Made by a program: the position numbers and the translations under genes
The notes under the pieces: model-generated
Told to the model about the DNA's origin: nothing
Database searches by the model: none
The model's input: the letters and a program-made list of their open reading frames with translations, nothing else
Assembly (NCBI GenBank): GCA_045530865.1
Contig: JAZSCX010000107.1
Location: 1-63,943 of the forward strand
Length of the DNA stretch: 63,943 nt
DNA from: Candidatus Avilachnospira sp.
GTDB taxonomy: Bacteria; Bacillota; Clostridia; Oscillospirales; Oscillospiraceae
Direction of reading: 5' to 3'
In this document: positions 1 to 63,943 of the stretch, piece after piece
Layout of the letters: each line of letters opens with the position of its first letter
Position numbering within the stretch: the stretch's first letter is position 1

Positions 1-173
1 ATCTCATCCAGACCAAAGATGGAGATCAGGGCTTTTCCTGCCCGTTTGCCTTCCCGCATCTGCACCAGCACGTCGGTGCCGCCTGCGATGATCTGGGCTT
101 CGGGGTGGGCGATACGAAGGGCAACCGCGTCCTGTACACTGGATGCCTCGTACAATGCTGCCATATCGTACAT
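1..173 (-). CDS. FAD-binding subunit of a xanthine-dehydrogenase-family molybdoenzyme (first 57 codons only; gene runs off the window)
   Basis: The ATG at 171-173 lies 4 nt after the stop (178-180) of the Mo-subunit gene. MYDMAALYEASSVQDAVALRIAHPEAQIIAGGTDVLVQMREGK carries the GGTD motif of CoxM/XdhB-type FAD domains. Confidence 0.7.
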   Translation of the reverse strand, partial: MYDMAALYEASSVQDAVALRIAHPEAQIIAGGTDVLVQMREGKRAGKALISIFGLDE

Positions 174-177
174 ACGA

Positions 178-2472
178 TCAACCTCCTTCGATCAGACCGG
201 CTTCCCGGAAGGCTTCAAAGAGCACATGGGGCGTGATGGGGCAGCGGTCAATGGCTACGCCGGTGGCGTTAAAAATGGCATTTCGGATGGCGGGGGCACC
301 GGAGCAGGTGGGCGGTTCACCCAGAGACTTGGTGCCGTAGGGACTGGTGGGCTCCGGATTTTCCACAAAATGGGCCTCCAGATGGGGATGATCCAGGAAG
401 GTGGAGAGCTTGTAGTCCAGCAGGTTGTTGTTCAGGGCTTTTCCGGTTTTGGGATCAAATTTCAGCTCTTCGGAGAGGCCGAAGCCGATGGCCATGGACA
501 TGCCGCCGTGAACCTGTGCCTCTGCCAGCTGGGGATTGATCAAAGTGCCGCAGTCATGGACATTCAGCAGCCGGGTCAGCTTCACCTTGCACAGGGGAAT
601 ATCCACCTCCACCTCGGCGAAGGAACAGCCGTAGGAGAAGGCGTTGTTCTTGATCTGGAAGGTGCTTTCTGCCGTGAGGTGCTGGGAGTTTTCCTTGCTG
701 TACAGGGCCTCCATGGCCAGCTCGCCCAGAGACATGAGCACGCGGCTGTCGGAGATGCGGACAATGTTGCCGTCCACCAGATCCAGCAGATGATAGGCCT
801 GCCGGGTCAGGGTCTGGGCATATTTCAGAATGCGCTCCTTCAGCAGCATACCGGTCTGCTGAATGGAGAAGCCGCCGATGTAGGTCTGACGGGAGGCATA
901 AGCACCGGTGCCGAAGGGAGTGATGTCTGTATCCTGGGTGGATACCATGTGAACATCCTCCACGGGAATGCCCACGGCATCTGCCGCCATCTGGCTGAAG
1001 GCGGTGTCGCAGCCCTGACCAATCTCCGTTTCACCGGTCTGCACCTGAATGGAGCCGTCCTGATTGAGCACCATGCGGCAGGAACTGGTCTCCAGTGCAA
1101 TGGGCCACACGGCGGTATTATACCAGAACACGGCACAGCCGATGCCCTTGCGGATGGGGCCGGTCTGGTTCTTGTATTCCTCGCGCTTTTTTTCGAACTC
1201 CACAAGGGCACTGCCCTTGCGCAGTACGTCGCCGTAGGTGTCATAGTAGTTTTCATTCTTGGAGAAGGGCTCCACATAGCCCTTGGGCATCAGGAATTTC
1301 AGCCGGTATTCCAGCGGCGACATGTTCAGCGCCTTGGCAATATCGTCAATGTGGCTTTCGGCGGCAAACATGGCCTGCGGGATGCCGTAGCCGCGCATGG
1401 CACCGGCGGTGGGCCGGTTGGTATAGACCGTCCATGCGTCACCGTCTACATTGTCGCAGGGGTACATATGGGGGAAGCAGTTGAGGCCCTTGGCGGCAAT
1501 GGCGTGACCGTGGGAGGCATAGGCACCCTGATTGGAGAATACTTCCAGCTTTCTGCCGGCAAAAGAACCGTCGGGGCGTACCCAGGAGATGATATGGGTG
1601 CGGAGGGCGTGGCGGACACGGGTGTTGACAAAGGTCTCCTCCCGGCTGTTGTCCAGCTTTACCAGACGGCCGCCCACCTGCGTGGTGAGGAAGGCGCACA
1701 GGGGCTCGTAGAGAGCGTCCTGCTTGTTGCCGAAGCCGCCGCCGATGTAGGGCTTGATGATCCGGATTTTGCCCCAGGGGATCCCCAGCGCCTGACCGAC
1801 CACACGGCGGACGATGTGGGGAATTTGCGTGGAGGAGGTGACCACAATGCGGCCTGCCTCCATATGGGCATAGCAGATGTGGTTCTCGATGTGGCAGTGC
1901 TGGACAGTGGGGGTTTCATACCAGCCCTCCACCCTGATCAGACCCGGTTCTTCCAGAGCCTTTGCCAGATCGCCGCGGCGGATCTGGGTGTGGGCGCGAA
2001 CATTGCCGGGGCAGTTGCGGTGGATCAGGGGGGCGCCCTCCTTCATGGCTTCCTCCACATCCAGCATGAAGGGGTATTCGTCATAGTGCACCTTGACCAG
2101 CTTTGCGGCCCGGGCGGCGGAGACTTCGTCCTCTGCCAGAATCACGGCAACATCATCGCCGAAGAACCGGACATGGCGGTTCAGAAGATGGCGGTCCGCC
2201 ACATCCTGATGGTCCTTTTCCAAACTCCAGGGATGACCGGCTGTGGGAAAGGTATGTACCGGCACATCATAACAGGTCACGATTTTGACCACGCCGGGAA
2301 CTTTTTCTGCCTCTGCCGTATCGACAGACTTCACCCAGCCATGGGCGATGGTGGAATGCACGATTTTGGCAATGAGGGCACTTTTGTCGCACAGGTCATC
2401 AGTATATTTGGCGCGGCCTGTGGCCTTGTCATAGGCGTCGACGCGGGTGATGCTTTTGCCGACTGATTTCAT
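178..2472 (-). CDS. molybdopterin-binding large subunit, xanthine dehydrogenase / aldehyde oxidoreductase family
   Basis: RBS AAGGAGGGAG precedes the ATG at 2470-2472; the ORF-track start at 2499 lies upstream of that RBS. The N-terminus MKSVGKSITRVDAYDKATGRAKYTDD and the ~765 aa length are typical of this family. Confidence 0.85.
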   Translation of the reverse strand: MKSVGKSITRVDAYDKATGRAKYTDDLCDKSALIAKIVHSTIAHGWVKSVDTAEAEKVPGVVKIVTCYDVPVHTFPTAGHPWSLEKDHQDVADRHLLNRHVRFFGDDVAVILAEDEVSAARAAKLVKVHYDEYPFMLDVEEAMKEGAPLIHRNCPGNVRAHTQIRRGDLAKALEEPGLIRVEGWYETPTVQHCHIENHICYAHMEAGRIVVTSSTQIPHIVRRVVGQALGIPWGKIRIIKPYIGGGFGNKQDALYEPLCAFLTTQVGGRLVKLDNSREETFVNTRVRHALRTHIISWVRPDGSFAGRKLEVFSNQGAYASHGHAIAAKGLNCFPHMYPCDNVDGDAWTVYTNRPTAGAMRGYGIPQAMFAAESHIDDIAKALNMSPLEYRLKFLMPKGYVEPFSKNENYYDTYGDVLRKGSALVEFEKKREEYKNQTGPIRKGIGCAVFWYNTAVWPIALETSSCRMVLNQDGSIQVQTGETEIGQGCDTAFSQMAADAVGIPVEDVHMVSTQDTDITPFGTGAYASRQTYIGGFSIQQTGMLLKERILKYAQTLTRQAYHLLDLVDGNIVRISDSRVLMSLGELAMEALYSKENSQHLTAESTFQIKNNAFSYGCSFAEVEVDIPLCKVKLTRLLNVHDCGTLINPQLAEAQVHGGMSMAIGFGLSEELKFDPKTGKALNNNLLDYKLSTFLDHPHLEAHFVENPEPTSPYGTKSLGEPPTCSGAPAIRNAIFNATGVAIDRCPITPHVLFEAFREAGLIEGG

Positions 2473-2686
2473 CGATCTCCCTCCTTTATGGTTGTGCATT
2501 GTGCACGGAATAGAGTTTTTGTTACCTTAAATCATACCACAAAATCACGGTATGACCAAGTCAAACTATGGCGGGCGAGAAAAAATCTTCATAGTTCACA
2601 AAAATGGGGCATTGACGGGCGCTGCAAAAGCGGGTTATACTGAAATTCCATAAACCGAATTCGAAATTGGAAACGGAGGTGAAGCC

Positions 2687-3307
2687 ATGAAGCCGGTATG
2701 TATCGTCATGGCGGCAGGTGTGGGAAAACGGTTCGGCGCCAACAAGCTGCTGGCGGATTTTGCCGGAAAGCCGCTGTACCGGTGGGCGCTGGATGCCATT
2801 GACGGAAGCTGCTTTTCTGCGGTGATCGTGGTCACGGGCTATGAGCCGGTGGCGGCTGCGGCAGAAGAACTGGGGTTCCGGGTCATCTGCAATGACTGCC
2901 CGGAGGATGGCGTCAGCCGCACCATCCGTCTGGGACTGCAGGCGGCAGGTTTTTGCAGCGGCGCGTTGTTCATGACGGCAGATCAGCCCCTGCTGTCGGA
3001 GGAGACGTTGAGACAGCTGACGGAGCGGTTTTGCGAAGAATCCCAGTATATTTATGCGGCTGCCCATGACGGTGTGCGGGGCAATCCATGCCTGTTTCCG
3101 CAGGCATATTTTGCGGAATTGTGCGCATTGCAGGGCGATACGGGCGGCGCCGCGGTGATCCGGAAGCATCCGGAACGCCTGCGGCTGATGGAGGTTCCGG
3201 AATGGGAGCTGTTTGACTGCGATACGCCGGAAACCATGGCAATCTGCCGGGAAAAAGCTGAGGAAAAATATCAAAATTATGCAAAAAATTGTTTGACATC
3301 TATATAA
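2687..3307 (+). CDS. MobA/MocA-like nucleotidyltransferase (molybdenum cofactor nucleotidylyl-transferase family)
   Basis: MKPVCIVMAAGVGKRFG...TADQPLL matches the MobA-like NTP-transferase pattern. RBS GGAGGTG is present. The gene is divergent from the molybdoenzyme genes. Confidence 0.75.
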   Translation: MKPVCIVMAAGVGKRFGANKLLADFAGKPLYRWALDAIDGSCFSAVIVVTGYEPVAAAAEELGFRVICNDCPEDGVSRTIRLGLQAAGFCSGALFMTADQPLLSEETLRQLTERFCEESQYIYAAAHDGVRGNPCLFPQAYFAELCALQGDTGGAAVIRKHPERLRLMEVPEWELFDCDTPETMAICREKAEEKYQNYAKNCLTSI

Positions 3308-3321
3308 TGGCCTGTTATAAT
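3293..3321 (+). promoter_or_regulatory. sigma-70-type promoter of the rplU operon
   Basis: TTGACA (3293-3298), a 17-nt spacer, then TATAAT (3316-3321), a perfect consensus. It lies in the 3' end of the preceding ORF. Confidence 0.6.
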
Positions 3322-3327
3322 AGGAGA

Positions 3328-3395
3328 GCCGCGTCGAAGAGGCAGAAGTTGAGGTGCGCCCTCACGCCTCCAGAGCGAGTCTACAAAAAAGGTAG
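3328..3395 (+). promoter_or_regulatory. possible ribosomal-protein L21 leader (5' UTR with GC hairpin)
   Basis: A ~70-nt UTR between the consensus promoter and rplU contains GAGGC...GCCTC pairing. Firmicutes have an L21 leader at this position. Not verified against a model. Confidence 0.3.
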
Positions 3396-3401
3396 GTGCA
3401 A

Positions 3402-3719
3402 ATGAAAATGCAGGCAGTTATCGTGACCGGCGGCAAGCAGTACAGCGTCAAGGAGGGCGACGTCCTCTACATTGAAAAGCTGAACGCTGAGGCCGAAACC
3501 ACCGTCACCTTCGATCAGGTCCTGGCAGTCGTGGACGGCGAGAACTCCAAGTTCGGCGCTCCCGTGGTTGCAGGTGCTTCTGTCGAGGCCAAGGTTCTGA
3601 AGAACGGCAAGGGTAAGAAGGTTACCATCATCAAGTTCCGTTCCAAGAAGGACTCCAAGTCCAAGCAGGGCCATCGTCAGCCTTACACCAAGGTGCAGAT
3701 CGAAAAGATCTCTGTGTAA
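3402..3719 (+). CDS. rplU: 50S ribosomal protein L21
   Basis: The sequence ...[24 protein letters not shown]... identifies L21. Start is ambiguous (GTG 3396, ATG 3402, ATG 3408); RBS AAGGTAGG at 3389-3396. Confidence 0.9.
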
Positions 3720-4045
3720 TGACCAGAGTTGAGTTTTTCGATCAGGACGGCAGAATCTCCGGATTTACCGTCTCGGGCCACAGCGGCTATGCTGAGGCGG
3801 GTGCAGATATCGTCTGTGCTGCCGTTTCCACAGCCGTGCAGTTTGCGTCCATTACCATTGAAGAGGTTCTGGGCAACCGCTGCAAAACCAAGGTGAACGA
3901 AGAGCAGGCCCGAATCACCTTGACCCTTCCCGCATCCTGTGAGGAGGAAGAAGCCGTGCAGGCTGTCCTCACCGGCATGATGCTCACACTGTGTGAGTTG
4001 CGGGATCAATATCCTGATTATATCGAAGTTATGGAGGTGCAATAA
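3719..4045 (+). CDS. prp: ribosomal-processing cysteine protease Prp (YsxB family)
   Basis: [37 protein letters not shown] carries the His/Cys dyad motifs. The start overlaps the rplU stop (TAATG) and the gene sits between rplU and rpmA. Confidence 0.85.
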
Positions 4046-4046
4046 C

Positions 4047-4328
4047 ATGCTGAGAATCAGCTTCCAGTTCTTTGCCCATAAGAAGGGCGGCGGCTCCACC
4101 AAGAACGGCCGTGACTCCGAGTCCAAGCGTCTGGGCGTGAAGCGCGCTGACGGTCAGTTCGTTCTGGCCGGCAACATCCTGGTTCGCCAGAGAGGCACGC
4201 ACATTCATCCCGGTACCAATGTTGGCATCGGCAGCGATGACACCCTGTTTGCTCTGATCGACGGTAAGGTCAAGTTTGAGCGCATGGGTAAGGATCGCAA
4301 GAAGTGCTCTGTGTACGCTGAGCAGTAA
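4047..4328 (+). CDS. rpmA: 50S ribosomal protein L27 with cleavable N-terminal extension
   Basis: [32 protein letters not shown] has the Firmicute-type FQFFA/HKKG Prp cleavage context. The ORF-track start at 3993 lies inside prp and was rejected. Confidence 0.92.
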
Positions 4329-4339
4329 TTTGCCAAAAA

Positions 4340-4370
4340 GGGTGTTGCATTCGCAGCGCCCTTTTTCCTT
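4340..4370 (+). terminator. rho-independent terminator after rpmA
   Basis: GGGTGTTGC-ATTC-GCAGCGCCC forms a 9-bp stem with two G-U pairs, followed by TTTTT. Confidence 0.6.
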
Positions 4371-4397
4371 TGTTTGGAGTGAGGGTGGCTGTTTTGG

Positions 4398-4546
4398 CCT
4401 TCCCCTTGAGGGGAAGGTGGCACGCGAAGCGTGACGGATGAGGTGTAAAGGCAGCGTTTTAGGGAATACTGTTTCGTATGAGAGGATGCCCTTACACCTC
4501 ATCAGTCAGCCGGGCGGCTGACAGCTTCTCCTCAAGGAGAAGCCTT
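4398..4546. repeat. composite palindromic REP-like element (two inverted units)
   Basis: The left unit is CCTTCCCCTTGAGGGGAAGG, CACGCGAAGCGTG, then ACGGATGAGGTGTAAAG. The right unit (4489-4546) is its imperfect inverse. The same architecture occurs at 30312-30443 and as a half unit at 48907-48958. Confidence 0.7.
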
Positions 4547-4567
4547 AGATGTGCTAGAGGTAAGAAT

Positions 4568-5842
4568 ATGTTTGTAGATAAAGTCAAAATTTTTGTGAAG
4601 GCCGGTAATGGCGGCAACGGCGCTGTTGCCTTCCATCGGGAAAAATATGTGGCACAGGGCGGCCCTGACGGCGGCGACGGCGGTACCGGAGGCAGCATCG
4701 TGCTGCGGGTGGATGACAATATGTCCACTCTGATGGACTTCCGCTATAAAAGAAAATACCCCGCCCCCAACGGCAATGATGGAGAAGGCGGCCGCCGCCG
4801 CGGCAAAAACGGCGAAAATCTGGTGATCATGGTGCCAAGAGGCACCGTTGTCCGGGATGCCGAGACCAACGAGGTCATCAAGGATATGTCCGATTCCGAG
4901 GACTTCGTTCTCTGCAAGGGTGGCAGAGGCGGCTGGGGCAACAAGCATTTTGCCACCCCCACCCGTCAGGTGCCCCGCTTTGCCAAGGGCGGTCTGCCCG
5001 GTGAGAGCCACGAAGTGGTGCTGGAGCTGAAGCTGCTGGCAGACGTGGGCTTGGTGGGCTTCCCCAATGTGGGCAAATCCACCCTGCTGTCCGTCACCTC
5101 CAACGCCAGACCCAAGATCGCCAATTACCATTTTACCACGCTCTACCCCAATCTGGGCGTGATCTATGTGGAAGAGGGTGTGTCCTTCGTCATGGCGGAT
5201 ATCCCCGGCATTATTGAGGGCGCTGCCGAAGGCCTTGGCCTTGGTCATGACTTCCTGCGGCACATTGACCGCTGCCGCCTGCTGGTGCACATCGTGGATG
5301 TGTCCGGTTCCGAGGATCGGGATCCGGTGGAGGATTTCCGGAAGATCAATCAGGAGCTGGAGCAGTATTCTCCGGAGCTGGCGAGCCGTCCCATGATCGT
5401 GGCAGCCAACAAGGTGGATCTGATCCCTGATGGCAGCGACAATCTGGATCGCCTGCGGGAGTATGTGACGGAGCTGGGCTATGAGTTCTATGAGATCTCC
5501 GCCGCTACCCATCAGGGTACCCATCATCTGATGCAGACTGTGGCAGCCAAGCTGCGGGAACTGCCCCCTGTGACCATCTATGAGCCGGAGTATGTGAAGC
5601 CTCTGGCAGAGGCCGGTGACTCCAATGAACTGCAGATTCAGCAGTACGACGATCTGTGGGTCATTTCCGGTCAGTGGCTGGAGCGGCTGCTGGGCGACGT
5701 CAACTTTGACGACTATGAGTCCCGGATGTACTTTGACCGTCAGCTGCGCCTGTCCGGCCTGTTTGACCGTCTGGAGGCCATGGGCATTCAGGACGGCGAC
5801 ATTGTCAGCCTGTACGATCTGGAATTCGAATACGCGAGATAA
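4568..5842 (+). CDS. obg: GTPase Obg/CgtA
   Basis: MFVDKVKIFVKAGNGGNGAVAFHREKY matches the Obg fold. G motifs GFPNVGKST and DIPG are present, as is a C-terminal OCT domain. The ORF-track start at 4478 lies inside the repeat and was rejected. Confidence 0.92.
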   Translation: MFVDKVKIFVKAGNGGNGAVAFHREKYVAQGGPDGGDGGTGGSIVLRVDDNMSTLMDFRYKRKYPAPNGNDGEGGRRRGKNGENLVIMVPRGTVVRDAETNEVIKDMSDSEDFVLCKGGRGGWGNKHFATPTRQVPRFAKGGLPGESHEVVLELKLLADVGLVGFPNVGKSTLLSVTSNARPKIANYHFTTLYPNLGVIYVEEGVSFVMADIPGIIEGAAEGLGLGHDFLRHIDRCRLLVHIVDVSGSEDRDPVEDFRKINQELEQYSPELASRPMIVAANKVDLIPDGSDNLDRLREYVTELGYEFYEISAATHQGTHHLMQTVAAKLRELPPVTIYEPEYVKPLAEAGDSNELQIQQYDDLWVISGQWLERLLGDVNFDDYESRMYFDRQLRLSGLFDRLEAMGIQDGDIVSLYDLEFEYAR

Positions 5843-5846
5843 GAAA

Positions 5847-5876
5847 AATGGTCTTTCTTCGGAAAGACCATTTTTA
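5847..5876 (+). terminator. rho-independent terminator after obg
   Basis: AATGGTCTTTC-TTCG-GAAAGACCATT followed by TTTT. Confidence 0.8.
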
Positions 5877-5877
5877 A

Positions 5878-5905
5878 TTGACAATGGACAATGAACAATG
5901 AAGGT
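5878..5905. repeat. tandem heptamer array TTGACAA-TGGACAA-TGAACAA-TGAAGGT
   Basis: Four consecutive 7-mers directly abut the terminator T-run. A homologous array lies at 19684-19718. Confidence 0.65.
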
Positions 5906-5944
5906 ATCGGCTTTGCCGATAGAATTTGAAATGGAGTGCGGCTT

Positions 5945-6184
5945 ATGTATGAACGACTGACAGTAAAAACGGAAAACGGCTATGAAGCCGATGGGCTCAT
6001 GGCCATTGAGCGGCTGGGGCGTCTGGAGGATGCGATCGACCGGCTGCAGGGCGAATATGAGCAGACTGTGGAGGCCATGAAACGGCTATCCGGGCAGGGC
6101 AAGGAAAAATCCGCCACCTACCAGCAGCTGTGGGCCAACAAAGCGGCGCTGCGAGAGACACTGCTCCGATTGGGCTGCGGATAA
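5945..6184 (+). CDS. hypothetical small protein (coiled-coil-like)
   Basis: 79-codon ORF MYERLTVKTENGYEADGL...LLRLGCG with host-like composition. No recognised family and a weak RBS. Confidence 0.4.
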   Translation: MYERLTVKTENGYEADGLMAIERLGRLEDAIDRLQGEYEQTVEAMKRLSGQGKEKSATYQQLWANKAALRETLLRLGCG

Positions 6185-6272
6185 AAATGGGGCTGCTGCA
6201 GAATATTAAACGAAGCAAGTGCCTGCAGAGATGACCGCAGGCCGCTCCTGCGCCAATGCAATTTATTTGCGG

Positions 6273-6572
6273 TTATTCGTGGGATTGGAGATGCTCTTTT
6301 TTGCTCATTGTGCTGTGCATATCATGTATCACGGGTAAAAGCTCCAGATTTAATATGTATTCCAGCAGTTTTTTGCTCAGATATTCCTTTGATGCAAAGG
6401 CATCTTCATCGGGGGATGTGTACACATAATTCTCACAGACTTTTGAATCCGGTCGTTTCGTTTTTGCTCTGGAATAAGTGCAGTGCCCGCAGTAAACCCG
6501 AAGGATCATGCGTTGATCAAAAACAGAATGCTGCTTTAAATATAAACACGAATTACATGTTATTTGGTTCAT
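6273..6572 (-). CDS. hypothetical small zinc-ribbon-like protein
   Basis: MNQITCNSC...VYCGHC has two CxxC pairs. RBS GAGGTG is 7 nt before the second ATG. The gene lies in a low-GC islet, divergent from an XRE regulator. Confidence 0.5.
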   Translation of the reverse strand: MNQITCNSCLYLKQHSVFDQRMILRVYCGHCTYSRAKTKRPDSKVCENYVYTSPDEDAFASKEYLSKKLLEYILNLELLPVIHDMHSTMSKKEHLQSHE

Positions 6573-6596
6573 ATTCATTCACCTCAAAAATATTTT

Positions 6597-6636
6597 AACC
6601 TGAAACAGGTTAAAAGTCAATAACCTATTTCAGGTT
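6597..6636. promoter_or_regulatory. two candidate operator inverted repeats in the divergent XRE promoter region
   Basis: AACCTGAAACAGGTT (6597-6611) and AACCTATTTCAGGTT (6622-6636) share the same AACCT-N5-AGGTT half-sites, with centres 25 bp apart. Confidence 0.5.
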
Positions 6637-6664
6637 CGTGTAGAATGTGTCCTGAGGTGATTGT

Positions 6665-6874
6665 ATGTATCCGCGTATTCGGGAGCTTCGTGAAGATCGG
6701 GAATTGACGCAAAAACAGATCGCTCAAATTTTGGGTATGTCTCAAACCGGTTATTCCAAATATGAAACCGGAGAAAATGATATTCCCACATCTGTTTTGG
6801 TGAAGCTTGCAGATTTTTACCAGACTTCCGTGGATTATCTTCTCGGCAGAACAAACAAAAAGCAGGCTTACTGA
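6665..6874 (+). CDS. XRE-family helix-turn-helix transcriptional regulator
   Basis: IRELREDRELTQKQIAQILGMSQTGYSKYETGENDIPTSVLVKLADFYQTSVDYLLG is a canonical Cro/C1-type HTH. RBS GAGGTG is present. Confidence 0.85.
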   Translation: MYPRIRELREDRELTQKQIAQILGMSQTGYSKYETGENDIPTSVLVKLADFYQTSVDYLLGRTNKKQAY

Positions 6875-6877
6875 AAT

Positions 6878-6913
6878 AAGAAGGTTCGCACCCATAAGAG
6901 TGCGAACCTTCTT
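6878..6913. terminator. bidirectional stem-loop between the XRE gene and the AEC transporter gene
   Basis: AAGAAGGTTCGCA, a 10-nt loop, then TGCGAACCTTCTT: a 13-bp perfect stem. Confidence 0.6.
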
Positions 6914-6924
6914 GCATATTGCTG

Positions 6925-7878
6925 TTATGCAAACAACATTTGCGTCAGCACATAGATGATGGGGACGGTCAGGATGGAACCAAGGCTGGACAGCAGCACC
7001 ATGCTGGCGCCGGTCTGGCAGTCCTCCTTATAGGCGGCGGGGAACACCACCACGTTCATACCGCAGGGGCTGGCGAAGGTCAATGCAGTCAGTGTGGCGA
7101 TGATCAGGGGAGCCTTGATCAGGTACAGGACCAGCAGGAACACGGCGGGGAACACCAGCAGCCGGAGCAGACAGTAGACGTAGATTTTCTTGTTATGGAA
7201 CACCTGCGAGAGAGGATAGTCGGCAATGGAGAAACCGGCCAACAGCAGGGCAACGGGGATATAGCACTGGCTCAGGTCATAGACGGTGTCGGAGATGAAA
7301 ACGGGCATCCAGTTGGGTGCGCCCAGCAGACCGAGGATCATACCGACTACCATGGCTAGGGTATTAATATTGATGCATTTTGCCAGATTGGTACGCCAGG
7401 AGGTTTTTCCGTGGGAGGGCTGCATTTGCGCAATGCCCCAGGAGTAGGTTAGAATGGAGCCGGCGATGGCAAACAGGCCGAATTGGAACACACCGGACAT
7501 GCCAAACAGGGAGAGCATAATGGGAAGGGCGACTGCGGCAGTGTTGGGCATTGCAATGGCGTAGCGGTACACACCTCGCATATACACATCATCCGAGGAG
7601 AGAGATCTGGATAGAGGGTAGGAAAGGAACAGGCCGATCAGGTAAAACGCCGTTCCGTAGAGTACCAGAGGAAGGTTGCTGGAAAGACTGGTCAGCTTGC
7701 ACTCCATCATGTTGGAATACAGTGTCATGGAGGGAATAAAGAGCATGGTCAGGAATTTGGAAAAGACATTGCCCATTTCCCGGGAGACCAGATGGGACTT
7801 GTTCATGGCAAAGCCCAGAGACAGCAGAATCAAAATCTGCAGCATCTGATTTAATGTAAGGGTGAATGCTTCAAACAT
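6925..7878 (-). CDS. AEC (auxin efflux carrier) family transporter
   Basis: A 317-aa polytopic membrane protein, MFEAFTLTLNQMLQILILLSLGFAMNK..., with the two-half AEC-like topology. Confidence 0.7.
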   Translation of the reverse strand: MFEAFTLTLNQMLQILILLSLGFAMNKSHLVSREMGNVFSKFLTMLFIPSMTLYSNMMECKLTSLSSNLPLVLYGTAFYLIGLFLSYPLSRSLSSDDVYMRGVYRYAIAMPNTAAVALPIMLSLFGMSGVFQFGLFAIAGSILTYSWGIAQMQPSHGKTSWRTNLAKCININTLAMVVGMILGLLGAPNWMPVFISDTVYDLSQCYIPVALLLAGFSIADYPLSQVFHNKKIYVYCLLRLLVFPAVFLLVLYLIKAPLIIATLTALTFASPCGMNVVVFPAAYKEDCQTGASMVLLSSLGSILTVPIIYVLTQMLFA

Positions 7879-7930
7879 AGCGGTTTCCTCTTGTTATGTA
7901 AGTACGGAGTGGAAGATCGGATTTTGCAAG

Positions 7931-7956
7931 CGGCGCGCCGGGTCGTCGCGCCCTAC
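7931..7956. repeat. short GC-rich hairpin of the GTAGGGC-headed family
   Basis: The minus strand reads GTAGGGCGCGACGACCCGGCGCGCC. Relatives lie at 28275-28299, 45879-45908 and 60822-60848. Confidence 0.5.
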
Positions 7957-7980
7957 ATGTCAGGCGATACTTCGCCAATA

Positions 7981-8005
7981 CAGCCCGGCTTGAAAAGCCG
8001 GGCTG
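7981..8005 (-). terminator. stem-loop downstream of the TIM-barrel isomerase gene
   Basis: CAGCCCGGCT-TGAAA-AGCCGGGCTG lies 10 nt after the stop at 8016. The T-run on the minus strand is weak. Confidence 0.4.
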
Positions 8006-8015
8006 TAAACTTGTA

Positions 8016-9056
8016 TTAGATGTCCTTGAGCACGCTCTCGCGGAGAATCTTGTAGATGTGGGGAGGATTGCCGTCCTGCTTCTGCAGCTCCTTGATCTTG
8101 TCGTGGGGCAGGGAAGCGGCCAGACGCATCATGTGGTTGTTCATGCGGACGAACTCGGTAGTGGCTTCGATGCCGTCCATGCGTGCGGGCCAGTTGTCCA
8201 TGATGAACCAGCCGTTCTTGTCATGCAGGTCCATGTTGACATAGCCGATCTGCTGCAGCTTCCAGAAGAACTCCAGACCCTGCCAGAAGCTGACGGTGCC
8301 GAAGATCAGGTCATCGTCGAAGCGGCCCATGTTGTCATTCAGGTGGATCATGGCCAGCAGATCAAAAGCGTTGGCCAGAGCGACACTCTCTGCGGGGTTC
8401 TCATTGCCGAACAGAGCATGGCCGTAGTCCACGATCAGCTTGCAGTTGTCATAGCCGGTCATCTTGTTGACTTCCTGACACAGCAGGATGACCTTGCTGA
8501 CATCGGAAGCATACTGATGGGTCAGAGGCTCGTAGTTCTTGTATTCGAGGGTGCACTTGACGTTCTTGTTGTGACCTGCAATCTCGGCGATGCAGTCTCT
8601 CATGTACTTGTAGTGGGTGACATAGTCATCCTGGAACGGATAGTTGTAGCCGTCGTGAGCCATCCAGAACATAATGTCCACAGCATCGGCTGCTTCTGCC
8701 CAGTCCATGTGACGCTTGCCCAGCTCCACGATGTCGCGGCGGGTCTGAGGATCACGGGCGGCGAAGGTGCCATACTTCCAGTGAGCCTTGGTGTAGTTGT
8801 CGGGGCCGCAGGAACCGACGACGAAGCCGTACTGTGCCAGCTTGTCCTTGTAGGCGATGGGATCGTCCATCTCTTCGCCCAGATACGTGCCGTAGCCGAT
8901 GGCGCTCATGCCGCCGATCTTGGCGAACATTTCCAGCTTTTCTTCGAAGGTGGGCATCTTCATCAGAGGCTTGTAGCCTTCATCGACGAAGCGGTCACAC
9001 ATATTGCTGAAGGTCGCGCCGGCGCACATCAGCTTCATAACATAATTGTCTGCCAT
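8016..9056 (-). CDS. sugar (phosphate) isomerase/epimerase, xylose-isomerase-like TIM barrel
   Basis: 346 aa with a metal-ligand-like pattern (...MAHDGYNYP..., ...LEYKNYEP..., ...VDYGHALF..., ...HLNDN...). RBS GGGAGG is present. Confidence 0.65.
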   Translation of the reverse strand: MADNYVMKLMCAGATFSNMCDRFVDEGYKPLMKMPTFEEKLEMFAKIGGMSAIGYGTYLGEEMDDPIAYKDKLAQYGFVVGSCGPDNYTKAHWKYGTFAARDPQTRRDIVELGKRHMDWAEAADAVDIMFWMAHDGYNYPFQDDYVTHYKYMRDCIAEIAGHNKNVKCTLEYKNYEPLTHQYASDVSKVILLCQEVNKMTGYDNCKLIVDYGHALFGNENPAESVALANAFDLLAMIHLNDNMGRFDDDLIFGTVSFWQGLEFFWKLQQIGYVNMDLHDKNGWFIMDNWPARMDGIEATTEFVRMNNHMMRLAASLPHDKIKELQKQDGNPPHIYKILRESVLKDI

Positions 9057-9511
9057 TTAGAGGTACCTCCCTGTGTAAATTTGAGAGCCTGCCTGCGGAA
9101 AATACGCATACTTCCGCCTTGGATATGGCTGGTTGGGGATATTATACGCCCTTATTATAAATTTGTAAAGTTATAAATATATTATAAGTGAAAGATAATG
9201 CTAAGGATCTGAAAACCCGAAAAAGAAAAACGGCGAAAAAAATTTAAATTCTTTTTCTAAATTTGGCGAAAACCTGTTCATCTGGTACAATATGTTTGCG
9301 AATTGTGCACTATTGTGCATGTTTACAATGTTTGGACATCTGTTTTGTGCAGACTGCATATTGACGGTGCTGCCGGGAAAATGGTAAAATGAGTGCAAAT
9401 GGGATTAGTATGGACTTAAAACTTTTAAGTGATTTGTAATAAAAAATAATTAAAAGATAAGTAAACTGTTTCAGTACAGATCCGATTGAGGAAAGGTAAG
9501 GTACGTCTGCC

Positions 9512-10930
9512 ATGGGTGAACGTGTTGTTCTGGCGCTGGATATCGGCGCAAGCTCGGGACGGGGTATTCTCGGTTATTATAATGAGGAAACCGGCGTTCT
9601 GAGAACGGAGGAAGTCCATCGCTTCGTTCATGAGTTTATCCGTCTCAGCGGCGGTGTCTATTGGGATTATATCGGCATCTACAGAGGTGTTCTGGACTGC
9701 CTGCGTGCGTGCAAAAAGAGAAACATTCCTCTGGAATGCATCGCCATCGATACCTGGGGTCAGGACTATGCCTACATTGGCAAAAACGGTGAGATTCTTG
9801 GCCTGCCCCGCAGCTACCGGGATCCTAAGCCCGAACCCTATGCAGGAGATCTGGAAAAGGATCTTTGCATGGACAGCCATGCTTTCTGCATGCGTACCGG
9901 CGGCCCTGCCGGCGTGATCTCCACGGCACGGCAGCTGTACTATGACCGCCGCTTCCGTACCGATCTCTTCCATCAGGCCCGTTACTGGGTCTATATGCCC
10001 TATCTGTTCGTCTATCTGATGTCTGATGTGGTGGGCTACGATGTGACCCTGCCTTCTCCGGGTGAGCTGCTGGATATCAACACCATGGATATCAGCCCCA
10101 AAACCGCCACGGCTGTGGGTATCGAAAAGATCACACCGCCCCGGTTCCGCAGTGCCACTATCATGGGTCATACCAACCGCGCCGTGTTTGAGGAGACCGG
10201 CTATGAGGCTCTGCCCATCGCCTGTATCGATGCCCACGATACCTCCAGTGCTGTGGATGCCATTCCAGACACCGGCGATTTCCTCTGGATCAGCAGCGGT
10301 ACTTATAATATGTTCGGCGCTGTCATGCAGGAGACCATCCTCAATGACAAGCTGCTGGAGATCGGCTGCCGCAACACCCCTCTGGGTGACGGACGTTCCT
10401 GCCTGATGTGCGGCGCTGCCGGTATGTATTTCATCAACCAGTGCATGAAGTACTGGGCAGAGCACGGCATTGAGGTCACCTTCCCACAGCTGACGGCTTA
10501 TGCCATGGAGCACCGCAGCGACGCGTGGTTCGATTTCAAGGATCTGCCTTCCGTTCCCGTCAATATGCCCGCAGAGATCTGCGCCGCCATTGAAAAGCAG
10601 GGCTTCGCAGCTCCCACTACGCCGGAGGATCTGTATGTGATCTTTGCCAACTCTCTGGCAAAGGAAACGGCAGAGGTACTGCTGAAGCTGGAAAAAGCGC
10701 TGGACCGCAGCTTCAATCTGGTCTATGTGCTGGGCGGCGGCTCCAAGGCTTCTGCAGTCAATATGCGCATTGCGGAGCTCAGCGGCAAAAAGCTCTATAC
10801 CGGACTGACGGAGGCCGCTTCCGTAGGCAATCTGCTGTTCCAGCTCATTGCCATCGGCGCCATCTCCCGTGAGGAAGCTGCCGATGTGTCCCGCAGATCC
10901 TTCCTGCTGGAGGAGTTCGGAGCGCAGTAA
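9512..10930 (+). CDS. FGGY-family carbohydrate kinase, rhamnulokinase-like
   Basis: The N-terminal LALDIGASSGRGILG, IAIDTWGQDY and the C-terminal VLGGGSKA match the RhaB-like branch of FGGY kinases. Confidence 0.75.
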   Translation: MGERVVLALDIGASSGRGILGYYNEETGVLRTEEVHRFVHEFIRLSGGVYWDYIGIYRGVLDCLRACKKRNIPLECIAIDTWGQDYAYIGKNGEILGLPRSYRDPKPEPYAGDLEKDLCMDSHAFCMRTGGPAGVISTARQLYYDRRFRTDLFHQARYWVYMPYLFVYLMSDVVGYDVTLPSPGELLDINTMDISPKTATAVGIEKITPPRFRSATIMGHTNRAVFEETGYEALPIACIDAHDTSSAVDAIPDTGDFLWISSGTYNMFGAVMQETILNDKLLEIGCRNTPLGDGRSCLMCGAAGMYFINQCMKYWAEHGIEVTFPQLTAYAMEHRSDAWFDFKDLPSVPVNMPAEICAAIEKQGFAAPTTPEDLYVIFANSLAKETAEVLLKLEKALDRSFNLVYVLGGGSKASAVNMRIAELSGKKLYTGLTEAASVGNLLFQLIAIGAISREEAADVSRRSFLLEEFGAQ

Positions 10931-10945
10931 AGGCGGTTGATATGG

Positions 10946-11212
10946 ATGAGCATCAAAATCATTGACGGTCATTTCTACACCGGCCCGGTTCCGGAGCAGT
11001 ATGTGGATGACCGCATGCTGGAGACAACACTCCGGGTGATGGATCATCTGGATATTGAACGTGCCATCAGCGCCAACTCCTATATGTTTATTGGACATCA
11101 GTTCGAGCAGTGTCCCATGCTGGGCGTTGTCTACGGCGCCCAGATCTCCGATCTGGAAAAGGAAAAGATCCTGCGCCACAATGCACTCCGTGTGTTCTTC
11201 CATGAGGAATAA
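10946..11212 (+). pseudogene. internally deleted remnant of an amidohydrolase paralogue
   Basis: MSIKIIDGHFYTGP...VMDHLDIERAISAN is fused to ...PMLGVVYGAQISDLEKEKILRHNALRVFFHEE. These align to residues ~1-45 and ~215-260 of the next gene (11256-12038). The HxH motif has decayed to GHFY. Confidence 0.7.
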
Positions 11213-11255
11213 AACATAAACAGCTCCAACAATCAATAAGGAGGTAGACAAACTT

Positions 11256-12038
11256 ATGAGCTTCAAAATCATTGATACACATATGCACTTTGGCCCCGAA
11301 CCCGCACGGATGGTTCCTGATCACTCCGTTGAGAGCCTGGTCGCCATTATGGACCATCTGGACATCGAAAAGGGCATCAGCGCCAACTGCATGTCCCTGA
11401 GCAAAAACCTGTGGGAACAGGGTCTGCAGGATGACTTCGCTGCCTACGAAAAGAGCGGCGGCCGTATTTTCAGTTTCTTCGGTTATGATCCCCTGTACAT
11501 CGATCAGTGCGTGGAAGTCATGCGCAGACATGCCGGTGATCCCCGCTGCGTAGGCATCAAGATTCATCCCAGCGGCTCCAAGGTCAAAGCCGATGACGAG
11601 CGCTACCGCCCTGTCTGGGAGATGGCCAGAGAGCTGAAGCTGCCCCTGATGTCCCACACCTGGGATGTCTCCACCTACAACCCCAACCAGATCTATGCAG
11701 TTGCAGGTCTGTTTGAGAAGTACATCGCTGAATATCCCGATGTTACCTTCGTGTTTGGTCACTGCGGCGGCCGCTACCACGGTATCAAGCAGGCCATTGA
11801 GATCGGCAAGAAGTACCCCAATGCCCACTATGACATCACAGGCGATATCTGGCTCAACGGCTTCATCGAAGAGCTGGTGGACGGCGTCGGCGCAGACCGT
11901 ATCGTCTACGGCAGTGACTGGACCATGATCGAGCAGCGTCCCATGCTGGGCGTTGTGTACGGCTCCAACCTGCCCGCAGTGGACAAGGAAAAGATCCTGC
12001 GGTATACTGCGGCTCGTATTTACTTTGGCGAAGAATAA
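11256..12038 (+). CDS. amidohydrolase-2 (TIM-barrel metal-dependent hydrolase/lactonase/decarboxylase) family protein, catalytic-type
   Basis: DTHMH (HxH), GIKIHPS, MSHTW, FGHCGGR and YGSDW are all present. RBS AAGGAGG. Confidence 0.8.
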   Translation: MSFKIIDTHMHFGPEPARMVPDHSVESLVAIMDHLDIEKGISANCMSLSKNLWEQGLQDDFAAYEKSGGRIFSFFGYDPLYIDQCVEVMRRHAGDPRCVGIKIHPSGSKVKADDERYRPVWEMARELKLPLMSHTWDVSTYNPNQIYAVAGLFEKYIAEYPDVTFVFGHCGGRYHGIKQAIEIGKKYPNAHYDITGDIWLNGFIEELVDGVGADRIVYGSDWTMIEQRPMLGVVYGSNLPAVDKEKILRYTAARIYFGEE

Positions 12039-12071
12039 CGCCGGCTGATATCTGATATAGGAGGTATTATC

Positions 12072-12866
12072 ATGAGCGTACAGAAGCGCAGCGATGAATT
12101 CAAAAAGTGGATCAACGAATCTGACATTATTGATATTGACGTGTGGTGGGATCCCACCTTCGATCAGGGCTTCGTTACCTACAAGGATTTCGAGAAGCAG
12201 ATGGCTGATTACTACGAATTCGGTCTGAAGAAGTGCATCGTCACCAACAAGGCATCCATGATCCGCGATGCCGCCGAAGGCAACGCCGAACTGGCAGAAA
12301 TCATCAAGGGCAAGGAAAACATGTATGGCTGCATGGTGGTTGTTCCTGAGATGGGCTATGTGGACGATAAGGGCGAAGCCTATGTCCAGAGCCTGCTGGA
12401 TCAGGGCTTTGTGGCTGCCCGCATCTTCCCCAAGACCTACATCCACTCCATGCAGGAATACTGCATCGGCCCCATCCTGGATACCCTGGAAAAGCTGGGC
12501 GTGCCCCTGATGCTGTGGCATACTGAGGCCACCTGGGATGACATGGACCGCATCTGCACCAACCATCCCGACCTGAATGTTATCGTGGAAGGCCATGACC
12601 GAAAGCTGCTGTATCATGCTCGCGACTATGTCGGTCTGATGCGCAAGCACAAGAACTTCTTTGTGGAGACCCACAATCTGGTTCTGTTCAACGACATCGA
12701 GACGATCTGCAAGTACTGCGGCTGCGATCAGCTGCTCTACGGCTCCTACTACCCCTACATGACTCCCTACTTCTCTCTGTACCCCGTCATGCAGGCTGTT
12801 ATCCCCGAAGAGGAGATTCAGAAGATCATCGCCGGCAACGCCAAGCGCATCTTCAAGATCGGCTAA
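12072..12866 (+). CDS. amidohydrolase-2-like protein lacking the HxH and strand-8 Asp motifs
   Basis: It is homologous to 47026-47820. The N-terminus reads IDIDVWWD instead of HxH, and LLYGSYYPY replaces GSDW. RBS AGGAGG. Confidence 0.7.
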   Translation: MSVQKRSDEFKKWINESDIIDIDVWWDPTFDQGFVTYKDFEKQMADYYEFGLKKCIVTNKASMIRDAAEGNAELAEIIKGKENMYGCMVVVPEMGYVDDKGEAYVQSLLDQGFVAARIFPKTYIHSMQEYCIGPILDTLEKLGVPLMLWHTEATWDDMDRICTNHPDLNVIVEGHDRKLLYHARDYVGLMRKHKNFFVETHNLVLFNDIETICKYCGCDQLLYGSYYPYMTPYFSLYPVMQAVIPEEEIQKIIAGNAKRIFKIG

Positions 12867-12877
12867 ATACAAAAAAT

Positions 12878-12903
12878 CGGAGCCATCCTTTTGGAAGGCT
12901 CCG
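12878..12903. terminator. bidirectional stem-loop between convergent genes
   Basis: CGGAGCCATCC-TTTT-GGAAGGCTCCG, with one mismatch. Confidence 0.5.
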
Positions 12904-12914
12904 AGGGGAAAACT

Positions 12915-13670
12915 TTAAACGATCATCACGTCCACGCCGGCTTTCTGCAGGGCATCGATGGCCTCCGGCTTTGCACCGGAGTCTGTGATCAGCAGATCAA
13001 TGGAGTCCACACTGCCCATCTGCACGAAGCTGACGGTTCCGACCTTGGTGTGATCGGCAACCACAATGGTTTTCTTGGCGCACTCCATGACCACCTGGTT
13101 CAGCTCGCTTTCAAAGTGCATGGCGTTGGTGATACCCATTTTGGCATCCACGCCCTCCACGGAGATGAACAGCTTATCGAGATTGAAGCTGCGAACCTGC
13201 TGAATGGTCTGCACACCGAAGGTGGCGCCCAGCTGCCGGTTCATGGTGCCGCCCAGAACGACAACCTTGGCGTTGGGAAGCTTCTGCAGCTCCAAAGCAA
13301 TGTGCATGGAGTTGGTAACGGCAATAAAATGCACTGCCGGGTCAATAAAGCGGGCCACCTGACGGGTGGTGCTGCCGGTGTAAAACAGCACGGCGTCTCC
13401 GTCCTCGATCAGTTTTGCGGCGGCCTTGCCGATCCGTTCCTTCTCGTCGATGTGGGAGACCAGTTCAAAATTGTCGTTGGCGATCCGGTTATTGCTGGCA
13501 ACGACCTTTCCGAACAGCCGCTTGCAGACGCCCAGCCGTTCCAGATAGATCAGGTCACTCCGCAGGGTGACGGAAGATACGTTAAACATTTGGGCAAGCT
13601 GACTGGTTTGCAGTTCCTGACGCTCCATAATCAGGCGCTTGAGTTTTTCCCGTCTTTGTACAATGTCCAT
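12915..13670 (-). CDS. DeoR/GlpR-family transcriptional repressor
   Basis: MDIVQRREKLKRLIMERQELQTSQLAQMFNVSSVTLRSDLIYLE is a DeoR HTH, followed by a C-terminal sugar-phosphate sensor domain. The start was chosen at the internal ATG that has an RBS. Confidence 0.85.
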   Translation of the reverse strand: MDIVQRREKLKRLIMERQELQTSQLAQMFNVSSVTLRSDLIYLERLGVCKRLFGKVVASNNRIANDNFELVSHIDEKERIGKAAAKLIEDGDAVLFYTGSTTRQVARFIDPAVHFIAVTNSMHIALELQKLPNAKVVVLGGTMNRQLGATFGVQTIQQVRSFNLDKLFISVEGVDAKMGITNAMHFESELNQVVMECAKKTIVVADHTKVGTVSFVQMGSVDSIDLLITDSGAKPEAIDALQKAGVDVMIV

Positions 13671-13766
13671 CGTGCTCTTTCCTTTGTTTTTGTTATTTTT
13701 TAATTTCAAAAGATTTTCATTTGCTAATATCTATATTATATTATCTATTTAATGTTTGTCAACCCG

Positions 13767-13784
13767 GCTTTCCCGCGGGAAAGC
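13767..13784. promoter_or_regulatory. perfect 18-bp palindrome in the divergent deoR/operon promoter region
   Basis: GCTTTCCCGCGGGAAAGC is GC-rich within an otherwise AT-rich 160-bp intergenic region. Confidence 0.4.
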
Positions 13785-13828
13785 ATCCAACACGTTTATA
13801 AAAATTTTTTATATATTTAGGAGGACAT

Positions 13829-14959
13829 ATGAAAACTGTTAAATTTGGTATTATCGGCTGTGGCCTGATGGGCAAGGAATTCGCCGGCGCTGCCGGTCGC
13901 TGGTCTCACCTGAACGAAGAGATCCCCGCTCCCGAAATCATCGCTGTCTGCGACGCCAACCCCGCTGCTCTGGAATGGTTCACCAACCGTGTGGACACCA
14001 TCAAGTACACCTACAACGATTACAAGGAACTGCTGGCCAACCCCGAGGTCGAGGCTATCTACTGCGCCGTTCCTCACGTTCTGCACAAGCAGATCTACGT
14101 TGATATCATCGACTCCGGCAAGCACTTCCTGGGTGAGAAGCCCTTCGGCATGGATCAGGATGCCAACAACGCCATCATCGAGGCATGCAAGCGTCATCCC
14201 AACTCCGTGGTCCGCTGCGCCTCCGAGTTCCCCTTCTATCCCGCCTGCCAGAAGCTGATCTCCTGGATCAAGGAAGGCAAGGTCGGCCGCATTCTGGAAG
14301 TCAACGCCGGTCTGAACCACTCCTCCGATATGGATCCCAACAAGCCCATCAACTGGAAGCGTATCATCGGTGTCAACGGTGAGTACGGCTGCATGGGCGA
14401 CCTGGGCATTCACACCGAGCACGTTCCCTTCCGTATGGGCTGGATCCCCCAGAACGTCTGCGCCAAGCTGTGCAAGTACGTCACCGAGCGCCCCGACGGC
14501 AAGGGCGGCATGGCTCCCTGCGAGACCTGGGACAACGCCACTCTGGTCTGCGATGTGAAGGATGCCGACGGCAACGAATTCCCCATGACTCTGGAAATGA
14601 AGCGCATGAAGCCCGGCGCTACCAACGACTGGTATCTGGAAGTCTATGGCATGAAGTCCTCCGTGAAGTTCTCCTCCGATGACCCCAACGCCTTCTACTT
14701 CTCCCAGCAGATGGGCGCTGAGCAGGCATGGTGCCGCGTTGTTGTCGGCAACAAGCCCCAGTTCCCCACCGCCACCGGCGCCATCTTCGAGTTCGGCTTT
14801 GCTGACTCCATGCTGCAGATGTGGGCTTCCTTCCTGAAGGAAATCGACGGTCAGGAAGTGGAATTCGGCTGCTTCCGTCCCGAGGAAAGCATCATCTCCC
14901 ACAAGCTGCACACCGCTGCTCTGCGTTCCCAGAAGGAAAAGACCATCGTTTCGCTTTAA
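13829..14959 (+). CDS. Gfo/Idh/MocA-family NAD(P)-dependent oxidoreductase
   Basis: MKTVKFGIIGCGLMGKEF is a Rossmann GxGxxG motif; EKP is seen in ...HFLGEKPFG.... RBS AGGAGG. Confidence 0.85.
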   Translation: MKTVKFGIIGCGLMGKEFAGAAGRWSHLNEEIPAPEIIAVCDANPAALEWFTNRVDTIKYTYNDYKELLANPEVEAIYCAVPHVLHKQIYVDIIDSGKHFLGEKPFGMDQDANNAIIEACKRHPNSVVRCASEFPFYPACQKLISWIKEGKVGRILEVNAGLNHSSDMDPNKPINWKRIIGVNGEYGCMGDLGIHTEHVPFRMGWIPQNVCAKLCKYVTERPDGKGGMAPCETWDNATLVCDVKDADGNEFPMTLEMKRMKPGATNDWYLEVYGMKSSVKFSSDDPNAFYFSQQMGAEQAWCRVVVGNKPQFPTATGAIFEFGFADSMLQMWASFLKEIDGQEVEFGCFRPEESIISHKLHTAALRSQKEKTIVSL

Positions 14960-14986
14960 TCTGCAATGAAAACAGGAGGACCGAAT

Positions 14987-16180
14987 ATGGATCCGAAAAT
15001 TTCCATTGGTATTGACAATTGTTTTGCCCTGAAGCGCTGGGTCACCCCCTCTGAGTGGGCCCGTGTGATCCGCGAAATGGGCATGAAGTACGTGGAAGGC
15101 GTGGCCGATCTGGAGATCGAGCCTCTGCTGACCCCCAAGGCCTGCCACGATCAGTGGATCGAGGAAGTCAACGAGCAGAAGGCCAAGCACGGCGTGCAGG
15201 TGGTCATGATGTACTCCAATGACTCCACCTATGATACGGCCGGTTTTGCCCATCCCGATGCCCGCATCCGCGATTACTATGTGGATGGCTGGTTTGACGA
15301 GTATATGCGCATCTCCGGCGCCATCGGCGCCGATGTGGGCTACTTTGTCCATGGTGTTCCCGAAGAGATCCTGTACAACAAGGCCCGCTATGAAGAAATG
15401 GGACGCAATGTGTATGACTGCATGAACCGCGTTGGCGATCAGGCCAAAAAGTATGGCGTGAAGCATGTGGCGCTGGAGCAGATGTACACCCCCCATCAGC
15501 CTCCCTTCACCATTGCCAGCATGCGCCGCCTGATGCAGCAGACCCTGAAGGACGGCCACTATCCTCTGTATGTTACCGAGGACGTGGGTCATCACTGCCC
15601 CTTCTATCTGCGTCCCACCGAAGAGACGCTGGTCAAGGGCTTTGCCCGTTACTGCCAGGATGGCTACATCCCCCTGTGGCTGGGCAGCCTGAAGGCACAG
15701 GATCTGTTCACCGGCGAACGCAAGGCAGGCCGTGACACCCTGCGCAAGGAAACCATTCAGGCCATTCTGGAGGATGTGCAGGAGAACGGTCACCTGTTCT
15801 CCGAAGAGAAGGACAATGACTGCTATCAGTGGCTCAAGGAACTGGGCTGCTGGTCTCCCACGGTCCATCTGCAGCAGACCAACGGCAAGTCCTCCGGTCA
15901 TGCGCCCTTCTCTCCCGAGGCCAACGAGGATGGCATCATCCATCCCGTCAAGATCCTGCGCGCCCTGAAGGAAGCCTACGATCAGCCCGAGGATCCCACC
16001 ATGCCTGAGCGCTGCGATCACATCTACCTGATCCAGGAGCTGTACCTGAGCACCAAGGATATCGGTTATCAGGGCTTGCACAAGCTGGGCTGGAGCACCG
16101 ATTATCTGCGTAAGTTCATTCCCAGAGACGATATGCCTCTGAGCGAACTGCTGGAATACAACAAGCACGTTGAATTTTAA
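14987..16180 (+). CDS. xylose-isomerase-like TIM-barrel protein (sugar isomerase/epimerase/dehydratase fold)
   Basis: MDPKISIGIDNCFALKRW...ALEQMYTPHQ...VTEDVGHH. RBS AGGAGG lies before the ATG at 14987. Confidence 0.7.
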   Translation: MDPKISIGIDNCFALKRWVTPSEWARVIREMGMKYVEGVADLEIEPLLTPKACHDQWIEEVNEQKAKHGVQVVMMYSNDSTYDTAGFAHPDARIRDYYVDGWFDEYMRISGAIGADVGYFVHGVPEEILYNKARYEEMGRNVYDCMNRVGDQAKKYGVKHVALEQMYTPHQPPFTIASMRRLMQQTLKDGHYPLYVTEDVGHHCPFYLRPTEETLVKGFARYCQDGYIPLWLGSLKAQDLFTGERKAGRDTLRKETIQAILEDVQENGHLFSEEKDNDCYQWLKELGCWSPTVHLQQTNGKSSGHAPFSPEANEDGIIHPVKILRALKEAYDQPEDPTMPERCDHIYLIQELYLSTKDIGYQGLHKLGWSTDYLRKFIPRDDMPLSELLEYNKHVEF

Positions 16181-16197
16181 TGAAGGAGAATATAAAT

Positions 16198-17736
16198 ATG
16201 CTGAAGAATATTTCCCGTTCCCTGGAAGATATGCTGGGCAAGCCCTATATGGATGCTGTCCAGGAAACCGCTGTTGCCCTGCTGGGTCTGGATCCCGCTG
16301 AGGCCAAGGCTCTGGCCACTGACAAGGTCGACTTCTATCCCGATTGCTTTGCTGCCCGCGCCGACGCCATGGCTGCCAAGGTTGGCCAGCAGGTCGTCAA
16401 CCCCTTCGTGAATGATCTGGTTGGTGCTCCCACCGAATCCTTCCGCAAGGCCACCCATGTCAATGCTTCCCCCATCGGCGGTATGGGTACCGTCCGTGTG
16501 GGTCAGGACGGCCGCGCTTACATCGCTGCCAAGTCCGAGCACTATCACATCCCTCTGGGCCACAACTTCCCCGGCTATAAGCTGGTCACCAAGGGCCGTC
16601 AGCTGGGCATCCTGAATGCTACCCACAACAACACCCGCGGCTACATCACCCGCCGCATGGAAGAGCAGATCGTCATGGACGCCAATGGCATCACCGAGCG
16701 CGGTGCTGAGCTGGATGCCATCATCGCTTCCAAGGAACCCAAGGTTCTGAACCGTCTGATCAGCCTGGAAACCGGCTCTCTGGCTGTGGAAGCTGCTCTG
16801 AAGATGATGCTGACCCGCTTCTACCGTCTGGACAAGACCTTTGGCGAGCCCAAGTACGCCGGCAAGACCCCCGTTTTCATGATCATGCAGGACAACGACG
16901 GCGGCCCCGAGGCTAACTACCACGGCACCACCATCTTCGCTCAGACCCTGCGCGGCATGTGGCCCGAGTTCCGTGGTGTCTGCGAGAACGCCGGCCTGTA
17001 CAAGGTAGTTCCTGTTAAGCCCAACGATCTGGCTGACTTTGAAGCAAAGATCAAGATGTACAACGAAGGCAACTACAAGACTGCCGGCTTCATGCATGAG
17101 ATCATCCTCATGAACTATGGCGGCATCCGCCTGACCAAGGAGTTCCTGCAGGGCGCTTATGCTCTGGCTGCACAGTATGACACTCCCACCCTGTCCGACG
17201 AGATCCAGTCCTGCATGTGGTACAAGGGCATGTTCCTGTTCCGCGAGTACGGCCTGAAGCCCGACTTCGTCATCATCGGCAAGGGCTTCCCCGGCGGCGA
17301 GTATCCTGCTTCTAAGGTCATCACCACCTATGAGATGGACAGCCTGAACCAGTTCGGCGCTCTGGTCACCAACGGTCAGGAAGAACTGGCCAGCCTGGCA
17401 TACCTGCTGACCATGGAATATGTCCGCGAGAACGGTGCTGAGATCGAGGCTATGGGCGCTCTGATCGAGAGCAAGCTGAACGAGCTGGCTGCCAAGTATC
17501 CCGCTCAGATCGACAAGATCGAGGGTCTGGCACATCTGGCTGCCATTCACTTCCAGACTGTGGAGGCCGCTGCCGAGTTCGCCAAGGTCGTCAACGGCAT
17601 GTGCATCGACGTCAGCGCACAGCTGTACAAGGCAAACTGCCCCCCTGCAGTTCTGCTGAAGCTGCCTCTGGTCACCAGCGAAGCTGTTCTGGATGTCTGC
17701 ATCGAGAAGTTTGAAGCTGCTCTGGCTCAGATGTAA
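16198..17736 (+). CDS. class-III (PLP fold type I) aminotransferase-like protein
   Basis: ETGSLAVEAALKM, DEIQSCMWYKGMFLFREYGLKPDFVIIGKGFPGGEYP (Schiff-base Lys context) and ATHNNTRG are present. RBS AAGGAG. Confidence 0.7.
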   Translation: MLKNISRSLEDMLGKPYMDAVQETAVALLGLDPAEAKALATDKVDFYPDCFAARADAMAAKVGQQVVNPFVNDLVGAPTESFRKATHVNASPIGGMGTVRVGQDGRAYIAAKSEHYHIPLGHNFPGYKLVTKGRQLGILNATHNNTRGYITRRMEEQIVMDANGITERGAELDAIIASKEPKVLNRLISLETGSLAVEAALKMMLTRFYRLDKTFGEPKYAGKTPVFMIMQDNDGGPEANYHGTTIFAQTLRGMWPEFRGVCENAGLYKVVPVKPNDLADFEAKIKMYNEGNYKTAGFMHEIILMNYGGIRLTKEFLQGAYALAAQYDTPTLSDEIQSCMWYKGMFLFREYGLKPDFVIIGKGFPGGEYPASKVITTYEMDSLNQFGALVTNGQEELASLAYLLTMEYVRENGAEIEAMGALIESKLNELAAKYPAQIDKIEGLAHLAAIHFQTVEAAAEFAKVVNGMCIDVSAQLYKANCPPAVLLKLPLVTSEAVLDVCIEKFEAALAQM

Positions 17737-17746
17737 GAAATACGCC

Positions 17747-17777
17747 AAAAAGCCGGCCTGCAAAGGCCGGCTTTTTG
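17747..17777 (+). terminator. rho-independent terminator
   Basis: AGCCGGCC-TGCAAA-GGCCGGCT followed by TTTTT. Confidence 0.8.
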
Positions 17778-17827
17778 GCAACGTTTTTTGATTGTTTGTC
17801 GTCTATACCCGTGAAAGGGTGATAACG

Positions 17828-19036
17828 ATGAAAAAAGTTTTGCTGTTTGTTCTGGTGGTGTGTCTGGCAATGGGGAGCATTTGCGCGAAATCATCTGGCG
17901 AGCTTAGAAATGAACTGGATGCACTGAAAGCACAGGCGGATGCGCTTCAGGAGCAGGGGCAGGCCTTGGAGAAAGAACTGAACCAGAATGCCGCTGAAAC
18001 ACAGTCTGTGGTGGATCAGAAATACGATATTGACCGGAAGATCCGGCAGACAGAGCTGGAAATTGAGAATGTGGCCGAACAGATCCTGCAATACAGCCTC
18101 CTGATCGCAGAAAAGCAGAGGGAACTGGAAGCGGCAGAGCAGGAATACGAGGCGAAATATGAACAGTATAAAACCCGGCTCCGGGCCATGGAGGAGCGGG
18201 GTAAAATCTCCTATTGGGAGGTTCTCTTTCAGGCAAAGAGCTTTTCCGACCTGTTGGATCGGATCAATGCAATTAAGGAAGTTGCCCGGGCAGATCAGAA
18301 GATGATGGAAGCCCTGCGGGAAGCGGCAGACCATGTGGAATGGGAGCGGGAGCTGCTGCAGATGGATCTGCAGGCACAAAAGCAGATTCAGGAAAAGCTG
18401 ACTGTTCTGGAACAGGAGTTGGAGCAGCAGCGTATGACCGCCGATGCCTGCCTGAAGGCATTGAAAGCGGAAATGGATTCTCTGTCGGATGCCTATGCGG
18501 ATATTCTTGAGCAGGAGGCAGCCATGCAGAAAGAACTGATGGAGGCGCAGGCGGCCTATGACCGCGCCTTGTCGGCCGAGGAAGCGGCGCGTCTGGCACA
18601 GCTGAACAAGGAAAATGCCGCCGGCGGCAGTTCCGGTACAACATCCGGCAGCGGGTTCCTGCGGCCCGTTTCCGGCGGCAGTGTCACCGACGCCTATGGC
18701 TGGCGTATTCATCCGACGGAAAAAATAAGAAAATTCCATACCGGAGTGGATTTGGCAGTTCCTATGAATACACCCATTGTGGCCATGGCCGCTGGAACCG
18801 TGTCGGAATGCGGCAGCAATAAGTGGTACGGCAACCATGTGACCCTCAGCCATGGCGGCGGCTACGGCAGTTTTTATGGGCATATGACCAAATATGTGGT
18901 GTCGGTAGGCGATACGGTCACGCAGGGGCAGGTCATCGGTTATGTGGGTTCCACCGGTATTTCCACCGGCCCGCACCTGCACTTTGAGATCTACATCAAC
19001 GGTGCCACCGTCAATCCCATGGAATATATTTCATAG
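17828..19036 (+). CDS. secreted M23-family metallopeptidase with long coiled coil (murein hydrolase/EnvC-like)
   Basis: A signal peptide MKKVLLFVLVVCLAMGSICA is followed by a Q/E/A/L-rich coiled coil. The C-terminus carries HTGVD...GSTGISTGPHLHFE. Confidence 0.85.
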   Translation: MKKVLLFVLVVCLAMGSICAKSSGELRNELDALKAQADALQEQGQALEKELNQNAAETQSVVDQKYDIDRKIRQTELEIENVAEQILQYSLLIAEKQRELEAAEQEYEAKYEQYKTRLRAMEERGKISYWEVLFQAKSFSDLLDRINAIKEVARADQKMMEALREAADHVEWERELLQMDLQAQKQIQEKLTVLEQELEQQRMTADACLKALKAEMDSLSDAYADILEQEAAMQKELMEAQAAYDRALSAEEAARLAQLNKENAAGGSSGTTSGSGFLRPVSGGSVTDAYGWRIHPTEKIRKFHTGVDLAVPMNTPIVAMAAGTVSECGSNKWYGNHVTLSHGGGYGSFYGHMTKYVVSVGDTVTQGQVIGYVGSTGISTGPHLHFEIYINGATVNPMEYIS

Positions 19037-19040
19037 CCAA

Positions 19041-19074
19041 AATGGGCAGCCTGAAAGGCCGCCCATTATTTTCA
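19041..19074 (+). terminator. rho-independent terminator
   Basis: AATGGGCAGCC-TGAAA-GGCCGCCCATT (one mismatch) followed by ATTTT. Confidence 0.55.
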
Positions 19075-19430
19075 TCATATCACAGACATATGTCTGCTGT
19101 CAACGCACAGAAGGTAAAATCTGCGATTTGCAAAAAACGAAACTGTACATATTGTACAATATTACATCTTGAAAAAGTGGGTTTTCGGTGATAATATATA
19201 GACAACGAAAGGGTGATACCAATGAAAAAGTAAGCCCCGGCTCAATGGAAACCCCAATGAGCCAACAGACAAGAGCCGGATCTCCAAACGGAACTCATCG
19301 GAAAAACGTCTCCTACCAAAGCGAGAAAGAAAATAACTGGGCACGGTGAAAACAGAGGAGAAGGAAAACGGCGGCGTCTGATCCTGCAGAAATGAGAGGT
19401 AACCAATGATGTTAGATATCAAGATAACAG

Positions 19431-19483
19431 AGAACTAACCCCTTTTGACTGGAGAACAGAGACAGTCAAAAGGGGTTAGTTCT
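19431..19483 (+). repeat. 21-bp-stem hairpin, copy 1 of a duplicated 47-nt element
   Basis: AGAACTAACCCCTTTTGACTG, an 11-nt loop, then CAGTCAAAAGGGGTTAGTTCT. The 47 nt at 19437-19483 are identical to 19630-19676. Confidence 0.85.
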
Positions 19484-19629
19484 TTGTGAAAAAGTATCTG
19501 GTATCATGGAAAAGGCTGCGGGATAGAGCAGCGGGGGATGTGTGCAGGGGGTAAGACCCCCTGCGCGTTCAATCAAAAGGCCTGCAGAAACCTGCAGGCC
19601 GCACGCGAGGGAGCGGAGCACCCTCGGGA

Positions 19630-19676
19630 ACCCCTTTTGACTGGAGAACAGAGACAGTCAAAAGGGGTTAGTTCTT
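19630..19676 (+). repeat. copy 2 of the 47-nt hairpin element (terminator-like, followed by T7)
   Basis: Identical to 19437-19483 and followed by TTTTTTT at 19674-19681. Confidence 0.85.
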
Positions 19677-19683
19677 TTTTTAA

Positions 19684-19718
19684 TTGACAATTGATAATTG
19701 ACAATTGACAATGAAGGT
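19684..19718. repeat. tandem heptamer array TTGACAA-TTGATAA-TTGACAA-TTGACAA-TGAAGGT
   Basis: Five consecutive 7-mers abut a terminator T-run. It is homologous to 5878-5905 and ends in the same TGAAGGT. Confidence 0.7.
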
Positions 19719-19744
19719 GTCCGGCGGAGCCGAACATTATTTTT

Positions 19745-21187
19745 TTACCATTGCTGCAGCAGTCTGGTGTAGAAGGCGACTGTGGTCAGGAGTGTGTCTA
19801 CGGGGATTCGCTCGTCATTGCCGTGGATCATGGCGCGCTCTTCCTTGCTCAGCTGCATGGCAGAGAAGCGGTAGACCTTGTCTGTGATGCGGTTATAATG
19901 GCGGGAGTCGCTGCAGGCCATCATCAGATAGGGGGAGACCACAGCCTCCGGCCATGTCTGACGAATGGCGGTGCAGAGCAGCTGCCAACCTTCGCAATCG
20001 GTATCGGAGCAGGGAGAGGGGTTCATGCCGCCCAGACCGGTGACGGTAATCTGCTCATTCTTTACGGCTTTTTTCAGGTGGTTTATGGCGGTTTCCTTGC
20101 TGTCATCACCCAGCAGCCGCAGATTGGCTGTAAAGTACGCATGGGGAGGCAGGACGTTGTACGCCTTGCTGCCTTCAAAGCAGGTCAGCGCGACGGTTGT
20201 CCGCATCATAGCGTTTAGTTCACCGCCGGACAGCTTGCCGATCAGGTTCAGCACCGGCTTGAACAGCCAAAGGTTGGCGAAAATCATCCGGAAGAGGAAA
20301 TTGGAATGCCGCCCCACCGTATCAAACATTTCCAGCACAGGCTTGGTCAGCTGGAAGGGGAAGTGATTTTTTTCCACCCGCAGCAGCGCACGGCTCAGAT
20401 GGCCCAACAGCTGTTTTGCGGGAGGTGTGGAGGCATGACCGCCGTTGGAATGCATGGAGAATTCCACATTGAAGCCGCCCTTTTCCGCAATGCCAACCAG
20501 GGCGCAGGAGCCATTATAGCCCGGGAATACGTGATCCACTACGGCGCCGCCCTCGTCTACCACCCAGTCGGGAGTAATGTTCTGCTGTTGGAACCATTCC
20601 ACGATCTGCAGGCAGTCATTGCCGTCCACCTCTTCTTCGCCGGAAAAGCTGAGATACAGATCATGGGAAGGCGTATAACCCTTGGCAAGGAGGGCTTCCA
20701 GCGCCTCCATGACGCCGCAGAGGGTCGCTTTGGTATCCAGTGTACCGCGGCCCCAGATCGTATCGTTTTCCAGAATTCCATCGAATGCGGGCTTGCTCCA
20801 GAGGCTTTCGTCTGCAGGCACCACATCGTAGTGAGCCATGCAGACGCCTGCTTTTTCACTGGATTTCCCGGGCAGATGATACAGCAGTCCGGTGGAACCG
20901 ATGTGCCGAAGTGTGCAGTGCCGGTGAATCAGAGGAAAGCGATCCTCCAGCAGCTGTTGGAATTTTATGAATTCGGTCAGATCCATCAGAGCGGGATCCC
21001 GGTTGGAGACGGTTTTGCAGCGGATCATATCCTGCATATCCCGGACGATTTTTTCTTTGTGTGTTTCCACGGGAGCTTCGGAAATCTCCGGCAGGGGAGC
21101 CGGACGGAAGCGGATCGTACGGATCAGAAGAATCGCAAGCAGCATAACCGCTGCCGCAAGAACGAGATAACCGATCATTAGATCCAT
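19745..21187 (-). CDS. membrane-anchored M20/M25/M40-family metallopeptidase
   Basis: An N-terminal TM helix is followed by ...MAHYDVVP...WGRGTLDTKA...SGEEEV.... An alternative start at 21178 overlaps the upstream stop (TAATG). Confidence 0.8.
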   Translation of the reverse strand: MDLMIGYLVLAAAVMLLAILLIRTIRFRPAPLPEISEAPVETHKEKIVRDMQDMIRCKTVSNRDPALMDLTEFIKFQQLLEDRFPLIHRHCTLRHIGSTGLLYHLPGKSSEKAGVCMAHYDVVPADESLWSKPAFDGILENDTIWGRGTLDTKATLCGVMEALEALLAKGYTPSHDLYLSFSGEEEVDGNDCLQIVEWFQQQNITPDWVVDEGGAVVDHVFPGYNGSCALVGIAEKGGFNVEFSMHSNGGHASTPPAKQLLGHLSRALLRVEKNHFPFQLTKPVLEMFDTVGRHSNFLFRMIFANLWLFKPVLNLIGKLSGGELNAMMRTTVALTCFEGSKAYNVLPPHAYFTANLRLLGDDSKETAINHLKKAVKNEQITVTGLGGMNPSPCSDTDCEGWQLLCTAIRQTWPEAVVSPYLMMACSDSRHYNRITDKVYRFSAMQLSKEERAMIHGNDERIPVDTLLTTVAFYTRLLQQW

Positions 21188-21831
21188 CCCTTCTTATACA
21201 GCATTCTGCCCACACCCAGCGTGACCAGAATGCCTACAGGAACCAGAACGCCCACGGAGCTGGAAAGAGACGGCACGGCAAGGAACAGCACCACCATGAA
21301 GATCAGGGGTGCCAGAGCCAGCTTCCAGTTCTTGCTCACATAGACCACTGCCAGACCGCCGAACAGGGCAGGCAGGATGTTGTCAAAAGCAGGCTTCAAA
21401 ACGGGAGAATCCAGAATGGGAGATATGGCGGAGAGAATGCACACGCCCACCACCAGCACCAGTGTGGTGACAATGGATGAGGTGGCAATGGCGATGGTGG
21501 AGACCACTTCGCCTTCCTCCGTACCGGCCTTGACGCCCATATTCTCCATGGCGGTCAATGCGCTGGGAGCCTTCAGACTGGTCAGGTTGCCGGTGACAAA
21601 GGCCAGATAGGTGCCGCCGGTGCCCAGCATGGGGGTGTAGGTGATGACTTCAATGGCGCCGACCGTCCAGTAGATGGGCGCAACACCCAAAAGACCCTTC
21701 AGAACGCCGTTCAGCTCCGGCCACGCGTTGTAGTACAGGCAGGCTGCCACGGGAACCATCAGAACCACGACCACGGCGCTCCAGATCCAGAGCTTGCCGT
21801 AGCGGTCGGTATCTCTCATATATTTACTCAT
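21178..21831 (-). CDS. uncharacterised polytopic membrane protein
   Basis: 217 aa with about 6 hydrophobic segments. RBS AAGGAGG lies 7 nt before the ATG. It appears translationally coupled to both neighbours. Confidence 0.65.
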   Translation of the reverse strand: MSKYMRDTDRYGKLWIWSAVVVVLMVPVAACLYYNAWPELNGVLKGLLGVAPIYWTVGAIEVITYTPMLGTGGTYLAFVTGNLTSLKAPSALTAMENMGVKAGTEEGEVVSTIAIATSSIVTTLVLVVGVCILSAISPILDSPVLKPAFDNILPALFGGLAVVYVSKNWKLALAPLIFMVVLFLAVPSLSSSVGVLVPVGILVTLGVGRMLYKKGWI

Positions 21832-21843
21832 TTCGGCACCTCC

Positions 21844-22566
21844 TTATACGATGACGGGCGTGATGATGCAGGCGAAGATCATGGCGCCCAGCATGCAGAT
21901 GGCCATGGCATAGGTCTCCAGCCATTCCATTTTGCACTTTTTGATCAGCAGGCCGCAGATTCCCATGATGGCAGCGGAAACCAGCAGGACAAAGATGGGG
22001 ATCCAACCCTCCAGTCCGCTGCGGATATCGCCAAAGACCATGCCGAGGAAGGCGGAGATCATACCGAGGAACAGGGAGGTCATAAAAATGTCGCCCCATT
22101 TGCTGTCCTTGTTTTTGATCTTGACCAGACCGCCCTGGATCTTCTTCATCAGAATGGGAGTCAGCACGATACTGGGCAGAATACCCAGCGTCATGACCCA
22201 TGCAATGGCGGTGTAGACCTTGGGATCGGTGACCATTTCGGACAGGGAAATGCCCAGTGCTGTGGCGGTGGAGGTGGCGGCAGGCAGCTCATAGGTCAAG
22301 GCGCCAATGACACTGAGCCGGATCCACGGCAGGGGAATGCCCAGAAATTTACTGAGGGTCACCACGCCCAGCAGAATGGAGATGGCAGGCGCGATGGTAA
22401 AGACGGTGGTGGAAAGGACGGTTTTTCTCAGCTTTTTTGCGTCCATTCCCAGTTCTCTGCCCCGTCGGTAGGCCCGCACCAGAAAGAATACGGACTGTGC
22501 CAGCACGAATACAATGACCGCGGCGGCAATACAGTAGAGAAATGTACTGTTGGTACTGAAATTCAA
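21844..22566 (-). CDS. uncharacterised polytopic membrane protein
   Basis: 240 aa with multiple TM segments. It has a TTG start with RBS AAGGAGG and is the first gene of a three-gene operon ending in the M20 peptidase. Confidence 0.6.
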   Translation of the reverse strand: MNFSTNSTFLYCIAAAVIVFVLAQSVFFLVRAYRRGRELGMDAKKLRKTVLSTTVFTIAPAISILLGVVTLSKFLGIPLPWIRLSVIGALTYELPAATSTATALGISLSEMVTDPKVYTAIAWVMTLGILPSIVLTPILMKKIQGGLVKIKNKDSKWGDIFMTSLFLGMISAFLGMVFGDIRSGLEGWIPIFVLLVSAAIMGICGLLIKKCKMEWLETYAMAICMLGAMIFACIITPVIV

Positions 22567-22705
22567 ACGATTCAGCCTCCTTTTTTCTTTTTCGGAACTA
22601 TTATACCGGGATTGCGGAAAGGTGTAAAGAACAAATGCGGAATGGGGATGGAAAAACGGATTTTCATGTGGTAAAATAAGAAAAACAATATGGAGGTTTC
22701 ACAAT

Positions 22706-23884
22706 ATGTATCTGGATTTTGCATACTATACCCCCACAAAGGTCGTGTTCGGTAAGGGCGCAGAGGCACAGGTGGGCGCACTGGTCAAGGAGCAGGGCTG
22801 CAAAAAGGTTCTGATCCACTATGGAGGCAGCAGCGCTGTCCGTTCCGGCCTGATCGGCCGCATTGAAGCCGCACTGTGTGAAGCAGGTGTTGCCTATGTG
22901 TCCCTGGGCGGCGTGGTGCCCAACCCCAGACTGTCCAAGGTCTATGAGGGCATCGAGCTGTGCCGTGCGGAAGGCGTGGATTTCATCCTCGCTGTCGGCG
23001 GCGGCAGCACCATCGATTCTGCCAAGGCCATCGCGTACGGCGTGGCAAATGAGGGCGATGTGTGGGACTTTTATGAGCATACCCGTATGGCAGAGGCCTG
23101 CCTGCCCGTTGGCACAGTGCTGACCATTGCGGCAGCCGGCAGCGAAATGAGCTGCGGCAGCGTCATCACCAAGGACGAAGGCGGCGTCAAGCGCGCCTAT
23201 GACGATGACCTGTGCCGTCCCAAGTTCGCGGTGATGAACCCCGAACTGACCATGACCCTGCCGGACTATCAGACCGCCAGCGGTGTGTGCGATATCTTGA
23301 TGCACACCATGGAGCGGTATTTCAACGGGCAGGACAATATGGAAATGACCGACGGCATCAGCGAAGCGCTGCTGAGAAACGTCATGAAGTATGCTCTGAT
23401 TCTGCGGGATGATCCCATGCATTATGCGGCACGGGCCGAGATCATGTGGGCGGGCTCTTTGAGCCACAACGGCCTCACCGGCTGCGGTACCGGCGGCGGT
23501 GACTGGTCCAGCCATATGCTGGAGCACGAGCTGGGCGGCCTGTTTGATGTGGCCCACGGCGCCGGTCTGGCGGCTGTCTGGGGCAGCTGGGCAAGATATG
23601 TCTGCGGCAAGGCGCCCCATCGGTTCGTGAAGTTTGCCGTCAACGTCATGGGTGTGGAGGCAGGCGAAGAGCAGGCCACCATGGAAGCCGGTATCACCGC
23701 CATGGAAAACTTCTTCCGCAGCATCCATATGCCTACCAATCTGCGGGAGCTGGGTGTGGAACCCACCGATGCCCAGATCGAGCACATGGCAAAGAGCTGC
23801 TATGCTGCCTGCTGCGGCCCCTCCGGAGATGTGATGCCCCTGCAGGTGGAGGATATGATCGCCATCTACAAGAATGCGAGATAA
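22706..23884 (+). CDS. iron-containing (group III) alcohol dehydrogenase, butanol-dehydrogenase/YqhD-like
   Basis: GGGSTIDSAKAI and the His cluster ...HTMERYF...LSHNGL...HMLEHELG... are present. RBS GGAGG. Confidence 0.85.
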   Translation: MYLDFAYYTPTKVVFGKGAEAQVGALVKEQGCKKVLIHYGGSSAVRSGLIGRIEAALCEAGVAYVSLGGVVPNPRLSKVYEGIELCRAEGVDFILAVGGGSTIDSAKAIAYGVANEGDVWDFYEHTRMAEACLPVGTVLTIAAAGSEMSCGSVITKDEGGVKRAYDDDLCRPKFAVMNPELTMTLPDYQTASGVCDILMHTMERYFNGQDNMEMTDGISEALLRNVMKYALILRDDPMHYAARAEIMWAGSLSHNGLTGCGTGGGDWSSHMLEHELGGLFDVAHGAGLAAVWGSWARYVCGKAPHRFVKFAVNVMGVEAGEEQATMEAGITAMENFFRSIHMPTNLRELGVEPTDAQIEHMAKSCYAACCGPSGDVMPLQVEDMIAIYKNAR

Positions 23885-23893
23885 AGATAGGAA

Positions 23894-23919
23894 CAGCCGG
23901 TCGGGAAACCGACCGGCTG
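23894..23919. terminator. terminator hairpin, copy 1
   Basis: CAGCCGGTCGG-GAAA-CCGACCGGCTG. An identical 26-mer lies at 24077-24102. Confidence 0.6.
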
Positions 23920-23940
23920 AGGAGTATTTCAATAAAGTCC

Positions 23941-24054
23941 GTCATTGCGAGCCCGGAACGGGCGTGGCAATCCGTTCTCCTCAATATATTTCTGTGATTG
24001 GAATCGTTCTGAAAACGGATTCCCACGTCGGGCGTACGCCCTCCTCGGAATGAC
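23941..24054. mobile_element. MITE-like 114-bp element with imperfect terminal inverted repeats
   Basis: The left end is GTCATTGCGAGCCCGGAACGGGCGTGGCAATCCGTT. The right end reversed is GTCATTCCGAGGAGGGCGTACGCCCGACGTGGGAATCCGTT. It has no coding capacity and is related to 48978-49142. Confidence 0.55.
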
Positions 24055-24076
24055 ACGTTTTTTTCGATAGTCTCTG

Positions 24077-24102
24077 CAGCCGGTCGGGAAACCGACCGGC
24101 TG
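24077..24102. terminator. terminator hairpin, copy 2
   Basis: Identical 26-mer to 23894-23919, lying 4 nt from the stop of the minus-strand gene. Confidence 0.6.
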
Positions 24103-24106
24103 TGTA

Positions 24107-24622
24107 TTATTCCGCAATATAGGCCGCGACGATCTCACCATAGAAGGCGTCGTGATAGTCGCCGGGGACGTTGTCCGCATAGAATTTCTTCCGCAGTACC
24201 TCGGGGATGGAGTTGGGCTCCTGCGACTGCCGGTACAGCACCCGGCATTCCAGCGTCAGGGGCAGCTCTTTGATGCCCGGCACAGAGATCACGGAGGGCT
24301 CCACCAGTGTCAGTCCCAGATCGGCAATCTTGTCCGTATCCCGTCCGGATTTGCTGCCGCAGTAACGAAGGATCTGCTTTTCGTTTTCGTCCATGGGGAT
24401 GTTGACGGTGAATTCCGGATTTTCCTGCAGCTGCTTCCACGTAAAGCGGTGCTGCCGCACCTAGGCAATGAAGATGGGCTTGTTCCATTCCACGCCCATG
24501 GTGCCCCAGCCGATGGTCATGGAATTGACATTATCTCCGGATTTGGTGGTCAGCAGGGCGGCTTTGCCCACCTCCTTCAGAATGGTTTCTGCGTAGTCAA
24601 AGGCATGGATTTCCCGTTTCAT
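24107..24622 (-). pseudogene. flavin-reductase-like (FMN-binding split-barrel) gene interrupted by one in-frame TAG
   Basis: MKREIHAFDY...SMTIGWGTMGVEWNKPIFIA-TAG(24461-24463)-VRQHRFTWKQL... is a continuous frame on both sides of the stop. RBS GGGAGGAA lies before the ATG at 24620-24622. Confidence 0.75.
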
Positions 24623-24735
24623 ATGAAATTCCTCCCGGAAAAGTGTTGTTGTTATTGTATTCTTTCCGGGAAAACTTGTCAACGGGTGAGGTTCGTGATA
24701 AAATAACAAAAACTATGCAACAAGGAAGAAAGAAT

Positions 24736-26292
24736 ATGAATCGTTCATCCGGTGTTCTGCTGCCCGTGTTCAGCTTGCCGTCCCGCTACGGAATTGGCTG
24801 CTTTTCCCGGGAAGCCTATGATTTTGTGGACTGGCTGGCAGCAGCCGGTCAGACCTATTGGCAGATTCTGCCCCTCGGTCCTACCGGCTACGGCGGCTCT
24901 GCCGATTCTCCCTATCAGGCCTATTCTGCCTTTGCGGGCAATCCCTATATGATCTCACTGGAGGATCTGATCGAAGAGGGCCTTCTGACCAAAGCAGAGT
25001 GCGATCAGGCAGATTTCGGCAGCGATCCGGAGCGGATCGACTATGAAAAGCTCCATGACAACCGCCTGAAGCTGCTGCGGAAGGCTTATGAGCGCAGCGA
25101 TATCAGCAAAAATGCCGAGTATCTGCAGTTTTTACAGGAAAATCATTGGTGGCTGGCGGACTATGCCCTGTTTATGGCAGTGCGGGATTTCTTCTCCGAG
25201 CAGCCTTGGTTTGAATGGCCCGAGGATATCCGGCTCCACTGGGGCTTTGCGCTGGATTATTACCGGCGGGAGCTGTACTTTGAGGTGGAGTTTTATCAAT
25301 ATCTGCAGTTTACCTTCTACCGCCAGTGGCTAAAGCTGAAGGACTATGCCAACCAAAAGCATATTCAGATCGTTGGCGATATCCCCATTTATGTCTCTCT
25401 GGACAGCGCCGACGTCTGGGCCCATCCGGAGCAGTTCCAACTTGATGAGAATGGCATGCCTACGGCGGTGGCAGGCTGTCCTCCCGATGACTTCTCTGCC
25501 GACGGTCAGCTCTGGGGTAATCCCCTGTACCGCTGGGATTACATGAAACAGACCGGCTATGCATGGTGGGTATCCCGGATGCGTCAGAGCTTCAGGCTCT
25601 ATGATGTGGTGCGGGTGGATCACTTCCGCGGTCTGGACGAGTATTATTCCATCCCTGCCGACAGCGAAACGGCTTTGACCGGTGATTGGGAACCGGGCCC
25701 CGGTATGGATCTGTTCCGTCATATCGAGGCACAGCTGGGCAAGTGCGCCATCATGGCGGAGGATCTGGGCTACATGACCGATTCCGTTCGCAAGCTGGTG
25801 AAGGACAGCGGTTATCCAAATATGAAGGTGCTGGAATTTGCATTTGACGCAGAGGATACCGATGCAGCCAATGAGTATCTGCCCCACAACTATGATACAA
25901 ACTGCTTCGTCTACACCGGTACCCATGACAATGAGACCATGGCAGGTTGGCTGGCAGGGCTGAAGCCGGAAGAACTGGCGCTGGTTCGGGAGTATCTGGA
26001 TGATCGGACGACTCCTGATGATCAGCTGTGGCGGAAGATGCTGCGCCTTGCCATGCTGAGTGTGGGCAAGACCTGCGTTCTGCCCCTGCAGGATGTGCTG
26101 GGCATGGACAACCGAGGACGGATCAATACGCCCGGAACTGTGGAGAACAACTGGGTCTGGCGTATGCAGCCCGATGCCCTCACAACTGAGGCACAGCAGG
26201 AGTTGCTGCGGCTGACAAGGAAATCCGGACGGTTTAATTGGAAAACCGTACAAGAGAAAAAGGAAAAGACGCAGGAAAATAGTGAAAAATGA
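24736..26292 (+). CDS. malQ: 4-alpha-glucanotransferase (amylomaltase, GH77)
   Basis: SSGVLLPVFSLPSRYGIGCF...YWQILPLGPTGYGGSADSPYQAYSAFAGNPYMISLE matches GH77. RBS AAGGAAG. Confidence 0.9.
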   Translation: MNRSSGVLLPVFSLPSRYGIGCFSREAYDFVDWLAAAGQTYWQILPLGPTGYGGSADSPYQAYSAFAGNPYMISLEDLIEEGLLTKAECDQADFGSDPERIDYEKLHDNRLKLLRKAYERSDISKNAEYLQFLQENHWWLADYALFMAVRDFFSEQPWFEWPEDIRLHWGFALDYYRRELYFEVEFYQYLQFTFYRQWLKLKDYANQKHIQIVGDIPIYVSLDSADVWAHPEQFQLDENGMPTAVAGCPPDDFSADGQLWGNPLYRWDYMKQTGYAWWVSRMRQSFRLYDVVRVDHFRGLDEYYSIPADSETALTGDWEPGPGMDLFRHIEAQLGKCAIMAEDLGYMTDSVRKLVKDSGYPNMKVLEFAFDAEDTDAANEYLPHNYDTNCFVYTGTHDNETMAGWLAGLKPEELALVREYLDDRTTPDDQLWRKMLRLAMLSVGKTCVLPLQDVLGMDNRGRINTPGTVENNWVWRMQPDALTTEAQQELLRLTRKSGRFNWKTVQEKKEKTQENSEK

Positions 26293-26295
26293 TGA

Positions 26296-26324
26296 TTGAC
26301 TTTAGGACTTAAAAGTGCTAAAGT
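26296..26324 (+). promoter_or_regulatory. promoter of T-box leader 1
   Basis: TTGACT, a 17-nt spacer, then TAAAGT. The architecture is nearly identical to 29979-30007. Confidence 0.55.
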
Positions 26325-26330
26325 AATGGA

Positions 26331-26592
26331 GGATAAAACAACGCGATGATGGAACCAAGTACACATCCATGGGACACCGCAGAGAGCTGCCGGTTGGTGC
26401 AAGGCAGTGGGTCGGGGATGCTGGAATACCTTCCTGAGCGGCATTCCTGAACTGACAGTAGGGAATGACGGGTGCGCCCGATAAAGCGCCGGAGCCTGAT
26501 GGGGCTCGATAAGGCCGCATGATGCGGTAAACTGAGGTGGTACCACGGGAATTTCTCGTCCTCTGCGAAAGCAGAGGACGTTTTCTTTTTTA
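26331..26592 (+). promoter_or_regulatory. T-box riboswitch leader, specifier read as UAC (Tyr)
   Basis: Stem I carries GAUGA, AGUA, AGAGAG and a GGUGCAA distal loop. GAA-UAC-C lies at 26424-26430. The T-box sequence AAACUGAGGUGGUACCACGGG is at 26529-26549. A terminator (26557-26580) is followed by a T-run. Confidence 0.8.
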
Positions 26593-26616
26593 CCCCCAAA
26601 ATGAAGGAGAAACAAT

Positions 26617-28251
26617 ATGGTTATTACGGAATTACTGGAACGAAATGCAAGACTTTACGGCAATGAGGTTGCTCTGGTGGAGATCAACCCCTCTGAGGAG
26701 CGGGACAATGCCGTCACCTGGCGGGATTTCAACCTGATCGAAAACGCCAATCCCGACGCCCCCTACCGCCGTGAAATGAGCTGGAAGGATTTTGACCGCC
26801 GAGCCAACCGGTTTGCCAACCTGCTGCTGAGCCGCGGCCTGAAAAGAGGCACCAAGGTCGCCATTTTGCTGATGAACTGTCTGGAGTGGCTGCCGCTGTA
26901 CTTTGGTATTCTGAAGGCCGGCTGCATTGCGGTTCCCATGAACTTCCGCTATTCCAGCGATGAAATTCAGTACTGTCTGGATTTGGCGGATGTGGATATG
27001 CTGATCTTTGGGCCGGAATTTGTATCCCGGATGGATCTGATTGCCGAAGCGGTCTCCCATGTAAAGATGTTCTATGTGGGCAAGAACGGCCCTGAATATA
27101 CGGAGGACTGCCTGCGGCTCATGAGCTACTGCTCCTCCAGCGCACCTCCCATCATCATGGAGGAAGAGGATCTGGCTGCCATCTATTTCTCCTCCGGCAC
27201 TACCGGCTTCCCTAAGGCCATTCTGCATAATCACCGTGCGTTGATTTCTTCCTGCAAGGTGGAGCAGAACCATCACAGCCAGAGCCGGGAGGATGTGTTC
27301 CTCTGCATCCCGCCCCTGTATCATACCGGCGCCAAGATGCACTGGTTCGGCTCTCTGCTCTCCGCCTCCAAGGCAGTGCTGCTCCGCGGCGTCAAGCCGG
27401 AGTGGATCCTCCGGGCTGTCACCGAAGAAAAGTGCACCATCGTCTGGCTGCTGGTGCCGTGGGCACAGGATATGCTGGATGCCATTGAAGCGGGCAAGAT
27501 CAATCTGGGCGACTACTATCTGGATCAGTGGCGGCTCATGCACATCGGCGCACAGCCGGTGCCGCCCAGCCTGATCAAGCGCTGGAAGAAGATCTTCCCC
27601 AACCATGCCTACGATACCAACTACGGCCTGTCCGAGTCCATCGGCCCCGGCGCGGTCCATCTGGGTGTGGAGAACATCCACAAGGTCGGCGCCATCGGCA
27701 AGGCAGGCTATCTGTGGCAGACCAAGATCATCGATCCCTCCGGCAAAGAGGTGGCGCAGGGCGATGTGGGCGAGCTGGCACTGAAGGGCCCCGGCGTCAT
27801 GCTGGAGTACTACAAGAACAAGGAAGCCACCGACGAAGTCCTCCACGGCGAATGGCTCTACACCGGCGATATGGCACGCGAGGATGAGGACGGCTTCATC
27901 TATCTGGTCGACCGGAAAAAGGATGTGGTCATCTCCGGTGGTGAGAACCTGTATCCCGTTCAGATCGAAGATTTCCTCCGCGGCTTCGAGAAGATCAAGG
28001 ACGTGGCGGTCATCGGCCTGCCCCACCCCCGTCTGGGCGAAATCGCGGCGGCCATCATCGAGATCAAGGAAGGCGTGACCTGCACGGAGGACGAGATCAA
28101 TGCCTTCTGCTCCGGAATGCCCCGCTACAAGCGCCCCAAGAAGATCATCTTCGACAAGGTGCCCAGAAACCCCACCGGAAAGATCGAAAAGCCTGTGCTG
28201 CGTGAAAAGTATTGCAAGGGCCGTCTGGTGGAAGCACAGATCACCGGTTAA
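26617..28251 (+). CDS. AMP-forming acyl-CoA synthetase / class-I adenylate-forming ligase
   Basis: SSGTTGFPKA, YHTGA, GELALKGPGVMLEYY, YTGD and GRKKDVVISGGENLYP are present. RBS AAGGAG. Confidence 0.85.
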   Translation: MVITELLERNARLYGNEVALVEINPSEERDNAVTWRDFNLIENANPDAPYRREMSWKDFDRRANRFANLLLSRGLKRGTKVAILLMNCLEWLPLYFGILKAGCIAVPMNFRYSSDEIQYCLDLADVDMLIFGPEFVSRMDLIAEAVSHVKMFYVGKNGPEYTEDCLRLMSYCSSSAPPIIMEEEDLAAIYFSSGTTGFPKAILHNHRALISSCKVEQNHHSQSREDVFLCIPPLYHTGAKMHWFGSLLSASKAVLLRGVKPEWILRAVTEEKCTIVWLLVPWAQDMLDAIEAGKINLGDYYLDQWRLMHIGAQPVPPSLIKRWKKIFPNHAYDTNYGLSESIGPGAVHLGVENIHKVGAIGKAGYLWQTKIIDPSGKEVAQGDVGELALKGPGVMLEYYKNKEATDEVLHGEWLYTGDMAREDEDGFIYLVDRKKDVVISGGENLYPVQIEDFLRGFEKIKDVAVIGLPHPRLGEIAAAIIEIKEGVTCTEDEINAFCSGMPRYKRPKKIIFDKVPRNPTGKIEKPVLREKYCKGRLVEAQITG

Positions 28252-28274
28252 TATCGTTCAACGTCGTAAGGGCG

Positions 28275-28299
28275 ACCTTACGGTCGCCCAATTCTTATT
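28275..28299. repeat. short GC hairpin (GTAGGGC-family relative) between ligase and symporter genes
   Basis: CGTAAGGGCGACC-TTAC-GGTCGCCC with no T-run. Confidence 0.45.
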
Positions 28300-28359
28300 C
28301 CCGTTTTCAGAAAAAATGTTGGAATTATTCAACGAAAATAAAGAAAGGAAGTACATAGT

Positions 28360-29913
28360 ATGGATATGTTTATCAAAATTGCAATGCTGGTTGTATTCTT
28401 CGGTGTCACAGTCGGCGTAGGGTTGTATTGCCGGAAGCACTCTACGGACGTCAACGGCTTTGTTCTGGGAGGCCGCAGTGTTGGCCCCTGGCTGACCGCA
28501 TTTGCCTATGGCACTTCCTACTTCTCTGCCGTTGTCTTTGTGGGCTATGCAGGTCAGTTCGGCTGGAAATACGGCATTGCCGCCACCTGGGCAGGCATTG
28601 GTAATGCTTTGATCGGTTCCCTGATGGCCTGGAGTATTCTGGGACGCCGCACCCGTGTCATGACCCAGCATCTGGACAGCGCCACCATGCCTCAGTTCTT
28701 TGAGGGCCGCTTCGGCAGCAAGTCTCTGAAGCTGGCAGCTTCTGCCGTTATCTTCATTTTCCTGATCCCCTATACGGCTTCTCTGTACAACGGTTTGAGC
28801 CGCCTGTTCGGTATGGCTTTTGAGATCGATTACTCCGTCTGCGTCATTGCCATGGCAGTTCTGACTGGTATTTATGTCATTGTTGGCGGCTATATGGCTA
28901 CGGCAATCAACGATTTCATTCAGGGCATCATTATGATCGTAGGCATCATTGCCGTCATTGCTGCGGTGCTCAAGAGTCAGGGCGGCTTTCTGGAAGCCTT
29001 GAACGGCCTGTCTCAGGTGTCCGATCCCACTGTCTCCGATGCTCCCGGCGTGTTCAATTCCTTCTTTGGCCCCGATCCGGTCAATCTGTTGGGTGTGGTT
29101 CTGCTGACCTCTCTCGGCACCTGGGGTCTGCCCCAGATGGTGCAGAAGTTCTATGCCATCAAGTCGGAAAAGTCCATCAACAAGGGCATGATTATTTCCA
29201 CCATCTTTGCGGCTCTGGTTGCAGGCGGCTGCTACTTTCTGGGCGGCTTCGGCAGACTGTTCTCTGATAAGATCGATATCGCCGCCAACGGTTATGACTC
29301 TGTGATTCCCACCATGCTCTCCGGTCTGCCCACGGTTCTGATCGCTCTGGTGGTGGTGCTGGTGTTGGCTGCGTCCATGTCCACCCTGTCCTCTCTGGTG
29401 CTGACCTCCAGCTCCACGCTGACGCTGGACTTTATCAAGGGAAGTCTGGTCAAAAACATGAATGAAAAGAAACAGCTTCTGATCATGCGCCTGCTCATCG
29501 TGGTGTTCATTGCCATTTCTGTGGTGCTTGCAATTGTCCAGTACAAATCCAGCGTGACCTTCATCGCACAGCTTATGGGTGTTTCCTGGGGCGCACTGGC
29601 CGGTGCATTTTTGGCTCCCTTCCTCTATGGTCTGTACTGGAAGCGGACAAGCAAGGCATCCGTCTGGGTTTGTTTCGTGTTCTCCACCATTGTCATGCTG
29701 GCCAATGTGGTGGTAAAGTCCCTGTTCCCACCCATTCTCCAGTCTCCCATCAATGCCGGTGCATTCTGCATGCTGGCAGGTCTGGTGATCGTGCCGGTGG
29801 TCAGCCTCTTCACCAAGGCACCTGATAAGAAGCTGGTGGACGATGTGTTCTCCTGCTACGATAAAAAAGTCATGGTTCCCGTCACCGATTCCATCGGAAA
29901 CCACGAGAATTGA
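28360..29913 (+). CDS. sodium:solute symporter (SSS) family transporter
   Basis: 517 aa with about 13 TM segments. The N-terminus ...FVLGGRSVGPWLTAFAYGTSYFSAVVFVGYAG... is typical of PanF/PutP-like SSS proteins. Confidence 0.8.
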   Translation: MDMFIKIAMLVVFFGVTVGVGLYCRKHSTDVNGFVLGGRSVGPWLTAFAYGTSYFSAVVFVGYAGQFGWKYGIAATWAGIGNALIGSLMAWSILGRRTRVMTQHLDSATMPQFFEGRFGSKSLKLAASAVIFIFLIPYTASLYNGLSRLFGMAFEIDYSVCVIAMAVLTGIYVIVGGYMATAINDFIQGIIMIVGIIAVIAAVLKSQGGFLEALNGLSQVSDPTVSDAPGVFNSFFGPDPVNLLGVVLLTSLGTWGLPQMVQKFYAIKSEKSINKGMIISTIFAALVAGGCYFLGGFGRLFSDKIDIAANGYDSVIPTMLSGLPTVLIALVVVLVLAASMSTLSSLVLTSSSTLTLDFIKGSLVKNMNEKKQLLIMRLLIVVFIAISVVLAIVQYKSSVTFIAQLMGVSWGALAGAFLAPFLYGLYWKRTSKASVWVCFVFSTIVMLANVVVKSLFPPILQSPINAGAFCMLAGLVIVPVVSLFTKAPDKKLVDDVFSCYDKKVMVPVTDSIGNHEN

Positions 29914-29924
29914 TGTTCCGTTCA

Positions 29925-29965
29925 CCCCGCCGGAGATTTCCGGAAATCTCCGGCGGGGGATTTTA
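29925..29965 (+). terminator. rho-independent terminator
   Basis: CCCCGCCGGAGATTTCCGGAAATCTCCGGCGGGG followed by GATTTTAT. Confidence 0.7.
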
Positions 29966-29978
29966 TCGAAAACAGGGA

Positions 29979-30007
29979 TTGACTTTAACAGTGAAAAGTG
30001 ATAAACT
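29979..30007 (+). promoter_or_regulatory. promoter of T-box leader 2
   Basis: TTGACT, a 17-nt spacer, then TAAACT. Confidence 0.55.
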
Positions 30008-30013
30008 ATCCAA

Positions 30014-30270
30014 GAACAGAAAAACCCGATGATGAAAACCAGTACGCATCGCTTGTTTCCGCAGAGAGCTGCCGGGTGCTGTAAGGCAGTGAAACGGTGG
30101 TGCCGAATTCCTTTCTGAGGGGTCTTCCTGAACCGGGAGTAGGGGAGAACGGGTGCGCCCGATACTGCGCTAAGGATCTGTTAGGATTCGAGAGGCCGCT
30201 TTGCGCGGTAAACTGAGGTGGTACCACGGGAGATTTCTCGTCCTCTGCATGGTTTGCAGAGGGCTTTTTT
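30014..30270 (+). promoter_or_regulatory. T-box riboswitch leader, specifier read as UUC (Phe)
   Basis: It has the same Stem I landmarks as leader 1. GAA-UUC-C lies at 30105-30111. The T-box sequence is at 30210-30230. The terminator is CCTCTGCA-TGGTT-TGCAGAGG followed by T6 (30242-30270). Confidence 0.8.
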
Positions 30271-30311
30271 ATTGATAAGCGAGTGATCTGTACTGGCGCG
30301 GCAGCGCTCAA

Positions 30312-30443
30312 GGCTCCCTTGTGTAAAGGGAGCTGGCAAAATCAGCGCATCAGAGCTGATTTTGACTGAGGGATTGTTTTGTTTACAACCCCTCCGACAA
30401 AAATCAAATGGATTTTTACCACCCCCCCTTGCACAGGGGAGGC
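30312..30443. repeat. composite palindromic REP-like element inside the iorA 5' UTR
   Basis: The left unit begins GGCTCCCTTGTGTAAAGGGAGC and includes an AAATCAGC...GCTGATTT hairpin. The right unit is inverted (...CCCCCCTTGCACAGGGGAGGC). The design matches 4398-4546. Confidence 0.65.
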
Positions 30444-30488
30444 TTTGGTACCTTCAAATCTGTAGAACATTCCAAGGAGGAATTTCAT

Positions 30489-32231
30489 ATGAAAACGTTG
30501 ATGCTCGGCAACGAAGCCGTTGCCAGAGGCCTCTATGAAGCCGGATGCAGCTTTGTATCCAGCTATCCCGGTACGCCCAGTACCGAGATCACCGAAACCA
30601 TCGCCAAGTATTCCGAAGTCTATGCGGAATGGGCCCCCAATGAAAAGGTTGCCATGGAAGCCGCTTTTGGCGCCTGTCTGGCAGGCCGCCGCAGCTTCTG
30701 CGGTATGAAACACGTGGGCCTGAACGTGGCTGCCGATCCGCTGTTCACCATTTCCTACACCGGCGCCAATGCCGGTATGGTCATCGGCGTGGCTGATGAC
30801 GCCGGTATGCACAGCTCCCAGAACGAGCAGGATTCCCGCCACTACGCCAGAGCTGCCAAGATCCCCATGCTGGAGCCTTCCGACTCTGCCGAGGCGCTGG
30901 CCTTTGCCAAGCTGGCTTATGAGATCTCCGAAGAGTTTGATACTCCTGTGCTGCTGAAGATGTGCACCCGCGTGTCCCACTCCCAGAGCGTGGTGGAACC
31001 CGGCGAACGTGTCGAAGTCACCAAAACATACGAAAAGAACCCCCAGAAGTACATCATGATGCCCGGCAATGCCAAGCGCCGCCACCCCATCGTGGAGGAG
31101 CGTACCCGCAAGCTGACCGAATGGGCAGAGACTTCCTCTGTCAACCGTGTGGAGGAGGGCGAGGATCACAAGATCGGCATTATCACATCCTCCACTTCCT
31201 ATCAGTATGTGAAGGAAGTTTGCGGCGACAAATATCCCGTGCTGAAGCTGGGTATGATCTGGCCCATGCCCAAGAAGCTGATCTGTGACTTTGCCAAGTC
31301 CGTCAGTGTGCTGTGCGTGGTGGAAGAGCTGGACGGCTTCATCGAAGATCACTGCCGCAGCATGAGCCTGCCGCTGGTGGGCAAGGATACCTTCCCCTGC
31401 ATCGACGAGTTCAGCCAGAACAAGGTGGCAAAGCTGCTGGGTCTGGAGATTCCGGCCGAAGGCGCCAAGGTTGACGACGTCATTCCTGCCCGTCCTCCTG
31501 TCATGTGTGCCGGCTGCCCCCACAGAGGTCTGTACTACACCCTGGCCAAGAACAAGGTCACGGCACTGGGCGACATCGGCTGCTATACGCTGGGCGCTGT
31601 GCCTCCGCTGGCTGCTCTGGATACCACCATCTGCATGGGCGCATCCATCTCCGGCGCCCACGGCTTTGTCAAGAGCCAGAACGGTGCTGCCGACAACAAG
31701 ACCGTTGCGGTCATCGGTGACAGCACCTTTATGCACTCCGGCGTTACCGGCCTGATCAACATGGCCTACAACGAATCCAACGCCACGGTCATCATCGTGG
31801 ACAACTCCATCACCGGCATGACCGGACACCAGCAGAACCCCACCACCGGCTACAATCTGAAGGGGGATCCCTGTGCCAAGATCGATCTGGAAACCCTCTG
31901 CAAGGCCGTGGGCATTAGGCGGGTACAGGTCGTGGATCCCTACGATCTGAAGCAGTGCGATACGGTTCTGAAGGAAGAACTGGCTGCCAATGAGCCTTCC
32001 GTCATCATTTCCCGCCGCCCCTGCGCATTGCTGAAGTATGTCAAGCACAACAAGCCCCTGACGGTGGATCCTGAAAAGTGCAAGAGCTGCAAGATGTGCA
32101 TGAAGATCGGCTGCCCTGCCATCAGCATGGTGGACGGCGTTGCCAAGGTGGACAACACCCTTTGTACCGGCTGCGGCGTCTGCGCCCAGCTGTGTAAATT
32201 CGACGCCCTGCAGGCGCCCAAGGAGGTCTGA
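30489..32231 (+). CDS. iorA: indolepyruvate:ferredoxin oxidoreductase alpha subunit (TPP- and 2x[4Fe-4S]-binding)
   Basis: MKTLMLGNEAVARGLYEAGCSFVSSYPGTPSTEI is the N-terminus. A GDSTF TPP motif is present, and the C-terminus carries CKSCKMCMKIGCP...CTGCGVCAQLC. RBS AAGGAGG. Confidence 0.88.
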   Translation: MKTLMLGNEAVARGLYEAGCSFVSSYPGTPSTEITETIAKYSEVYAEWAPNEKVAMEAAFGACLAGRRSFCGMKHVGLNVAADPLFTISYTGANAGMVIGVADDAGMHSSQNEQDSRHYARAAKIPMLEPSDSAEALAFAKLAYEISEEFDTPVLLKMCTRVSHSQSVVEPGERVEVTKTYEKNPQKYIMMPGNAKRRHPIVEERTRKLTEWAETSSVNRVEEGEDHKIGIITSSTSYQYVKEVCGDKYPVLKLGMIWPMPKKLICDFAKSVSVLCVVEELDGFIEDHCRSMSLPLVGKDTFPCIDEFSQNKVAKLLGLEIPAEGAKVDDVIPARPPVMCAGCPHRGLYYTLAKNKVTALGDIGCYTLGAVPPLAALDTTICMGASISGAHGFVKSQNGAADNKTVAVIGDSTFMHSGVTGLINMAYNESNATVIIVDNSITGMTGHQQNPTTGYNLKGDPCAKIDLETLCKAVGIRRVQVVDPYDLKQCDTVLKEELAANEPSVIISRRPCALLKYVKHNKPLTVDPEKCKSCKMCMKIGCPAISMVDGVAKVDNTLCTGCGVCAQLCKFDALQAPKEV

Positions 32232-32233
32232 GC

Positions 32234-32806
32234 ATGAAAACGAAGAACATTATGATCGTCGGCGTCGGTGGACAGGGCTCTCTGCTTGCCTCCAAGCTGC
32301 TGGGCCGTCTGCCGCTGACCAAGGGCTATGATATCAAGGTTTCCGAGGTCCACGGCATGAGCCAGCGCGGCGGCAGTGTGGTCACCTACGTCCGTTATGG
32401 CCAAAAAGTCTATTCTCCCATCATCGATAAGGGCGAGGCCGATTTTATCGTGTCCTTTGAACTGCTGGAAGCAGCTCGCTGGACGGAATATCTGAAGGTC
32501 GGCGGTAAGATCGTTGCCAATACTCAGCAGATCAACCCCATGCCCGTCATCATCGGCGCAGCCGAATACCCCGCTGATCTGGCAGGCAAAATGCAGGCTG
32601 CCGGCGTGGATCTGGATGCCTTTGACGCTCTGAAGCTGGCGGAAGAGGCCGGTTCCTCCAAGGCTGTCAACATCGTCCTCATGGGCCGCTTGTCCAAGTA
32701 CTTTGATTTTAGCATGGAAGAGTGGATGGACGCCATTGAAAAGAGCGTCCCTGCCAAGTTCCTGGAACTGAACAAAAAGGCCTTCCAGCTGGGCCGTGAA
32801 GCCTGA
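32234..32806 (+). CDS. iorB: indolepyruvate:ferredoxin oxidoreductase beta subunit
   Basis: IMIVGVGGQGSLLASKLLG...SEVHGMSQRGGSV is the pyruvate/ketoisovalerate oxidoreductase gamma-like domain. It starts 3 nt after iorA. Confidence 0.85.
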   Translation: MKTKNIMIVGVGGQGSLLASKLLGRLPLTKGYDIKVSEVHGMSQRGGSVVTYVRYGQKVYSPIIDKGEADFIVSFELLEAARWTEYLKVGGKIVANTQQINPMPVIIGAAEYPADLAGKMQAAGVDLDAFDALKLAEEAGSSKAVNIVLMGRLSKYFDFSMEEWMDAIEKSVPAKFLELNKKAFQLGREA

Positions 32807-32871
32807 CCCGTTAAACCAAACCCAGCCTCCCTGTAAAGAGAGACTCCGCACACCAAATAGGAGTGAAAAAT

Positions 32872-34170
32872 ATGGCAAACTACTACCAGCCTGAAATTGA
32901 AACCATGCCCCGCGAGCAGCTCGTCGCGCTGCAGAACGAGCGCCTTGTGAAGCAGGTACAGCATGTGTGGGACAACGTGCCCTACTACCGTAAGAAGATG
33001 GAGGAGAAGGGTGTGACCCCCGCCGATATCCAGTCCATCGACGATCTGCACAAACTACCGTTTTTGTCCAAAGCCGATCTGCGGGATGCCTATCCTTATG
33101 GCCTCAAGGGCGTGCCCACCTCCGAATGTGTCCGCATCCATTCCACCTCCGGTACCACCGGCAAGCGGGTGGTTGCATTCTACACCCAGCATGATATCGA
33201 TCTGTGGGAAGACTGCTGTGCCAGAGCCATTGTGGCAGCCGGCGGTACCAAAGAAGATGTGGTACAGGTCTGCTACGGCTACGGCCTGTTCACCGGCGGT
33301 TCCGGTCTCCATGGCGGTTCTCACAAGGTCGGCTGCCTGACCCTGCCCATGTCCTCCGGCAACACGGAGCGGCAGCTGCAGTTCATGACCGATCTGGAAT
33401 CCACCATTCTCTGCTGCACGCCTTCCTATGCCGCCTATCTGGCCGAGTCCATCCACGAGGCTGGTCTTCGGGACAAGATCAAGCTGAAGGCCGGTATTTT
33501 CGGCGCAGAAGCCTGGTCGGAAGAAATGCGCCATGATATCGAGAAGAATCTTGGCATCAAAGCCTATGATATCTACGGTCTGACGGAGACCTCCGGCCCG
33601 GGCGTTGCCTACGAGTGCGAAGAGCAGACCGGTATGCACATCAATGAGGACCACTTCATCGCCGAGATCATCGATCCCGTCACCGAAGAAGTGCTGCCGG
33701 AAGGCTCCAAGGGTGAGCTGGTGTTCACCGCCATCACCAAGGAAGCATTCCCCCTGCTGCGCTACCGTACCCGCGATATCTGCGTACTGACCCGGGAAAA
33801 GTGCTCCTGCGGCAGAACCCATGTGAAGATGTCCAAGCCCATGGGCCGCAGCGACGATATGCTCATTGTCAAGGGCGTCAATGTGTTCCCCTCTCAGATC
33901 GAAGCTGTTCTGCTGGAGCAGGGCTATCAGGCCAACTATCAGATCGTGGTGGATCGTGTCAATCATTCCGATACACTGGAGGTTCTGGTGGAAATGACCG
34001 CCGAAAACTTCTCCGACTCTCTGGCAAAGATCTACGAAATGGAAAAGAAGCTGGTGGATGCCTTGAAGGTTATGCTGGGCATCTATGCCAAGGTTCGTCT
34101 CGTTGCGCCCAAGTCTATCGCCCGCAGCGAAGGCAAGGCTGTACGTATCATTGACAAACGGAAGATCTAA
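32872..34170 (+). CDS. phenylacetate-CoA ligase (PaaK family)
   Basis: YYQPEIETMPREQLVALQNERL...VPYYRKKM...IHSTSGTTGKRVV...YGLTE... is the PaaK-type short adenylate-forming enzyme. Confidence 0.85.
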   Translation: MANYYQPEIETMPREQLVALQNERLVKQVQHVWDNVPYYRKKMEEKGVTPADIQSIDDLHKLPFLSKADLRDAYPYGLKGVPTSECVRIHSTSGTTGKRVVAFYTQHDIDLWEDCCARAIVAAGGTKEDVVQVCYGYGLFTGGSGLHGGSHKVGCLTLPMSSGNTERQLQFMTDLESTILCCTPSYAAYLAESIHEAGLRDKIKLKAGIFGAEAWSEEMRHDIEKNLGIKAYDIYGLTETSGPGVAYECEEQTGMHINEDHFIAEIIDPVTEEVLPEGSKGELVFTAITKEAFPLLRYRTRDICVLTREKCSCGRTHVKMSKPMGRSDDMLIVKGVNVFPSQIEAVLLEQGYQANYQIVVDRVNHSDTLEVLVEMTAENFSDSLAKIYEMEKKLVDALKVMLGIYAKVRLVAPKSIARSEGKAVRIIDKRKI

Positions 34171-34182
34171 GGAGGTAATAAC

Positions 34183-34614
34183 ATGCGTATCCATCAAATC
34201 TCTGTATTTCTGGAAAACCGTGCCGGACAGCTGGCGGAAATCACGAAAATCCTCGCTGATAACGGCATTGACCTCCGGGCCATCTCCATTGCAGAAACTG
34301 CCGATTACGGCGTGCTGCGCATGATTGTGGACAATGCGGAAAAGGCCACCGGCATTCTGCTGACCCATGGCTATATTTTGTCCATGACCCCTGTTCTGGT
34401 GGTTGGCGTGCCGGATCAGCCCGGCGGTCTGGCTCCTGTGCTGGCTGTTCTGGCTGAAGGCAATATTGATATCGAGTATATGTACTCCCTGTTCACCCCG
34501 GAGCAGGGTAAGGCCTACATGGTATTCCGGATCTCCGACGAGGCCAAATTCCTGGAGCTGATGACGGCTCACGGGATGCAGCTGGCGACCGCCGAAGAGC
34601 TGGGTGTAAAATAA
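34183..34614 (+). CDS. tandem ACT-domain protein (small-molecule/amino-acid binding)
   Basis: MRIHQISVFLENRAGQLAEITKILADNGIDLRAISIAE is followed by a second ACT-like half. This is the usual partner downstream of PaaK-type ligases. Confidence 0.75.
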   Translation: MRIHQISVFLENRAGQLAEITKILADNGIDLRAISIAETADYGVLRMIVDNAEKATGILLTHGYILSMTPVLVVGVPDQPGGLAPVLAVLAEGNIDIEYMYSLFTPEQGKAYMVFRISDEAKFLELMTAHGMQLATAEELGVK

Positions 34615-34660
34615 AGCATAAAAAATCGCTGCAGTTCCAAACTGCAGCGATTTTTATGCT
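34615..34660. terminator. bidirectional terminator (about 20-bp stem)
   Basis: AGCATAAAAATCGCTGCAGT-TCCAA-ACTGCAGCGATTTTTATGCT. Confidence 0.75.
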
Positions 34661-36036
34661 TATGCATTCTTTTTGGGTTTCAGGCGGATGATGCCCAGCA
34701 GCAGGAAGTAGTACACGATGACCAGCCCCAGAACCAAAAAGGTCATCGCATCGGATTTGGTAGCCATGCTGACGAGGATCAGCAGCGGAGCACCCAGCAT
34801 AATGCCGAAACTGCTGCCCAGCACCAGATTGTTGGAAGCGGGGGTTTTGAGCTGCGGATCCACTTCGCGCAGCAGCAGAACGCCGGAGCTGATGGTGCCG
34901 GTGAGCATACCGTACATGGACAGCAGTCCTTCGTAATAGTAATTGCCGTAGACACGCTTGCAGACCAGCTTCAGGTGGATCAGGGTGATCACGGCACCGG
35001 TCACGGACATGATAACGAAGGGCAGCCACAGGCCGGACAGATTGGAAATTTCGATGGAACCGATACCGGCCACGATCATCAGGTCAAAGGCCAGACCAGA
35101 CAGTCGGCTCAGAAGGTAGTTGTTCTGATACTGCCGGGTCATGACCTTGGAGGAGCGCAGATGCTTGAACAGCACCCGCACGCCAATGGCGATGGCAGAG
35201 CCGATGATGAAATTGAAGCCCCACAGCAGGGAATTGAGGGTGTTGCCCAGTCCTGGGGAGATGGCGGTCAGACCGGAAGTAATGCCCCAGGTAAGGAGAA
35301 AGGTCAGACCGTATACGGCCAGCACCAGACAGGCCTGCATGGAGAAACGGTCGAGAGATTCGGAAATGGGGATCTCGTTTTTGTCCTGAAAGGTATCCAC
35401 GGTCACAGAACCGGAGATCACTTCATGGTTGGTTTCCGGCAGCTGGCCTCTGCGCTTCAGGAAGTTCATGTAGAACACGCCAACGATGCAGGCGGAGAGA
35501 TAACCGGCAGCGGCAATGGCCAAACCGAAAGCACGGCCGCCCGCAAAGCCGAGGCTCTCATAGGAAGCGCCGATGTTGTTGGCCTGACCGGGGCCCTGAC
35601 CGTAGCCCAACGGAAGCAGAATGCCGGAGGCCTTGAACAGACCGGGCATGATGGTATAGGCCAGTGCAAGGGAGATGATCAGACCGGCAATGGCCTGAAT
35701 CATATATGTACTGACGATGACGGCACCGCTCTTGAGACCAATGCGGCCTGCCTTGTCCTCCTGCGTCCGTTCCGGGATGCGAAGAGACTGGGCAATAAAG
35801 CCGATGGCGATGCAGTGATAGGTGATAAACTCATAGAATGCCGGATCCACGGGAATCAGACCGAGGGACTTGCCCAGCAGTACCAGAAAACCGCCCAGAA
35901 CGGCAGTGGGCATCAGGCTTTTGCGGATGAAGGGGATCTTTCTGCGCAGTACATTGGCCAACAGAATGGCGGCGGCAATGATGCCGATCTGGATGATACT
36001 GTTCCATAACTGGGTATTGGCGGCTGAGTAATCCAT
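34660..36036 (-). CDS. gltS: sodium/glutamate symporter (ESS/GltS family)
   Basis: 458 aa. ...LRRKIPFIRKSLMPTAVLGGFLVL... and ...LPLGYGQGPGQANNIGASYE... are typical of GltS. Confidence 0.75.
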   Translation of the reverse strand: MDYSAANTQLWNSIIQIGIIAAAILLANVLRRKIPFIRKSLMPTAVLGGFLVLLGKSLGLIPVDPAFYEFITYHCIAIGFIAQSLRIPERTQEDKAGRIGLKSGAVIVSTYMIQAIAGLIISLALAYTIMPGLFKASGILLPLGYGQGPGQANNIGASYESLGFAGGRAFGLAIAAAGYLSACIVGVFYMNFLKRRGQLPETNHEVISGSVTVDTFQDKNEIPISESLDRFSMQACLVLAVYGLTFLLTWGITSGLTAISPGLGNTLNSLLWGFNFIIGSAIAIGVRVLFKHLRSSKVMTRQYQNNYLLSRLSGLAFDLMIVAGIGSIEISNLSGLWLPFVIMSVTGAVITLIHLKLVCKRVYGNYYYEGLLSMYGMLTGTISSGVLLLREVDPQLKTPASNNLVLGSSFGIMLGAPLLILVSMATKSDAMTFLVLGLVIVYYFLLLGIIRLKPKKNA

Positions 36037-36039
36037 GTA

Positions 36040-37191
36040 TCAACACTCCTTTTTCTTTTTCTCATACAGATACAGGTATTTCAGTGCGGAAAACCCGGTA
36101 TCAGAACGGACTTCAAAATGGCGGCTTTCGGAGATCGTGTGGATCACCAGCACGTTCCGGGAATAGATGGTCATGCCCAGCAGATCGCTGAAGGGCACGG
36201 TTTCACCGCAAAGGCAAAGATGGTCGGCATAGGCAGTGAGCTGCCCCTGTGTTTCCTGCACGATGGCATGATTGTCATCAATGGTCTGCAGTAGAACGGA
36301 ATCGGAGAACAGGGGTTCCTCTCCGGCAGCGGCAAGCTTTTCGTCCAGCAATGCCTGCTGGCGCCGATCCAGCTCTGTAATGGTGGAGCGCACGCCGTTT
36401 TGGTCGGTGAGATAGCCGTAGACATCATAGTCAGCGTGGTAGCCGCAGCTGCAGAACAGGCTGGTATTGCTGCTGCGAAGGGTGCCGATGGCACCGCAGG
36501 CAGGACAGGCGAAGATGGTGCTTTCCATGCCGAGCGCAAGCCTTTTTCCCTTGAAGGGAACCATTTCCCGGTTCTGAGTCTCATAGGCGTCCTCGGAGAG
36601 ATCCCGGATAATGGCGGCATTGACCTCTTCATCAGTCATGGCCTGCAGCTCCTCAGGGGTGTAGATATGGGCGATTTTGCCTGTCAGCCTGCCGCGCCGC
36701 AGGGTGGTGGCCCAGCGGGGCTGGGTCAGATAATGACCCTCAAATTTATAGGTTACCAGCTTTACGCCGCTGCGCCGTGCCATTTTACCGGTGGCGGGGG
36801 GGATGGCGCAGGTGGTGCCGTTGAAGGAACGGTTGCCTTCGGGGAACAGGCATACACTGGTACCGCTGCGAAGAGTTTTCAGAATGGCTTTTACCGTATG
36901 GGCGCCGGCGCGGCCCTTTTGGTGGTAAATGGGCTGCAGAAAATAGTTTAGCAGCTTGGTTACAAAGCCCTTGCGGGTCAGATGTTCGCTGGCAACAAAA
37001 TAAAGATGCTGTCCCGCTGCCACACCCACAACCACCGGATCCAGCTCCAGATTATGGTTGGGAAGCAGAAGAAACGGCCCTTCCACATCCTTGAGGCTTT
37101 CCCATGAAAAATTGAATTTCCATTTGGTAAACAGCCGGAACGGGGGCAAAAGCAATTTAAACAGCATACGATGCCGCGTTAAAGCAGCCAT
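36040..37191 (-). CDS. lysophospholipid (1-acyl-glycerol-3-phosphate-type) acyltransferase-domain protein with C-terminal Cys-rich extension
   Basis: LLLPNHNLELDPV is an HX4D-type motif and FPEGNRS is the second acyltransferase block. CPACG...CSCG appears later. RBS GAGAGGTG precedes the ATG at 37191. Confidence 0.65.
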   Translation of the reverse strand: MAALTRHRMLFKLLLPPFRLFTKWKFNFSWESLKDVEGPFLLLPNHNLELDPVVVGVAAGQHLYFVASEHLTRKGFVTKLLNYFLQPIYHQKGRAGAHTVKAILKTLRSGTSVCLFPEGNRSFNGTTCAIPPATGKMARRSGVKLVTYKFEGHYLTQPRWATTLRRGRLTGKIAHIYTPEELQAMTDEEVNAAIIRDLSEDAYETQNREMVPFKGKRLALGMESTIFACPACGAIGTLRSSNTSLFCSCGYHADYDVYGYLTDQNGVRSTITELDRRQQALLDEKLAAAGEEPLFSDSVLLQTIDDNHAIVQETQGQLTAYADHLCLCGETVPFSDLLGMTIYSRNVLVIHTISESRHFEVRSDTGFSALKYLYLYEKKKKEC

Positions 37192-37281
37192 GTGGTTTAC
37201 ACCTCTCTTCGGGAAATTCACACACCGATATTATTCTACATCATAAGTGTTGAGATTTCAACATTCACATTTTCTGTGAGG

Positions 37282-37310
37282 TTGAAATACTGGTACACAT
37301 GCGTTATAAT
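37282..37310 (+). promoter_or_regulatory. promoter upstream of glmM
   Basis: TTGAAA (37282-37287), a 17-nt spacer, then TATAAT (37305-37310). Confidence 0.55.
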
Positions 37311-37401
37311 AAACAAGGACGAGTGCGAGAAACACGCGTATGCTGTTAACGGACAGTCAGAAGTGCAGACAGTCCGAACTTGAGTAAAGGAGCATCTGAA
37401 C

Positions 37402-38787
37402 ATGGGTAAATATTTTGGAACAGATGGTTTTCGCGGCGAGGCCAACTGCGGCCTGACTGCCGATCATGCCTACCGGGTGGGCCGGTTTCTGGGCTGGTAC
37501 TACGGAGAAAAGAAGCGCCGCAGCGGGGAGGATGGCCCTGCCCGGATCGTCATCGGCAAGGATACCCGCCGCTCCAGCTATATGTTTGAATACTGCCTCA
37601 TCGGCGGTCTGGTAGCTTCCGGCGCCGATGCCTACATGCTGCATGTGACCACCACACCTTCCGTGGCCTATGTGGCCCGGGTGGACAGCTTTGACTGCGG
37701 CATCATGATCTCCGCAAGCCACAATCCCTTCTATGACAACGGCATTAAGCTGATGAACAGCAACGGCGAAAAGATGGACGAAGAGACCATTTCTCTCATC
37801 GAAGCCTATCTGGATGGCAATCTGGAAGTGTTCGGTCAGCGCTGGGAAGAGATCCCCTATGCGGTCAGGGAACACATCGGCCGCACGGTGGACTACGTTG
37901 CCGGACGGAACCGGTACATCGGTTATCTGATCTCGCTGGGAATCTATTCCTTCAAGGGCTTGAAGGTCGGTCTGGACTGTGCCAACGGCAGCGCATGGAA
38001 CATCGCCAAGTCTGTGTTTGACGCACTGGGCGCAAAGACCTATGTGATCAACGCTGATCCCAATGGTACCAATATCAATCTGCATGCCGGATCCACGCAT
38101 ATCGAAGGTCTGCAGAAATTTGTGGTGGAAAACGGTCTGGATGTGGGCTTTGCCTATGACGGCGACGCCGACCGCTGCCTTTGCGTGGATGAAAAGGGCA
38201 ACGTCATCAATGGCGACCATATCCTCTATATCTACGGCAAGTACATGAAGGATCGGGGCGTTCTGCTGACCAATACCGTGGTCACCACGGTCATGTCCAA
38301 TTTCGGCCTCTACCGGGCCTTTGACGAGCAGGGAATCGGCTATGCCAAAACGGCAGTGGGCGATAAGTACGTCTATGAATATATGATGCAGCACGGCTGC
38401 CGTTTGGGCGGCGAACAGTCCGGTCATATCATTTTCTCCAAGTATGCGTCCACCGGCGATGGTATTCTCACCAGCCTGAAAATGATGGAAGTCATGCTTG
38501 CCAAAAAGAAGAAGTTCAGCGAACTGGCAGAGGGTTTGACCATTTATCCGCAGGTGCTGGTCAATGTGCGGGTGAAGGATAAGGCTGCCGCCCAGAAGGA
38601 TCCCGCAGTGCAGGCTGCTGTGCAGGCTGTTGCGGAAGAATTGGGCGAGACCGGCCGTATTCTGGTGCGGGAATCCGGCACGGAGCCGGTGATCCGCGTC
38701 ATGGTGGAAGCACCGGAGAAGGAACTCTGCCAGAGCTGTGTGGATCGGGTGGTGCAGGTCATCTGCGACTGCGGACATCGGGTGTAA
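37402..38787 (+). CDS. glmM: phosphoglucosamine mutase
   Basis: MGKYFGTDGFRG and the active-site sequence ISASHNPFYDNGIK are present. RBS AAAGGAG. Confidence 0.92.
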   Translation: MGKYFGTDGFRGEANCGLTADHAYRVGRFLGWYYGEKKRRSGEDGPARIVIGKDTRRSSYMFEYCLIGGLVASGADAYMLHVTTTPSVAYVARVDSFDCGIMISASHNPFYDNGIKLMNSNGEKMDEETISLIEAYLDGNLEVFGQRWEEIPYAVREHIGRTVDYVAGRNRYIGYLISLGIYSFKGLKVGLDCANGSAWNIAKSVFDALGAKTYVINADPNGTNINLHAGSTHIEGLQKFVVENGLDVGFAYDGDADRCLCVDEKGNVINGDHILYIYGKYMKDRGVLLTNTVVTTVMSNFGLYRAFDEQGIGYAKTAVGDKYVYEYMMQHGCRLGGEQSGHIIFSKYASTGDGILTSLKMMEVMLAKKKKFSELAEGLTIYPQVLVNVRVKDKAAAQKDPAVQAAVQAVAEELGETGRILVRESGTEPVIRVMVEAPEKELCQSCVDRVVQVICDCGHRV

Positions 38788-38805
38788 ACAAAGGGGCGTT
38801 CTTTC

Positions 38806-39267
38806 TTGAACATACTGCATGGAATACTGATCACATTTTTTGTTTCCATGGTTCCGGTTCTGGAACTTCGGGGCGCCATTCCTCTGGGCGTGGCGGCGGG
38901 GATGCCGCCGCTGGCGGCGCTGCTGGTGGCCATTGCAGGCAATATGGTTCCTGTGCCGTTTATCATTCTGTTTATCCGCCGGGTGTTTCACTGGCTTCGG
39001 GATAAAGGGAAAATCGGTGCTTTGGTGGAAAAACTGGAGCGTCGTGCGGAACAAAAAAGTGATGTGGTAAAAAAATACGCCGGCATCGGTCTGCTGCTTC
39101 TGGTGGCGATTCCGCTGCCGGGTACCGGTGCGTGGACTGGCGCGCTGGTGGCGGCGCTGATGAATATGCGCCTCAAGCGTGCCCTGCCCGATATTTTTCT
39201 GGGTGTGGTCATCGCGGGCTTTGTTATCACCTGTCTGACCTACGGCGTGACCCATCTGCTGGGATAA
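38806..39267 (+). CDS. small membrane protein of the putative small multidrug export (COG2426-like) family
   Basis: ...VPVLELRGAIPLG...LLLLVAIPLPGTGAWTGAL.... The start is TTG (alternative ATG at 38848). Confidence 0.6.
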   Translation: MNILHGILITFFVSMVPVLELRGAIPLGVAAGMPPLAALLVAIAGNMVPVPFIILFIRRVFHWLRDKGKIGALVEKLERRAEQKSDVVKKYAGIGLLLLVAIPLPGTGAWTGALVAALMNMRLKRALPDIFLGVVIAGFVITCLTYGVTHLLG

Positions 39268-39271
39268 AATG

Positions 39272-39303
39272 AACGGCATTGCTGGTGCAATGCCGTTGTT
39301 TTT
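39272..39303. terminator. bidirectional terminator
   Basis: AACGGCATTG-CTGGTG-CAATGCCGTT followed by GTTTTT. Confidence 0.7.
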
Positions 39304-39964
39304 ATGAAAATCTTGGGGGCTGAACATCGTTGCCGGCAAAGGCATTGGGACCGGGGTCGGAGAGGGAAAAGTACATTTTTGCGGCCTTTGTGGTGCCGAA
39401 ATCCCGGTTGGAGCCGGTATTCTGTACGGAATTGAAGGCGTCCCGGAACATCTGGTTGTGGGCTTCTTCCCGGTTCAGCAGGAAATCAATGGTTTTTCGT
39501 ACTTCCTTGTCGGTGATCTGGCGGTACAGGTATTCGTAAACCACCTTGGCCCGCTGCTCCGAAGCGATGTTGCTCAGCAGATCGGCACAAAGATCGCCGG
39601 TCACCGTCACATAATCCGCCGTCCAGGAATAGCCGGAGGCATTGATCAGACCGGGGTTCAGGCCATACTGCACATGGGACTGGATCTCGCCGCTGCGGAC
39701 CTTGTCCGCTTCCACATAATGGCCGTTGAGCAGATTGATGGTCTGGCCAATCATCTCCATGTGACTGAGCTCTTCGGCAGCAATATCCAGAAACAGATCC
39801 TTGATTTTGGGATCCTTGATTCGGAAGCTCTGGGACATATACTGCATGGCGGCCTTCAGTTCGCCGTTGCCGCCGCCCAGTTGCTCCTGCAGCAGTGCGG
39901 CATAGTGGGGGTTGGCGCGCTCTACCGCTACGGGATGAAACAGTTCTTTTTCGTGCTTAAACAT
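39302..39964 (-). CDS. manganese catalase family protein
   Basis: MFKHEKELFHPVAVERANPHYAALLQEQLGGGNGELKAAMQYMSQSF...AAEELSHMEMIG carries di-Mn ligand motifs. The longer ORF-track start was rejected. Confidence 0.85.
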   Translation of the reverse strand: MFKHEKELFHPVAVERANPHYAALLQEQLGGGNGELKAAMQYMSQSFRIKDPKIKDLFLDIAAEELSHMEMIGQTINLLNGHYVEADKVRSGEIQSHVQYGLNPGLINASGYSWTADYVTVTGDLCADLLSNIASEQRAKVVYEYLYRQITDKEVRKTIDFLLNREEAHNQMFRDAFNSVQNTGSNRDFGTTKAAKMYFSLSDPGPNAFAGNDVQPPRFS

Positions 39965-40095
39965 GAAAACGCTCCTTTCCTTGGTACTGGTAGTATATCC
40001 CGCCGCAGGCAAAACCATACGGCGGCGGTTGCAATCTCCGATGAAACCCACTATAATAAAATCAGAAGTAATACGGAAAAGAGGTTTACATAACG

Positions 40096-40506
40096 ATGAT
40101 ACGAGAGATCATACGGGACCAATTTTTCCTCAGCCGCCCCTCAACTCCGGCAACGGCGGAGGATCTGCCCATGGCTGATGACCTGCTGGAGACCCTGAAG
40201 TTCCATCGGGAGGGCTGCGTGGGTATGGCGGCCAATATGATCGGCGTTGCCAAACGGATCATTGCCTTTGACAACGGCGGTGAATACATGGTCATGTTCA
40301 ACCCGGTCATCGTGAAAAAGACCGGCCCCTATGAAACGGAAGAGGGCTGCCTGTCTCTGGAAGGCAGAAGAAAAGCCAAGCGTTGGCAGTCTATCAAGGT
40401 GCAGTATCAGACCCGGGAGTTTCAGACCCGGCTGAAAACCTTTACCGGCTGGACGGCGCAGATCATACAGCATGAGCTGGATCATCTGGAAGGAATTATT
40501 ATCTGA
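40096..40506 (+). CDS. def: peptide deformylase, short form with atypical motif 1
   Basis: EGCLS and HELDH are present. Motif 1 reads GMAANMIG, so the usually conserved Gln is Met. The protein is 136 aa. Confidence 0.75.
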   Translation: MIREIIRDQFFLSRPSTPATAEDLPMADDLLETLKFHREGCVGMAANMIGVAKRIIAFDNGGEYMVMFNPVIVKKTGPYETEEGCLSLEGRRKAKRWQSIKVQYQTREFQTRLKTFTGWTAQIIQHELDHLEGIII

Positions 40507-40517
40507 GGAGGTTTGCT

Positions 40518-41273
40518 ATGATCGTCTATTATTCCGGCACCGGCAACAGCCGCTATTGTGCCCAGCATCTGGCCCACCATCTGGGCGATGACCTGCTGGA
40601 TGCAGGCCACTACATTCGCCATCAGATCGCGGCAGATCTGATCACGGGAAAGCCGTGGATCTTTGTCTGCCCCACCTATGCATGGCAGCTGCCCCGGATT
40701 TTTGCACAGTTCATCCGTTCCGGCAATTTTGCGGGCAGTACCGATGCGTGGTTTGTTATGACCTGTGGCAGTGATATCGGCAATGCTGCCGCCTATATCG
40801 AGCCTCTTTGCAAGGAAAAAGGGCTGCGGTTCCGCGGCGTCCTGCCGGTCGTGATGCCGGAAAACTATATCGCCATGTTCGAGGTGCCCGATAAACAGGA
40901 GAGTGCCGAGATCATCCTGAAAGCACGCTCTGCTCTGCAGGAGGCGGTCAACCATATTCGCATGGGCGAGGACTTTCCGGAGGTGCCTGTTGGCCTGAAA
41001 GATAAGGCCAAAAGCGGCAAAATTCATGAGATTTTCTACAAAAAGTTCGTCAAAGCCGAGGCCTTTTACACGAAAAACAGCTGTATTTCCTGCGGAAAAT
41101 GCGTGAAATCCTGTGTTCTGAACAATATTCAGTTGGTAAACGGAAGCCCTGTCTGGGGCGAAAACTGTACCCATTGCATGGCCTGCATCTGCGGCTGCCC
41201 CACGGAATCCATCGAATACGGCAAAAAAAGCAAGGGAAAACCCCGCTACCAATGTCCGGAATATCATCCCTGA
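40518..41273 (+). CDS. flavodoxin-like plus 2x[4Fe-4S] ferredoxin-domain protein (EFR1-family-like)
   Basis: MIVYYSGTGNSRYCA is a flavodoxin-like N-terminus. The C-terminus carries CISCGKCVKSC...CTHCMACICGCP. Confidence 0.7.
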   Translation: MIVYYSGTGNSRYCAQHLAHHLGDDLLDAGHYIRHQIAADLITGKPWIFVCPTYAWQLPRIFAQFIRSGNFAGSTDAWFVMTCGSDIGNAAAYIEPLCKEKGLRFRGVLPVVMPENYIAMFEVPDKQESAEIILKARSALQEAVNHIRMGEDFPEVPVGLKDKAKSGKIHEIFYKKFVKAEAFYTKNSCISCGKCVKSCVLNNIQLVNGSPVWGENCTHCMACICGCPTESIEYGKKSKGKPRYQCPEYHP

Positions 41274-41470
41274 GCAAAACACCAGCCCTTTGAACTGGGT
41301 GGAGGATATTATAAAAATTTTGATGCGTTTATCGAGCATGATATGGATGCGGTCATTCTGACCAATGCGTTCCATGTTGCCATCCGGATTACAAGCCCAG
41401 CGAAACCATGCTGGCGAACTATCGGAAGTTGGTTGACCGCTGCAAATAAGCTTATACGCTGTAACAAACA

Positions 41471-41505
41471 ACGAGCATGGGATATACCCATGCTCGTGCT
41501 TTTTG
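41471..41505. terminator. bidirectional terminator
   Basis: ACGAGCATGGG-ATATA-CCCATGCTCGT followed by GCTTTTT. Confidence 0.7.
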
Positions 41506-41513
41506 TGAGGAAA

Positions 41514-42554
41514 TCAACCCTCCAGCTTTGCAAAGATCTCTTCCAGAACCTTGCTGATGGCGGCAGCCATGCTGAAGAAGCCCAGATCAGTGGGATGGCA
41601 GCCGTCCACGGTGCCTTCATCACCGGCAATGGCCATCAGCTCGGGACCGGACAGGAACCAGACGTTTTCATCACCGGCAGCCTTGGCCCGCTCATAGGTG
41701 CCCTTGACGATATCGCGGCGGGCGGTATCGTCCTCGTTCAGATAGAACTTGGGGCGGGACATCATGAGAATGGGCAGGTTGGGCTGGGCGGCACGGATGA
41801 TATCGAACATCCGGCCATGGTGGATGGCCAGCTCCTCCGTGGGGGAGTTGTGGTCATAGTCCATGACGAACACGCTCATCTTGAGGGATGCGATGTACTC
41901 CGCAATCTCTACTTCGCCTCTGGCGCTGCCGTTGAAGCCCAGACTGATGTAGTCGGAATCGAAGCGGCGGGCAACGATGTTGGCGTAGGCCATGCCGGAG
42001 CGGGAGGCACAGCCGCCATGGGTGATGGAGGAACCGTAATACACAATGGGGGTCATGCGGCTGTAGTCCGGGGCTTCCTCCAGCAGGCAGCCCTCTGCCA
42101 GACCGATGCTGACCTCGCTGGTCTCGGCAAAGAGGGGCATATTGATGGTGATGAGCTGCTTTCTGGGGATCAGCTCCACAATGGATTCATATTTATCCAC
42201 AAAATCGGCAGGGAACATGAAGGTGCCGCCGTACCGGGTCTCACCCTCGTAGGTGGTGTAGAGGTCATAGCCTGCGCCGCCGGTGAGGGTACCGTGGCAG
42301 TCTCTGGTGGTGGCAACCTTGGTGCGGATGATCACATAGGGACTGTCGGTAATAAAGCGGATTCTGCCGCCTGCACTGCAGCGGGAGTTGCCGTAAACGG
42401 GCTCGCTGACCTTCCGTGCGGCTTCATCGGGCATTCTGCGGAAGACGCCGTCCTCCATCCATACACCGTGGATGCGGAAGGGTGCCTGCTGGGGGTCAAA
42501 GAACGTTACATCAGGCTTGTTGATCTCGCCTCTGGTGGGATATTCCTTGTTCAT
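41514..42554 (-). CDS. SGNH/GDSL-type hydrolase with N-terminal GxDLY-type beta domain (carbohydrate esterase-like)
   Basis: GAGYDLY occurs in the N-terminal domain. YYGSSITHG is block I and DGCHPTDLG is block V (DxxH). Confidence 0.75.
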   Translation of the reverse strand: MNKEYPTRGEINKPDVTFFDPQQAPFRIHGVWMEDGVFRRMPDEAARKVSEPVYGNSRCSAGGRIRFITDSPYVIIRTKVATTRDCHGTLTGGAGYDLYTTYEGETRYGGTFMFPADFVDKYESIVELIPRKQLITINMPLFAETSEVSIGLAEGCLLEEAPDYSRMTPIVYYGSSITHGGCASRSGMAYANIVARRFDSDYISLGFNGSARGEVEIAEYIASLKMSVFVMDYDHNSPTEELAIHHGRMFDIIRAAQPNLPILMMSRPKFYLNEDDTARRDIVKGTYERAKAAGDENVWFLSGPELMAIAGDEGTVDGCHPTDLGFFSMAAAISKVLEEIFAKLEG

Positions 42555-42571
42555 AACGAAACTTCTTTCGA

Positions 42572-45500
42572 TCAGCGATAATAGTGGATGACCATGGGCT
42601 TCAGGATGCCGTTTTCGGTGCGCGTGGCGCCGAATTCGCCGATGGAGCAGGCGAACTGATTGGCACGGGTGGAGGTAACACGGATTTCAATGGTGTTTTC
42701 GCCTTCCTTCAGGAAGTCGGTCAGGTCAAATTCGTCTGCCAGCCACAGCTTCTGGCCCACATATTCGCCGTTGACATAGACCTTGGCGGCATCGTCGGTG
42801 TTGGTGGTCAGGGTGATCTTGCCAAAGCCCTGTTCGGGCGTGAAGGGGACCGTGTAGATGCCGTCGCCGGCGTAGTAATAGTAGCCCGCATTCTCCCAGC
42901 CGCCCACGGGGATGGTTTCTACAGGAGCGGTCATGCGGTCATTGTCCACGCAGAACGCGCCGGAGAGGTACACATAGGGCGGTACATTGGGCTTGCCGAT
43001 GTTCTCGGTATAGCCTTCCAACTCAAACAGGTTCTCGCCCACATGGAGCAGCTGGGCAATCTCCGTGGTGAAGTCGGCGGGAGACCAGCGGATGCAGTTG
43101 CAGCCGTATGCCAGTTCTGTGCCGTTGACAGCCAGACGGGTGACGCGATCGACCTCGGCGTTGAGAAGCACGCTTTCGGGCAGATGGTCGATCTGTACCT
43201 TGGCGCGGAGCTTGAAGGGGGCGTTCTTGGTCAGATGGACCCGGTCGGAGAAGCACATATACTTGCAGGCTTCCCACTCTCCGGTCAGGGGATTGAACAT
43301 TTCGTAGGTCAGGGGCAGATAGTTGCCGTCAGCGGCAGTGAAGGTGTAGGGGCCTTCCAGTGCCACGGCATGGTCCTCTTCGGCAGGCTGTGCGGAAGAG
43401 ACAGGCATTTCGGTGCTCTTGGGATCGCGGATGATGGCGATCATCTCATAGCCGTCCAGCATAAAGGACATTCTGCCGTTTTCCACGGTATAGGGCACCT
43501 CGGCGCTGGTCTCGTGGGTCAGGAGGTGCATACCGGGCAGGGCGTCAATTTCCACGGAGGCAGGCTTGGCATTATCATTGAAGATAAAGTAAACCTCGGA
43601 CTCTTCGTTGCTGCGCTTGGAAATATACACGCCGGTGTCGGCACAGATATTCAGCACCTTGCCGCCGACGATTTCCCGGAAGGCGGTGCGGTACAGACCG
43701 GCATCCAGCGGGAATGCGGGAGGATTGATGAAGTATGTGCTGCCATCAGAGGTGACGTTGGCGGCGGGCAGGAAGGGCTTCCAGTTGTAGCCTGCGTCAA
43801 AGCCTTCGCCGGTGTCCACATTGACGCCTGGGACGGCATGGGTGAACACGGTGGTGACGTTATGAGCCCGCAGTTCTTCCAGCAGCGCCTTGGTTTCCTT
43901 GTTGATGTAGAACATTCTGGGGAATACCAGAGCGTCGTAGCGATAGCCGAAGGCCTCCACATAGCCATCGTGGACGGTGATCTTGTCGGTCATATGCTCG
44001 GAGAACAGATCGTAGCCGATGCCCTCCATCAGCAGAGCTTCAATGGTGTCTACATAGGAGCGGTTTTCGGGCAGATCCAGATTGACGATCTCGTTCCACT
44101 TGTTCTGCATCCACAGATACCATTCCTGCTCCTGCTGCATGATGGGGATAAACACCAGCACACTGCTGTCGGGCTTGGTGGCAGCGGACAGGGCAGAGAA
44201 GGAGGCCATATAGCCGCCCAGATCGCGGTACTGGGGGTACAGCGTATTGACGAAGGAGTGGTTGGGAGGCAGTGCGCCGCAGTAGGTCTTGGCAGCGCCG
44301 CCCATGGAATAGTGGGCGCCCATGTACTGGATCCAGTTGACGCCCTGCACCATCAGGCGGTTGGCAATGCGCTGCATGGTGGGCAGACGCATATACCAGC
44401 CGGAGCCGGTGTAGGTTTCGCAGAGCACGCGATCAGAGCCGCAGAACTTGGCGGCGGAAGCGGAGAGCTTGGGTGCGGTATCAAAGGACAGCCAGTCGAT
44501 CTTCAGAGAGGAGAAGATGGAATCGAGACCGGGAATGTCGAACAGGGTCAGCTCTTCCAGCATATCGCCCTGGAACAGGTGGCCGGCAACGTTTTCCTCA
44601 CCGCCGAAGTGTCCGGTGAAGATCAGGTTGTTGTCATGGCACCACTGGCTGTACTGGCGCATGAAGCAGTCAAAGTACATCCGCTTGACGGTGGCGCGGT
44701 AATCATGGACGGCCTTGATCTCCTCGGGGGTCTTGGCGGGAATGGTCCACAGGGTGTACAGCCAGGGCAGGATAGAGTAGCCGTGATCCTTTTCAAATTC
44801 TGCCGGGAAGCTGTCGCACCAGGGGCCTGCGATGGAATAGTCGAAGTGGCGCAGGGAAGTGGGCTCATCGGTAAAGGCGCCGCGGACGGTCTTGCCGAAT
44901 TCGTCGCCGATGAACTGCTTGTAGCGGCCGTGGGTCAACTCCAGAAACTTGGCAACGGCGTCGGGATTGAACATATCCACATATCCCAGAATGTTGTCAG
45001 CACCGGCGCGTCCGGTACCGGAGGGCAGCAGCTGCAGATTGTACTCAACAAAATAGAACAGGGCGCGGCCGCCGAGGTGGGTGGAGTTGTGGACGTATTC
45101 CAGATTGGTGTACATACCGTGTTTTTCCAGCTTGCACTGGTCGGTGATGTCCTCCACATAGGTCTTACCGTCCAGCTCGGTAATCAGCTGTGCGCCGATA
45201 AATTCACCGGGGCGGACGACGGAAACACGGTGGCTGGGGCCGTAGAGCACATGATCCTCCACCCGCAGTTCCTTCTGGCGATATTCGGGGAAGTCACGGC
45301 AGAGGATACCACCGGCGGTGCCGGAGGGGAACTCGTACTCGTCATAGATCCAGTAGTACATACCCAGTCGCTTGGCCTCCTTGACCACGTGCTGGATCAG
45401 CTCCATGTAGCGGTCGGAAAGGTACTCAATGCCGAAGCCCACGGCGGGATGGATGAAGAAGTTGGTGATATTCTGCTGGCGGAATTTTTCCATCTCCCAG

Positions 45501-45610
45501 GTGATGCGCTCTTCCGTGACTGTGTCATTCCAGAACCACATCATCAGGGGGCCAAAGTCGGTATGGGGCGTTTTGAATTCCTGAATCAGAGAATTGCAGT
45601 CTTTTTTCAT
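42572..45610 (-). CDS. large glycoside-hydrolase-like protein (GH106 alpha-L-rhamnosidase-like; family assignment tentative)
   Basis: 1012 aa. The N-terminus reads PLMMWFWNDTVTEERI...NITNFFIHP. The C-terminal jelly-roll reads ...VYVNGEYVGQKLW...GENTIEIRV. RBS GAGGGA precedes the ATG at 45610. Confidence 0.6.
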   Translation of the reverse strand: MKKDCNSLIQEFKTPHTDFGPLMMWFWNDTVTEERITWEMEKFRQQNITNFFIHPAVGFGIEYLSDRYMELIQHVVKEAKRLGMYYWIYDEYEFPSGTAGGILCRDFPEYRQKELRVEDHVLYGPSHRVSVVRPGEFIGAQLITELDGKTYVEDITDQCKLEKHGMYTNLEYVHNSTHLGGRALFYFVEYNLQLLPSGTGRAGADNILGYVDMFNPDAVAKFLELTHGRYKQFIGDEFGKTVRGAFTDEPTSLRHFDYSIAGPWCDSFPAEFEKDHGYSILPWLYTLWTIPAKTPEEIKAVHDYRATVKRMYFDCFMRQYSQWCHDNNLIFTGHFGGEENVAGHLFQGDMLEELTLFDIPGLDSIFSSLKIDWLSFDTAPKLSASAAKFCGSDRVLCETYTGSGWYMRLPTMQRIANRLMVQGVNWIQYMGAHYSMGGAAKTYCGALPPNHSFVNTLYPQYRDLGGYMASFSALSAATKPDSSVLVFIPIMQQEQEWYLWMQNKWNEIVNLDLPENRSYVDTIEALLMEGIGYDLFSEHMTDKITVHDGYVEAFGYRYDALVFPRMFYINKETKALLEELRAHNVTTVFTHAVPGVNVDTGEGFDAGYNWKPFLPAANVTSDGSTYFINPPAFPLDAGLYRTAFREIVGGKVLNICADTGVYISKRSNEESEVYFIFNDNAKPASVEIDALPGMHLLTHETSAEVPYTVENGRMSFMLDGYEMIAIIRDPKSTEMPVSSAQPAEEDHAVALEGPYTFTAADGNYLPLTYEMFNPLTGEWEACKYMCFSDRVHLTKNAPFKLRAKVQIDHLPESVLLNAEVDRVTRLAVNGTELAYGCNCIRWSPADFTTEIAQLLHVGENLFELEGYTENIGKPNVPPYVYLSGAFCVDNDRMTAPVETIPVGGWENAGYYYYAGDGIYTVPFTPEQGFGKITLTTNTDDAAKVYVNGEYVGQKLWLADEFDLTDFLKEGENTIEIRVTSTRANQFACSIGEFGATRTENGILKPMVIHYYR

Positions 45611-46222
45611 TGGATTTCCCTCGCTTTTGTTAAGTATGGTAATGGAGCTCCATGAGTTTGAGAACACCGTTTTCATTCACGCGGTCGGCATAGTACCACA
45701 GGGCGCCGATCTCGCAGGTAAACATGTTCTGATGGGTAAATTTCGATCAATTTTTGCCGGTTTTTTCAAGACAATGGTCAGACACCGTCTGCTTGATGCG
45801 ATTATAGCATATTCCATCCGATGTGACTATAGAAAAAACAGATTCTTGTCATTTTTTTATGGTTGCATCTGTCCCTCCGTAGGGCGGCCAGACTCTTGTC
45901 CGCCGCACGAAAAACCATCAGCAGGGGCTGCGGTGGTCATGGGCATTTCGCCGCCTTCTTTTCCGCAGACGATGGCCAGCATGGCGCGGCAGGCATCCTT
46001 GCCGGCATTTTCTTCCGGTGTGAACAGCCATGCTGCTCCGCGCGGCTCAGTGCACCGTCACAGGCGCTCATGCCGAAGCATTCGCCGCTGTCGGTTTCCA
46101 GACCGGGCAGGGTGCGGACACTGTGTGCCCGCAGATGTTCCAGAAGCATGCATATTCGGCGTCGGGGTTTTTAAATTGCTTTAGTATCATTGATCATAAT
46201 TTGCCTCCTGTAAGACAATTTG

Positions 46223-47002
46223 TTAAGCAATATGGAACAGACGGGCGGCATTGTTGCCGAGAATCAATTCTTTCTCCTCTGTGGAGATATTGGCGCCCAG
46301 AACCATGCCGATCTGGAAGGAAAGGTCGAACCAGGAGATATCGCTGGCAGCCAGCAGGTGATCGGCGCCCACATGCTCCACCATGTACTCCACAAAGTGA
46401 CGGTTGTAAACATCGCCGCCCATGTCAAAATAGGCGTTTTTATGGGTGCTGCCGATTTCGGCGGCGGCCTGAATGCCCTTTACGCGGCCACCGGAGTGAC
46501 CGAAAATAAAGTTCACTTCCGGGAATTCTTCCAAATTTTGCACAAATTGATCGGGGGTGGAGTACTTCTGCTTGGGGTTGGAGGTCAGTGCCCAGGTGTG
46601 GGACATGATGACCAGACCGTAATCACGGGCGCGCTCCCAGACAAGCTTGTACAGGGGGTCATTTGCCCAGGTGGAGTGGTCGGAGGGATGGATTTTGATA
46701 CCGCGGAAAGCGGGATCATCGTGATAGGCATCAATGGTGGCAAGGTCGATCTCTGCCACCCGGGGATCGAACAGGAAGTAGTTGAGAACCCGTCCGTTGG
46801 ACTTTTCATACAGGGCTTTGCAGTCGGCGGCATAGGTGCGGTGAGCCTCCAGATCCGGAACATGCTCCAGAGCGCGGCAAAGGGACTGAACCATATAATC
46901 GCAGCCGATAGCATCCATATGCCGCAGGATAGAATCATCATCCCAGTTAAAATTCATCATATTGGCAGTCTTCTGAAAATGAGCATGTGTATCAACGATC
47001 AT
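46223..47002 (-). CDS. amidohydrolase-2 family protein, catalytic-type
   Basis: MIVDTHAHF (HxH), GIKIHPS, MSHTW, FGHSGGR and AASD are present. It is a paralogue of 11256-12038. Confidence 0.8.
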   Translation of the reverse strand: MIVDTHAHFQKTANMMNFNWDDDSILRHMDAIGCDYMVQSLCRALEHVPDLEAHRTYAADCKALYEKSNGRVLNYFLFDPRVAEIDLATIDAYHDDPAFRGIKIHPSDHSTWANDPLYKLVWERARDYGLVIMSHTWALTSNPKQKYSTPDQFVQNLEEFPEVNFIFGHSGGRVKGIQAAAEIGSTHKNAYFDMGGDVYNRHFVEYMVEHVGADHLLAASDISWFDLSFQIGMVLGANISTEEKELILGNNAARLFHIA

Positions 47003-47025
47003 AGTGGAATACCTCCTGTCATTGG

Positions 47026-47820
47026 TTAAGGCTGAATGTTACCCAGCAGCCGCTGGAAATTGTCATGGAAGATCAGGGCTTTCTGATCCGGAGTCGTGTG
47101 CATATCCAGGAACTTCAGCAGGCCATTGAGATCCTGATAGGGGGAATAGGTGCCGAAGAGCAGCTGCTCGGCGCCGATATACTGCAGGGCGTAGGGAATG
47201 AAGCCGTATTCAGTGAAATTATGCATTTCAAAATAGATGTTCCGGAATGCTTCTCCCAGACCCATAAAATAGCGGATATTGTAGATGGTTTTCTGATCGC
47301 TGCCTTCAATGATGATGGGCAGGTTCGGATACGTCTCCGCCAGTTCTCCATAGACATCAGGATCCACTTCTGTGTGGGAGATCATCAGAGGAATGCGGTG
47401 AGCCTCCATGGCGCGGAGAATTTTTCCAACCTGCCAGGGCTTCATGGAGTGGCGCATATATTTGGGATACATGCGAATAATGACGGCTTTGTGGGCGATC
47501 AGATACTGCAGATACTCCTCAAAATTCTTGCCGCCGAGGCACATTTCAGGAATGACTGTGGGCGCGGCGTACAAAGCGTCGTTGCCGCCAACACGCTGCA
47601 GCAGGCGTTCGTTGGCTTCATAGAGATCGTCGGCAAGGCAGTTCTTGTCGGTGACAACTACCTTGTCCAATCCCTCTGTCAGAAGCATTTCCGGGGTGAC
47701 GTCAGCATCGGCGGCACTCAGAAACTGATCCTGCCAATAGGGGATGCAGCAATCGATATCAAAAATGGGATAGTCATTTTTCAGATTTTGCAGAGCGGTC
47801 TCCATTGCTTTTATAGACAT
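47026..47820 (-). CDS. amidohydrolase-2-like protein lacking the HxH and strand-8 Asp motifs
   Basis: FDIDCCIPYW replaces HxH and LLFGTYSPY replaces GSDW. It is a paralogue of 12072-12866. RBS AAAGGAG precedes the ATG at 47820. Confidence 0.7.
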   Translation of the reverse strand: MSIKAMETALQNLKNDYPIFDIDCCIPYWQDQFLSAADADVTPEMLLTEGLDKVVVTDKNCLADDLYEANERLLQRVGGNDALYAAPTVIPEMCLGGKNFEEYLQYLIAHKAVIIRMYPKYMRHSMKPWQVGKILRAMEAHRIPLMISHTEVDPDVYGELAETYPNLPIIIEGSDQKTIYNIRYFMGLGEAFRNIYFEMHNFTEYGFIPYALQYIGAEQLLFGTYSPYQDLNGLLKFLDMHTTPDQKALIFHDNFQRLLGNIQP

Positions 47821-48045
47821 AAACAAAACTCCTTTGATAGAATATTTGAACGGATAAGCGGATTGCGGATTATACAAAGAAAGACATTGTGGAGCGTCTC
47901 TCTGAATTACAGGTTATTGCAGCACCTGACTTTAGCTTATGATACAGCCGACAGGGAAGATAGTCAAGCACGAATTCAACGTAGATTTACGAAAAATTAT
48001 TCATCGGAACCCGTAAGGTACGAGCACCTCCGATGGCAAATTAAA

Positions 48046-48082
48046 TGCAAAACAGGCGAGAGACATCCAACGTCTCTCGCCT
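48046..48082 (-). terminator. rho-independent terminator (minus strand)
   Basis: The minus strand reads CAGGCGAGAGAC-GTTGGAT-GTCTCTCGCCTG followed by TTTTGC. Confidence 0.7.
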
Positions 48083-48088
48083 GAAAAA

Positions 48089-48784
48089 TTATTCTTCAAT
48101 GGGGAACAGGAACTCCACGAATTTTGCAGCATTTTCCTGATACTGCGAATTGGTGCAAATACCCATAATGCAATCATTGTTGGCGGGCATATAATACTCT
48201 TCAAATTTTTCGCAGCCGTTCATGTCGATGCCCACGGGCACCGGATCTTCAAATCCGGTGGGATCGGTGGAACCGGGCACCAGATTGGCCATATCCACAT
48301 AATACACATGATCGCCAATGGCATCCAGCTGTTCCTCGGAGAGCACGAGCCGCAGATCCTGCATCAGATCCCGCTCATACATCTGGAACTGGATGGCGCA
48401 CAGGGTGATCACATCGATCTCCTTTGCAGCGGTCTTTGCCCAGAAAAGATCATTGGACTCCTTTTGCACCTGAAAATCCTCGCTGACCATGGAAAGATTA
48501 TTGATAAAGTAAACATCTTCCTTTTTGGGGTCGATTCCGGCAAATTCGGCAAAATCCTCATGAATGGGTGCATCATCGTGGAGATTATAGGCGTCCATCA
48601 TCAGACCGCAGAATACAATTTCCTTTTTGGTTGCCAGTTCATAGATAAAGGAACCGATGCAGACCAGTACGATCAGTACGATCAGCGCGGGTTTGCTGTA
48701 GTAATCCCAGAGATATGCCATAAATTCGTCGCGGGGTCGTTTCCGCATTTCCTGAAAATTCTCTCTGGGTGTGGGATCTGCCAT
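48089..48784 (-). CDS. hypothetical single-pass membrane protein
   Basis: 231 aa with one TM helix (ALIVLIVLVCIGSFIY) and an acidic extracytoplasmic domain. No family recognised. Confidence 0.55.
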   Translation of the reverse strand: MADPTPRENFQEMRKRPRDEFMAYLWDYYSKPALIVLIVLVCIGSFIYELATKKEIVFCGLMMDAYNLHDDAPIHEDFAEFAGIDPKKEDVYFINNLSMVSEDFQVQKESNDLFWAKTAAKEIDVITLCAIQFQMYERDLMQDLRLVLSEEQLDAIGDHVYYVDMANLVPGSTDPTGFEDPVPVGIDMNGCEKFEEYYMPANNDCIMGICTNSQYQENAAKFVEFLFPIEE

Positions 48785-48906
48785 GGTAAAGCCTCCAAAT
48801 CAAATCGTTACGATAGCATTATACAACATTTTTTGCGGAATTTGTATCTAATCCGTAAATTAGTCAAAATTATTTGTTCGTCGGAACAATAAACCTGCGT
48901 GACAAA

Positions 48907-48958
48907 GGCTCCCCTTGAGGGGAGCTGGCGGCCTCAAGGCCGTCTGAGAGGTGTGTGC
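48907..48958. repeat. single unit of the composite REP-like family
   Basis: GGCTCCCCTTGAGGGGAGC, GGCGGCCTCAAGGCCGTC, then TGAGAGGTGTGTGC. Confidence 0.6.
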
Positions 48959-48977
48959 AGGCACCAACAAAAACCGT

Positions 48978-49142
48978 GTCATTGCCGAAGCCCAAAGGAA
49001 GTGGCTTCGGCAGGCCCTCGCCTAAAGATGCGGGGCCTGCGAGCGTCAACGGCGCGTGGCAATCTCGACCTATCAGGTTACGATACATCGAGATCGCCGC
49101 GTCCCACCACGTCGCTTTGCGCCTCGTGGTCCTTGCGATGAC
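48978..49142. mobile_element. MITE-like 165-bp element with GTCATYGC termini
   Basis: The left end is GTCATTGCCGAAGCC... and the right end reversed is GTCATCGCAAGGACC.... An internal GCGTGGCAATC box matches the 23941-24054 element. Confidence 0.5.
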
Positions 49143-49218
49143 AAATCCGGCGGTGAGTCTAGTGGGTAACATTGACAATATCCCACAATAATGTTATTAT
49201 AGCGTCAACCAAAAGAAA

Positions 49219-50178
49219 ATGAAATACAATATCTGGTCAATATTTATATATATTTGTTCATCATCCTGTTGTTTTGGAGGTGCGCTTGTGGAACGGTTTT
49301 ATCCAGTTTACTCCAATGAGAAGAGAAAAGAGCCCAGTACTCTGCTTCAGTCCCGCTTTATTGAGCGGAGAATCACGGTTCATTCCGTGATCGGTGCCAT
49401 TGACAATACCCATGACCGGTCTTTTTCCTTTCCGGGTGAAGCTCATCCTTTCTGGGAAATGGTTTATGTGATGGATGGCAGAGTCGGTGTGACTGCCGAT
49501 GACCGGATCTATGTGTTGTCTGCCGGAGATTTGATTATCCATAAACCTATGGAGTTTCATAAGATCTGGTCGGAGGATGACCATGTCCGGGTGAATATCT
49601 ATACCTTCGTTGCCAGCGGCAAGAACCTGACCGGTATGGAAAACCACAGCGGTGAAGTCAATAGTGTTGCGGAGAAGCAACTTCATGAGCTCAATTTCGT
49701 AGCGAAACAGGCGTTTGTCTGTGATGAGGGCGGACTGGTCATGGAAATCTGCGATCCGGTCAAGGCGCAGATTTTTTCCGCAATGCTGGAGATGCTCCTG
49801 CTGGAGCTGAAGGAGAATACCAGTGAGATCGGCATGGAAGAAAAGAATTCCAGAACGTTCTCCACGGTTATCGCCTATCTGAATGATAATTTGCACCGGC
49901 AGCTGACGGTGGAGCAGATCGCCCAGCAATGCAGCGTCAGCAGCAGTATGCTGAAAAAGATTTTCCGGAAGTATACGGATGCCGGCGTGATAGCCTACTT
50001 CTCCCGCATGAAGATCAATCGGGCCATGGAGATGCTCAGTGCCGGTGCCAGTGTTGCCACGGTCAGTGAAAAGCTGGCCTTTGCCAATCAGTTTTATTTT
50101 AGCACGGTGTTCAAGCGGCAGACCGGCTATACCCCCACACAGTACAGGAAAATGGGAGTGCAGTCTCAGGAAGAATAG
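49219..50178 (+). CDS. AraC-family transcriptional regulator (cupin sensor plus dual HTH)
   Basis: The C-terminus ...LTVEQIAQQCSVSSSMLKKIFRKY...FANQFYFSTVFKRQTGYTPTQYR is canonical AraC. A more likely start is the GTG at 49288, which follows RBS GGAGG. Confidence 0.85.
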   Translation: MKYNIWSIFIYICSSSCCFGGALVERFYPVYSNEKRKEPSTLLQSRFIERRITVHSVIGAIDNTHDRSFSFPGEAHPFWEMVYVMDGRVGVTADDRIYVLSAGDLIIHKPMEFHKIWSEDDHVRVNIYTFVASGKNLTGMENHSGEVNSVAEKQLHELNFVAKQAFVCDEGGLVMEICDPVKAQIFSAMLEMLLLELKENTSEIGMEEKNSRTFSTVIAYLNDNLHRQLTVEQIAQQCSVSSSMLKKIFRKYTDAGVIAYFSRMKINRAMEMLSAGASVATVSEKLAFANQFYFSTVFKRQTGYTPTQYRKMGVQSQEE

Positions 50179-50224
50179 ATCAGAACTACTTATTATATTA
50201 TAATGTATAAAGGAGAAATGATCG

Positions 50225-53200
50225 ATGAGCATGAATAGCGAAACCCTGATCCGGGAATTCCGGGATCCTTCCGGCGACTATACGCCGCTGCTCATGTGGT
50301 TCTGGAGCGATGTAATCACAAAAGAGCAGATCACCTTCCAGATGGAGTAGATGCGGGAGCAGAATATCACGAACTTCTTCGTCCATCCCTCCGGCGGCAT
50401 CTGCACGGAGTATCTATCTGAGGAATATAAAGATCTGATTCGATATGTGGTCTCCGAGGCCAAGCGTCTGGGTATGTACTACTGGATCTACGATGAATTT
50501 GACTGGCCCTCCGGTATTGCCGGCGGTGAGCTCTGCCGCCGCTATCCCCAGTACCGGAAAAAGCAGCTGCAGGTTTTTGACCAGAACCTGCATATTGCCG
50601 GCGAGCTGGTCAAGCTGTCCTGCCGCGGCGAATTTGTCAGCGCCCAGCTGGTTACGGAGAAGAACGGTCTTGCCTTCGCTGTGGATATTACCGATGAGTG
50701 CCGACTGGAGCACCACGGCGAGTATACAGAGCTGACCTATCTGTATGACGAGTGCAACATTCCCGGCCGTGCTCTGTTCTATTTCAGCGCGGTGGATATG
50801 GAAGTCCGGCCCTGCGGCGATGCCCGTGAAGGTGCTGAGCGTGTGCCCGGCTATGTGGATATGCTCAGCAGAGAAGCTGTGGGCAAGTTCATTGAGCTGA
50901 CCCATGAGTGGTACAAGGATGCCATCGGTGAAGAGTTCGGCAAGACTGTCCGCGGCGTGTTCACCGATGAACCCACGCCCAATATCACCTATTTCTATAC
51001 GGCCATTGGCATCTGGAACGATGATTTCCCTGCGGAATTTGAAAAGGATCACGGCTATTCCATCCTGCCGTGGCTCTATACCCTGTGGGGCTTCGAGGCA
51101 AAGAGACCGGAGGAAATCCGTGCCCAGAGCGACTACCGCGCTACCGTCAAGCGCCTGTATTTCAATGCCTTTATGACGCAGATTCACGACTGGTGCAAGG
51201 CCAATGCCCTGATCTACACCGGCCACTTCGGCGGCGAAGAAAACATGATGAACAATGTGGCACAGGGCGATATGCTGGAAGAACTGATGCTGTTCGATAT
51301 GCCCGGCGCCGATTCCATTCTCTCCACCGAACGGATCAACACGCCCGAATTTGATATTGCAGGCAAGCTGGCTGCCTCTGCCGCCAAGTTCATCGGCTCT
51401 GACCGCGTCCTCTGTGAAACCTTCACCGGTTCCGGCTGGCGTTTGCGCTTCCCCATGATGCGCCGCATTGCCAACCGACTGATGGTTCTGGGTATCAACT
51501 GGATCCAGTATATGGGCGCCTTCTATAACATGGGCGGCGCGTCCAAGAACTTCCCCGGCGGCTATGCTCCCAGTCACAACTATAACAACACCATGTTCCG
51601 CCATTATCACGATATGAACAAGTACATTGCCGGATTCCAGGCCCTGTCTGCGGCCACCAAGCCCGACAGCAATGTGCTGCTGTTTCTGCCCCTGCAGCAG
51701 ACTATCCACGACCGCCATAACTGGATCAACGGTAAGTGGAGCGAGGCGGATGCCTTTGCCAGTTTTTTTGAGCGTTCCTTTATCAGCACCATCAATGCTC
51801 TTATCTATGAGGGTGTGGCGCTGGATCTGTTCTCCGAAAACCTGACCGATGCCGTCACTGTTCATGAGGGCTTCGTGGAAGCTTACGGCTACCGCTATGA
51901 TACGCTGGTGTTTCCCCGGATGCACTATGTCAACAGCAAGACCAGAGCGTTCATTGAAAATCTGAAAGCACACAATGTCCGGATGGTCTTTACCTATGAA
52001 CTGCCCGGTGTGGATACGGGTACGGGCCTGCCCTTTGATCCCGGCTTCCGTATGGAGGTTTACAACGCCGCCGCCTGCGTGCAGCGGGACGGCAATGCAT
52101 GGTTCATTGCAATAGACGATCCCGACAAGCTGGATGTCTACCGCAGCGCAGTCCGTGAGGTCATCGGCGCGCGGATCCTGAATATCGAAGCCGACAAGGG
52201 CGTGTACATCAGCAAGCGCAGCAACGAAGAGACCGAGGTCTATTTCCTCTGCAACGACAATCTGGCAGAATCCACTGCCATCATCGACGCCCTGCCCGGT
52301 ATGCAGATCCTTGGTGCCGATACGGAGCAGGTGCCTGTTTATACCGTGAAGGACGACCGTATCCGCGTGACCTTGCGGGGCTATGAAATGCTGGCGATCC
52401 TGCGGGACAAGAACGGTACGGAGCTGCCGGAGAGCACACCTGCCGCCCAGCCTGAAAAGTCCAATGTGGTACTGGAAGCGCCCTATGCTTTCACCGCTGC
52501 AGAGGGAAACTTCCTGCCCGTGAACTACGAAATGTATGATTCCGATACGGTTCTGTGGGATTCCTGCCGGTATATGTACTACTCCGACAAGATCCATCTG
52601 CGTACCGGCGAACAGTACAAGCTGCGCGCCAAGGTGCAGATCGATGCGGTGCCGGAAAAGCTGTTCCTCAACACGGAGATCCGCCGTGTCAGCCGCATTT
52701 CCGTCAACGGCACGGATCTGGAGCTGTGCGTCAACTGCAAGCGTTTCACCCCTGCCGATTTTACAGCGGAGATCACCGCACTGGTTCACGAGGGCGAAAA
52801 CATCATCGAGCTGGATGGCTGGATGCAGGACTTCGCCAAGTTCTCCAGGCCCCCTTACCTCTATCTGTCCGGCAGCTTCCTGCTGGATACAGACGATCAC
52901 ATTTTGGCTGCAGAGCAGACCATTTCCGCCATCGGCTGGGAAAAGGCCGGTTATCCTTATTACTGCGGCGATGGCATCTACAAGACTGCCGTTACCGTGG
53001 ATGGCAGTTGGGAAAAGGCTGTGCTGACCGTGCCCACCGAGGATGTGGCCATGATCTGGGTCAACGGCGAGTATGTGGGCAAGAAGCTGTGGCTGTATCG
53101 CGAAATGGATGTGACCGAGTTCCTGAAGCCCGGTGAAAATACCATCGAGATTCGTACTACCTCCACCCGCTCCAATATGTTCCGGTGCGATGCGGAGGGC

Positions 53201-53290
53201 TTCGATGCAAGTATTTTCTTCGCCCATTTTGCTGCGGAGCAGACGGAAAACGGCCTGCTGGCTCCCATGGAACTGCATTTCTATCATTAA
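50225..53290 (+). pseudogene. GH106-like glycoside hydrolase paralogue interrupted by one in-frame TAG at codon 42
   Basis: RBS AAGGAGA precedes the ATG at 50225. MSMNSETLIREFRDPSGDYTPLLMWFWSDVITKEQITFQME-TAG(50348-50350)-MREQNITNFFVHP aligns colinearly with the N-terminus of the 42572-45610 protein, with Lys in the paralogue at the stop position. Confidence 0.8.
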
Positions 53291-53315
53291 ACCCAAATAA
53301 AAAGGAGTGCTTGCT

Positions 53316-54005
53316 ATGCATATCAAGGAAAAGCTGAACATGACCAAGGAGCAGCTGATCGAAAACGGCCCCATTACCATCGTGGCCCTTGGCGACAGCG
53401 TGACTCATGGCGTGCTCATGGGCGAGATCAACTTTGAAACCGTGTACTGGAATCGGCTGAGAAAGAGAATCGTCGCCCTCAATGCACCGAATCCCTATGT
53501 GCCCATCAATGTGATCAACGCCGGTATCGAGGGAACCACGGCGAAGATCGCCGTCAAGCGGCTGGATAAGCAGGTGCTGGCCCACAATCCGGATCTGGTC
53601 ACTGTATGCTTCGGTCTCAATGACTGCGGCGGCCCGCTGGAGGATTATGTGGAATCCCTGCGCACCATTTTTGAACGCTGCCGCGCCCATGGCGCTGACG
53701 TCATCTTCCTGACGCCCAATATGCTGTGCACCTATGTGTCGGATGACTGCCCCGGCTTCCTGCGGGAAATGGCTGCAGGCTGTGCCGATGCTCAGAACAA
53801 CGGCAGAATGGACCGCTACATCGATGCGGCCAGAACCATGGCAAAGGAGATGGGCGTCCCTGTCTGCGACTGCTATGCCAAGTGGAGGGAAATGAGCAAG
53901 ACTGTGGATACCACCATGCTGCTTTCCAACCGCGTCAACCACCCCACTGCTGAGATGCATCAGCTGTTCTCTGACAGCCTGTTTCAGATGATTTTTGAGG
54001 ATTAA
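53316..54005 (+). CDS. SGNH/GDSL-family esterase
   Basis: IVALGDSVTHG is block I, GLNDCG is block III and NHPT is near the C-terminus. RBS AAAGGAG. Confidence 0.8.
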   Translation: MHIKEKLNMTKEQLIENGPITIVALGDSVTHGVLMGEINFETVYWNRLRKRIVALNAPNPYVPINVINAGIEGTTAKIAVKRLDKQVLAHNPDLVTVCFGLNDCGGPLEDYVESLRTIFERCRAHGADVIFLTPNMLCTYVSDDCPGFLREMAAGCADAQNNGRMDRYIDAARTMAKEMGVPVCDCYAKWREMSKTVDTTMLLSNRVNHPTAEMHQLFSDSLFQMIFED

Positions 54006-54015
54006 GACAATGAAC

Positions 54016-54051
54016 GAACCCCGGAGCATATGTGCTCCGGGGTTCCTTTTT
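54016..54051. terminator. bidirectional terminator
   Basis: GAACCCCGGAGCA-TATG-TGCTCCGGGGTTC followed by CTTTTT. Confidence 0.8.
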
Positions 54052-54056
54052 GCATA

Positions 54057-55106
54057 TCAGGCATCAAACTGGTTGTCGGGCATCAGCAGAACCTTATAGG
54101 CTGCTTTTGCCAGAACCAGATCCAGACCGGACTGCCAGTCATCCAAAGAGAAGGTCTTGGTGACAAAGGGAGCCATGGTGACCTTCTTTTCGCCCAGCAG
54201 CTTCATGCTGATCTCCCATGCACTGACAGTAGAGGAGTTGGAGGGCACATAGTTGACCTCCCGGTCAAAGATGTAGTCCAGACGGAAGGGGACCTTGCCG
54301 CCGAACAGACCCACCTGAATGTGGGTGCCCAGCTGCCGGATGACCTTCATGCAGGTCTCCAGAGAGGGGGTCACGCCGGTGCAGTCCACGGTAATGTCGG
54401 CACCCTTGGGGTTGCGGGCATAGACCTTCTGCTGCAGCTCTTCGAAGCTGGTGGCGTAGTCGTCCGCACCGAGGGAGACCGCCAGTTCCAGCTTTTCCTT
54501 GTCCACAGGCAGGCCGGAAACGATGACATACGCATCCAGCGTCTTGAACATCTGGGCTGCAAACTGACCCATGATGCCGGGGCCGCTGATGACGACCACA
54601 TCGCCGGGCTTCACATCGCACTTCTCATAGGCGGCGTGTGCCATGCAGGCCAGCGGCTCACTGAGAGCGAAAACAGCCTTTTCTTCCAGCGTTTCGGCAG
54701 TATTGGGAACCTTGAAGCTGTACTTGGCGGGAACAACCACGTAGTTTGCCATGGCGCCGTCTCGGTGAGAACCGATGGACTTGCGCTCCTTGCACAGGGT
54801 CACAAAGCCCTGCTGGCACAGCCAGCATTCGCCGCAGCTGTAGCAGGCGGGCAGCGTGGTGACCCAGTCGCCAACCTGAAAATCGCCCACATCGCCGCAG
54901 GTCTCCACGACCTGACCGACATATTCGTGACCCAGTGCCACAGGCATGGTCACAGAGTGCTGATCGTGGATGGCATGGACGTCACTGTTGCAGATACCGG
55001 CGGCCAGAACCTTGACCTTCAGCTCGCCTTCCTTGGGGGTAGGCTCCGGCAGCTCCTGCAGGGCGACACCCTCCATGCCGAGGGCGAATTTTACCAATGC
55101 TTTCAT
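54057..55106 (-). CDS. zinc-dependent medium-chain alcohol/polyol dehydrogenase (sorbitol/L-iditol dehydrogenase-like)
   Basis: GICNSDVH, GHEYVGQV and the structural Zn site CYSCGECWLCQQG are present. The ATG overlaps the aldolase stop (ATGA). RBS AGGAGGAA. Confidence 0.85.
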   Translation of the reverse strand: MKALVKFALGMEGVALQELPEPTPKEGELKVKVLAAGICNSDVHAIHDQHSVTMPVALGHEYVGQVVETCGDVGDFQVGDWVTTLPACYSCGECWLCQQGFVTLCKERKSIGSHRDGAMANYVVVPAKYSFKVPNTAETLEEKAVFALSEPLACMAHAAYEKCDVKPGDVVVISGPGIMGQFAAQMFKTLDAYVIVSGLPVDKEKLELAVSLGADDYATSFEELQQKVYARNPKGADITVDCTGVTPSLETCMKVIRQLGTHIQVGLFGGKVPFRLDYIFDREVNYVPSNSSTVSAWEISMKLLGEKKVTMAPFVTKTFSLDDWQSGLDLVLAKAAYKVLLMPDNQFDA

Positions 55107-55936
55107 GTTGTTTCCTCCTGTTGAGAGACTAATTGGATTTTTTCTGCTGCTTTTTCGGCAACGGCGTCCATGGACGGAACGAACAGCTTCAGCCGGTCGA
55201 ATTCCGTGGGGCGATCTGCCATGGTTTGACGGAGGGTGTTGCCGAAGGCCATGCGCAGGGTAGTGCCGAAGTTGATTTTGTTCACACCGGCTTTGCAAAG
55301 CTGGACAATATCCGGATCGGTGACACCGGACGAGCCGTGAATGACCAGCGGTACGGACAACACCTGTCGCAGCTGCTGTAGAAGCGCAAAATCCAGCTTT
55401 GCGGCCTGCTGCTGCATCCGGTGGACAGTACCGACGGCCACGGCTAGGGCATCGGGCTGCACTGTTTCGGCAAAACGAACGGCCTGCTCCGGATCGGTAT
55501 AGACAGCTTTTGCGGTCACAGCCGGATCGGCATAGCCGACAGAGCCGATTTCCGCTTCCACGCTGACGCCGGCGGGACGGGCAAGCTCCACCACGGCTGC
55601 GGAACGGGCGATATTTTCTTCCAGCGGAAGCTGGGAGCCGTCAAACATGACGGAGGTGTAGCCTGCGTCAACGGCGCGGGCAATGTCCTGCAGACTGGTG
55701 CTGTGATCCAGATGCACACAGACCGGCACGGCTGCGGATTTTGCCATGGTGACCAGCATGGACCCGATAACTTCAATGGGGATGAAGTCCACAGCGGGTT
55801 TGTTGGTCATGAGGATCACCGGTTGACCGAATTGTTCCGCGGTCCGGAGAACTGCGGCGGTATCTTCGTAGCCAAACACATTGAAAGCGGCAACGGTTCC
55901 GCGCAGTTTCAGAATTTCTTTCAAGGTTACCAGCAT
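55103..55936 (-). CDS. class II fructose/tagatose-bisphosphate-type aldolase (IolJ/KbaY-like)
   Basis: FNVFGYED, VHLDHS, MFDGS, EAEIGSVG and IHGSSG are present. Confidence 0.8.
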   Translation of the reverse strand: MLVTLKEILKLRGTVAAFNVFGYEDTAAVLRTAEQFGQPVILMTNKPAVDFIPIEVIGSMLVTMAKSAAVPVCVHLDHSTSLQDIARAVDAGYTSVMFDGSQLPLEENIARSAAVVELARPAGVSVEAEIGSVGYADPAVTAKAVYTDPEQAVRFAETVQPDALAVAVGTVHRMQQQAAKLDFALLQQLRQVLSVPLVIHGSSGVTDPDIVQLCKAGVNKINFGTTLRMAFGNTLRQTMADRPTEFDRLKLFVPSMDAVAEKAAEKIQLVSQQEETT

Positions 55937-55939
55937 GGC

Positions 55940-56932
55940 TTATTCCTCAAAAATGACGGTTTCACCCTGTGCATGGCGGCTTTCGATAAAGGCCGTCAGC
56001 GCGGCTTCATCGGACAGGGCATCGGAGCAGTTGTCGGCAGACACCGCAAGAGATGCGCTGGCGGTACCCCATTCCGCACAGACGGGAATGGGATGCCCCT
56101 TCAGCATGGCTGCCACAAAGGCGCTGGAATAGGCGTCGCCGCCGCCGGTGGCCTTCAGGAAATTGATCTTAAAGGGGTGCACCCGGTAGGTTTTGCCGTC
56201 CTTGCAGTAGACATAGGAGCCTTTGCTGCCGTGCTTGATGATCAGCAGTTCGGCGTGCTCTCCAAACCAACGATCCGCAGTCATGCGGTCGTCTGCTTCC
56301 GGAAGATACATGGCGTCGGTCAGATTGAATTCCTCTCTGGAACCCATGATCAGGAATGCTTCACGGGCTGCCATGGTGTAGTACAGGGAGATTTCATCCT
56401 TGCTTTTCCAGACCTGCGGGCGATAGTCAATGTCGAAAATGATCTTCGTACCGACCTTCTTCGCCAGCAAAATGGCTTTCAGCGCAGCCTCTCTGGAAGG
56501 AGAGGCAGACAGTGCTGTGCCGGAGACCAGCAGATATTTGGAAGAAGCGATGTAGGCTTCGTCAATGTCGTCCATAGACAGCTGGAGATCGGCGCATTGC
56601 TCACTGCGGTGCATCATCAGATTGGTTTTGCCATCGGGCAGGATCTCCACGAAAGATAACCCGAGAGGTGCATCGGCTTTTGCAACATGGGAGGTGTCGA
56701 CGCCGAGGCGCTCCATATACTGCAGGACATAGTCACCCAGGCCATCGTTGGAAACGCAGCTGAAAAAGCCGACCTTGCAGCCCATCTTGGCAAGACCCAC
56801 AGCGGTGTTGGCAGCGGAGCCGCCGACAAACTTATGGAAATTTTCCGTATCGGCAAAGGATTTTCCGAAGTCGGCAGGATTGAAGTCCAGCGCAATTCTG
56901 CCCAGCAAAATCACGTCCAAATTCTTATTCAT
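55940..56932 (-). CDS. iolC: PfkB-family sugar kinase, 5-dehydro-2-deoxygluconokinase (IolC)-like
   Basis: ILLGRIALDFNP...FHKFVGGSAANTAVGLAKMG...LLVSGTALSASPSREA...DIDYRPQVW closely follows the IolC pattern as I remember it from Bacillus. Confidence 0.65.
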   Translation of the reverse strand: MNKNLDVILLGRIALDFNPADFGKSFADTENFHKFVGGSAANTAVGLAKMGCKVGFFSCVSNDGLGDYVLQYMERLGVDTSHVAKADAPLGLSFVEILPDGKTNLMMHRSEQCADLQLSMDDIDEAYIASSKYLLVSGTALSASPSREAALKAILLAKKVGTKIIFDIDYRPQVWKSKDEISLYYTMAAREAFLIMGSREEFNLTDAMYLPEADDRMTADRWFGEHAELLIIKHGSKGSYVYCKDGKTYRVHPFKINFLKATGGGDAYSSAFVAAMLKGHPIPVCAEWGTASASLAVSADNCSDALSDEAALTAFIESRHAQGETVIFEE

Positions 56933-56942
56933 AATAACCTCC

Positions 56943-57992
56943 TTAGAACCAGCGGGACTTGTCGGGAGCCTTCTGATAGGTTTCCAGCGGCACCCAGCCG
57001 GTCCACAGGAACTGGGACAGGGTTTTCTGGGTCACGCCGAAGGTCAGGAATTCCTCGGGCTTCAGAGCGCCTTCTTCGTAGGCGCGGACAAATTCGGGAT
57101 GCTTGTACAGAGCGGCGATCACATCGGCGGGAATTTCGTCGTCAATGTGGCATACACGCTCGGGATCGGCTTCCACGGCCATCTGCTGGATTCTGGCCTG
57201 CAGGGAGAAGGTCATATCGGCGCCGGCCATGGAGGTCAGGTGATGGACGCCGCGCAGACCGGCAGGCATGACCACGGCGGGAATGCCGCGCTCCTTGAAC
57301 AGGTTGTAGACCTTCTTGCAGATGGCGTTGCCGGCATTGCGGATGATATCGGGATCCAGATCCAGCTTGGAATCCTTGGCGGTTTCCAGCAGGTATTCAT
57401 CCAGACGGCCGCCCTGCTGCACCACAAAAATGGGCTTGGGACGGATACCGGCAGCGATGGCCTAGGCGCGGCCCTTCATGTAGGCTTCGGCAACAGCCAT
57501 GGCCTGGGACACGGAGAAGTTCAGCGTGGTGCAGACGGCGATGCCGCGGGAAGCAAGCTCCTCCACCAGAGGCAGAGCGGACATGATGGAAGGGGTCTTG
57601 ACGGAGATGTTGTCCGCCCAGGAGGCATAGCGCAGACCCTGTGCCAGCATTTTTTCCGCATCGTTGCAGATGTTGGGGTCCAGCTGACCCAACGCATAGC
57701 CGTGCTGGCCTTCTGTTTCCTCAGATACCTTGCGGAACTTGTTGGCGGCATAGGTGGCAACCATCTGCAGCAGAGCCTCGGCATGCTCGGAGGGGGTCAG
57801 ATTCTTTGGAATCTGATCCACCATGGGCTGTCAGAATTCAGGCACAGCTTGCAGGGTCTTGTAGGTCAGAACAGGGTTGGTGGTCACGCCCAACGCACCG
57901 TTTTCGATGGCGGCATCGATCTCGGCGGGGATGGCAGAATCGTGCCAGAACTTGGTGGGCGTCTGCGAAGTCAGCCACTGTAAGTAGTTCAT
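56943..57992 (-). pseudogene. transaldolase-family gene with two in-frame stops (TGA 57831-57833, TAG 57462-57464)
   Basis: MNYLQWLTSQ...GVTTNPVLTYKTLQAVPEF-TGA-QPMVDQIPK...ISVKTPS...AYMKGRA-TAG-AIAAGIRPKP...SRWF is a single frame. It aligns along its whole length with the adjacent intact paralogue, which has Trp at the TGA position. RBS AAGAGG. Confidence 0.8.
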
Positions 57993-58005
57993 AGTCAAAC
58001 CTCTT

Positions 58006-59031
58006 TTACAGGGGGAATTCGGCGATCATGCTCCAGCCTGCTTCCACAAACTGGGACAGGGTGCGCTGGGAAGCGCCAAAGCGGATGAATTCAGCCTCGG
58101 GCATGACTTCCACGTTGTAAGCGCGGACGAATTCGGGGATGGTGTTCAGACGCTCGATGGTCTCAGCGTCCACGGGCTCTTCGAAATGCTCCACGAACTC
58201 GGTTTCCTTGCCCAGAGCGGTCAGGATGCCGGCGGACAGGGAGAAGCTCATGTCGGAGCCAGCCAGAGCAACAGCATGGTAACCGCCGCGCATACCGGCG
58301 GGCATCAGCTTGGCTTCGTAGCCGCGCTCCTTGCAGATGGCATAAGCCTTCTTGATGGCAGCGGTACCGGCCTGAATGATGTCGGCCTCGGGAACGTCGG
58401 ATTCCATATCGAACTTCACATCGCGCAGATAGTCGTCCAGACGGCCGACCATGATGACGGAGAAAGCCTTGCCGGGCTTCTTGCCGGCGGCGCGGCAGCG
58501 ATCCAGACCGCGCTGCTGAGCGGCGGCGATGGCCACGCACTGGGGAGTGGTGAAGCTGACGGTGCCCACGGTGGTGATGCCTTCGGCGGCCAGCTCTTCA
58601 ATGGCGCGCAGACCGGCGGCGGTAGCGGGAACCTTAACGGCAATGTTGGGAGCCCAGGAGGCCAGACGACGGCCCATTTCCACCATGGCGGCGGTGTCGC
58701 CCTGCTTCTTGGGGTTGACCTGTGCGCAGACATAGCCCTGCACGCCTTCGGTGGCCTCGTAGATGGGCTGGAACTTCTTGGCGACCTCAACGGTCACGCA
58801 GCGCAGGATCTCTTCTGCCTTGGCATCGCCCTTCAGACCTTCGGCGGACTTCAGATAGGGACGCCAGAAATCGGGATGGGCATACAGGGACTTCTTGATC
58901 AGAATGGGGTTGGTGGTAACACCGGTGGCGCCGTTTTCAATGGCCTCGTCCATGGTGTCGATCTCGGCGGTATCCGTCCACCAGTAGCCTGCAGATTCGC
59001 TGAGCTTCTTCAGATATTGATTGGTAACCAT
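58006..59031 (-). CDS. transaldolase-family protein (341 aa)
   Basis: GVTTNPILI and the Schiff-base Lys context NIAVKVPATAAG are present. Confidence 0.8.
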   Translation of the reverse strand: MVTNQYLKKLSESAGYWWTDTAEIDTMDEAIENGATGVTTNPILIKKSLYAHPDFWRPYLKSAEGLKGDAKAEEILRCVTVEVAKKFQPIYEATEGVQGYVCAQVNPKKQGDTAAMVEMGRRLASWAPNIAVKVPATAAGLRAIEELAAEGITTVGTVSFTTPQCVAIAAAQQRGLDRCRAAGKKPGKAFSVIMVGRLDDYLRDVKFDMESDVPEADIIQAGTAAIKKAYAICKERGYEAKLMPAGMRGGYHAVALAGSDMSFSLSAGILTALGKETEFVEHFEEPVDAETIERLNTIPEFVRAYNVEVMPEAEFIRFGASQRTLSQFVEAGWSMIAEFPL

Positions 59032-59058
59032 TTATGTTTGCTCCTTTCAAACGCATGG

Positions 59059-59112
59059 GAGAGGTGGACGCAGAACAACCGTAAAAACAGGATGGATCTG
59101 CGCACACCTCTC
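59059..59112 (-). other. 16-bp intercistronic stem-loop between iolA and the transaldolase gene
   Basis: The minus strand reads GAGAGGTGTGCGCAGA, a 22-nt loop, then TCTGCGTCCACCTCTC (one mismatch, one G-U pair). There is no trailing U-run. Confidence 0.45.
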
Positions 59113-59146
59113 AGATTATGTTAACTTACAGACAGAAATCTGCGGT

Positions 59147-60664
59147 TTAGATGCGCTCCACGGTGCCTTCCCAGGTATCCATGACCTTCTTGCGGGAGTG
59201 CTCGTCGTACCAGTGCTTGGTAACGGTCTTGGCGCGGGTGTAGAAGCGGACGCCGTCCAGACCCAGAACGTGCTGGTCGCCGAAGAAGCTGTCCTTGTTG
59301 CCGGAGAAGGGGAAGTATGCAGAGGGAACGGGAATACCAACGTTGATACCGACCATGCCGCCGTCAGTCAACAGCTCGAACTGGCGGGCATAGTAGCCGT
59401 TCTGAGTGAAGATCACGGAGCCGTTGGCGAAGGGGTTGGCGTTCATGATGGCCAGGCCTTCTTCGAAGGTCTTGACACGCTTGATGACAGTGACGGGGCC
59501 AAAGATCTCGCGATCGCCCACGGTCATTTCGGGAGTGACCTTGTCCAGAATGGTGGGGCCGACAAAGAAGCCGTTCTCGAAGCCGGGAACCACGATGTCG
59601 CGGCCGTCCAGAACCAGCTCAGCACCCTCATCGATGCCCTTCTGGATCCAGTTGCAGATGCTTTCCTTGTGCTTGGCGTTGACCACGGGGCCCAGATTGG
59701 TCTCGGGATCGTAAGCGCAGCCGACCTTCATGGCCATGGCCTTCTTCTTCAGCAGAGCCACGAACTGATCAGCGATGGACTCCTGCACCACGATAACGGG
59801 CAGAGCCATGCAGCGCATGCCGGCGCAGCCGTAGGTGGAGTTGATGATAGCATTGACGGTGCTTTCCAGATCGCAGTCTTCCAGAACCAGAGCGTGGTTC
59901 TTGGCTTCGCACTGAGCCTGGACGCGCTTGCCGTGGGCAGCGGCCTTGGAGTAGACCTGCTTGCCGATCTCGGTGGAGCCGACGAAGGTGACAGCCTTGA
60001 CTCTGGGGTCGGTCAGGAACAGCTCGGACTCCTTGCGGGAGCAGGTGACCAGGTTGACGACGCCTGCGGGGAAGCCGGCTTCTTCATAGAACAGCTCCAT
60101 GATACGCATGGAGGTCAGGGGAGTGTAGGAAGCAGCCTTCAGGACAACGGTGTTGCCGGTGGCGATTGCCAGAGGAACCATCCAGCCCCAGGGAATCATA
60201 GCGGGGAAGTTGAAGGGCACGATGCCGGCCACGACGCCCAGAGGCATGCGGTAGGTGGCGGTATCAAAGCCGGTGGTAACCTGCAGGGAAGCGGAGCCCT
60301 GAGAGATGAAGGGAGTGGCGCAGGCCAGCTCGGTGGGCTCGATGGCCTTCAGCACGTCGCCGCGGGCTTCAGCCAGGTTCTTGCCCAGCTCCTTGGCGCA
60401 CAGAACGGTCAGCTCGTCCAGATGAGCCACCAGAACGTCACGCCACTTGAACATCATCTGGGTGCGCTTGGAGATGGACAGCTGGGACCATTCGGGGAAT
60501 GCGGCCTGTGCGGAGGCGATAGCTTCTTCTACTTCATCAACGGTGCAGCAGGGGACTTCGGCGATGACTTCGCCGGTGGAAGAATCGGTAACTTCCATCC
60601 ACTTGTCGGTCTTGGATTCCTTCCAAACACCATTGACACAATACTTTTTGCGTTCGACTGCCAT
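59147..60664 (-). CDS. iolA: CoA-acylating methylmalonate/malonate-semialdehyde dehydrogenase
   Basis: FNFPAMIPWGW, VTFVGST, catalytic Cys in GCAGMRCMA and GMVGINVGIPVP are diagnostic of MmsA/IolA. Confidence 0.85.
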   Translation of the reverse strand: MAVERKKYCVNGVWKESKTDKWMEVTDSSTGEVIAEVPCCTVDEVEEAIASAQAAFPEWSQLSISKRTQMMFKWRDVLVAHLDELTVLCAKELGKNLAEARGDVLKAIEPTELACATPFISQGSASLQVTTGFDTATYRMPLGVVAGIVPFNFPAMIPWGWMVPLAIATGNTVVLKAASYTPLTSMRIMELFYEEAGFPAGVVNLVTCSRKESELFLTDPRVKAVTFVGSTEIGKQVYSKAAAHGKRVQAQCEAKNHALVLEDCDLESTVNAIINSTYGCAGMRCMALPVIVVQESIADQFVALLKKKAMAMKVGCAYDPETNLGPVVNAKHKESICNWIQKGIDEGAELVLDGRDIVVPGFENGFFVGPTILDKVTPEMTVGDREIFGPVTVIKRVKTFEEGLAIMNANPFANGSVIFTQNGYYARQFELLTDGGMVGINVGIPVPSAYFPFSGNKDSFFGDQHVLGLDGVRFYTRAKTVTKHWYDEHSRKKVMDTWEGTVERI

Positions 60665-60821
60665 GGGAAACTTCCTTTCTGAATATAAAATTTAATTTCA
60701 ATAATTGGAATTGAATTTCACGAATAAATTATACGATTCTGCAGGAGAGATGTCAATAGGGTGCAGAGATTTTCTCCGTTTTTGACAAAGGGAAATGGGT
60801 GCGTTTTTCAGGTGATACATA

Positions 60822-60848
60822 CGTAGGGGCTGACGACCCCGGCGGCCC
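60822..60848. repeat. short GC hairpin of the GTAGGGC-headed family
   Basis: CGTAGGGGCTGACGACCCCGGCGGCCC. Confidence 0.45.
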
Positions 60849-60952
60849 AAAGGGTAGTGCACTGCGGAAGCATTGTGTCTGCATACGGCGTGCCGGGTCG
60901 ACATGTCTACTGCGTCAACAAGAAAAGTGATTAGATAAATATCAAAACAGTA

Positions 60953-60981
60953 TTGACATTTTAATAATGCATTTGTATAAT
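60953..60981 (+). promoter_or_regulatory. consensus sigma-70-type promoter
   Basis: TTGACA (60953-60958), a 17-nt spacer, then TATAAT (60976-60981), 25 nt upstream of RBS AAAGGAGG. Confidence 0.65.
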
Positions 60982-61006
60982 TGGTATATATAAAGGAGGT
61001 GCTTCT

Positions 61007-61378
61007 GTGATGGAACAGAAAGTATGCAAACTGAACAGCTATTTTGAGCAGCAGATTGCCCTGTGCGGCAGGCGTAATCAGGAGCTGCTGGCCGATGGGC
61101 GTACAGATGAAGCCGACTTTGAAAAGGTGAAGGCAAATATCTATGACATTTTCCGCACGGTTCTTTCTGCTGCGGTGAATACAGGCAAGGGCGATCCCGA
61201 CGCGGTGCGGCACTTCTATGTCCAGAAAGCAGAGCAGATCCCCGCAAGCTGGGCGACGGCCTATGAAAAAGCGAAAGAACACAATGATCCGGTCAAAATG
61301 CGCCTTGAACAAATCAAGCTCGACACAATCCGTGAGATCAGGGAGCGTTTCGCAAAGATTTGGGAGGGAGCAAAATGA
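61007..61378 (+). CDS. hypothetical helical protein
   Basis: A 123-codon ORF behind a strong RBS and consensus promoter. Its stop overlaps the next start (ATGA). No family recognised. Confidence 0.55.
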   Translation: MMEQKVCKLNSYFEQQIALCGRRNQELLADGRTDEADFEKVKANIYDIFRTVLSAAVNTGKGDPDAVRHFYVQKAEQIPASWATAYEKAKEHNDPVKMRLEQIKLDTIREIRERFAKIWEGAK

Positions 61379-61944
61379 CAGAGACTGAGGCAATTCGGCT
61401 GTTCAAGTGCCTGTCGGATAAGTCACGGCTGCAAATTTTGAAGTCTCTGGCAATGGAAGATATGTATGTGGAGCGGTTGGCGGAACGACTGGGCATTACG
61501 GCTCCCACGGTTTCATTCCACCTGAAAAAACTGGCAGATGCCGGTGCGGTCACATCCTATAAAAGCCAGTATTATATGATGTACTCCCTCAAAAAGGATA
61601 TTTTTGAAACGAGTATTCTGGATATTCTGCAGGAAAAATCGGACGAGGCGGATATTCAGGCGCAGCGGGATGCGGAATACCGCCAAAAAGTGATCGATAC
61701 CTTTTTTGAATATGGTAAGCTGAAAGCCATCCCAGCGCAGCGCAAAAAAGAACGGATCGTTCTGGAAGTGATTGCTGAGTCGTTCGAATATGAGCGGATT
61801 TATTCCGAACGGGAAGTCAACATCATCATTGCGGATTTCCATGATGATTTCTGTACGATTCGCCGTGATATGATCGGCGAAAAGCTGTTGAACCGGGACG
61901 CCAAGGGTTATTGGCGTGTTGATCCCTTGCACAATGATATCTAA
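61375..61944 (+). CDS. ArsR-family winged-HTH regulator fused to a DUF2087-like C-terminal domain
   Basis: LFKCLSDKSRLQILKSLAMEDMYVERLAERLGITAPTVSFHLKKLADAG is an ArsR/SmtB HTH. The C-terminus reads ...YSEREVNIIIADFHDDFCTIRRDMIGEKLL. Confidence 0.75.
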   Translation: MTETEAIRLFKCLSDKSRLQILKSLAMEDMYVERLAERLGITAPTVSFHLKKLADAGAVTSYKSQYYMMYSLKKDIFETSILDILQEKSDEADIQAQRDAEYRQKVIDTFFEYGKLKAIPAQRKKERIVLEVIAESFEYERIYSEREVNIIIADFHDDFCTIRRDMIGEKLLNRDAKGYWRVDPLHNDI

Positions 61945-61946
61945 AA

Positions 61947-61980
61947 AAGCAGGAAAGAACAGATGTGTTCTTTCCTGCTT
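61947..61980. terminator. bidirectional terminator
   Basis: AAGCAGGAAAGAACA-GATG-TGTTCTTTCCTGCTT. Confidence 0.75.
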
Positions 61981-61987
61981 CGTTGTA

Positions 61988-62770
61988 TTATGCGGAATAG
62001 CCCATGCGGAAGGAGATCTCCTGTGCCAGCTGGCGAAGGGCGGGGAGGGCCGTTTCCTGCACATAGCCGTCGGTCAGACGGTCCACACTGTCAAAGGCAC
62101 TGATGGCAGCCACCACGGCGCCGGAATAGTCATACAGGGGCACCGACACGCAGCGGTGACCCAGCTCACATTCCTCGTTGTCCATGGCGTAGCCCAGCTC
62201 CTGCACCTGTGTCAGCTCCTGCAGCAGCAGCTCCCGGTTGGTGATGGTCTTGGGCGTCAGGCGAATCTGACCGCTTTCGTCCAGGATTTGCTGTACCCGT
62301 CCTGCAGGCATGGCACTGAGCAGCACCTTGCCGGAGCCGGTGGAATGCATGGGGGCATCCTTGCCGATCCGCAGCATGGTGTCCACGGAGCCGTGGGGCG
62401 CGCCCACCAGATCCAGATACATCAGGCTGCCATCCCGCTCCACTGCCAGCAGCACACCCAGGTTGAACCGGTTGGCAAACTGACTGAGCAGGCTTCCCGC
62501 CATGTTCCGCAGCACCAAATTACTCTCCAGAGAGCTGCCCAAACGGCAGATCTTCCAAGTCATGGCGTAGTAGCCGGTCTGCTTATCGTGATAGGCGTAG
62601 CCCTGATCGCACATGGTACGAAGATACCGCACCACCGTGGGCTGAGAGATCTGCAGATCATCCGCAATGTCCTTCAGCCGCATGGGCAGACGTTTTGCGG
62701 ACATATATTCAATGATACGGAGCAGCTTATCGGAAGAGAGATTGGCCTCCGTACCTCTTGTAACGGCCAT
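61988..62770 (-). CDS. IclR-family transcriptional regulator
   Basis: An N-terminal wHTH (LRIIEYMSAKRLPMRLKDIADDLQISQPTVVRYLRTM) is followed by a C-terminal IclR effector domain (...HSTGSGKVLLS...GYAMDNEECELG...). Confidence 0.85.
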   Translation of the reverse strand: MAVTRGTEANLSSDKLLRIIEYMSAKRLPMRLKDIADDLQISQPTVVRYLRTMCDQGYAYHDKQTGYYAMTWKICRLGSSLESNLVLRNMAGSLLSQFANRFNLGVLLAVERDGSLMYLDLVGAPHGSVDTMLRIGKDAPMHSTGSGKVLLSAMPAGRVQQILDESGQIRLTPKTITNRELLLQELTQVQELGYAMDNEECELGHRCVSVPLYDYSGAVVAAISAFDSVDRLTDGYVQETALPALRQLAQEISFRMGYSA

Positions 62771-62833
62771 GGAAAAGCCTCCCTTGACAGAATCCTTTCT
62801 GCCAGTATAGCACAGAGTTTCATGATTTTCCAG

Positions 62834-62858
62834 TGCAATTTTAATATTTAAAATTGCA
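62834..62858. promoter_or_regulatory. perfect 11-bp inverted repeat upstream of the IclR gene
   Basis: TGCAATTTTAA-TAT-TTAAAATTGCA overlaps the stop codon of the glycerate kinase gene. Confidence 0.4.
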
Positions 62859-63943
62859 TTTTGCAGACAGCCTCTGCAAACCGGAGCACATCGTCCAGGG
62901 TACGGCGGTAATCGATTTCGCCGCGATCCTTGATCTGCGCGAAGGGCAGGGCGGCGCGGTTGGTGTTGAACACGGCGGTGATGCCTTCGCCATAGACGGC
63001 GTCGGCGTCATCGGCCACAATGCCCACGATGGCAATGACCGGAACACCATGCTGTTTGGCTCTTCTGGAGACGCCGATGGGTACTTTACCGCCCAGAGAC
63101 TGTCCGTCAATCCGGCCTTCGCCGGTGATGACCAGATCGCAGCCCTCCAGCTGCCGGTCAAAGCCCACGAAGTCCAGTACCACTTCAATGCCGGGACGAA
63201 GCTCCGCATGGAGGAAAGCAACAGCACCTGCGCCAAAGCCGCCGGCAGCCCCGGCACCGGGCAGCTCTGCCACGGAAATGCCCAGCTGCGCCTGCATGAT
63301 CTGGGCCAGATGGGCCAGACCGGCATCCAGCTCCGCAACCATGGCGGTATCCGCGCCCTTCTGCGGCGCAAATACGGATGCAGCGCCTCTCGCACCGCAG
63401 AGAGGATTATCAATATCGCACATGACCTCCACGGTCACATTCCGCAGCAGCGCATCGGCTTCGCTGCAGTCCAGTGCGGCGATGTCCTTCAGTGTCGCAC
63501 CCACAGGACGGAAAGCGTTTCCGTCAGGATTAAGGAACCGCACACCCAGTGCCGCGGCACAGCCGCAGCCGCCGTCATTGGTGGCGCTGCCGCCCAGACC
63601 CATAATGATCTTTTTGGCACCGTTTTTTGCTGCGTGCAGCATCAGTTCACCTACACCATAGGTGGAAGTGAGCGATGGATTTTTATTCTCGCCTACGAGA
63701 GGCAGGCCGGCACAGGCCGCCATTTCGATTACCGCAGTGCTGCCGATAAGACCGTAGAAGGCGCGCATAGGCTCAAGATAGGGGCCGGAGACTTCCGCAT
63801 ATATCTTCTCACCGCCAAGAGCCGTGAGGAAGGCGTCCACACTGCCCTCGCCGCCATCGGCTACGGGGATGCTGTGCACTTGGCAGCCGGGAAAATGGCG
63901 CAGTACAGCCCGGGACATGATATCGCATATCTCGCCTGAGCTG
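62848..63943 (-). CDS. glycerate kinase (5' end beyond the window)
   Basis: ...IPVADGGEGSVDAF...GLGGSATNDGGCGCAAALG...GAGAAGG...LVITGEGRIDGQS... matches glycerate kinase. The frame stays open to the window edge. Confidence 0.85.
   Translation of the reverse strand, partial: SSGEICDIMSRAVLRHFPGCQVHSIPVADGGEGSVDAFLTALGGEKIYAEVSGPYLEPMRAFYGLIGSTAVIEMAACAGLPLVGENKNPSLTSTYGVGELMLHAAKNGAKKIIMGLGGSATNDGGCGCAAALGVRFLNPDGNAFRPVGATLKDIAALDCSEADALLRNVTVEVMCDIDNPLCGARGAASVFAPQKGADTAMVAELDAGLAHLAQIMQAQLGISVAELPGAGAAGGFGAGAVAFLHAELRPGIEVVLDFVGFDRQLEGCDLVITGEGRIDGQSLGGKVPIGVSRRAKQHGVPVIAIVGIVADDADAVYGEGITAVFNTNRAALPFAQIKDRGEIDYRRTLDDVLRFAEAVCKMQF

Follow-up and report, generated by a model that had tools for sequence, protein, structure and literature searches.

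Two gene pairs of one design

The question raised by this 63,943-nucleotide stretch of DNA (hereafter the window) is why the gene of an apparently complete metalloenzyme should stand beside that of a paralogue without the catalytic residues, and whether the two could act as one enzyme. A sequence-only reading of the window had described two paralogous pairs, and all four open reading frames were present. At locus 1, the amidohydrolase-2 protein A1 (260 aa, 11256..12038, + strand) is followed by its degenerate paralogue B1 (264 aa, 12072..12866, +), and at locus 2 the degenerate partner B2 (264 aa from the ATG at 47820, 47026..47820, −) precedes a second catalytic-type protein, A2 (259 aa, 46223..47002, −). 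Read along transcription, A precedes B at locus 1 and follows it at locus 2, which is the inversion that had been reported. BLASTP confirmed the similarity of the pairs (A1 and A2: 36% identity, E 5e-56; B1 and B2: 32% identity, E 3e-41) and related A to B proteins at 19–25% identity (E 0.009 to 7e-8), with no significant match between A2 and B1. The motifs by which the pairs had been recognized are literally present: HxH, IKIHPS, MSHTW, FGH(C/S)GGR and (G/A)SD in the A proteins (IIDTHMHFG, GIKIHPSG, LMSHTWD, FGHCGGR and YGSDW in A1; IVDTHAHF, GIKIHPSD, IMSHTWA, FGHSGGR and AASD in A2), and DID(V/C) and G(S/T)Y(Y/S)PY in the B proteins (IIDIDVWW and GSYYPY in B1; IFDIDCCI and GTYSPY in B2).

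The spacers within the pairs are 33 nt from the A1 stop to the B1 start and 23 nt from the B2 stop to the A2 start. A ribosome-binding site, AGGAGGT, was read directly 6 nt 5' of the B1 ATG (12059..12065, +) and again upstream of the A2 ATG (47011..47017, −). The family alignment favours the ATG at 47820 as the start of B2 over the TTG further upstream, at 47877. By consensus scan alone, a promoter-like site was located upstream of B2 (47939..47967, −), together with a terminator-like hairpin with a 14-bp stem (48083-48053, −) that ends the gene preceding B2, so that the B2-A2 pair may have its own transcript start.

Upstream of A1 lies A' (91 aa, 10937..11212, +), a remnant of a second tandem A copy, which retains about 50 N-terminal and about 35–58 C-terminal residues; the ~170 aa between these ends have been lost, and HFY stands in place of HxH. 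Both of its ends match A1 and the first A copy of locus L001 (BLASTP, E 5e-17 and 1e-13), and two intact A copies are found upstream of B in L001 and L003 and downstream of B in L013. The nearest relatives of A2 and B2 are the A and B genes, respectively, of L009 and L010. Long antisense reading frames, for instance 11088-12872 (−) and 9425-11272 (−), were rejected as artefacts on the basis of codon-usage score and absent homology.

One fold, one set of metal ligands

PF04909 (Amidohydro_2, gathering cut-off 26.4 bits) matched A1 and A2 with 110.7 and 83.9 bits, and B1 and B2 with 26.5 and 27.7 bits, so membership of B is borderline. The family assignment of the sequence-only reading stood to this extent. 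Cog3618 lactonase chains of the LigI and fuconolactonase type in the PDB were matched neither by the A profile at E <= 0.1 nor by the B profile at E <= 1. In hhalign the A and B families proved to be homologues along their entire length (99.1%, E 6e-19, 242 columns). AF2 models of A1 and B1 (pLDDT 94.4 and 95.4) are both distorted (beta/alpha)8 barrels with eight strand-helix repeats, and Foldseek matched both to PF04909 structures with probability 1.0 and TM 0.65–0.77. The matches of A1 were ACMSD, gamma-resorcylate decarboxylase and LigW (TM about 0.72–0.77), B1 matched the same PDB clade, and 6uvz, a small Bifidobacterium amidohydrolase-2 structure, was also among the structural matches. 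An unrelated fold of B, which had been named as fatal to a paired enzyme, was thus not what hhalign, AF2 and Foldseek returned: B shares the fold of A. The nearest solved structures, decarboxylases and hydratases, are remote (12–18% identity, profile E about 1e-11). A phmmer search of A1 against PDB sequences gave no match at E <= 0.01, and its 170-aa core, aimed at the 3cjp alignment, gave weak matches only. None of the NCBIfam models matched A2, B1 or B2, and the sole match of A1 was 4-sulfomuconolactone hydrolase at 12 bits.

Residues were counted in 73 A relatives, 43–44 B sequences and 46 fusion domains. The metal-ligand set of A1 (D7, H9, H11, K102, H134, H169 and D221) is kept in 68–73 of the 73 relatives and in 43–46 of the 46 fusion domains. 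It shows the six-residue pattern of subtype I (HxH on beta1, Lys on beta4, His on beta5, His on beta6 and Asp on beta8), full as in type-I binuclear amidohydrolases, and, as far as it can be read from sequence, is dihydroorotase-like. In B1, on the other hand, the HxH histidines give way to D23 and W25, the beta4 Lys to R117 and the beta8 Asp to Y226; HxH is absent from every B sequence of the census, and the beta8 Asp remains in 3 of 44 sequences and 3 of 46 fusion domains. The census, together with hhalign and AF2, bore out the conserved unit as a protein with complete catalytic residues and a same-fold paralogue without them. B has lost the catalytic residues while purifying selection persists, and it is presumably a catalytically inactive pseudo-enzyme.

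R184 of B, located on the helix after beta6, is invariant (43/43 sequences), whereas the aligned position of A is variable (K/L/V/R/Q). Outgroup relatives without a partner keep all ligands, and their version of this helix contains a conserved Arg (motif QVRAI). In 3ij6, the Arg at His+11 is the one that aligns with R184. In approximate alignments, which hold within 1–2 positions, R184 would also correspond to what we take to be Arg239 of ACMSD. The ACMSD/COG2159 enzymes are obligate dimers, and an Arg of the neighbouring subunit is required by ACMSD-clade enzymes according to the title of PDB entry 4ifk. Since the A subunits lost this arginine and partner-less relatives keep it, an arginine acting in trans would be a case of complementary loss.

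The only polar residues surviving across the whole B family are D21, N71, R117, R184 and E/D199. Window-type clade B additionally retains H150, K178, Y181 and H201, which are gone from most fusion proteins and many solo B proteins. In a weak alignment with E. coli dihydroorotase (similarity remote, E 0.01–0.1), R117 stands opposite the carboxylated Lys102 and H150 opposite the His of VHGE. In the AF2 model the conserved residues of B are found at the strand C-termini, the place expected for an active site belonging to B itself, and D21, N71, R117, R184 and E199 could bind a ligand or complete the active site of A. The same geometry lends itself to a different explanation, in which B has an active site of its own, remodelled and metal-free, and as an independent enzyme performs the step before or after A, with no dead-subunit heteromer; adjacency and fusion would in that case stem from pathway coupling. 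Metal-free sites are possible in the superfamily, as in LigI and uronate isomerase; D21, R117, H150, K178, R184, E199 and H201 occupy the ends of beta1 and beta4–7, the canonical catalytic face; purifying selection on B is clear; and retention of H150, K178, Y181 and H201 in the window-type clade makes an independent metal-free activity or a ligand site conceivable. We nevertheless consider an independent B unlikely, as the few family-wide residues are a poor basis for a conserved catalytic apparatus, and the arginine pattern is complementary among A, B and the partner-less outgroup.

A and B genes occur together

The co-occurrence of the two subfamilies that had been anticipated was found throughout: the A gene is adjacent in 8/8 genome loci retrieved by the B profile, and B lies within 1.3 kb on the same strand in 59/59 informative loci retrieved by the A profile. 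This adjacency is strict in host-associated as well as environmental metagenomes. The B profile matched at least 159 clusters (50% identity) at E <= 1e-30, and among the best 150 cluster representatives of the B family 46 are natural single-chain fusions (44 B-A and 2 A-B), with 7 further fusions in raw metagenome contigs; P0143 and P0168 are examples of natural fusions. Two fusion candidates, P0058 (462 aa) and P0059 (373 aa), were discarded as chimeric, having only the first ~45–85 residues in common with B1. The identity matrices of A and B are correlated (r = 0.90; 0/2000 Mantel permutations reach this value), and in 97% of locus pairs B is the faster-evolving of the two, a difference in pace that also speaks against an independent B.

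Loss of the canonical ligands and faster evolution might suggest that B is a decaying, functionless duplicate of A. The conservation data refute this, and we give it practically no credence: the reading frame of B is intact in all 59 loci and 46 fusions, residues are invariant among sequences ~30% identical, the fold is predicted with confidence, and the adjacency holds across both kinds of metagenome. Adjacency, fusions and co-diversification instead lend strong support to an A+B heteromer; always adjacent or fused in many bacteria, A and B probably constitute one uncharacterised sugar-breakdown enzyme. Adjacency and fusion are also known for consecutive pathway enzymes and so are no proof of a shared active site; such fusions are common, RhaEW being one example, which counts in favour of an independent B.

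Neighbouring genes and candidate reactions

The sugar-locus contexts reported for both pairs were found. At locus 1, the rhamnulokinase-like FGGY kinase (9512..10930, +; PF00370, PF02782) scores 193 bits on the TIGR02627 rhamnulokinase model, below the equivalog cut-off of 528, and is the commonest conserved neighbour of A/B, with homologues in 24 loci. The second commonest, with homologues in 21 loci, is a xylose-isomerase-like TIM barrel, distantly RhaI/XylA-like (8016..9056, −; PF01261; 65.6 bits on RhaI_grampos, cut-off 531). A DeoR-family regulator (12915..13709, −; PF00455, PF08220; homologues in 8 loci) is divergent from the downstream operon, where Pfam and NCBIfam identified a Gfo/Idh/MocA dehydrogenase (13829-14959, +), a 404-aa AP_endonuc_2 TIM protein (14966-16180, +) and an atypical class-III aminotransferase-like protein of 518 aa (16180-17736, +). 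This trio adjoins A/B in L006, L007 and L010, and Aminotran_3 proteins occur in 19 loci.

At locus 2, where no kinase adjoins the B2-A2 pair, the genes downstream of A2 encode a GH106-like glycosidase of 1034 aa (42572-45676, −; PF17132 49.8 bits; 107 bits on the BT4145-type alpha-L-rhamnosidase model, cut-off 1300) and an SGNH/GxDLY esterase (41514-42554, −). On the other side Pfam and NCBIfam identified an AraC regulator (49219-50178, +), a second GH106-like protein of 979 aa (50351-53290, +) and an SGNH esterase (53307-54005, +). GH106-like genes also adjoin A/B in L008, L010 and L025. The class-III aminotransferases, SDRs and kinases have only generic or sub-threshold NCBIfam matches. Taken together, the conserved neighbours point to a modified, possibly amino-substituted, 6-deoxyhexose, with no specific pointer to a lactone.

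A deoxy-sugar-derived lactone or acid had been the substrate proposed from sequence, and it is one of several readings; the most recurrent neighbours are a kinase, an isomerase and aminotransferases. As a sugar lactonase, A/B would take over from an aldose 1-dehydrogenase, in the manner of the non-phosphorylative routes for rhamnose and fucose. PF04909 includes sugar lactonases, 6uvz is one of the structural matches, 8 loci have Gfo/Idh/MocA dehydrogenases, and an SDR adjoins the pair in 17 loci, often directly, with scores below the cut-off on the glucose 1-dehydrogenase subfamily model (196–209 bits, cut-off 215) and 188 bits on the L-rhamnose 1-dehydrogenase Lra1 model. However, the A profile found no LigI- or fuconolactonase-type chain (see above), Christensenellaceae-type operons have no dehydrogenase, and the modules contain a kinase and an isomerase, whereas the expected aldonate dehydratase and KD-sugar aldolase families are absent from the recurrent neighbour families. 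A lactonase is for these reasons unlikely in our estimation.

The gene order allows a metal-dependent aldolase to be considered as well. In three independent genomes the operon reads ABC transporter, rhaM, AP_endonuc_2, AP_endonuc_2, FGGY, A, B, which places A/B exactly at the position of rhaD in rhamnose operons, and no aldolase family is recurrent in the labelled gene clusters or among 112 other same-strand neighbours. A/B could then be the missing C-C lyase of the module, replacing RhaD/FucA as the last step of an alternative 6-deoxyhexose pathway of mutarotase, isomerase, rhamnulokinase-like kinase and A/B, and cleaving the kinase-made ketose-1-phosphate by retro-aldol chemistry at a site completed in trans by the Arg of the dead paralogue. 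The nearest structural clade does perform C-C chemistry (decarboxylases, the LigJ hydratase and the LigY C-C hydrolase), but we know of no aldolase in the amidohydrolase superfamily, and the six-ligand set of A, including the beta4 Lys, is typical of hydrolases. Moreover, locus 2 joins A/B to glycosidases and esterases without kinase or isomerase, a canonical aldolase could sit elsewhere in genomes with the operon, such as GCA_034927375.1 and GCA_045591015.1, and an aldolase would offer no explanation for the aminotransferase, DegT and SIS genes that recur, which makes this reading rather improbable.

The closest solved structures, namely the ACMSD, gamma-resorcylate, LigW and IDCase decarboxylases and the LigJ hydratase, would suggest a decarboxylase or hydratase of a keto-sugar acid or its phosphate, by analogy with the 3-keto-L-gulonate and tetronate pathways, in which a kinase, a decarboxylase and a TIM epimerase are combined. 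The genes for a dehydrogenase, a TIM isomerase and a kinase beside A/B resemble those of acid-sugar pathways, for which LyxK/SgbH/SgbU and OtnK/OtnI/OtnC are examples. With the ACMSD/COG2159 decarboxylases A/B share the fold, and H134 and D221 of A align with the ACMSD VHPW histidine and GSD aspartate, respectively; but identity to A/B is just 12–18%, and the decarboxylases are homodimers with two equivalent sites that act on aromatic or unsaturated acids, not sugars. They also have no beta4 Lys, ACMSD reading GIQIGN where A has it, and the mutarotase, RhaI-like isomerase and rhamnulokinase-like genes suggest a neutral sugar rather than an acid. We hold little confidence in this explanation.

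A probable two-subunit enzyme with a presumed dead partner

With somewhat better than even confidence, the data are best explained by A/B as one obligate two-subunit enzyme of 6-deoxyhexose catabolism with a trans-completed site and a hydrolytic reaction. A homodimeric amidohydrolase-2 ancestor would have been duplicated to give an obligate two-subunit enzyme, which in many organisms became a single chain of two domains. We infer a physical complex in which A would bear the sole metal-dependent active site, while B, inactive and without a metal site, would be retained as the dimer partner; its invariant Arg184 probably completes the active site of A in trans, and R117 and E199 may help bind an anionic group of the substrate. 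The enzyme would work in the breakdown of a 6-deoxyhexose that resembles rhamnose and is probably modified, by an N-acylated amino group or another substituent. GH106-like glycosidases would release this sugar, and the catabolic module would also comprise a rhamnulokinase-like kinase, a RhaI-like isomerase, a dehydrogenase and either an aminotransferase or a SIS protein. The likeliest reaction would be hydrolytic, either N-deacylation in a role like that of NagA/AgaA or opening of a lactone or lactam ring. For a hydrolytic deacylase, support at the sequence level is absent, the nearest solved structures being decarboxylases and hydratases, and to our knowledge PF04909 contains no N-deacetylase.

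Several known systems resemble parts of this proposal. In amino-sugar catabolism, NagA/AgaA, metalloenzymes of the amidohydrolase superfamily, stand between a kinase or PTS on one side and a deaminase, either NagB or the SIS protein AgaS, on the other, and A/B modules likewise pair a kinase with an aminotransferase or SIS protein; NagA/AgaA, however, belong to PF01979, carry an extra beta-sandwich domain and form homo-oligomers without a dead partner, and no sequence relationship to A/B was detected. PyrC' of Pseudomonas ATCase is an inactive pseudo-dihydroorotase of amidohydrolase fold retained as a structural subunit, but its partner is an unrelated enzyme and not its own active paralogue. 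In the E. coli tagatose-bisphosphate aldolases KbaY/KbaZ and GatY/GatZ, whose genes belong to an operon for amino sugars or galactitol with a DeoR-type regulator, a sugar-catabolic, metal-dependent TIM barrel needs a related non-catalytic subunit for full activity and stability; these differ in superfamily (class II aldolase, PF01116/PF08013) and chemistry. Prozyme systems such as trypanosome AdoMetDC/prozyme (PMC5201418) have a dead paralogue that heterodimerises with the active enzyme and is needed for activity, although the fold is unrelated, the organism is a eukaryote and the role is regulatory.

The closest parallel is AibH1H2, the 2-aminoisobutyrate hydroxylase of Rhodococcus wratislaviensis, a heterodimer of two co-encoded PF04909-fold paralogues in which AibH2 holds the catalytic metal centre and the auxiliary AibH1 is thought to hold the quaternary structure (PMC10401708). 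A/B too are two PF04909 paralogues encoded together, one catalytic-type and one auxiliary-type, with a presumed physical complex. AibH1 still binds a mononuclear metal, whereas the ligands of B are lost, and AibH2, a dinuclear Mn/Fe oxygenase, has a reductase as its working partner in an aerobic host, whereas A/B occur in sugar loci of anaerobic Clostridia, with no oxygenase partner seen and no Rieske or reductase genes among the recurrent neighbours. AibH chains in the PDB were matched neither by the A profile (E <= 0.1) nor by the B profile (E <= 1). Full-text literature searches turned up no paper on the A/B family, and AibH1H2 was the only relevant precedent found. The architecture had been taken as uncharacterised, which stands for this family, but a catalytic and auxiliary PF04909 heterodimer has been described (PMC10401708), and A/B is a variation on that architecture.

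Common annotation pipelines name both proteins 'amidohydrolase family protein', which would mask the apparent loss of metal ligands in B. If the heteromer is real, those 159 or more clusters would form a sizeable unassigned family, spread over gut Clostridia and diverse environmental metagenomes. A/B would also stand for an uncharacterised reaction within a conserved module that breaks down a rhamnose-like sugar, possibly amino-substituted, and that is linked to very divergent GH106-like glycosidases. It would also be an evolutionary example of a homodimeric metalloenzyme that apparently became an obligate hetero- or pseudo-dimer through complementary loss, in which one copy appears to retain the metal site and the other the donated residue.

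Results

All four reading frames proposed in the sequence-only reading were found at their places: A1 (11256-12038, +) followed by B1 (12072-12866, +) at locus 1, and B2 (47026-47820, −) followed by A2 (46223-47002, −) at locus 2, where A denotes the amidohydrolase-2 proteins with a full metal-ligand set and B their degenerate paralogues. Every motif quoted was present in the four proteins, the gene order was inverted as described (A-B at locus 1, B-A at locus 2), and the claimed paralogy of the two pairs held (A1/A2: 36% identity, E 5e-56; B1/B2: 32%, E 3e-41). A and B proteins showed weak mutual similarity (19–25% identity, E from 0.009 to 7e-8), and A2 gave no significant pairwise match to B1.

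Within each pair, the two genes are separated by a spacer (33 nt at locus 1, 23 nt at locus 2) containing AGGAGGT. At locus 2, consensus scans indicated a strong terminator-like hairpin (48083-48053, 14-bp stem) closing the gene before B2 and a promoter-like site ahead of B2, so that B2-A2 may form its own transcription unit. The preceding gene (48089-48784, −) encodes a 231-aa protein with an N-terminal hydrophobic stretch and no match in Pfam or NCBIfam. At locus 1, what is left of a second, tandem A gene forms a 91-aa ORF between the kinase gene and A1 (10937-11212, +). It aligns with A proteins at the N-terminal end (~50 aa) and the C-terminal end (~35-58 aa) but has lost the part between them, and HFY replaces HxH. 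Among relatives' loci, two intact A copies lie upstream of B in L001 and L003, and downstream of B in L013. Very long ORFs (up to 1023 aa) antisense to real genes (8058-9176, +; 9425-11272, −; 11088-12872, −; 42584-45655, +) were rejected for their poor codon-usage score; they are most likely a composition effect (55% G+C), and naive ORF calling would mis-annotate them.

The PF04909 search suggested earlier placed A1 and A2 firmly in that family, and B1 and B2 barely over the Pfam threshold. Profile-profile comparison of the families (alignments of 31 A and 22 B sequences) gave 99.1% probability and E 6e-19 over 242 columns. AlphaFold2 gave confident models of A1 and B1 (pLDDT 94.4 and 95.4), each containing eight strand-helix repeats, and both matched the same solved structures, namely ACMSD, gamma-resorcylate decarboxylase, LigW, LigJ and the uncharacterised small proteins 3nur, 3cjp, 3ij6 and 6uvz (TM-scores ~0.65–0.77, identity 12–18%). 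Taken together, the profile match, the models and their common structure matches indicate that B shares the fold of A, and an unrelated fold of the partner, which the sequence-only reading had considered, does not apply.

Seven residues, D7, H9, H11, K102, H134, H169 and D221 (A1 numbering), are essentially invariant in 73 A-subfamily sequences and likewise in the A domains of 46 fusion proteins. In the profile alignment, H134 falls on the VHPW histidine and D221 on the GSD aspartate of ACMSD. With an additional invariant Lys on strand 4, A has the HxH / K / H / H / D pattern, which is the ligand set of dihydroorotase-type enzymes. In B, both HxH histidines are replaced, mostly by Asp/Asn and Trp, Arg occupies the strand-4 Lys site, the strand-6 His position is variable, and the strand-8 Asp is changed to Tyr, Phe or Gly, being kept in just 3/44 and 3/46 sequences. 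A weak alignment of B1 with E. coli dihydroorotase set R117 opposite Lys102 and H150 opposite the His of VHGE. The idea that B is a decaying gene was rejected, as D21, N71, R117, R184 and E/D199 (B1 numbering) persist among B sequences only ~30% identical; H150, K178, Y181 and H201 persist too in the clade including the window.

R184, on the helix after strand 6, is invariant in B (43/43), and 42 of 46 fusion B domains and 86 of 103 solo B representatives keep it. The aligned position in A varies between K, L, V, R and Q. By HMMER alignment, B R184 matches an Arg of 3ij6 lying 11 residues past the strand-6 His. Sixteen partner-less outgroup proteins carry all six ligands together with a conserved Arg in the same helix (motif QVRAI). 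The strand-6 His of ACMSD is presumably residue 228, which would place Arg239 at the same spacing as in 3ij6. According to the title of PDB entry 4ifk, ACMSD requires Arg239 of the neighbouring subunit. This complementary pattern is consistent with a homodimeric ancestor whose subunits supplied an Arg to each other's sites: after duplication, the metal site would have been retained in A and the Arg in B, each copy losing the other feature; we infer this from alignments good only within 1–2 positions.

As for co-occurrence, which the sequence-only reading had proposed to survey, the B profile, run against one genome per species, hit just eight loci, which come exclusively from Clostridia or Bacillota MAGs; in 8/8 an A gene is the immediate same-strand neighbour of B, and 2/8 have two tandem A copies. 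An A-profile metagenome scan yielded 80 loci; with loci from other sources, 74 hold an A-subfamily gene, and 59 of these have a same-strand B no more than 1.3 kb away. In the other 15, A has less than 360 nt of contig left on one side, so every informative locus was positive (59/59). Distant relatives at ~85–135 bits on the A model mostly lack B and form the partner-less outgroup. Seven metagenome ORFs carry B and A domains in a single chain. Used against 1.84 billion cluster representatives, the B profile retrieved 159 clusters at E <= 1e-30, the best 150 of which included 103 solo B, 44 B-A fusions and 2 A-B fusions (one of these, P0143, close to the window's pair); fusion in both orders indicates independent events. 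Across 37 loci, A and B pairwise identities correlated with r = 0.90 (0/2000 Mantel permutations as high), and B was less conserved than A in 97% of comparisons. The nearest A and nearest B were both in L001-L004 for pair 1 and both in L009 and L010 for pair 2, indicating that the pairs were inherited as units.

Clustering all ORFs of 73 loci (L001-L073) gave the recurrent neighbours: FGGY kinase (24 loci), RhaI/XylA-like TIM barrel (21), class-III aminotransferase (19), SDR (17), URO-D-like protein (10), DeoR regulator and Gfo/Idh/MocA dehydrogenase (8 each), MttB-like protein (6), L-rhamnose mutarotase (4) and GH106-like glycosidase (4 and the window). On the rhamnulokinase model (cut-off 528) the FGGY kinase reached at most 386 bits; the SDR gave 188 bits with the L-rhamnose 1-dehydrogenase Lra1 model and 196–209 bits with a glucose 1-dehydrogenase subfamily model (cut-off 215). 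Among 112 other same-strand neighbours, DegT-type aminotransferases occurred three times and no recurrent aldolase family was found. Three further genomes hold the operon YjbQ, SIS, YjbQ, binding protein, ABC ATPase, permease, rhaM, AP_endonuc_2, AP_endonuc_2, FGGY, A, B, in which the SIS protein may fill the place taken elsewhere by the aminotransferase. The YjbQ, SIS, YjbQ triplet heads the operon in L093-L096 (~1-1650 of each; three or four independent genomes).

In the window, a trio of Gfo/Idh/MocA dehydrogenase, 404-aa AP_endonuc_2 protein and 518-aa class-III aminotransferase-like protein (13829-17736, +), also adjoining A/B in L006, L007 and L010, resembles an oxidise-then-transaminate logic on a sugar, the last member being atypical (PF00202 score only 78 bits). 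Genes of MttB-like (trimethylamine-methyltransferase family) and URO-D/MtaA-like type flank the B-A pair in environmental loci (L007, L029, L038, L039, L048, L052-L055, L063, L065), placing corrinoid-type methyltransferases beside a sugar-like module; the substrate may be methylated. Elsewhere in the window, the transaldolase/fructose-6-P aldolase family is represented by two neighbouring ORFs at 57462-59031 (−), one of 341 aa and one of 120 aa that covers only profile positions 54-151 and may be a fragment; the block around them holds a PfkB kinase, Zn-dependent dehydrogenase, aldehyde dehydrogenase, IclR regulator and glycerate kinase.

Discussion

The paired-gene observation is confirmed, far beyond chance, and there is good support for A and B working as one functional unit, one of whose two proteins is degenerate; an A-B heteromer is strongly suggested, as a prediction from the 46 fusions and the 59/59 adjacency. 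To that extent the sequence-only interpretation is supported; its substrate class, a deoxy-sugar lactone or acid, was not established. Its view of the architecture as uncharacterised stood in part: neither subfamily has an NCBIfam model, a close solved structure or more than generic names in source databases, and our literature search found no paper on either, but AibH1H2, a heterodimer of two PF04909 proteins with catalytic AibH2 and auxiliary AibH1, is a precedent (PMC10401708). The A/B system differs in that its auxiliary subunit B lacks metal ligands, the site of A is of hydrolase type where that of AibH2 is of oxygenase type, and the setting is anaerobic sugar catabolism; AibH chains were not detected by the A or B profiles.

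Judged by its recurrent neighbours, the module appears to process a rhamnose-like sugar, with a further requirement for an enzyme acting on amines (class-III aminotransferase, DegT or SIS). A's ligand set is of the hydrolase type, and kinase + NagA/AgaA + NagB/AgaS offers an analogy; on these two grounds we favour a hydrolytic step, putatively either N-deacylation of a free or phosphorylated amino-6-deoxyhexose or lactone/lactam ring opening. This assignment is the weakest point of our account, and N-deacylation in particular is tentative and rather doubtful; lactonase, aldolase-replacement and decarboxylase functions are further candidates. The two GH106-like proteins of the window (~1000 aa; 42572-45676, −, and 50351-53290, +) match GH106 only remotely (Pfam 50–62 bits; ~100 bits on the BT4145 rhamnosidase model, cut-off 1300), have counterparts beside A/B pairs in L008, L010 and L025, and may represent a distinct glycosidase subfamily; their substrate would name the pathway.

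Follow-up and report, generated by a model that had tools for sequence, protein, structure and literature searches.

A gene module with a divergent class-III PLP enzyme in gut Clostridia and its possible role in amino-deoxy-sugar catabolism

Enzyme pairs of the NtdC/NtdA type convert a sugar position between the C-OH, C=O and C-NH2 states. In NtdC/NtdA, KabC/KabA (kanosamine), WbpB/WbpE and GnnA/GnnB (3-amino sugars), the gene of a GFO-fold NAD enzyme adjoins that of a PLP enzyme; the aminotransferases (NtdA, KabA, WbpE and GnnB) are biosynthetic, belong to the DegT/DnrJ/EryC1 type and act on nucleotide- or phospho-sugars. MocA/MocC and IolG/IolE/IolI combine a GFO-fold dehydrogenase with a xylose-isomerase-like TIM barrel. 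Here we describe a locus that resembles both groups, located in a 63,943-nucleotide stretch of DNA (hereafter the window) from Candidatus Avilachnospira sp. For its oxidoreductase, the UDP-GlcNAc 3-dehydrogenase model ranks second among NCBIfam matches. In contrast to NtdA and KabA, its PLP enzyme is a deep-branching class-III member (PF00202) in a catabolic setting with a kinase, an isomerase, a hydrolase, transporters and glycosidases.

The reported open reading frames were all found in place, and domain searches showed that the gene assignments of the initial annotation were correct. A DeoR-family repressor gene (12915–13709, minus strand; HTH_DeoR 39 bits, DeoRC 156 bits) diverges from three plus-strand genes encoding a 376-aa Gfo/Idh/MocA NAD(P) oxidoreductase (13829–14959; PF01408, 60.9 bits against a cut-off of 24), a 397-aa xylose-isomerase-like TIM barrel (14987–16180; PF01261, 44.9 against 31.1) and a divergent 512-aa class-III PLP enzyme, the hallmark of the module (16198–17736; PF00202, 77.7 against 30.5). 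That these three form a tight operon divergent from deoR is borne out by ORFs, domains, spacing (gaps of 27 and 17 nt) and the terminator. AGGAGG lies 5 nt upstream of the oxidoreductase ATG at 13829. The longest ORFs for the TIM barrel and the PLP enzyme begin at 14966 and 16180; ribosome-binding-site position and homologue alignments place the true starts at 14987, 8 nt downstream of AGGAGG, and at 16198 (GAAGGAGA), and the lengths of 397 and 512 aa given initially match these corrected starts. The strong terminator noted at 17747–17777 is a 16-pair GC-rich stem (10 GC pairs) followed by a T-run at 17744–17779 on the plus strand. Between the divergent genes lie a consensus sigma-70-type promoter of deoR (13735–13762, minus strand; TTGACA-16-TATAAT, 12/12 matches) and an 18-bp perfect palindrome (13767–13784), a candidate operator that is single-copy in the window with up to 3 mismatches allowed.

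Aligned to the lysine of Thermotoga ArgD (2e54), the PLP lysine is K368 (518-aa frame) in the motif IIGKGFPGGE, and it is invariant in 14 close homologues. The initial annotation held that a missing PLP lysine would overturn its reading; because the lysine is present, that refutation fails. In alignments that include sister families, the Asp of DEIQ and the phosphate-binding motifs are invariant alongside it, and all these features, like the fold, are common to putrescine YgjG (4uox), ornithine OAT and acetylornithine ArgD. The AF2 model has a pLDDT of 91; among characterised or solved proteins we found no close relative, the nearest solved structures being ~19% identical (Foldseek probability 1.0, TM-score 0.62–0.66). 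Unlike YgjG, OAT and ArgD, the module enzyme has ~100 extra N-terminal residues and has lost both substrate-carboxylate arginines: the canonical co-substrate Arg is Glu in this family and T, H, M, Q or N in its sisters, and the FHGRT arginine is likewise missing. In class-III transaminases the replaced arginine holds the amino or oxo acid by its carboxylate group. Therefore, conventional glutamate- or alanine-linked transamination is not assured. The motifs NATHNNTRGY and EIQSCMW are invariant and specific to the family.

We compared 83 related PLP-enzyme loci, 38 of them with at least four genes on either side of the PLP enzyme. The recurrent partners are an FGGY kinase, an Amidohydro_2 protein, a GFO-fold NAD enzyme and an aldose-ketose isomerase, AraA-like or, as here, of the TIM-barrel type; they occur in 32, 26, 22 and 22 of the 38 full loci, respectively, so that the kinase and the Amidohydro_2 protein rank as steadier partners than the oxidoreductase. 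A neighbourhood comparison, proposed in the initial annotation, revealed tight coupling of dehydrogenase and PLP-enzyme genes, beyond what chance would give, the GFO gene lying directly upstream in 34 loci (median gap 21 nt); PLP-enzyme and kinase genes adjoin in 31 cases (median gap 12 nt) and often overlap or abut. The oxidoreductase family of the window is found in 44/83 loci, usually directly upstream of the PLP enzyme, and at four loci without it (L028, L030, L052 and L060) a GH109-like GFO-fold protein adjoins the PLP enzyme instead. By contrast, the 397-aa TIM barrel occurs in only 6 of the 83 loci and is absent from 77; where present, it substitutes for the AraA-like isomerase, a full-length L-arabinose isomerase homologue (E = 1e-44). 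With so rare a TIM barrel, and with the steadiest partners, kinase and Amidohydro_2 protein, left out of the initial finding, the three genes are not the complete unit. Even distant sister PLP families (27–31% identity) retain the kinase, AraA-like isomerase, Amidohydro_2, DeoR, GFO/GH109 and transporter genes. We found no published description of this module in the literature.

Copies of all these partners lie within 6925–17736 of the window. On the plus strand, a rhamnulokinase-like FGGY kinase (9512–10930; FGGY_N and FGGY_C; TIGR02627 at 193 bits, below the 528 cut-off) is of a type found directly 3' of the PLP-enzyme gene at six loci (L016, L018, L021, L024, L025 and L036); the commoner kinase type of related loci is xylulokinase-like. 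It is followed by a short amidohydrolase relic (10937–11212), in which tblastn recovers the two ends of the adjoining 260-aa amidohydrolase, and by a gene pair: an Amidohydro_2 metal hydrolase (11256–12038; PF04909, 110.7 bits), whose metal-site residues HxH, K, H, H and D are retained and whose family occurs in window-type loci, and an Amidohydro_2-like partner subunit (12072–12866; PF04909, 26.5 bits), whose family adjoins the 397-aa TIM barrel in L016, L018 and L036. On the minus strand are a second xylose-isomerase-like TIM barrel of 346 aa (8016–9056; PF01261, 48.2 bits), weakly L-rhamnose-isomerase-like (RhaI_grampos at 65.6 bits, below the 531 cut-off) and with 56%-identical homologues in the window-type loci L010, L011, L016 and L036, and an AEC-family (Mem_trans) transporter (6925–7878; PF03547, 75.7 bits). 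Transporter homologues end PLP-enzyme operons in L030, L034 and L088, and this transporter is a candidate uptake system of the module.

What does the PLP enzyme do? The absence of the co-substrate arginine across the entire PLP clade raises the alternative that it is not a transaminase; an amino-polyol or amino-sugar acid in phosphorylated form would instead be the substrate of an ammonia-lyase, a phospho-lyase or a GSA-aminomutase-like enzyme. In that case the oxidoreductase would oxidise the amino sugar at C1, Amidohydro_2 would open the lactone and the FGGY kinase would phosphorylate the amino-aldonate. We regard this as unlikely, though deserving serious weight. PF04909 includes L-fucono- and L-rhamnono-lactonases, the oxidoreductase resembles the L-glucose 1-dehydrogenase 5ya8, the common kinase type has FGGY gluconokinase as its second-best model, and PLP enzyme and kinase form the best-conserved pair; moreover, an invariant Arg/His-rich motif, NATHNNTRGYITR, and the likewise invariant R252 (512-aa numbering) could hold phosphate. 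Some variants end in sugar-acid enzymes, with a HisD-like dehydrogenase, a PfkB kinase and HpcH and DHDPS aldolases in Christensenellaceae, or an enolase-superfamily dehydratase and an SDR in another variant, a feature that also counts against the reading we favour below. Yet such a route leaves no role for the AraA-like or TIM-barrel isomerases, present in 22/38 full loci and both sister loci; the kinases are ketose-kinase-like (rhamnulokinase-like in the window, xylulokinase-like commonly); and an alpha-amino acid substrate would normally require the absent arginine. To our knowledge, no class-III enzyme has this activity. DgaE, whose pathway is the model for such a reaction, belongs to another PLP family. 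There, a PLP enzyme takes the nitrogen off a phosphorylated amino-sugar acid and the 2-keto-3-deoxy sugar acid goes to an aldolase, but the substrate is phosphorylated by the PTS, and neither an isomerase nor a GFO enzyme takes part; the reaction type is already known (PMC9529869).

The initial annotation had proposed an inosamine-like aminocyclitol (rhizopine/scyllo-inosamine type) as substrate, feeding the iol-like genes at 55–60.7 kb. GFO enzyme, TIM barrel and aminotransferase formally fit that route, and the oxidoreductase weakly matches inositol dehydrogenases, its top solved relatives being 4fb5, levoglucosan dehydrogenase 6a3f and scyllo-inositol/L-glucose dehydrogenase 5ya8. However, the comparison with MocA/MocC and IolG/IolE/IolI fails, scores lying far under the equivalog cut-offs: the iolG model reaches 60.6 bits against a cut-off of 355, and IolI only E = 0.16 with the profile of the 397-aa TIM barrel. 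The top solved match of this protein is Brucella EryC (4k3z, 62.5 bits in a profile search), the tetrulose-4-phosphate racemase of erythritol catabolism, whose step likewise comes after that of an FGGY kinase; the similarity is remote and confined to two segments, and the window protein is ~70 residues longer. Its invariant E171, D206, H209/H210, H301 and E358 suggest that it is probably a metal-dependent isomerase or epimerase. Instead of IolB/C/D, the module has sugar isomerases and kinases as partners, which would lack a substrate in a cyclitol route. Since the isomerases are aldose-ketose and the kinases ketose-type enzymes, an open-chain sugar is indicated, not a cyclitol. The sole tie to the iol-like genes is a 36%-identical class II aldolase, with homologues 3' of the kinase in L001 and the near-identical L051 and nearby in L086. 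Catabolism of an aminocyclitol is thus the least probable of the readings considered, and we give it almost no weight.

In another reading, a neutral sugar or glycoside would be broken down through its 3-keto form, a pattern known from the levoglucosan, C-glycoside and 3-keto-glycoside routes, with the PLP enzyme as an auxiliary (e.g., PMP-dependent deoxygenation or keto-sugar trapping). The top models and structures of the oxidoreductase include levoglucosan dehydrogenase, DgpA, glucuronide 3-dehydrogenase and the BT_2158/2159 families; GH109-like, GH4 and 3-keto-disaccharide-hydrolase-like proteins, all working via C3 oxidation, replace it elsewhere; and TIM-barrel partners are typical of 3-keto routes. 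Every score is nonetheless far under the family cut-offs, the 3-keto routes known so far operate without a PLP enzyme, and the PLP enzyme here is the best-conserved module gene rather than an accessory. PMP-dependent sugar dehydratases are devoid of the Schiff-base lysine, which is kept here. Such a route appears improbable.

Is the module catabolic or biosynthetic? Among NCBIfam models, the DeoR repressor best matches the GalNAc repressor AgaR (184 bits, below the 260 cut-off), a point in favour of an amino sugar. The proposed DeoR linkage holds: DeoR genes lie within or next to 13 related loci, and both sister-family loci contain one as well. The accessory genes of related loci (cytoplasmic GH109-like at 19 loci, GH20, GH29, GH2, GH88, heparinase-like and sialate esterase) act on amino-sugar-bearing glycans. 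In window-type loci they are GH106-like paralogues, here at 42–53 kb. The two, at 42572–45676 (minus strand; PF17132, 49.8 bits, partial match) and 50351–53290 (plus strand; PF17132, 61.6 bits), are 52% and 50% identical to a glycosidase family inside the PLP-enzyme operons of L032, L021 and L024, and each is probably linked to the module. So, probably, is a second amidohydrolase pair (46223–47877, minus strand): the partner subunit of L036 is nearer to it (46% identity) than to the pair at 11256–12866 (29%). Kinases, transporters and glycosidases bear out the catabolic context initially proposed. A biosynthetic module, in which an imported aldose would be isomerised and phosphorylated, would gain its amino group at C2 through the class-III enzyme and would then be dephosphorylated and oxidised to an amino-polyol or iminosugar, would assign a role to each conserved enzyme and would recall the GabT1/Yktc1/GutB1 cluster of 1-deoxynojirimycin, whose hallmark is a ketose-phosphate aminotransferase paired with a dehydrogenase (PMC8382821). 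Here, however, a kinase is present and no phosphatase is recognisable in the cluster, the dehydrogenase is GFO-type and not a Zn-ADH, and the DeoR/AraC regulators, the transporters for uptake and the glycosidases are signs of catabolic loci. The azasugar survey mentions a kinase 0 times, and Clostridium figures in it solely as one genus, which has 8 putative producers (PMC8382821). We consider biosynthesis very improbable.

Our preferred reading, held tentatively and with a little less than even confidence, is a DeoR-controlled catabolic module at ~6925–17736 that would break down an amino-deoxy sugar, either free or N-acylated, with the three genes as one arm; an amino sugar is probably the substrate rather than an aminocyclitol. 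Of the initial interpretation, the gene assignments, DeoR linkage and catabolic context are supported; the three-gene unit, the aminocyclitol and the iol link are not. The gene set is conserved, and its cofactor and metal residues are intact. In the scheme that we infer, from the order of steps to the nitrogen-bearing carbon, amino acceptor and substrate, (i) the sugar would be taken up, possibly once released by the GH106-like enzymes; (ii) the two-subunit Amidohydro_2 hydrolase would remove an acyl group or open a ring; (iii) the class-III PLP enzyme would remove the amino group from a single carbon of the sugar to give a keto-sugar; (iv) the Gfo/Idh/MocA enzyme, whose gene appears translationally coupled to the PLP-enzyme gene, would reduce the ketone with NAD(P)H; (v) the TIM-barrel isomerases, in whose place most relatives have the AraA homologue, would convert aldose to ketose; (vi) the FGGY kinase would phosphorylate the ketose; and (vii) the sugar phosphate would enter central metabolism, probably with relief of DeoR repression. 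Sugar phosphates are the usual signal of DeoR-type repressors. Against amino-deoxy-sugar catabolism, we know of no PF04909 member that is an N-deacetylase and of no amino sugar in the plant glycans usual for GH106, and the genome also encodes NagA and a RhaA fragment. Further points against it are the lost co-substrate arginine, a PLP family in which no member is characterised, and an oxidoreductase less constant than the kinase and the Amidohydro_2 protein.

The substrate may be a 3-amino-3-deoxy sugar, the alternative named in the initial annotation. For the window type, the rhamnose-isomerase-like, rhamnulokinase-like and GH106-like genes suggest a 6-deoxy-hexosamine-type sugar. The three genes are part of a larger, widespread catabolic sugar module of gut Clostridia; its commoner type, AraA/GH109-like, suggests a hexosamine with galacto configuration, for example GalN or GalNAc.

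A DeoR-family gene (12915–13709, minus strand; HTH_DeoR, 39 bits; DeoRC sensor domain, 155.9 bits) lies divergent to a tight plus-strand operon encoding a Gfo/Idh/MocA (GFO) oxidoreductase (13829–14959), a xylose-isomerase-like TIM barrel and a PLP enzyme of class-III aminotransferase fold, all above the Pfam curated cut-offs. The longest open reading frames of the TIM-barrel and PLP-enzyme genes begin at 14966 and 16180; ribosome-binding sites and homologue alignments place the true starts at 14987 and 16198, which gives proteins of 397 and 512 residues and intergenic gaps of 27 and 17 nt. The operon ends in an intrinsic terminator (17744–17779) made of a 16-pair GC-rich hairpin and a T-run. 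The initial annotation had described this divergent arrangement, the two protein lengths and a strong terminator, and all three were confirmed. The deoR promoter is a perfect TTGACA-16-TATAAT, and an 18-bp perfect GC-rich palindrome (13767–13784) is located between it and the ribosome-binding site of the operon. An AEC-family transporter gene (6925–7878) adjoins a second set of genes for a kinase, amidohydrolases and a 346-residue TIM barrel (8016–12866). No second copy of the palindrome was found upstream of this kinase operon or elsewhere in the window, so an operator common to both operons cannot be demonstrated. The DeoR protein falls short of the AgaR equivalog threshold (184 bits vs 260).

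Is the three-gene operon of the initial annotation the conserved unit? Homologues of the PLP enzyme defined 89 loci, in which we called genes with a codon-usage model that reproduces the genes of the window and then clustered the proteins. Partners were counted in the 38 non-redundant loci that extend four or more genes to both sides of the PLP enzyme. An FGGY kinase was present in 32 of the 38, an Amidohydro_2 enzyme in 26, and a GFO-fold NAD enzyme and an aldose-ketose isomerase in 22 each. A GFO-fold gene directly precedes the PLP-enzyme gene in 34 related loci (median gap, 21 nt) and a kinase gene directly follows it in 31 (median gap, 12 nt, with several overlaps). The commonest layout runs GFO, PLP enzyme, AraA-like isomerase, xylulokinase-like FGGY kinase and a 339-residue Amidohydro_2 enzyme. 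The window represents a less frequent type (12 loci), with a rhamnulokinase-like kinase, an amidohydrolase divided between two subunits and, in place of the AraA-like isomerase, the 397-residue TIM barrel, the 346-residue rhamnose-isomerase-like TIM barrel, or both. Where the oxidoreductase is absent, a cytoplasmic GH109-like GFO-fold protein adjoins the PLP enzyme; in one group, GH4 and a 3-keto-disaccharide-hydrolase-like protein stand there instead. Because the window encodes these partners at 8016–12866, the three-gene operon is one local arrangement; the conserved partners of the PLP enzyme also include the kinase, the Amidohydro_2 enzyme and the isomerase. The 397-residue TIM barrel is rare (only 6 of 83 loci).

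A quick tree of the PLP enzyme joins the window, with SH-aLRT 95, to three other loci of its type, which come from two Lachnospiraceae and an unclassified Clostridia MAG. The tree also groups loci by context type, an effect to which shared ancestry contributes. A HMMER search of 1.84 billion representatives delineated a tight core family and sister families of about 470 residues that are 27–31% identical. One sister locus carries a kinase, an AraA-like isomerase, DeoR, the PLP enzyme, Amidohydro_2, a sodium symporter and a GH109 protein with a TAT signal; in another, an AraA-like isomerase, a GH109-like protein, an MFS transporter, a kinase, Amidohydro_2, GFO and DeoR lie beside the PLP enzyme. 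The module is old. Look-alike clusters were found with Atlas in Lentisphaerota and Hydrogenedentota. Two Atlas look-alike clusters are automatically named after the Podospora anserina CDS Pa_7_10880, a hint at fungal relatives of the PLP family.

The PLP enzyme scores 77.7 bits against PF00202 (cut-off, 30.5), with residues 103–515 covered. Its K368 (IIGKGFPGGE; numbered in the 518-residue frame) aligns with the Schiff-base lysine of Thermotoga ArgD, so the PLP lysine is present under proper alignment, and D340, within DEIQ, corresponds to the aspartate that binds the pyridine nitrogen. Both residues are invariant in an alignment of close homologues, as are the TGSLAVEA and YHG motifs. Among 27 sequences that include the sister families, the aspartate never varies and P0127 alone has lost the lysine. 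In P0127, a full-length relative that is sister to the core family, an Asn occupies the lysine position (VVVGNGSPAGEH), and the protein may be an inactive paralogue. The AF2 model of the PLP enzyme (pLDDT 91.2) has YgjG, OAT and ArgD as its best Foldseek matches (probability 1.0), which places it in fold type I with class-III architecture. Searches of the PDB by sequence, profile and fold returned generic class-III relatives only; the nearest solved structures are about 19% identical and are all generic class-III transaminases. None of the NCBIfam cut-offs for named class-III equivalogs (ornithine, acetylornithine, putrescine, GABA, BioA and GSA aminomutase) was reached, the best score being that for ornithine aminotransferase (58.7 bits vs a cut-off of 378). 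In the contig collection, an exact look-up of the protein encoded by the window gave no match. The PLP enzyme is a deep-branching class-III protein, and the module is built around it from known enzyme families.

What reaction does it catalyse? Class-III transaminases bind the carboxylate of their amino-acid or oxo-acid partner with the arginine of DVRGxGLM. This position is Glu (IEGLAHL) in the PLP-enzyme family and T, H, M, Q or N in the sister families. The second arginine (FHGRT) is also absent, as judged from the motif NYHGTT alone. The family has an invariant Arg/His-rich motif of its own, NATHNNTRGYITR, and a further invariant Arg after the YHG motif. Because both canonical arginines are missing, standard glutamate- or alanine-linked transamination should not be assumed. 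It is conceivable, if on balance doubtful, that the PLP enzyme founds a class-III family with a reaction or co-substrate new to the fold (for example, an amino-sugar(-phosphate) lyase or aminomutase, or a transaminase working without a carboxylate-bearing partner) and that, together with the kinase, it defines an unrecognised amino-sugar route.

The partner enzymes belong to familiar folds, and NCBIfam gave no equivalog for any module protein scanned. The oxidoreductase matches the N-terminal Rossmann model PF01408 (60.9 bits), has a C-terminal model score (23.9 bits) slightly below the cut-off of 27, and aligns over its full length with solved GFO enzymes. At low score it resembles C3-oxidising enzymes (levoglucosan dehydrogenase and DgpA) and an L-glucose/scyllo-inositol 1-dehydrogenase. 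The first resemblance would fit the degradation of a neutral glycoside by a 3-keto route; the score against the levoglucosan dehydrogenase model is 82.6 bits for a cut-off of 650, and we regard this route as improbable. The second touches on the preferred proposal of the initial annotation, an inosamine-like aminocyclitol pathway related to the Iol and Moc systems, of which the module is not a member by any score tested. The oxidoreductase reaches 60.6 bits against the IolG model TIGR04380 (equivalog cut-off, 355), and the family profile of the 397-residue TIM barrel matches IolI only at E = 0.16; its best solved match is Brucella EryC (4k3z, E = 3.6e-16), a tetrulose-phosphate racemase. We give the aminocyclitol route hardly any credence. 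The initial annotation was right in kind, in that it proposed catabolism of a nitrogen-bearing carbohydrate, and wrong in extent, and the substrate class that it preferred is probably wrong as well. The AraA-like partner is a full-length L-arabinose isomerase homologue (profile E = 1e-44) with invariant Glu and His residues. The 339-residue Amidohydro_2 enzyme is probably metal-dependent, because it keeps the HxH, Lys, His, His and Asp residues; PDB searches with it by sequence, profile and fold gave weak partial matches and no close solved relative.

The genes that recur around the module bear on its substrate. They include GH109-like proteins (19 loci), GH20, GH29, GH2, GH88, heparinase II/III-like proteins and sialate O-acetylesterase, together with sugar ABC, MFS and AEC transporters and AraC or DeoR regulators. 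Several of these accessory genes act on hexosamine-bearing glycans, which weakly supports an amino sugar as the substrate of the common type, and homology to AraA suggests that this sugar may be galacto-configured. B. thetaiotaomicron uses a GalNAc 1-kinase instead (PMC11992087). The glycosidase of the window type is a GH106-like protein of about 1020 residues, encoded within the PLP-enzyme operon in one locus (L032) and just downstream, past a divergent DeoR gene, in two others (L021 and L024). The window has two GH106-like paralogues (42.6–45.7 kb and 50.4–53.3 kb) that are 50–52% identical to this protein. They form part of a block (41514–54005) that also contains two SGNH esterases, an AraC regulator and a second amidohydrolase pair. 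Orthologues of the glycosidase and of the amidohydrolase pair occur within PLP-enzyme operons of other genomes, and the block probably belongs to the same pathway as the module. The GH106-like, rhamnose-isomerase-like and rhamnulokinase-like genes together suggest a 6-deoxyhexose-type sugar for the window type. The host genome also carries NagA and a RhaA fragment, so the module is not simply the sole route for rhamnose or GlcNAc. The fragment (G000:C19:8524–8736) encodes the C-terminal 72 residues of a canonical L-rhamnose isomerase near a contig end, the remainder being missing from the contig; RhaM was not found in the host genome, which is 83% complete. A plain L-rhamnose route was set aside, given the RhaA fragment at the contig end and because a nitrogen-free sugar leaves the PLP enzyme without a role.

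How would these enzymes act together? The reading that best fits the window, and that uses every conserved enzyme, is DeoR-controlled catabolism of an amino sugar from which the PLP enzyme removes the amino group; we favour it tentatively, at a little short of an even chance. After uptake, the sugar would be trimmed hydrolytically by the amidohydrolase and lose its amino group to the PLP enzyme; the coupled oxidoreductase would reduce the resulting ketone, and isomerisation would yield a ketose that is then phosphorylated, the sugar phosphate serving as the DeoR effector. In the chief alternative, the substrate would still be an amino sugar and the PLP enzyme a lyase or mutase acting after the kinase, with the oxidoreductase and amidohydrolase forming an amino-aldonate. 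This mechanism would agree with the loss of the co-substrate arginine, the very tight pairing of the PLP-enzyme and kinase genes, and variants whose last steps fall to enzymes of sugar acids (a HisD-like dehydrogenase, a PfkB kinase, HpcH and DHDPS aldolases and an enolase-superfamily dehydratase). However, it leaves the isomerases without a role, and we consider it rather unlikely.

Dehydrogenase/aminotransferase couples are known for amino sugars; these use DegT-type enzymes and activated sugars and serve biosynthesis. The module works alike but belongs to none of them. The kanosamine (Ntd/Kab) pathway combines a DegT-type aminotransferase with a sugar-phosphate phosphatase, whereas the module has a PF00202 enzyme and no recognised phosphatase. 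Azasugar clusters comprise an aminotransferase, a phosphatase and a dehydrogenase; the module has a kinase where the phosphatase would be, and no phosphatase was found among the annotated families that recur in the 83 loci. A biosynthetic route to an amino-polyol or iminosugar, which would share the dehydrogenase and aminotransferase, is thus given very little weight. A full-text literature search found no paper on this gene set. The module is real, conserved, uncharacterised and catabolic.

Several loci depart from the general pattern. A Christensenellaceae locus (L059:5776–20799) and two others (L058 and L069) lack the FGGY kinase. This variant has a PfkB kinase, an XRE-cupin regulator, a histidinol-dehydrogenase-family enzyme (433 bits), two Amidohydro_2 genes, an SDR, a NagA-like deacetylase, an AKR, a second, GSA-aminomutase-like class-III enzyme, HpcH and DHDPS aldolases and two phosphoesterases. 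It resembles the final, sugar-acid stage of a pathway for a related amino compound. In about 16 loci from Avispirillum, a bird-gut genus, and its relatives (L065–L089), yfhO-ruvA-ruvB immediately precedes the PLP enzyme/kinase pair, and the vicinity has no further pathway genes; L076 encodes an amidohydrolase and an isomerase five genes downstream. A search for fusions found one protein, of 924 residues, in which the extra domain is neither kinase nor oxidoreductase: P0278 (L097:1443–4217), a lone metagenomic fusion of the PLP enzyme with a URO-D-like domain. This domain shares 30% identity with protein family 51 of loci L040 and L054, and separate URO-D-like genes occur inside the PLP-enzyme operons of L040, L054, L057 and L058.

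At least 578 genomes of a species-level collection encode a relative of the PLP enzyme. The best 80 relatives are all from Bacillota (two within one MAG), nearly all of them uncultured MAGs, and the hosts named among these 80 are ruminant, rabbit or human gut. In public databases the relatives are called "aminotransferase class III-fold PLP-dependent enzyme", a generic name, or bear one other, specific name that is almost certainly wrong. A PLP enzyme is unusual as the core of a sugar-utilisation module, and this one could reveal new chemistry within a well-studied fold. Identification of its substrate would close a gap in gut carbohydrate and nitrogen metabolism and mend a systematic annotation error. 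If the family does perform a new class-III reaction, it would allow hundreds of Clostridia of gut and rumen, along with some Lentisphaerota and Hydrogenedentota, to feed on an amino sugar drawn from glycans of host or microbial origin.

Follow-up and report, generated by a model that had tools for sequence, protein, structure and literature searches.

A tyrosine-type T-box leader heading a ligase-symporter unit in gut and rumen Clostridia, with a predicted role in arylacetate salvage

The window, a stretch of 63,943 nucleotides from Candidatus Avilachnospira sp. (contig JAZSCX010000107.1), carries two neighboring T-box units, one joining an AMP-forming ligase (hereafter LIG) to an SSS-family symporter and the other containing the genes for an indolepyruvate:ferredoxin oxidoreductase (IOR). 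Their features are as follows:

26296..26324, + strand: promoter-like site of the Tyr T-box unit, sigma-70-like TTGACT-17-TAAAGT with TG before the -10
26337..26592, + strand: T-box leader T1 (Tyr), RF00230 at 125.7 bits, E 1.8e-27
26427..26429, + strand: specifier codon UAC (Tyr) of T1, from the Rfam alignment
26534..26563, + strand: antiterminator of T1 with bulge UGGUACC, from the Rfam match and folding, -8.6 kcal/mol
26557..26592, + strand: intrinsic terminator of T1, 10-bp stem, GAAA loop, U-tract
26617..28251, + strand: LIG, AMP-forming adenylate/CoA ligase (ANL superfamily), predicted from domains and synteny to be a 4-hydroxyphenylacetate-CoA ligase
28270..28289, + strand: GC-rich hairpin between LIG and SSS, -17.6 kcal/mol, U-poor tail AAUUCUUAUU
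28360..29913, + strand: SSS-family Na+/solute symporter, predicted aryl-acid importer (PF00474; adjacency to LIG)
29925..29958, + strand: strong terminator closing the LIG-SSS unit, -31.3 kcal/mol
29979..30007, + strand: promoter-like site of the second T-box unit, TTGACT-17-TAAACT
30020..30274, + strand: T-box leader T2 (Phe), RF00230 at 126.4 bits over 30020-30248
30489..32231, + strand: iorA, IOR alpha subunit, TIGR03336 at 708.8 bits against a cut-off of 650.9
32234..32806, + strand: iorB, IOR beta subunit, NF005325 at 277.4 bits against a cut-off of 230
32863..34170, + strand: paaK, PaaK-family phenylacetate-CoA ligase homologue, TIGR02155 at 508.9 bits, below the cut-off of 646.3
34183..34614, + strand: ACT-domain-pair protein, PF19571 and PF01842

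A scan of the window with Rfam cmscan recovered the two T-box leaders as its only matches above gathering score (26337-26566 and 30020-30248), confirming the claim of an earlier note on this DNA that a second full T-box leader precedes the ligase. The core match of T1 spans model positions 1-219 of 219 and clears the RF00230 gathering threshold of 93 bits. Stem I (26343-26439) displays a GA/K-turn (GAUGA...UGAGC), an AG bay AGAGA at 26381-26385 and an S-turn AGUA/GAA. The Rfam alignment reads the 3' side of the specifier loop as GAA-UAC-C followed by a UUCC helix, which places the codon beside the S-turn and just 5' of the closing helix, as RF00230 prescribes, and agrees with the UAC previously read at 26427-26429. 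Immediately 3' of the codon stands C26430, at a position where a purine is usual. Downstream, the terminator consists of CGUCCUCUGC-GAAA-GCAGAGGACG at 26557-26580 and then UUUUCUUUUUU, with a predicted fold of -19.8 kcal/mol (z = -6.4). The terminator and the weaker antiterminator share a CCUC strand, where the 5' arm of the former overlaps the 3' strand of the latter, and the two structures are mutually exclusive. The UGGU of the antiterminator bulge (26538-26541) is predicted to partner the ACCA-3' end of tRNA. The leader alignment also reveals that the TTGACTT -35 box recurs 5' of many orthologous leaders.

Judged by these sequence features, T1 is a canonical transcription-attenuating T-box riboswitch, predicted to read uncharged tRNA-Tyr. 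Like RF00230 members such as the Bacillus subtilis tyrS leader, it combines a Stem I bearing K-turn, specifier loop, AG bay and distal loop with a Stem III, a UGGN-bulge antiterminator and a competing intrinsic terminator, and uses UAC for tyrosine; unlike canonical T-boxes, those of the window's clade have C rather than a purine 3' of the specifier. The riboswitch mechanism is canonical. Its cargo, an ANL ligase and an SSS protein, is a new T-box regulon member, being neither a synthetase nor a shikimate-pathway gene nor an amino-acid carrier of known type.

The product of LIG (544 residues) contains the AMP-binding N-terminal (PF00501, E 2.8e-70) and C-terminal (PF13193, E 5.3e-10) domains of the ANL superfamily and, in its translation, the core motifs SSGTTGFPK, YGLSE, YTGD and PTGKI, with the catalytic lysine. 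It falls below the cut-off in all of the best 25 of 108 matching NCBIfam models, PRK06187 being the best match. Assignment as a long-chain fatty-acid-CoA ligase (NF004837/FadD models) was rejected at 393.4 bits against a cut-off of 476, and assignment as PaaK (TIGR02155) was rejected on the presence of PF13193 and not PF14535 (AMP-binding_C_2). The best PDB match is FadD13 (E 3.5e-66), with 4-coumarate ligases (4CL) at about 1e-44. LIG shares the two-domain fold and core motifs of FadD13, FadD5, feruloyl-CoA synthetase, MatB and 4CL but is only a distant relative of them; these nearest solved relatives, which act on fatty-acyl, feruloyl and malonyl substrates, are too distant for specificity to be read from them. 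Roughly 30 extra residues are seen near its N-terminus relative to the nearest solved ANL enzymes. In sequence clustering LIG forms its own cluster, and the next clusters, at no more than 51% identity (including sister clusters at 46-47%), lie in unrelated gene contexts, so the gene association is specific to LIG, which on sequence is a distinct ANL orthogroup. Its gene context suggests 4-hydroxyphenylacetate as the substrate.

The 517-residue SSS protein belongs to PF00474 (TC 2.A.21; E 5.4e-58 over residues 34-432), and with the LIG domains this upholds the previous identification of an AMP-forming ligase at 26617-28251 followed by an SSS transporter at 28360-29913. It scores below every equivalog cut-off compared: PutP, an amino-acid (proline) carrier and its top NCBIfam similarity, 198.5 against 515.5 bits; PanF, 158.2 against 328; MctC, 76 against 670; and ActP, 34 against 1099. 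From gene context, we infer that it imports the aryl acid activated by LIG. The spacer between LIG and SSS measures 6-82 nt in 28 of 30 orthologous loci. The stable hairpin between the two genes of the window, earlier described as a non-terminator, is present, but its non-terminator status is not clear-cut: a lenient terminator scan detects it at 28270-28289, and it may act in partial termination or in processing.

T2, which is 74% identical to T1, has the specifier UUC at 30108-30110 and a terminator at 30240-30264 followed by a U-tract, and precedes iorA-iorB-paaK-ACT. The likely start of iorA is the ATG at 30489 behind AAGGAGG, and the longest-ORF start at 30408 is disfavored. Both IOR subunits exceed their equivalog cut-offs; IOR takes all three arylpyruvates. 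The paaK product matches PDB entries 2y4o, 2y27 and 4r1l at about E 1e-120, and its neighbor, with its pair of ACT domains, is probably an amino-acid-binding regulatory subunit. The IOR of the window is under Phe control and cut off from LIG-SSS by the strong terminator.

Relatives of LIG were located in at least 569 candidate stretches of public genomes, and 80 loci from other species carrying LIG orthologues of 69-92% identity were compared; all the source genomes are those of gut or rumen Clostridia. The usual layout is a single unit of T-box, LIG, (SSS), iorAB, paaK and ACT. Downstream sequence is long enough to be informative in 56 loci, and in 42 of these iorA follows LIG at operon distance; an SSS homologue lies immediately downstream of LIG in 26/56 loci and immediately upstream in 5/63, and can sit between LIG and iorA, a few nucleotides from its neighbors. 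These arrangements substantiate the link which the earlier note had drawn between the ligase/SSS pair and the IOR operon. A class I/II aminotransferase gene follows ACT by 28-34 nt in three loci, all with a UAC leader. No further neighbor family recurs around LIG in these other species. Eight distant loci have a Tyr T-box unit made up of LIG and a uridine-kinase-like P-loop gene, and IOR is not nearby.

A T-box lies 5' of LIG in 48 of 75 loci from other species; the remaining 27 lack the motif, and an Rfam scan of 18 of these found no riboswitch of any kind. In an alignment of 34 members of this T-box family, 22 of the 38 consensus pairs show compensatory changes, the T-box sequence GGUGGUACC is invariant (34/34), and the specifier column reads U-[A/U]-C throughout (34/34), none being UGG (Trp). 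Among the 48 leaders before LIG the specifier is UAC in 31 and UUC in 17, and in each of these 17 iorA is within the same unit. T-boxes preceding LIG alone or LIG-SSS alone invariably read UAC, while those directly 5' of iorA read UUC (five of five, T2 included). Where the units are split, the LIG half is always Tyr-controlled and the IOR-paaK half always Phe-controlled. The C 3' of the specifier is a feature of the window's clade; basal LIG lineages have the canonical GAA-UAC-A, from which tyrosine control looks ancestral, and these alignments bear out the assignment of T1 to tyrosine. The UAC-to-UUC change would re-target a leader to phenylalanine; in tyrS, a single-nucleotide specifier change alters amino-acid specificity (Grundy and co-workers, as summarized in Wels et al. 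2008). Together, the synteny and specifier pattern fit a role of LIG in the tyrosine branch of arylacetate salvage.

The occurrence of the same genes as one unit in dozens of gut and rumen Clostridia points to the synthesis of tyrosine from scavenged 4-hydroxyphenylacetate. A T-box turns genes on when its cognate amino acid is lacking, and arylacetates are abundant in gut and rumen. We propose that the UAC specifier of T1 would pair with the tRNA-Tyr anticodon and the UGGU bulge with the ACCA-3' end, such that, when tyrosine is scarce, uncharged tRNA would stabilize the weak antiterminator against the stronger terminator and transcription from the promoter at 26296 would read through into LIG and SSS. 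The symporter would then take up an aromatic carboxylic acid present in gut or rumen, 4-hydroxyphenylacetate being the likeliest, and LIG would convert this acid to its CoA thioester at the expense of ATP; IorAB could reductively carboxylate the thioester to 4-hydroxyphenylpyruvate with reduced ferredoxin, and an aminotransferase could convert this to tyrosine. The Phe T-box unit (iorAB, paaK, ACT) may provide a parallel route from phenylacetate to phenylalanine. We give this reading, in which we infer the substrates, the direction of IOR and the response to tyrosine, a probability of roughly 0.6. With the window's IOR Phe-controlled and separated by a terminator, tyrosine starvation alone would have to draw on basal IOR or IOR encoded elsewhere, and Phe control of LIG in the 17 fused operons implies that LIG may not be strictly tyrosine-specific. 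The eight LIG-kinase loci, which the model leaves unexplained, the top score of SSS to PutP and the 27 motif-less loci all count against it.

An alternative that we consider rather unlikely is that LIG activates a broad range of aryl acids or a different one, perhaps phenylacetate, indoleacetate, 3-(4-hydroxyphenyl)propionate, p-coumarate or 4-hydroxybenzoate, and that the Tyr specifier reflects a general aromatic amino-acid economy. The Phe specifier in 17/48 leaders, the presence of feruloyl-CoA synthetase and 4-coumarate ligases among the top PDB matches and the stand-alone LIG-kinase units without nearby IOR would all suit such an enzyme. However, a PaaK-type ligase is already available for phenylacetate, the 34 aligned leaders include no UGG (Trp), and every split unit gives LIG to tyrosine and paaK-IOR to phenylalanine; moreover, by established enzymology, only arylacetyl-CoA among the products of these acids suits the adjacent IOR. 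Import of tyrosine itself by SSS, LIG having a separate role, appears quite unlikely, and less likely than import of an aryl acid. T-box transporters usually carry the cognate amino acid, those in the catalogue of Wels et al. 2008 being amino-acid carriers, and the similarity of SSS to PutP points the same way. Yet SSS is under every equivalog cut-off, its family is absent from the T-box-regulated transporter families of Wels et al. 2008, in which the Tyr T-box transporters are of the NhaC and NSS families, and nine of the fused operons containing SSS are Phe-controlled. Furthermore, SSS is tied to LIG in two gene orders and occurs between LIG and iorA, as expected of a substrate-supplying permease.

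That the system runs catabolically, from tyrosine through 4-hydroxyphenylpyruvate and 4-hydroxyphenylacetyl-CoA to 4-hydroxyphenylacetate, seems very improbable: catabolism is the best-known role of IOR, but a T-box, which induces upon lack of an amino acid, would not induce its degradation, AMP-forming ligases push toward the thioester and not toward energy-conserving hydrolysis, and an importer and aminotransferase in the same operons fit synthesis. Hardly credible is the notion that T1 is a decayed or chance element devoid of regulatory role. The motif-less loci, with the 18 scanned among them lacking any T-box, could be taken to favor decay, but T1 matches the full-length model at E 1.8e-27 and retains an intact terminator/antiterminator switch, and across species the paired positions of the family covary in a compensatory way and its T-box sequence is invariant.

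The proposed import and activation of 4-hydroxyphenylacetate for tyrosine synthesis has parallels in known systems. An SSS permease is paired with an AMP-forming CoA ligase for carboxylate scavenging in, for example, E. coli acs-actP and the Pseudomonas phenylacetate permease with PaaK, and as in these, a symporter-family permease would be co-transcribed with a ligase that traps the imported acid as a CoA ester. Unlike in these pairs, control is by a tRNA-sensing riboswitch, SSS is nearer to PutP/PanF than to ActP, LIG is of the FadD/4CL type rather than Acs or PaaK, and its product is predicted to feed amino-acid synthesis and not catabolism. The conversion of phenylacetate and related aryl acids to aromatic amino acids by rumen anaerobes has been known biochemically since the 1960s; a route of this kind that depends on IOR is reported for rumen bacteria (Allison, 1960s) and for Methanococcus maripaludis (Porat et al. 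2004). The predicted chemistry, from arylacetate via arylacetyl-CoA and arylpyruvate (through IOR) to the amino acid, is the same; in contrast to those systems, the ligases, the transporter and sometimes the aminotransferase are here encoded together with IOR, and Tyr- or Phe-specific T-boxes permit a genetic assignment of the branches.

We know of no assignment, as far as we have checked, of the bacterial genes activating the tyrosine precursor. The LIG locus and its relatives provide candidates for the ligase, the transporter and, in some species, the aminotransferase, and these carry a built-in label, since the riboswitch names the amino acid that each gene serves. We tentatively suggest, as a possibility short of a probable one, that LIG founds a new family of 4-hydroxyphenylacetate-CoA ligases which, together with IOR, the ACT protein, a PaaK-type ligase and an SSS importer dedicated to aryl acids, would let many uncultured Oscillospiraceae-type Clostridia of gut and rumen build tyrosine and phenylalanine from the fermentation products of other microbes, a single A/U change in the specifier having repeatedly switched their T-box between tRNA-Tyr and tRNA-Phe. 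If the salvage reading is correct, gut metagenomes could be rid of a mistaken "acyl-CoA ligase" annotation that is very common in them, one orthologous T-box would offer a natural series of specifier switches from Tyr to Phe, and cross-feeding on arylacetates, which are also host-relevant metabolites, would become testable.

A scan of the whole window against Rfam recovered just two matches above the gathering score, both of them T-box leaders (RF00230) covering the full model. One lies before the genes for an AMP-forming (ANL) ligase, here termed LIG, and a Na+/solute symporter of the SSS family, here termed SSS; the other lies before the genes for indolepyruvate:ferredoxin oxidoreductase (IOR). 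The principal features of the two units are:

26296-26324, promoter-like site of the Tyr unit, TTGACT-17-TAAAGT, TG-extended
26337-26566, Tyr T-box leader, RF00230 match of 125.7 bits (E 1.8e-27)
26343-26439, its Stem I, with GA/K-turn (GAUGA...UGAGC) and AGUA/GAA S-turn
26381-26385, its AG bay, AGAGA
26427-26429, its specifier UAC; the 3' side of the specifier loop is GAA-UAC-C
26534-26563, its antiterminator with the UGGUACC bulge, only -8.6 kcal/mol
26557-26580 plus UUUUCUUUUUU, its terminator, -19.8 kcal/mol, z = -6.4
26617-28251, LIG, a 544-aa AMP-binding protein
28270-28289, stable LIG-SSS intergenic hairpin, -17.6 kcal/mol, with a U-poor tail
28360-29913, SSS, a 517-aa SSF-family symporter
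29925-29958, strong terminator closing the LIG-SSS unit, -31.3 kcal/mol
29979-30007, promoter-like site of the Phe unit, TTGACT-17-TAAACT
30020-30248, Phe T-box leader, RF00230 match of 126.4 bits
30108-30110, its specifier UUC (Phe), in the context GAA-UUC-C

Examination of the Tyr leader reveals every defining feature of the class that could be tested, including a terminator and an antiterminator that overlap on folding; judged from its sequence, it is an ordinary member of RF00230. An earlier note had claimed a full T-box leader before LIG with a UAC specifier, followed by two ORFs: the Rfam scan agrees on the leader, the Rfam alignment places the specifier at exactly the same position, and both ORFs are present with the same boundaries. 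The hairpin that it placed between LIG and SSS likewise exists, but its description as a non-terminator is uncertain, because a lenient scan flagged the hairpin as terminator-like despite its U-poor tail, and it may thus cause partial termination. The promoter-like sites of the two units are near-identical, both being TG-extended with a 17-nt spacer, and a TTGACTT -35 box is seen again 5' of many orthologous leaders. No tRNA genes were found in the window. Directly 3' of the specifier is a C rather than a purine, both in the window (26430, UAC-C; 30111, UUC-C) and in most aligned leaders. T-boxes generally have a purine after the specifier codon, usually A, and the basal lineages of the LIG tree carry one, in the canonical form GAA-UAC-A.

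Read from its sequence, the riboswitch is canonical, but to find LIG and SSS as its cargo is unusual when judged against general knowledge of T-boxes and the catalogue of Wels et al. 2008. The transporter families listed there as T-box-controlled are ABC, APC, DAACS, LIVCS, MFS, NhaC and NSS, with SSS not among them, and indolepyruvate, phenylacetate and acyl-CoA do not occur in its main text.

LIG displays the ANL core motifs SSGTTGFPK, YGLSE, YTGD and PTGKI, and has approximately 30 extra N-terminal residues (about 22-52), the Pfam AMP-binding match beginning at residue 51. None of the 25 NCBIfam models listed, out of 108 that matched, reaches its cut-off, the best being a long-chain-fatty-acid-CoA ligase subfamily (393 bits vs 476), and the closest solved structures are FadD13, FadD5, feruloyl-CoA synthetase, MatB and 4-coumarate ligases. 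When searched against 1.84 billion cluster representatives, LIG fell in a single cluster (77% identity to the representative), and identity dropped to only 40-51% in the next-closest clusters of full length; of these sister clusters two could be placed, one alongside a PP-binding protein and ABC transporters and the other alongside a CoA-transferase and an enoyl-CoA hydratase. Assignment of the substrate by homology was rejected, since even the closest families in PDB and NCBIfam are too remote, the source names are generic and these sister contexts are unrelated. SSS is a sodium:solute symporter with only generic source names, below the NCBIfam equivalog cut-offs of PutP, PanF, ActP and MctC, and an exact-match look-up of the window LIG and SSS proteins returned no record.

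The Phe leader precedes, in order, iorA, iorB, the gene for a PaaK-family ligase (paaK) and a gene for an ACT-domain-pair protein (ACT). IorA and IorB exceed their family cut-offs (TIGR03336, 708.8 bits vs 650.9; NF005325, 277.4 bits vs 230), and the third product matches TIGR02155 with 508.9 bits, under the cut-off of 646.3, and PaaK structures with E-values of about 1e-120. The likely iorA start is 30489, after AAGGAGG; the longest ORF, which begins at 30408, is probably 27 codons too long. Between the leader terminator and this start lie about 215 untranslated nt (30265-30488), which hold a short inverted repeat, CTCCCTT...AAGGGAG. The window's two leaders share 74% identity, and each resembles leaders from other species at least as closely, which rules out a recent duplication. 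The flanking genes examined (malQ and those for an Fe-alcohol dehydrogenase, an M20 peptidase, DUF5058, an acyltransferase and a Mn catalase) are unrelated.

The main evidence is comparative. Scanning a single genome for each species yielded 569 stretches that code for LIG relatives, and the window proteins and T-boxes were mapped onto the top 80 (69-92% LIG identity). These loci, here given L-numbers, are all from MAGs of gut or rumen Clostridia, with labels such as Avilachnospira, Faecousia, Acutalibacteraceae and Oscillospiraceae. The co-occurrence of the LIG/SSS pair with IOR, raised in the earlier note, is borne out: among the 56 loci whose downstream sequence extends for 3.5 kb or more, 42 have iorA after LIG at operon distance, and SSS adjoins LIG directly on its 3' side in 26/56 (spacers mostly 6-82 nt) and on its 5' side in 5/63. 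The commonest layout is T-box, LIG, (SSS), iorA, iorB, paaK, ACT; the split layout of the window recurs in L081, a relative with 94% identity whose Tyr leader and Phe leader are each accepted by Rfam. Clustering of all neighboring ORFs gave no other recurrent partner family, bar a class I/II aminotransferase encoded about 30 nt after ACT in three loci with UAC leaders (L009:8233-9402, L058:15316-16485 and L045:13823-14992), which would complete a route from arylacetate to amino acid. In L032 (9682-11621) the SSS gene of a Tyr-T-box operon appears disrupted, only its first part matching, with a gap of about 1 kb before iorA.

A T-box precedes LIG in 48 of the 75 loci with enough upstream sequence, with UAC specifiers in 31 and UUC in 17. 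Across 34 aligned sequences the first and third specifier bases are always U and C, and the middle one is A or U; GGUGGUACC never varies, and compensatory changes are seen at 22 of the 38 consensus pairs. Leaders of LIG alone or of LIG-SSS alone are all UAC (the window, L081, L028, L018, L075 and the distant L057-L073 group), those directly 5' of iorA are UUC in 5/5 cases (the window, L081, L028, L001 and L039), and all 17 units under UUC leaders include iorA. This partition ties LIG to tyrosine and IOR-paaK-ACT to phenylalanine, and the leader common to both halves, as read from the alignment, toggles between the two: on the LIG tree UUC turns up at three or more distinct points, with what look like reversions. 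The toggle takes one base change, and the discriminator-pairing base of the UGGU bulge is invariant, suiting both tRNAs because tRNA-Tyr and tRNA-Phe both have A73. A single-base specifier change in tyrS alters amino-acid specificity (Grundy and co-workers, cited in Wels et al. 2008), and a Tyr-to-Phe T-box duplication is on record in the Bacillus cereus group (Wels et al. 2008).

The context thus comprises what reads as a canonical tRNA-Tyr-dependent transcription attenuator 5' of LIG and SSS, a conserved linkage of LIG to IOR, PaaK and ACT, and a Tyr/Phe partition of leaders. From it we predict, with a probability of about 0.6, that LIG, SSS and IOR constitute a route from 4-hydroxyphenylacetate to tyrosine. 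Upon tyrosine limitation, uncharged tRNA-Tyr would stabilise the antiterminator, allowing LIG and SSS to be made; SSS would import 4-hydroxyphenylacetate, LIG would convert it to 4-hydroxyphenylacetyl-CoA, IorAB with reduced ferredoxin would reductively carboxylate this to 4-hydroxyphenylpyruvate, and an aminotransferase would yield tyrosine. The Phe unit would provide a parallel route from phenylacetate via its PaaK-type ligase. As the substrate of LIG, 4-hydroxyphenylacetate is favored because, among plausible carboxylic-acid precursors of tyrosine, only an arylacetate needs CoA activation for the adjacent IOR, and because a ligase besides the PaaK-type one is understandable if the latter does not accept the hydroxylated acid. 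Moreover, the pairing of a permease with a ligase of the AMP-forming type is classic for scavenging systems, acs-actP and the phenylacetate permease with PaaK being examples. Rumen bacteria and Methanococcus maripaludis are known to make aromatic amino acids from aryl acids, and the chemistry predicted here is that of their route.

Several observations fit this route less well. In the window IOR stands under the Phe leader and behind a strong terminator, which counts against it, as cells starved of tyrosine alone would have to draw on basal IOR or on a further IOR. The 17 fused operons in which LIG is under Phe control suggest that LIG may act on more than a single substrate, and SSS, being nearest to the amino-acid carrier PutP, may instead, though less probably, import tyrosine directly. 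No T-box motif precedes LIG in 27 of the 75 loci, some of the window's closest relatives among them, and Rfam scans of 18 of these loci found neither a T-box nor another cis-regulatory RNA, only tRNA genes; LIG-(SSS)-iorAB-paaK-ACT without a T-box before LIG is seen in L001-L005, L007, L012, L038, L044, L050 and others. The partner of LIG in eight distant loci (L056, L057, L059, L061, L062, L070, L071 and L073) does not fit the route either: a uridine-kinase/phosphoribulokinase-like P-loop gene (e.g., L059:3458-4537) directly follows LIG, no IOR lies near LIG, and the window has no homologue of this gene. In 5/8 loci its product is extended at the N-terminus by a domain of about 180 aa that has no Pfam match. 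A Tyr T-box precedes LIG in seven of the eight, no motif being found in L056; the L057 and L059 leaders have the T-box motif and UAC-A, yet fall under the Rfam gathering score.

The proposed tyrosine route from 4-hydroxyphenylacetate would give a widespread, unannotated ligase family a predicted function that is testable and well supported.
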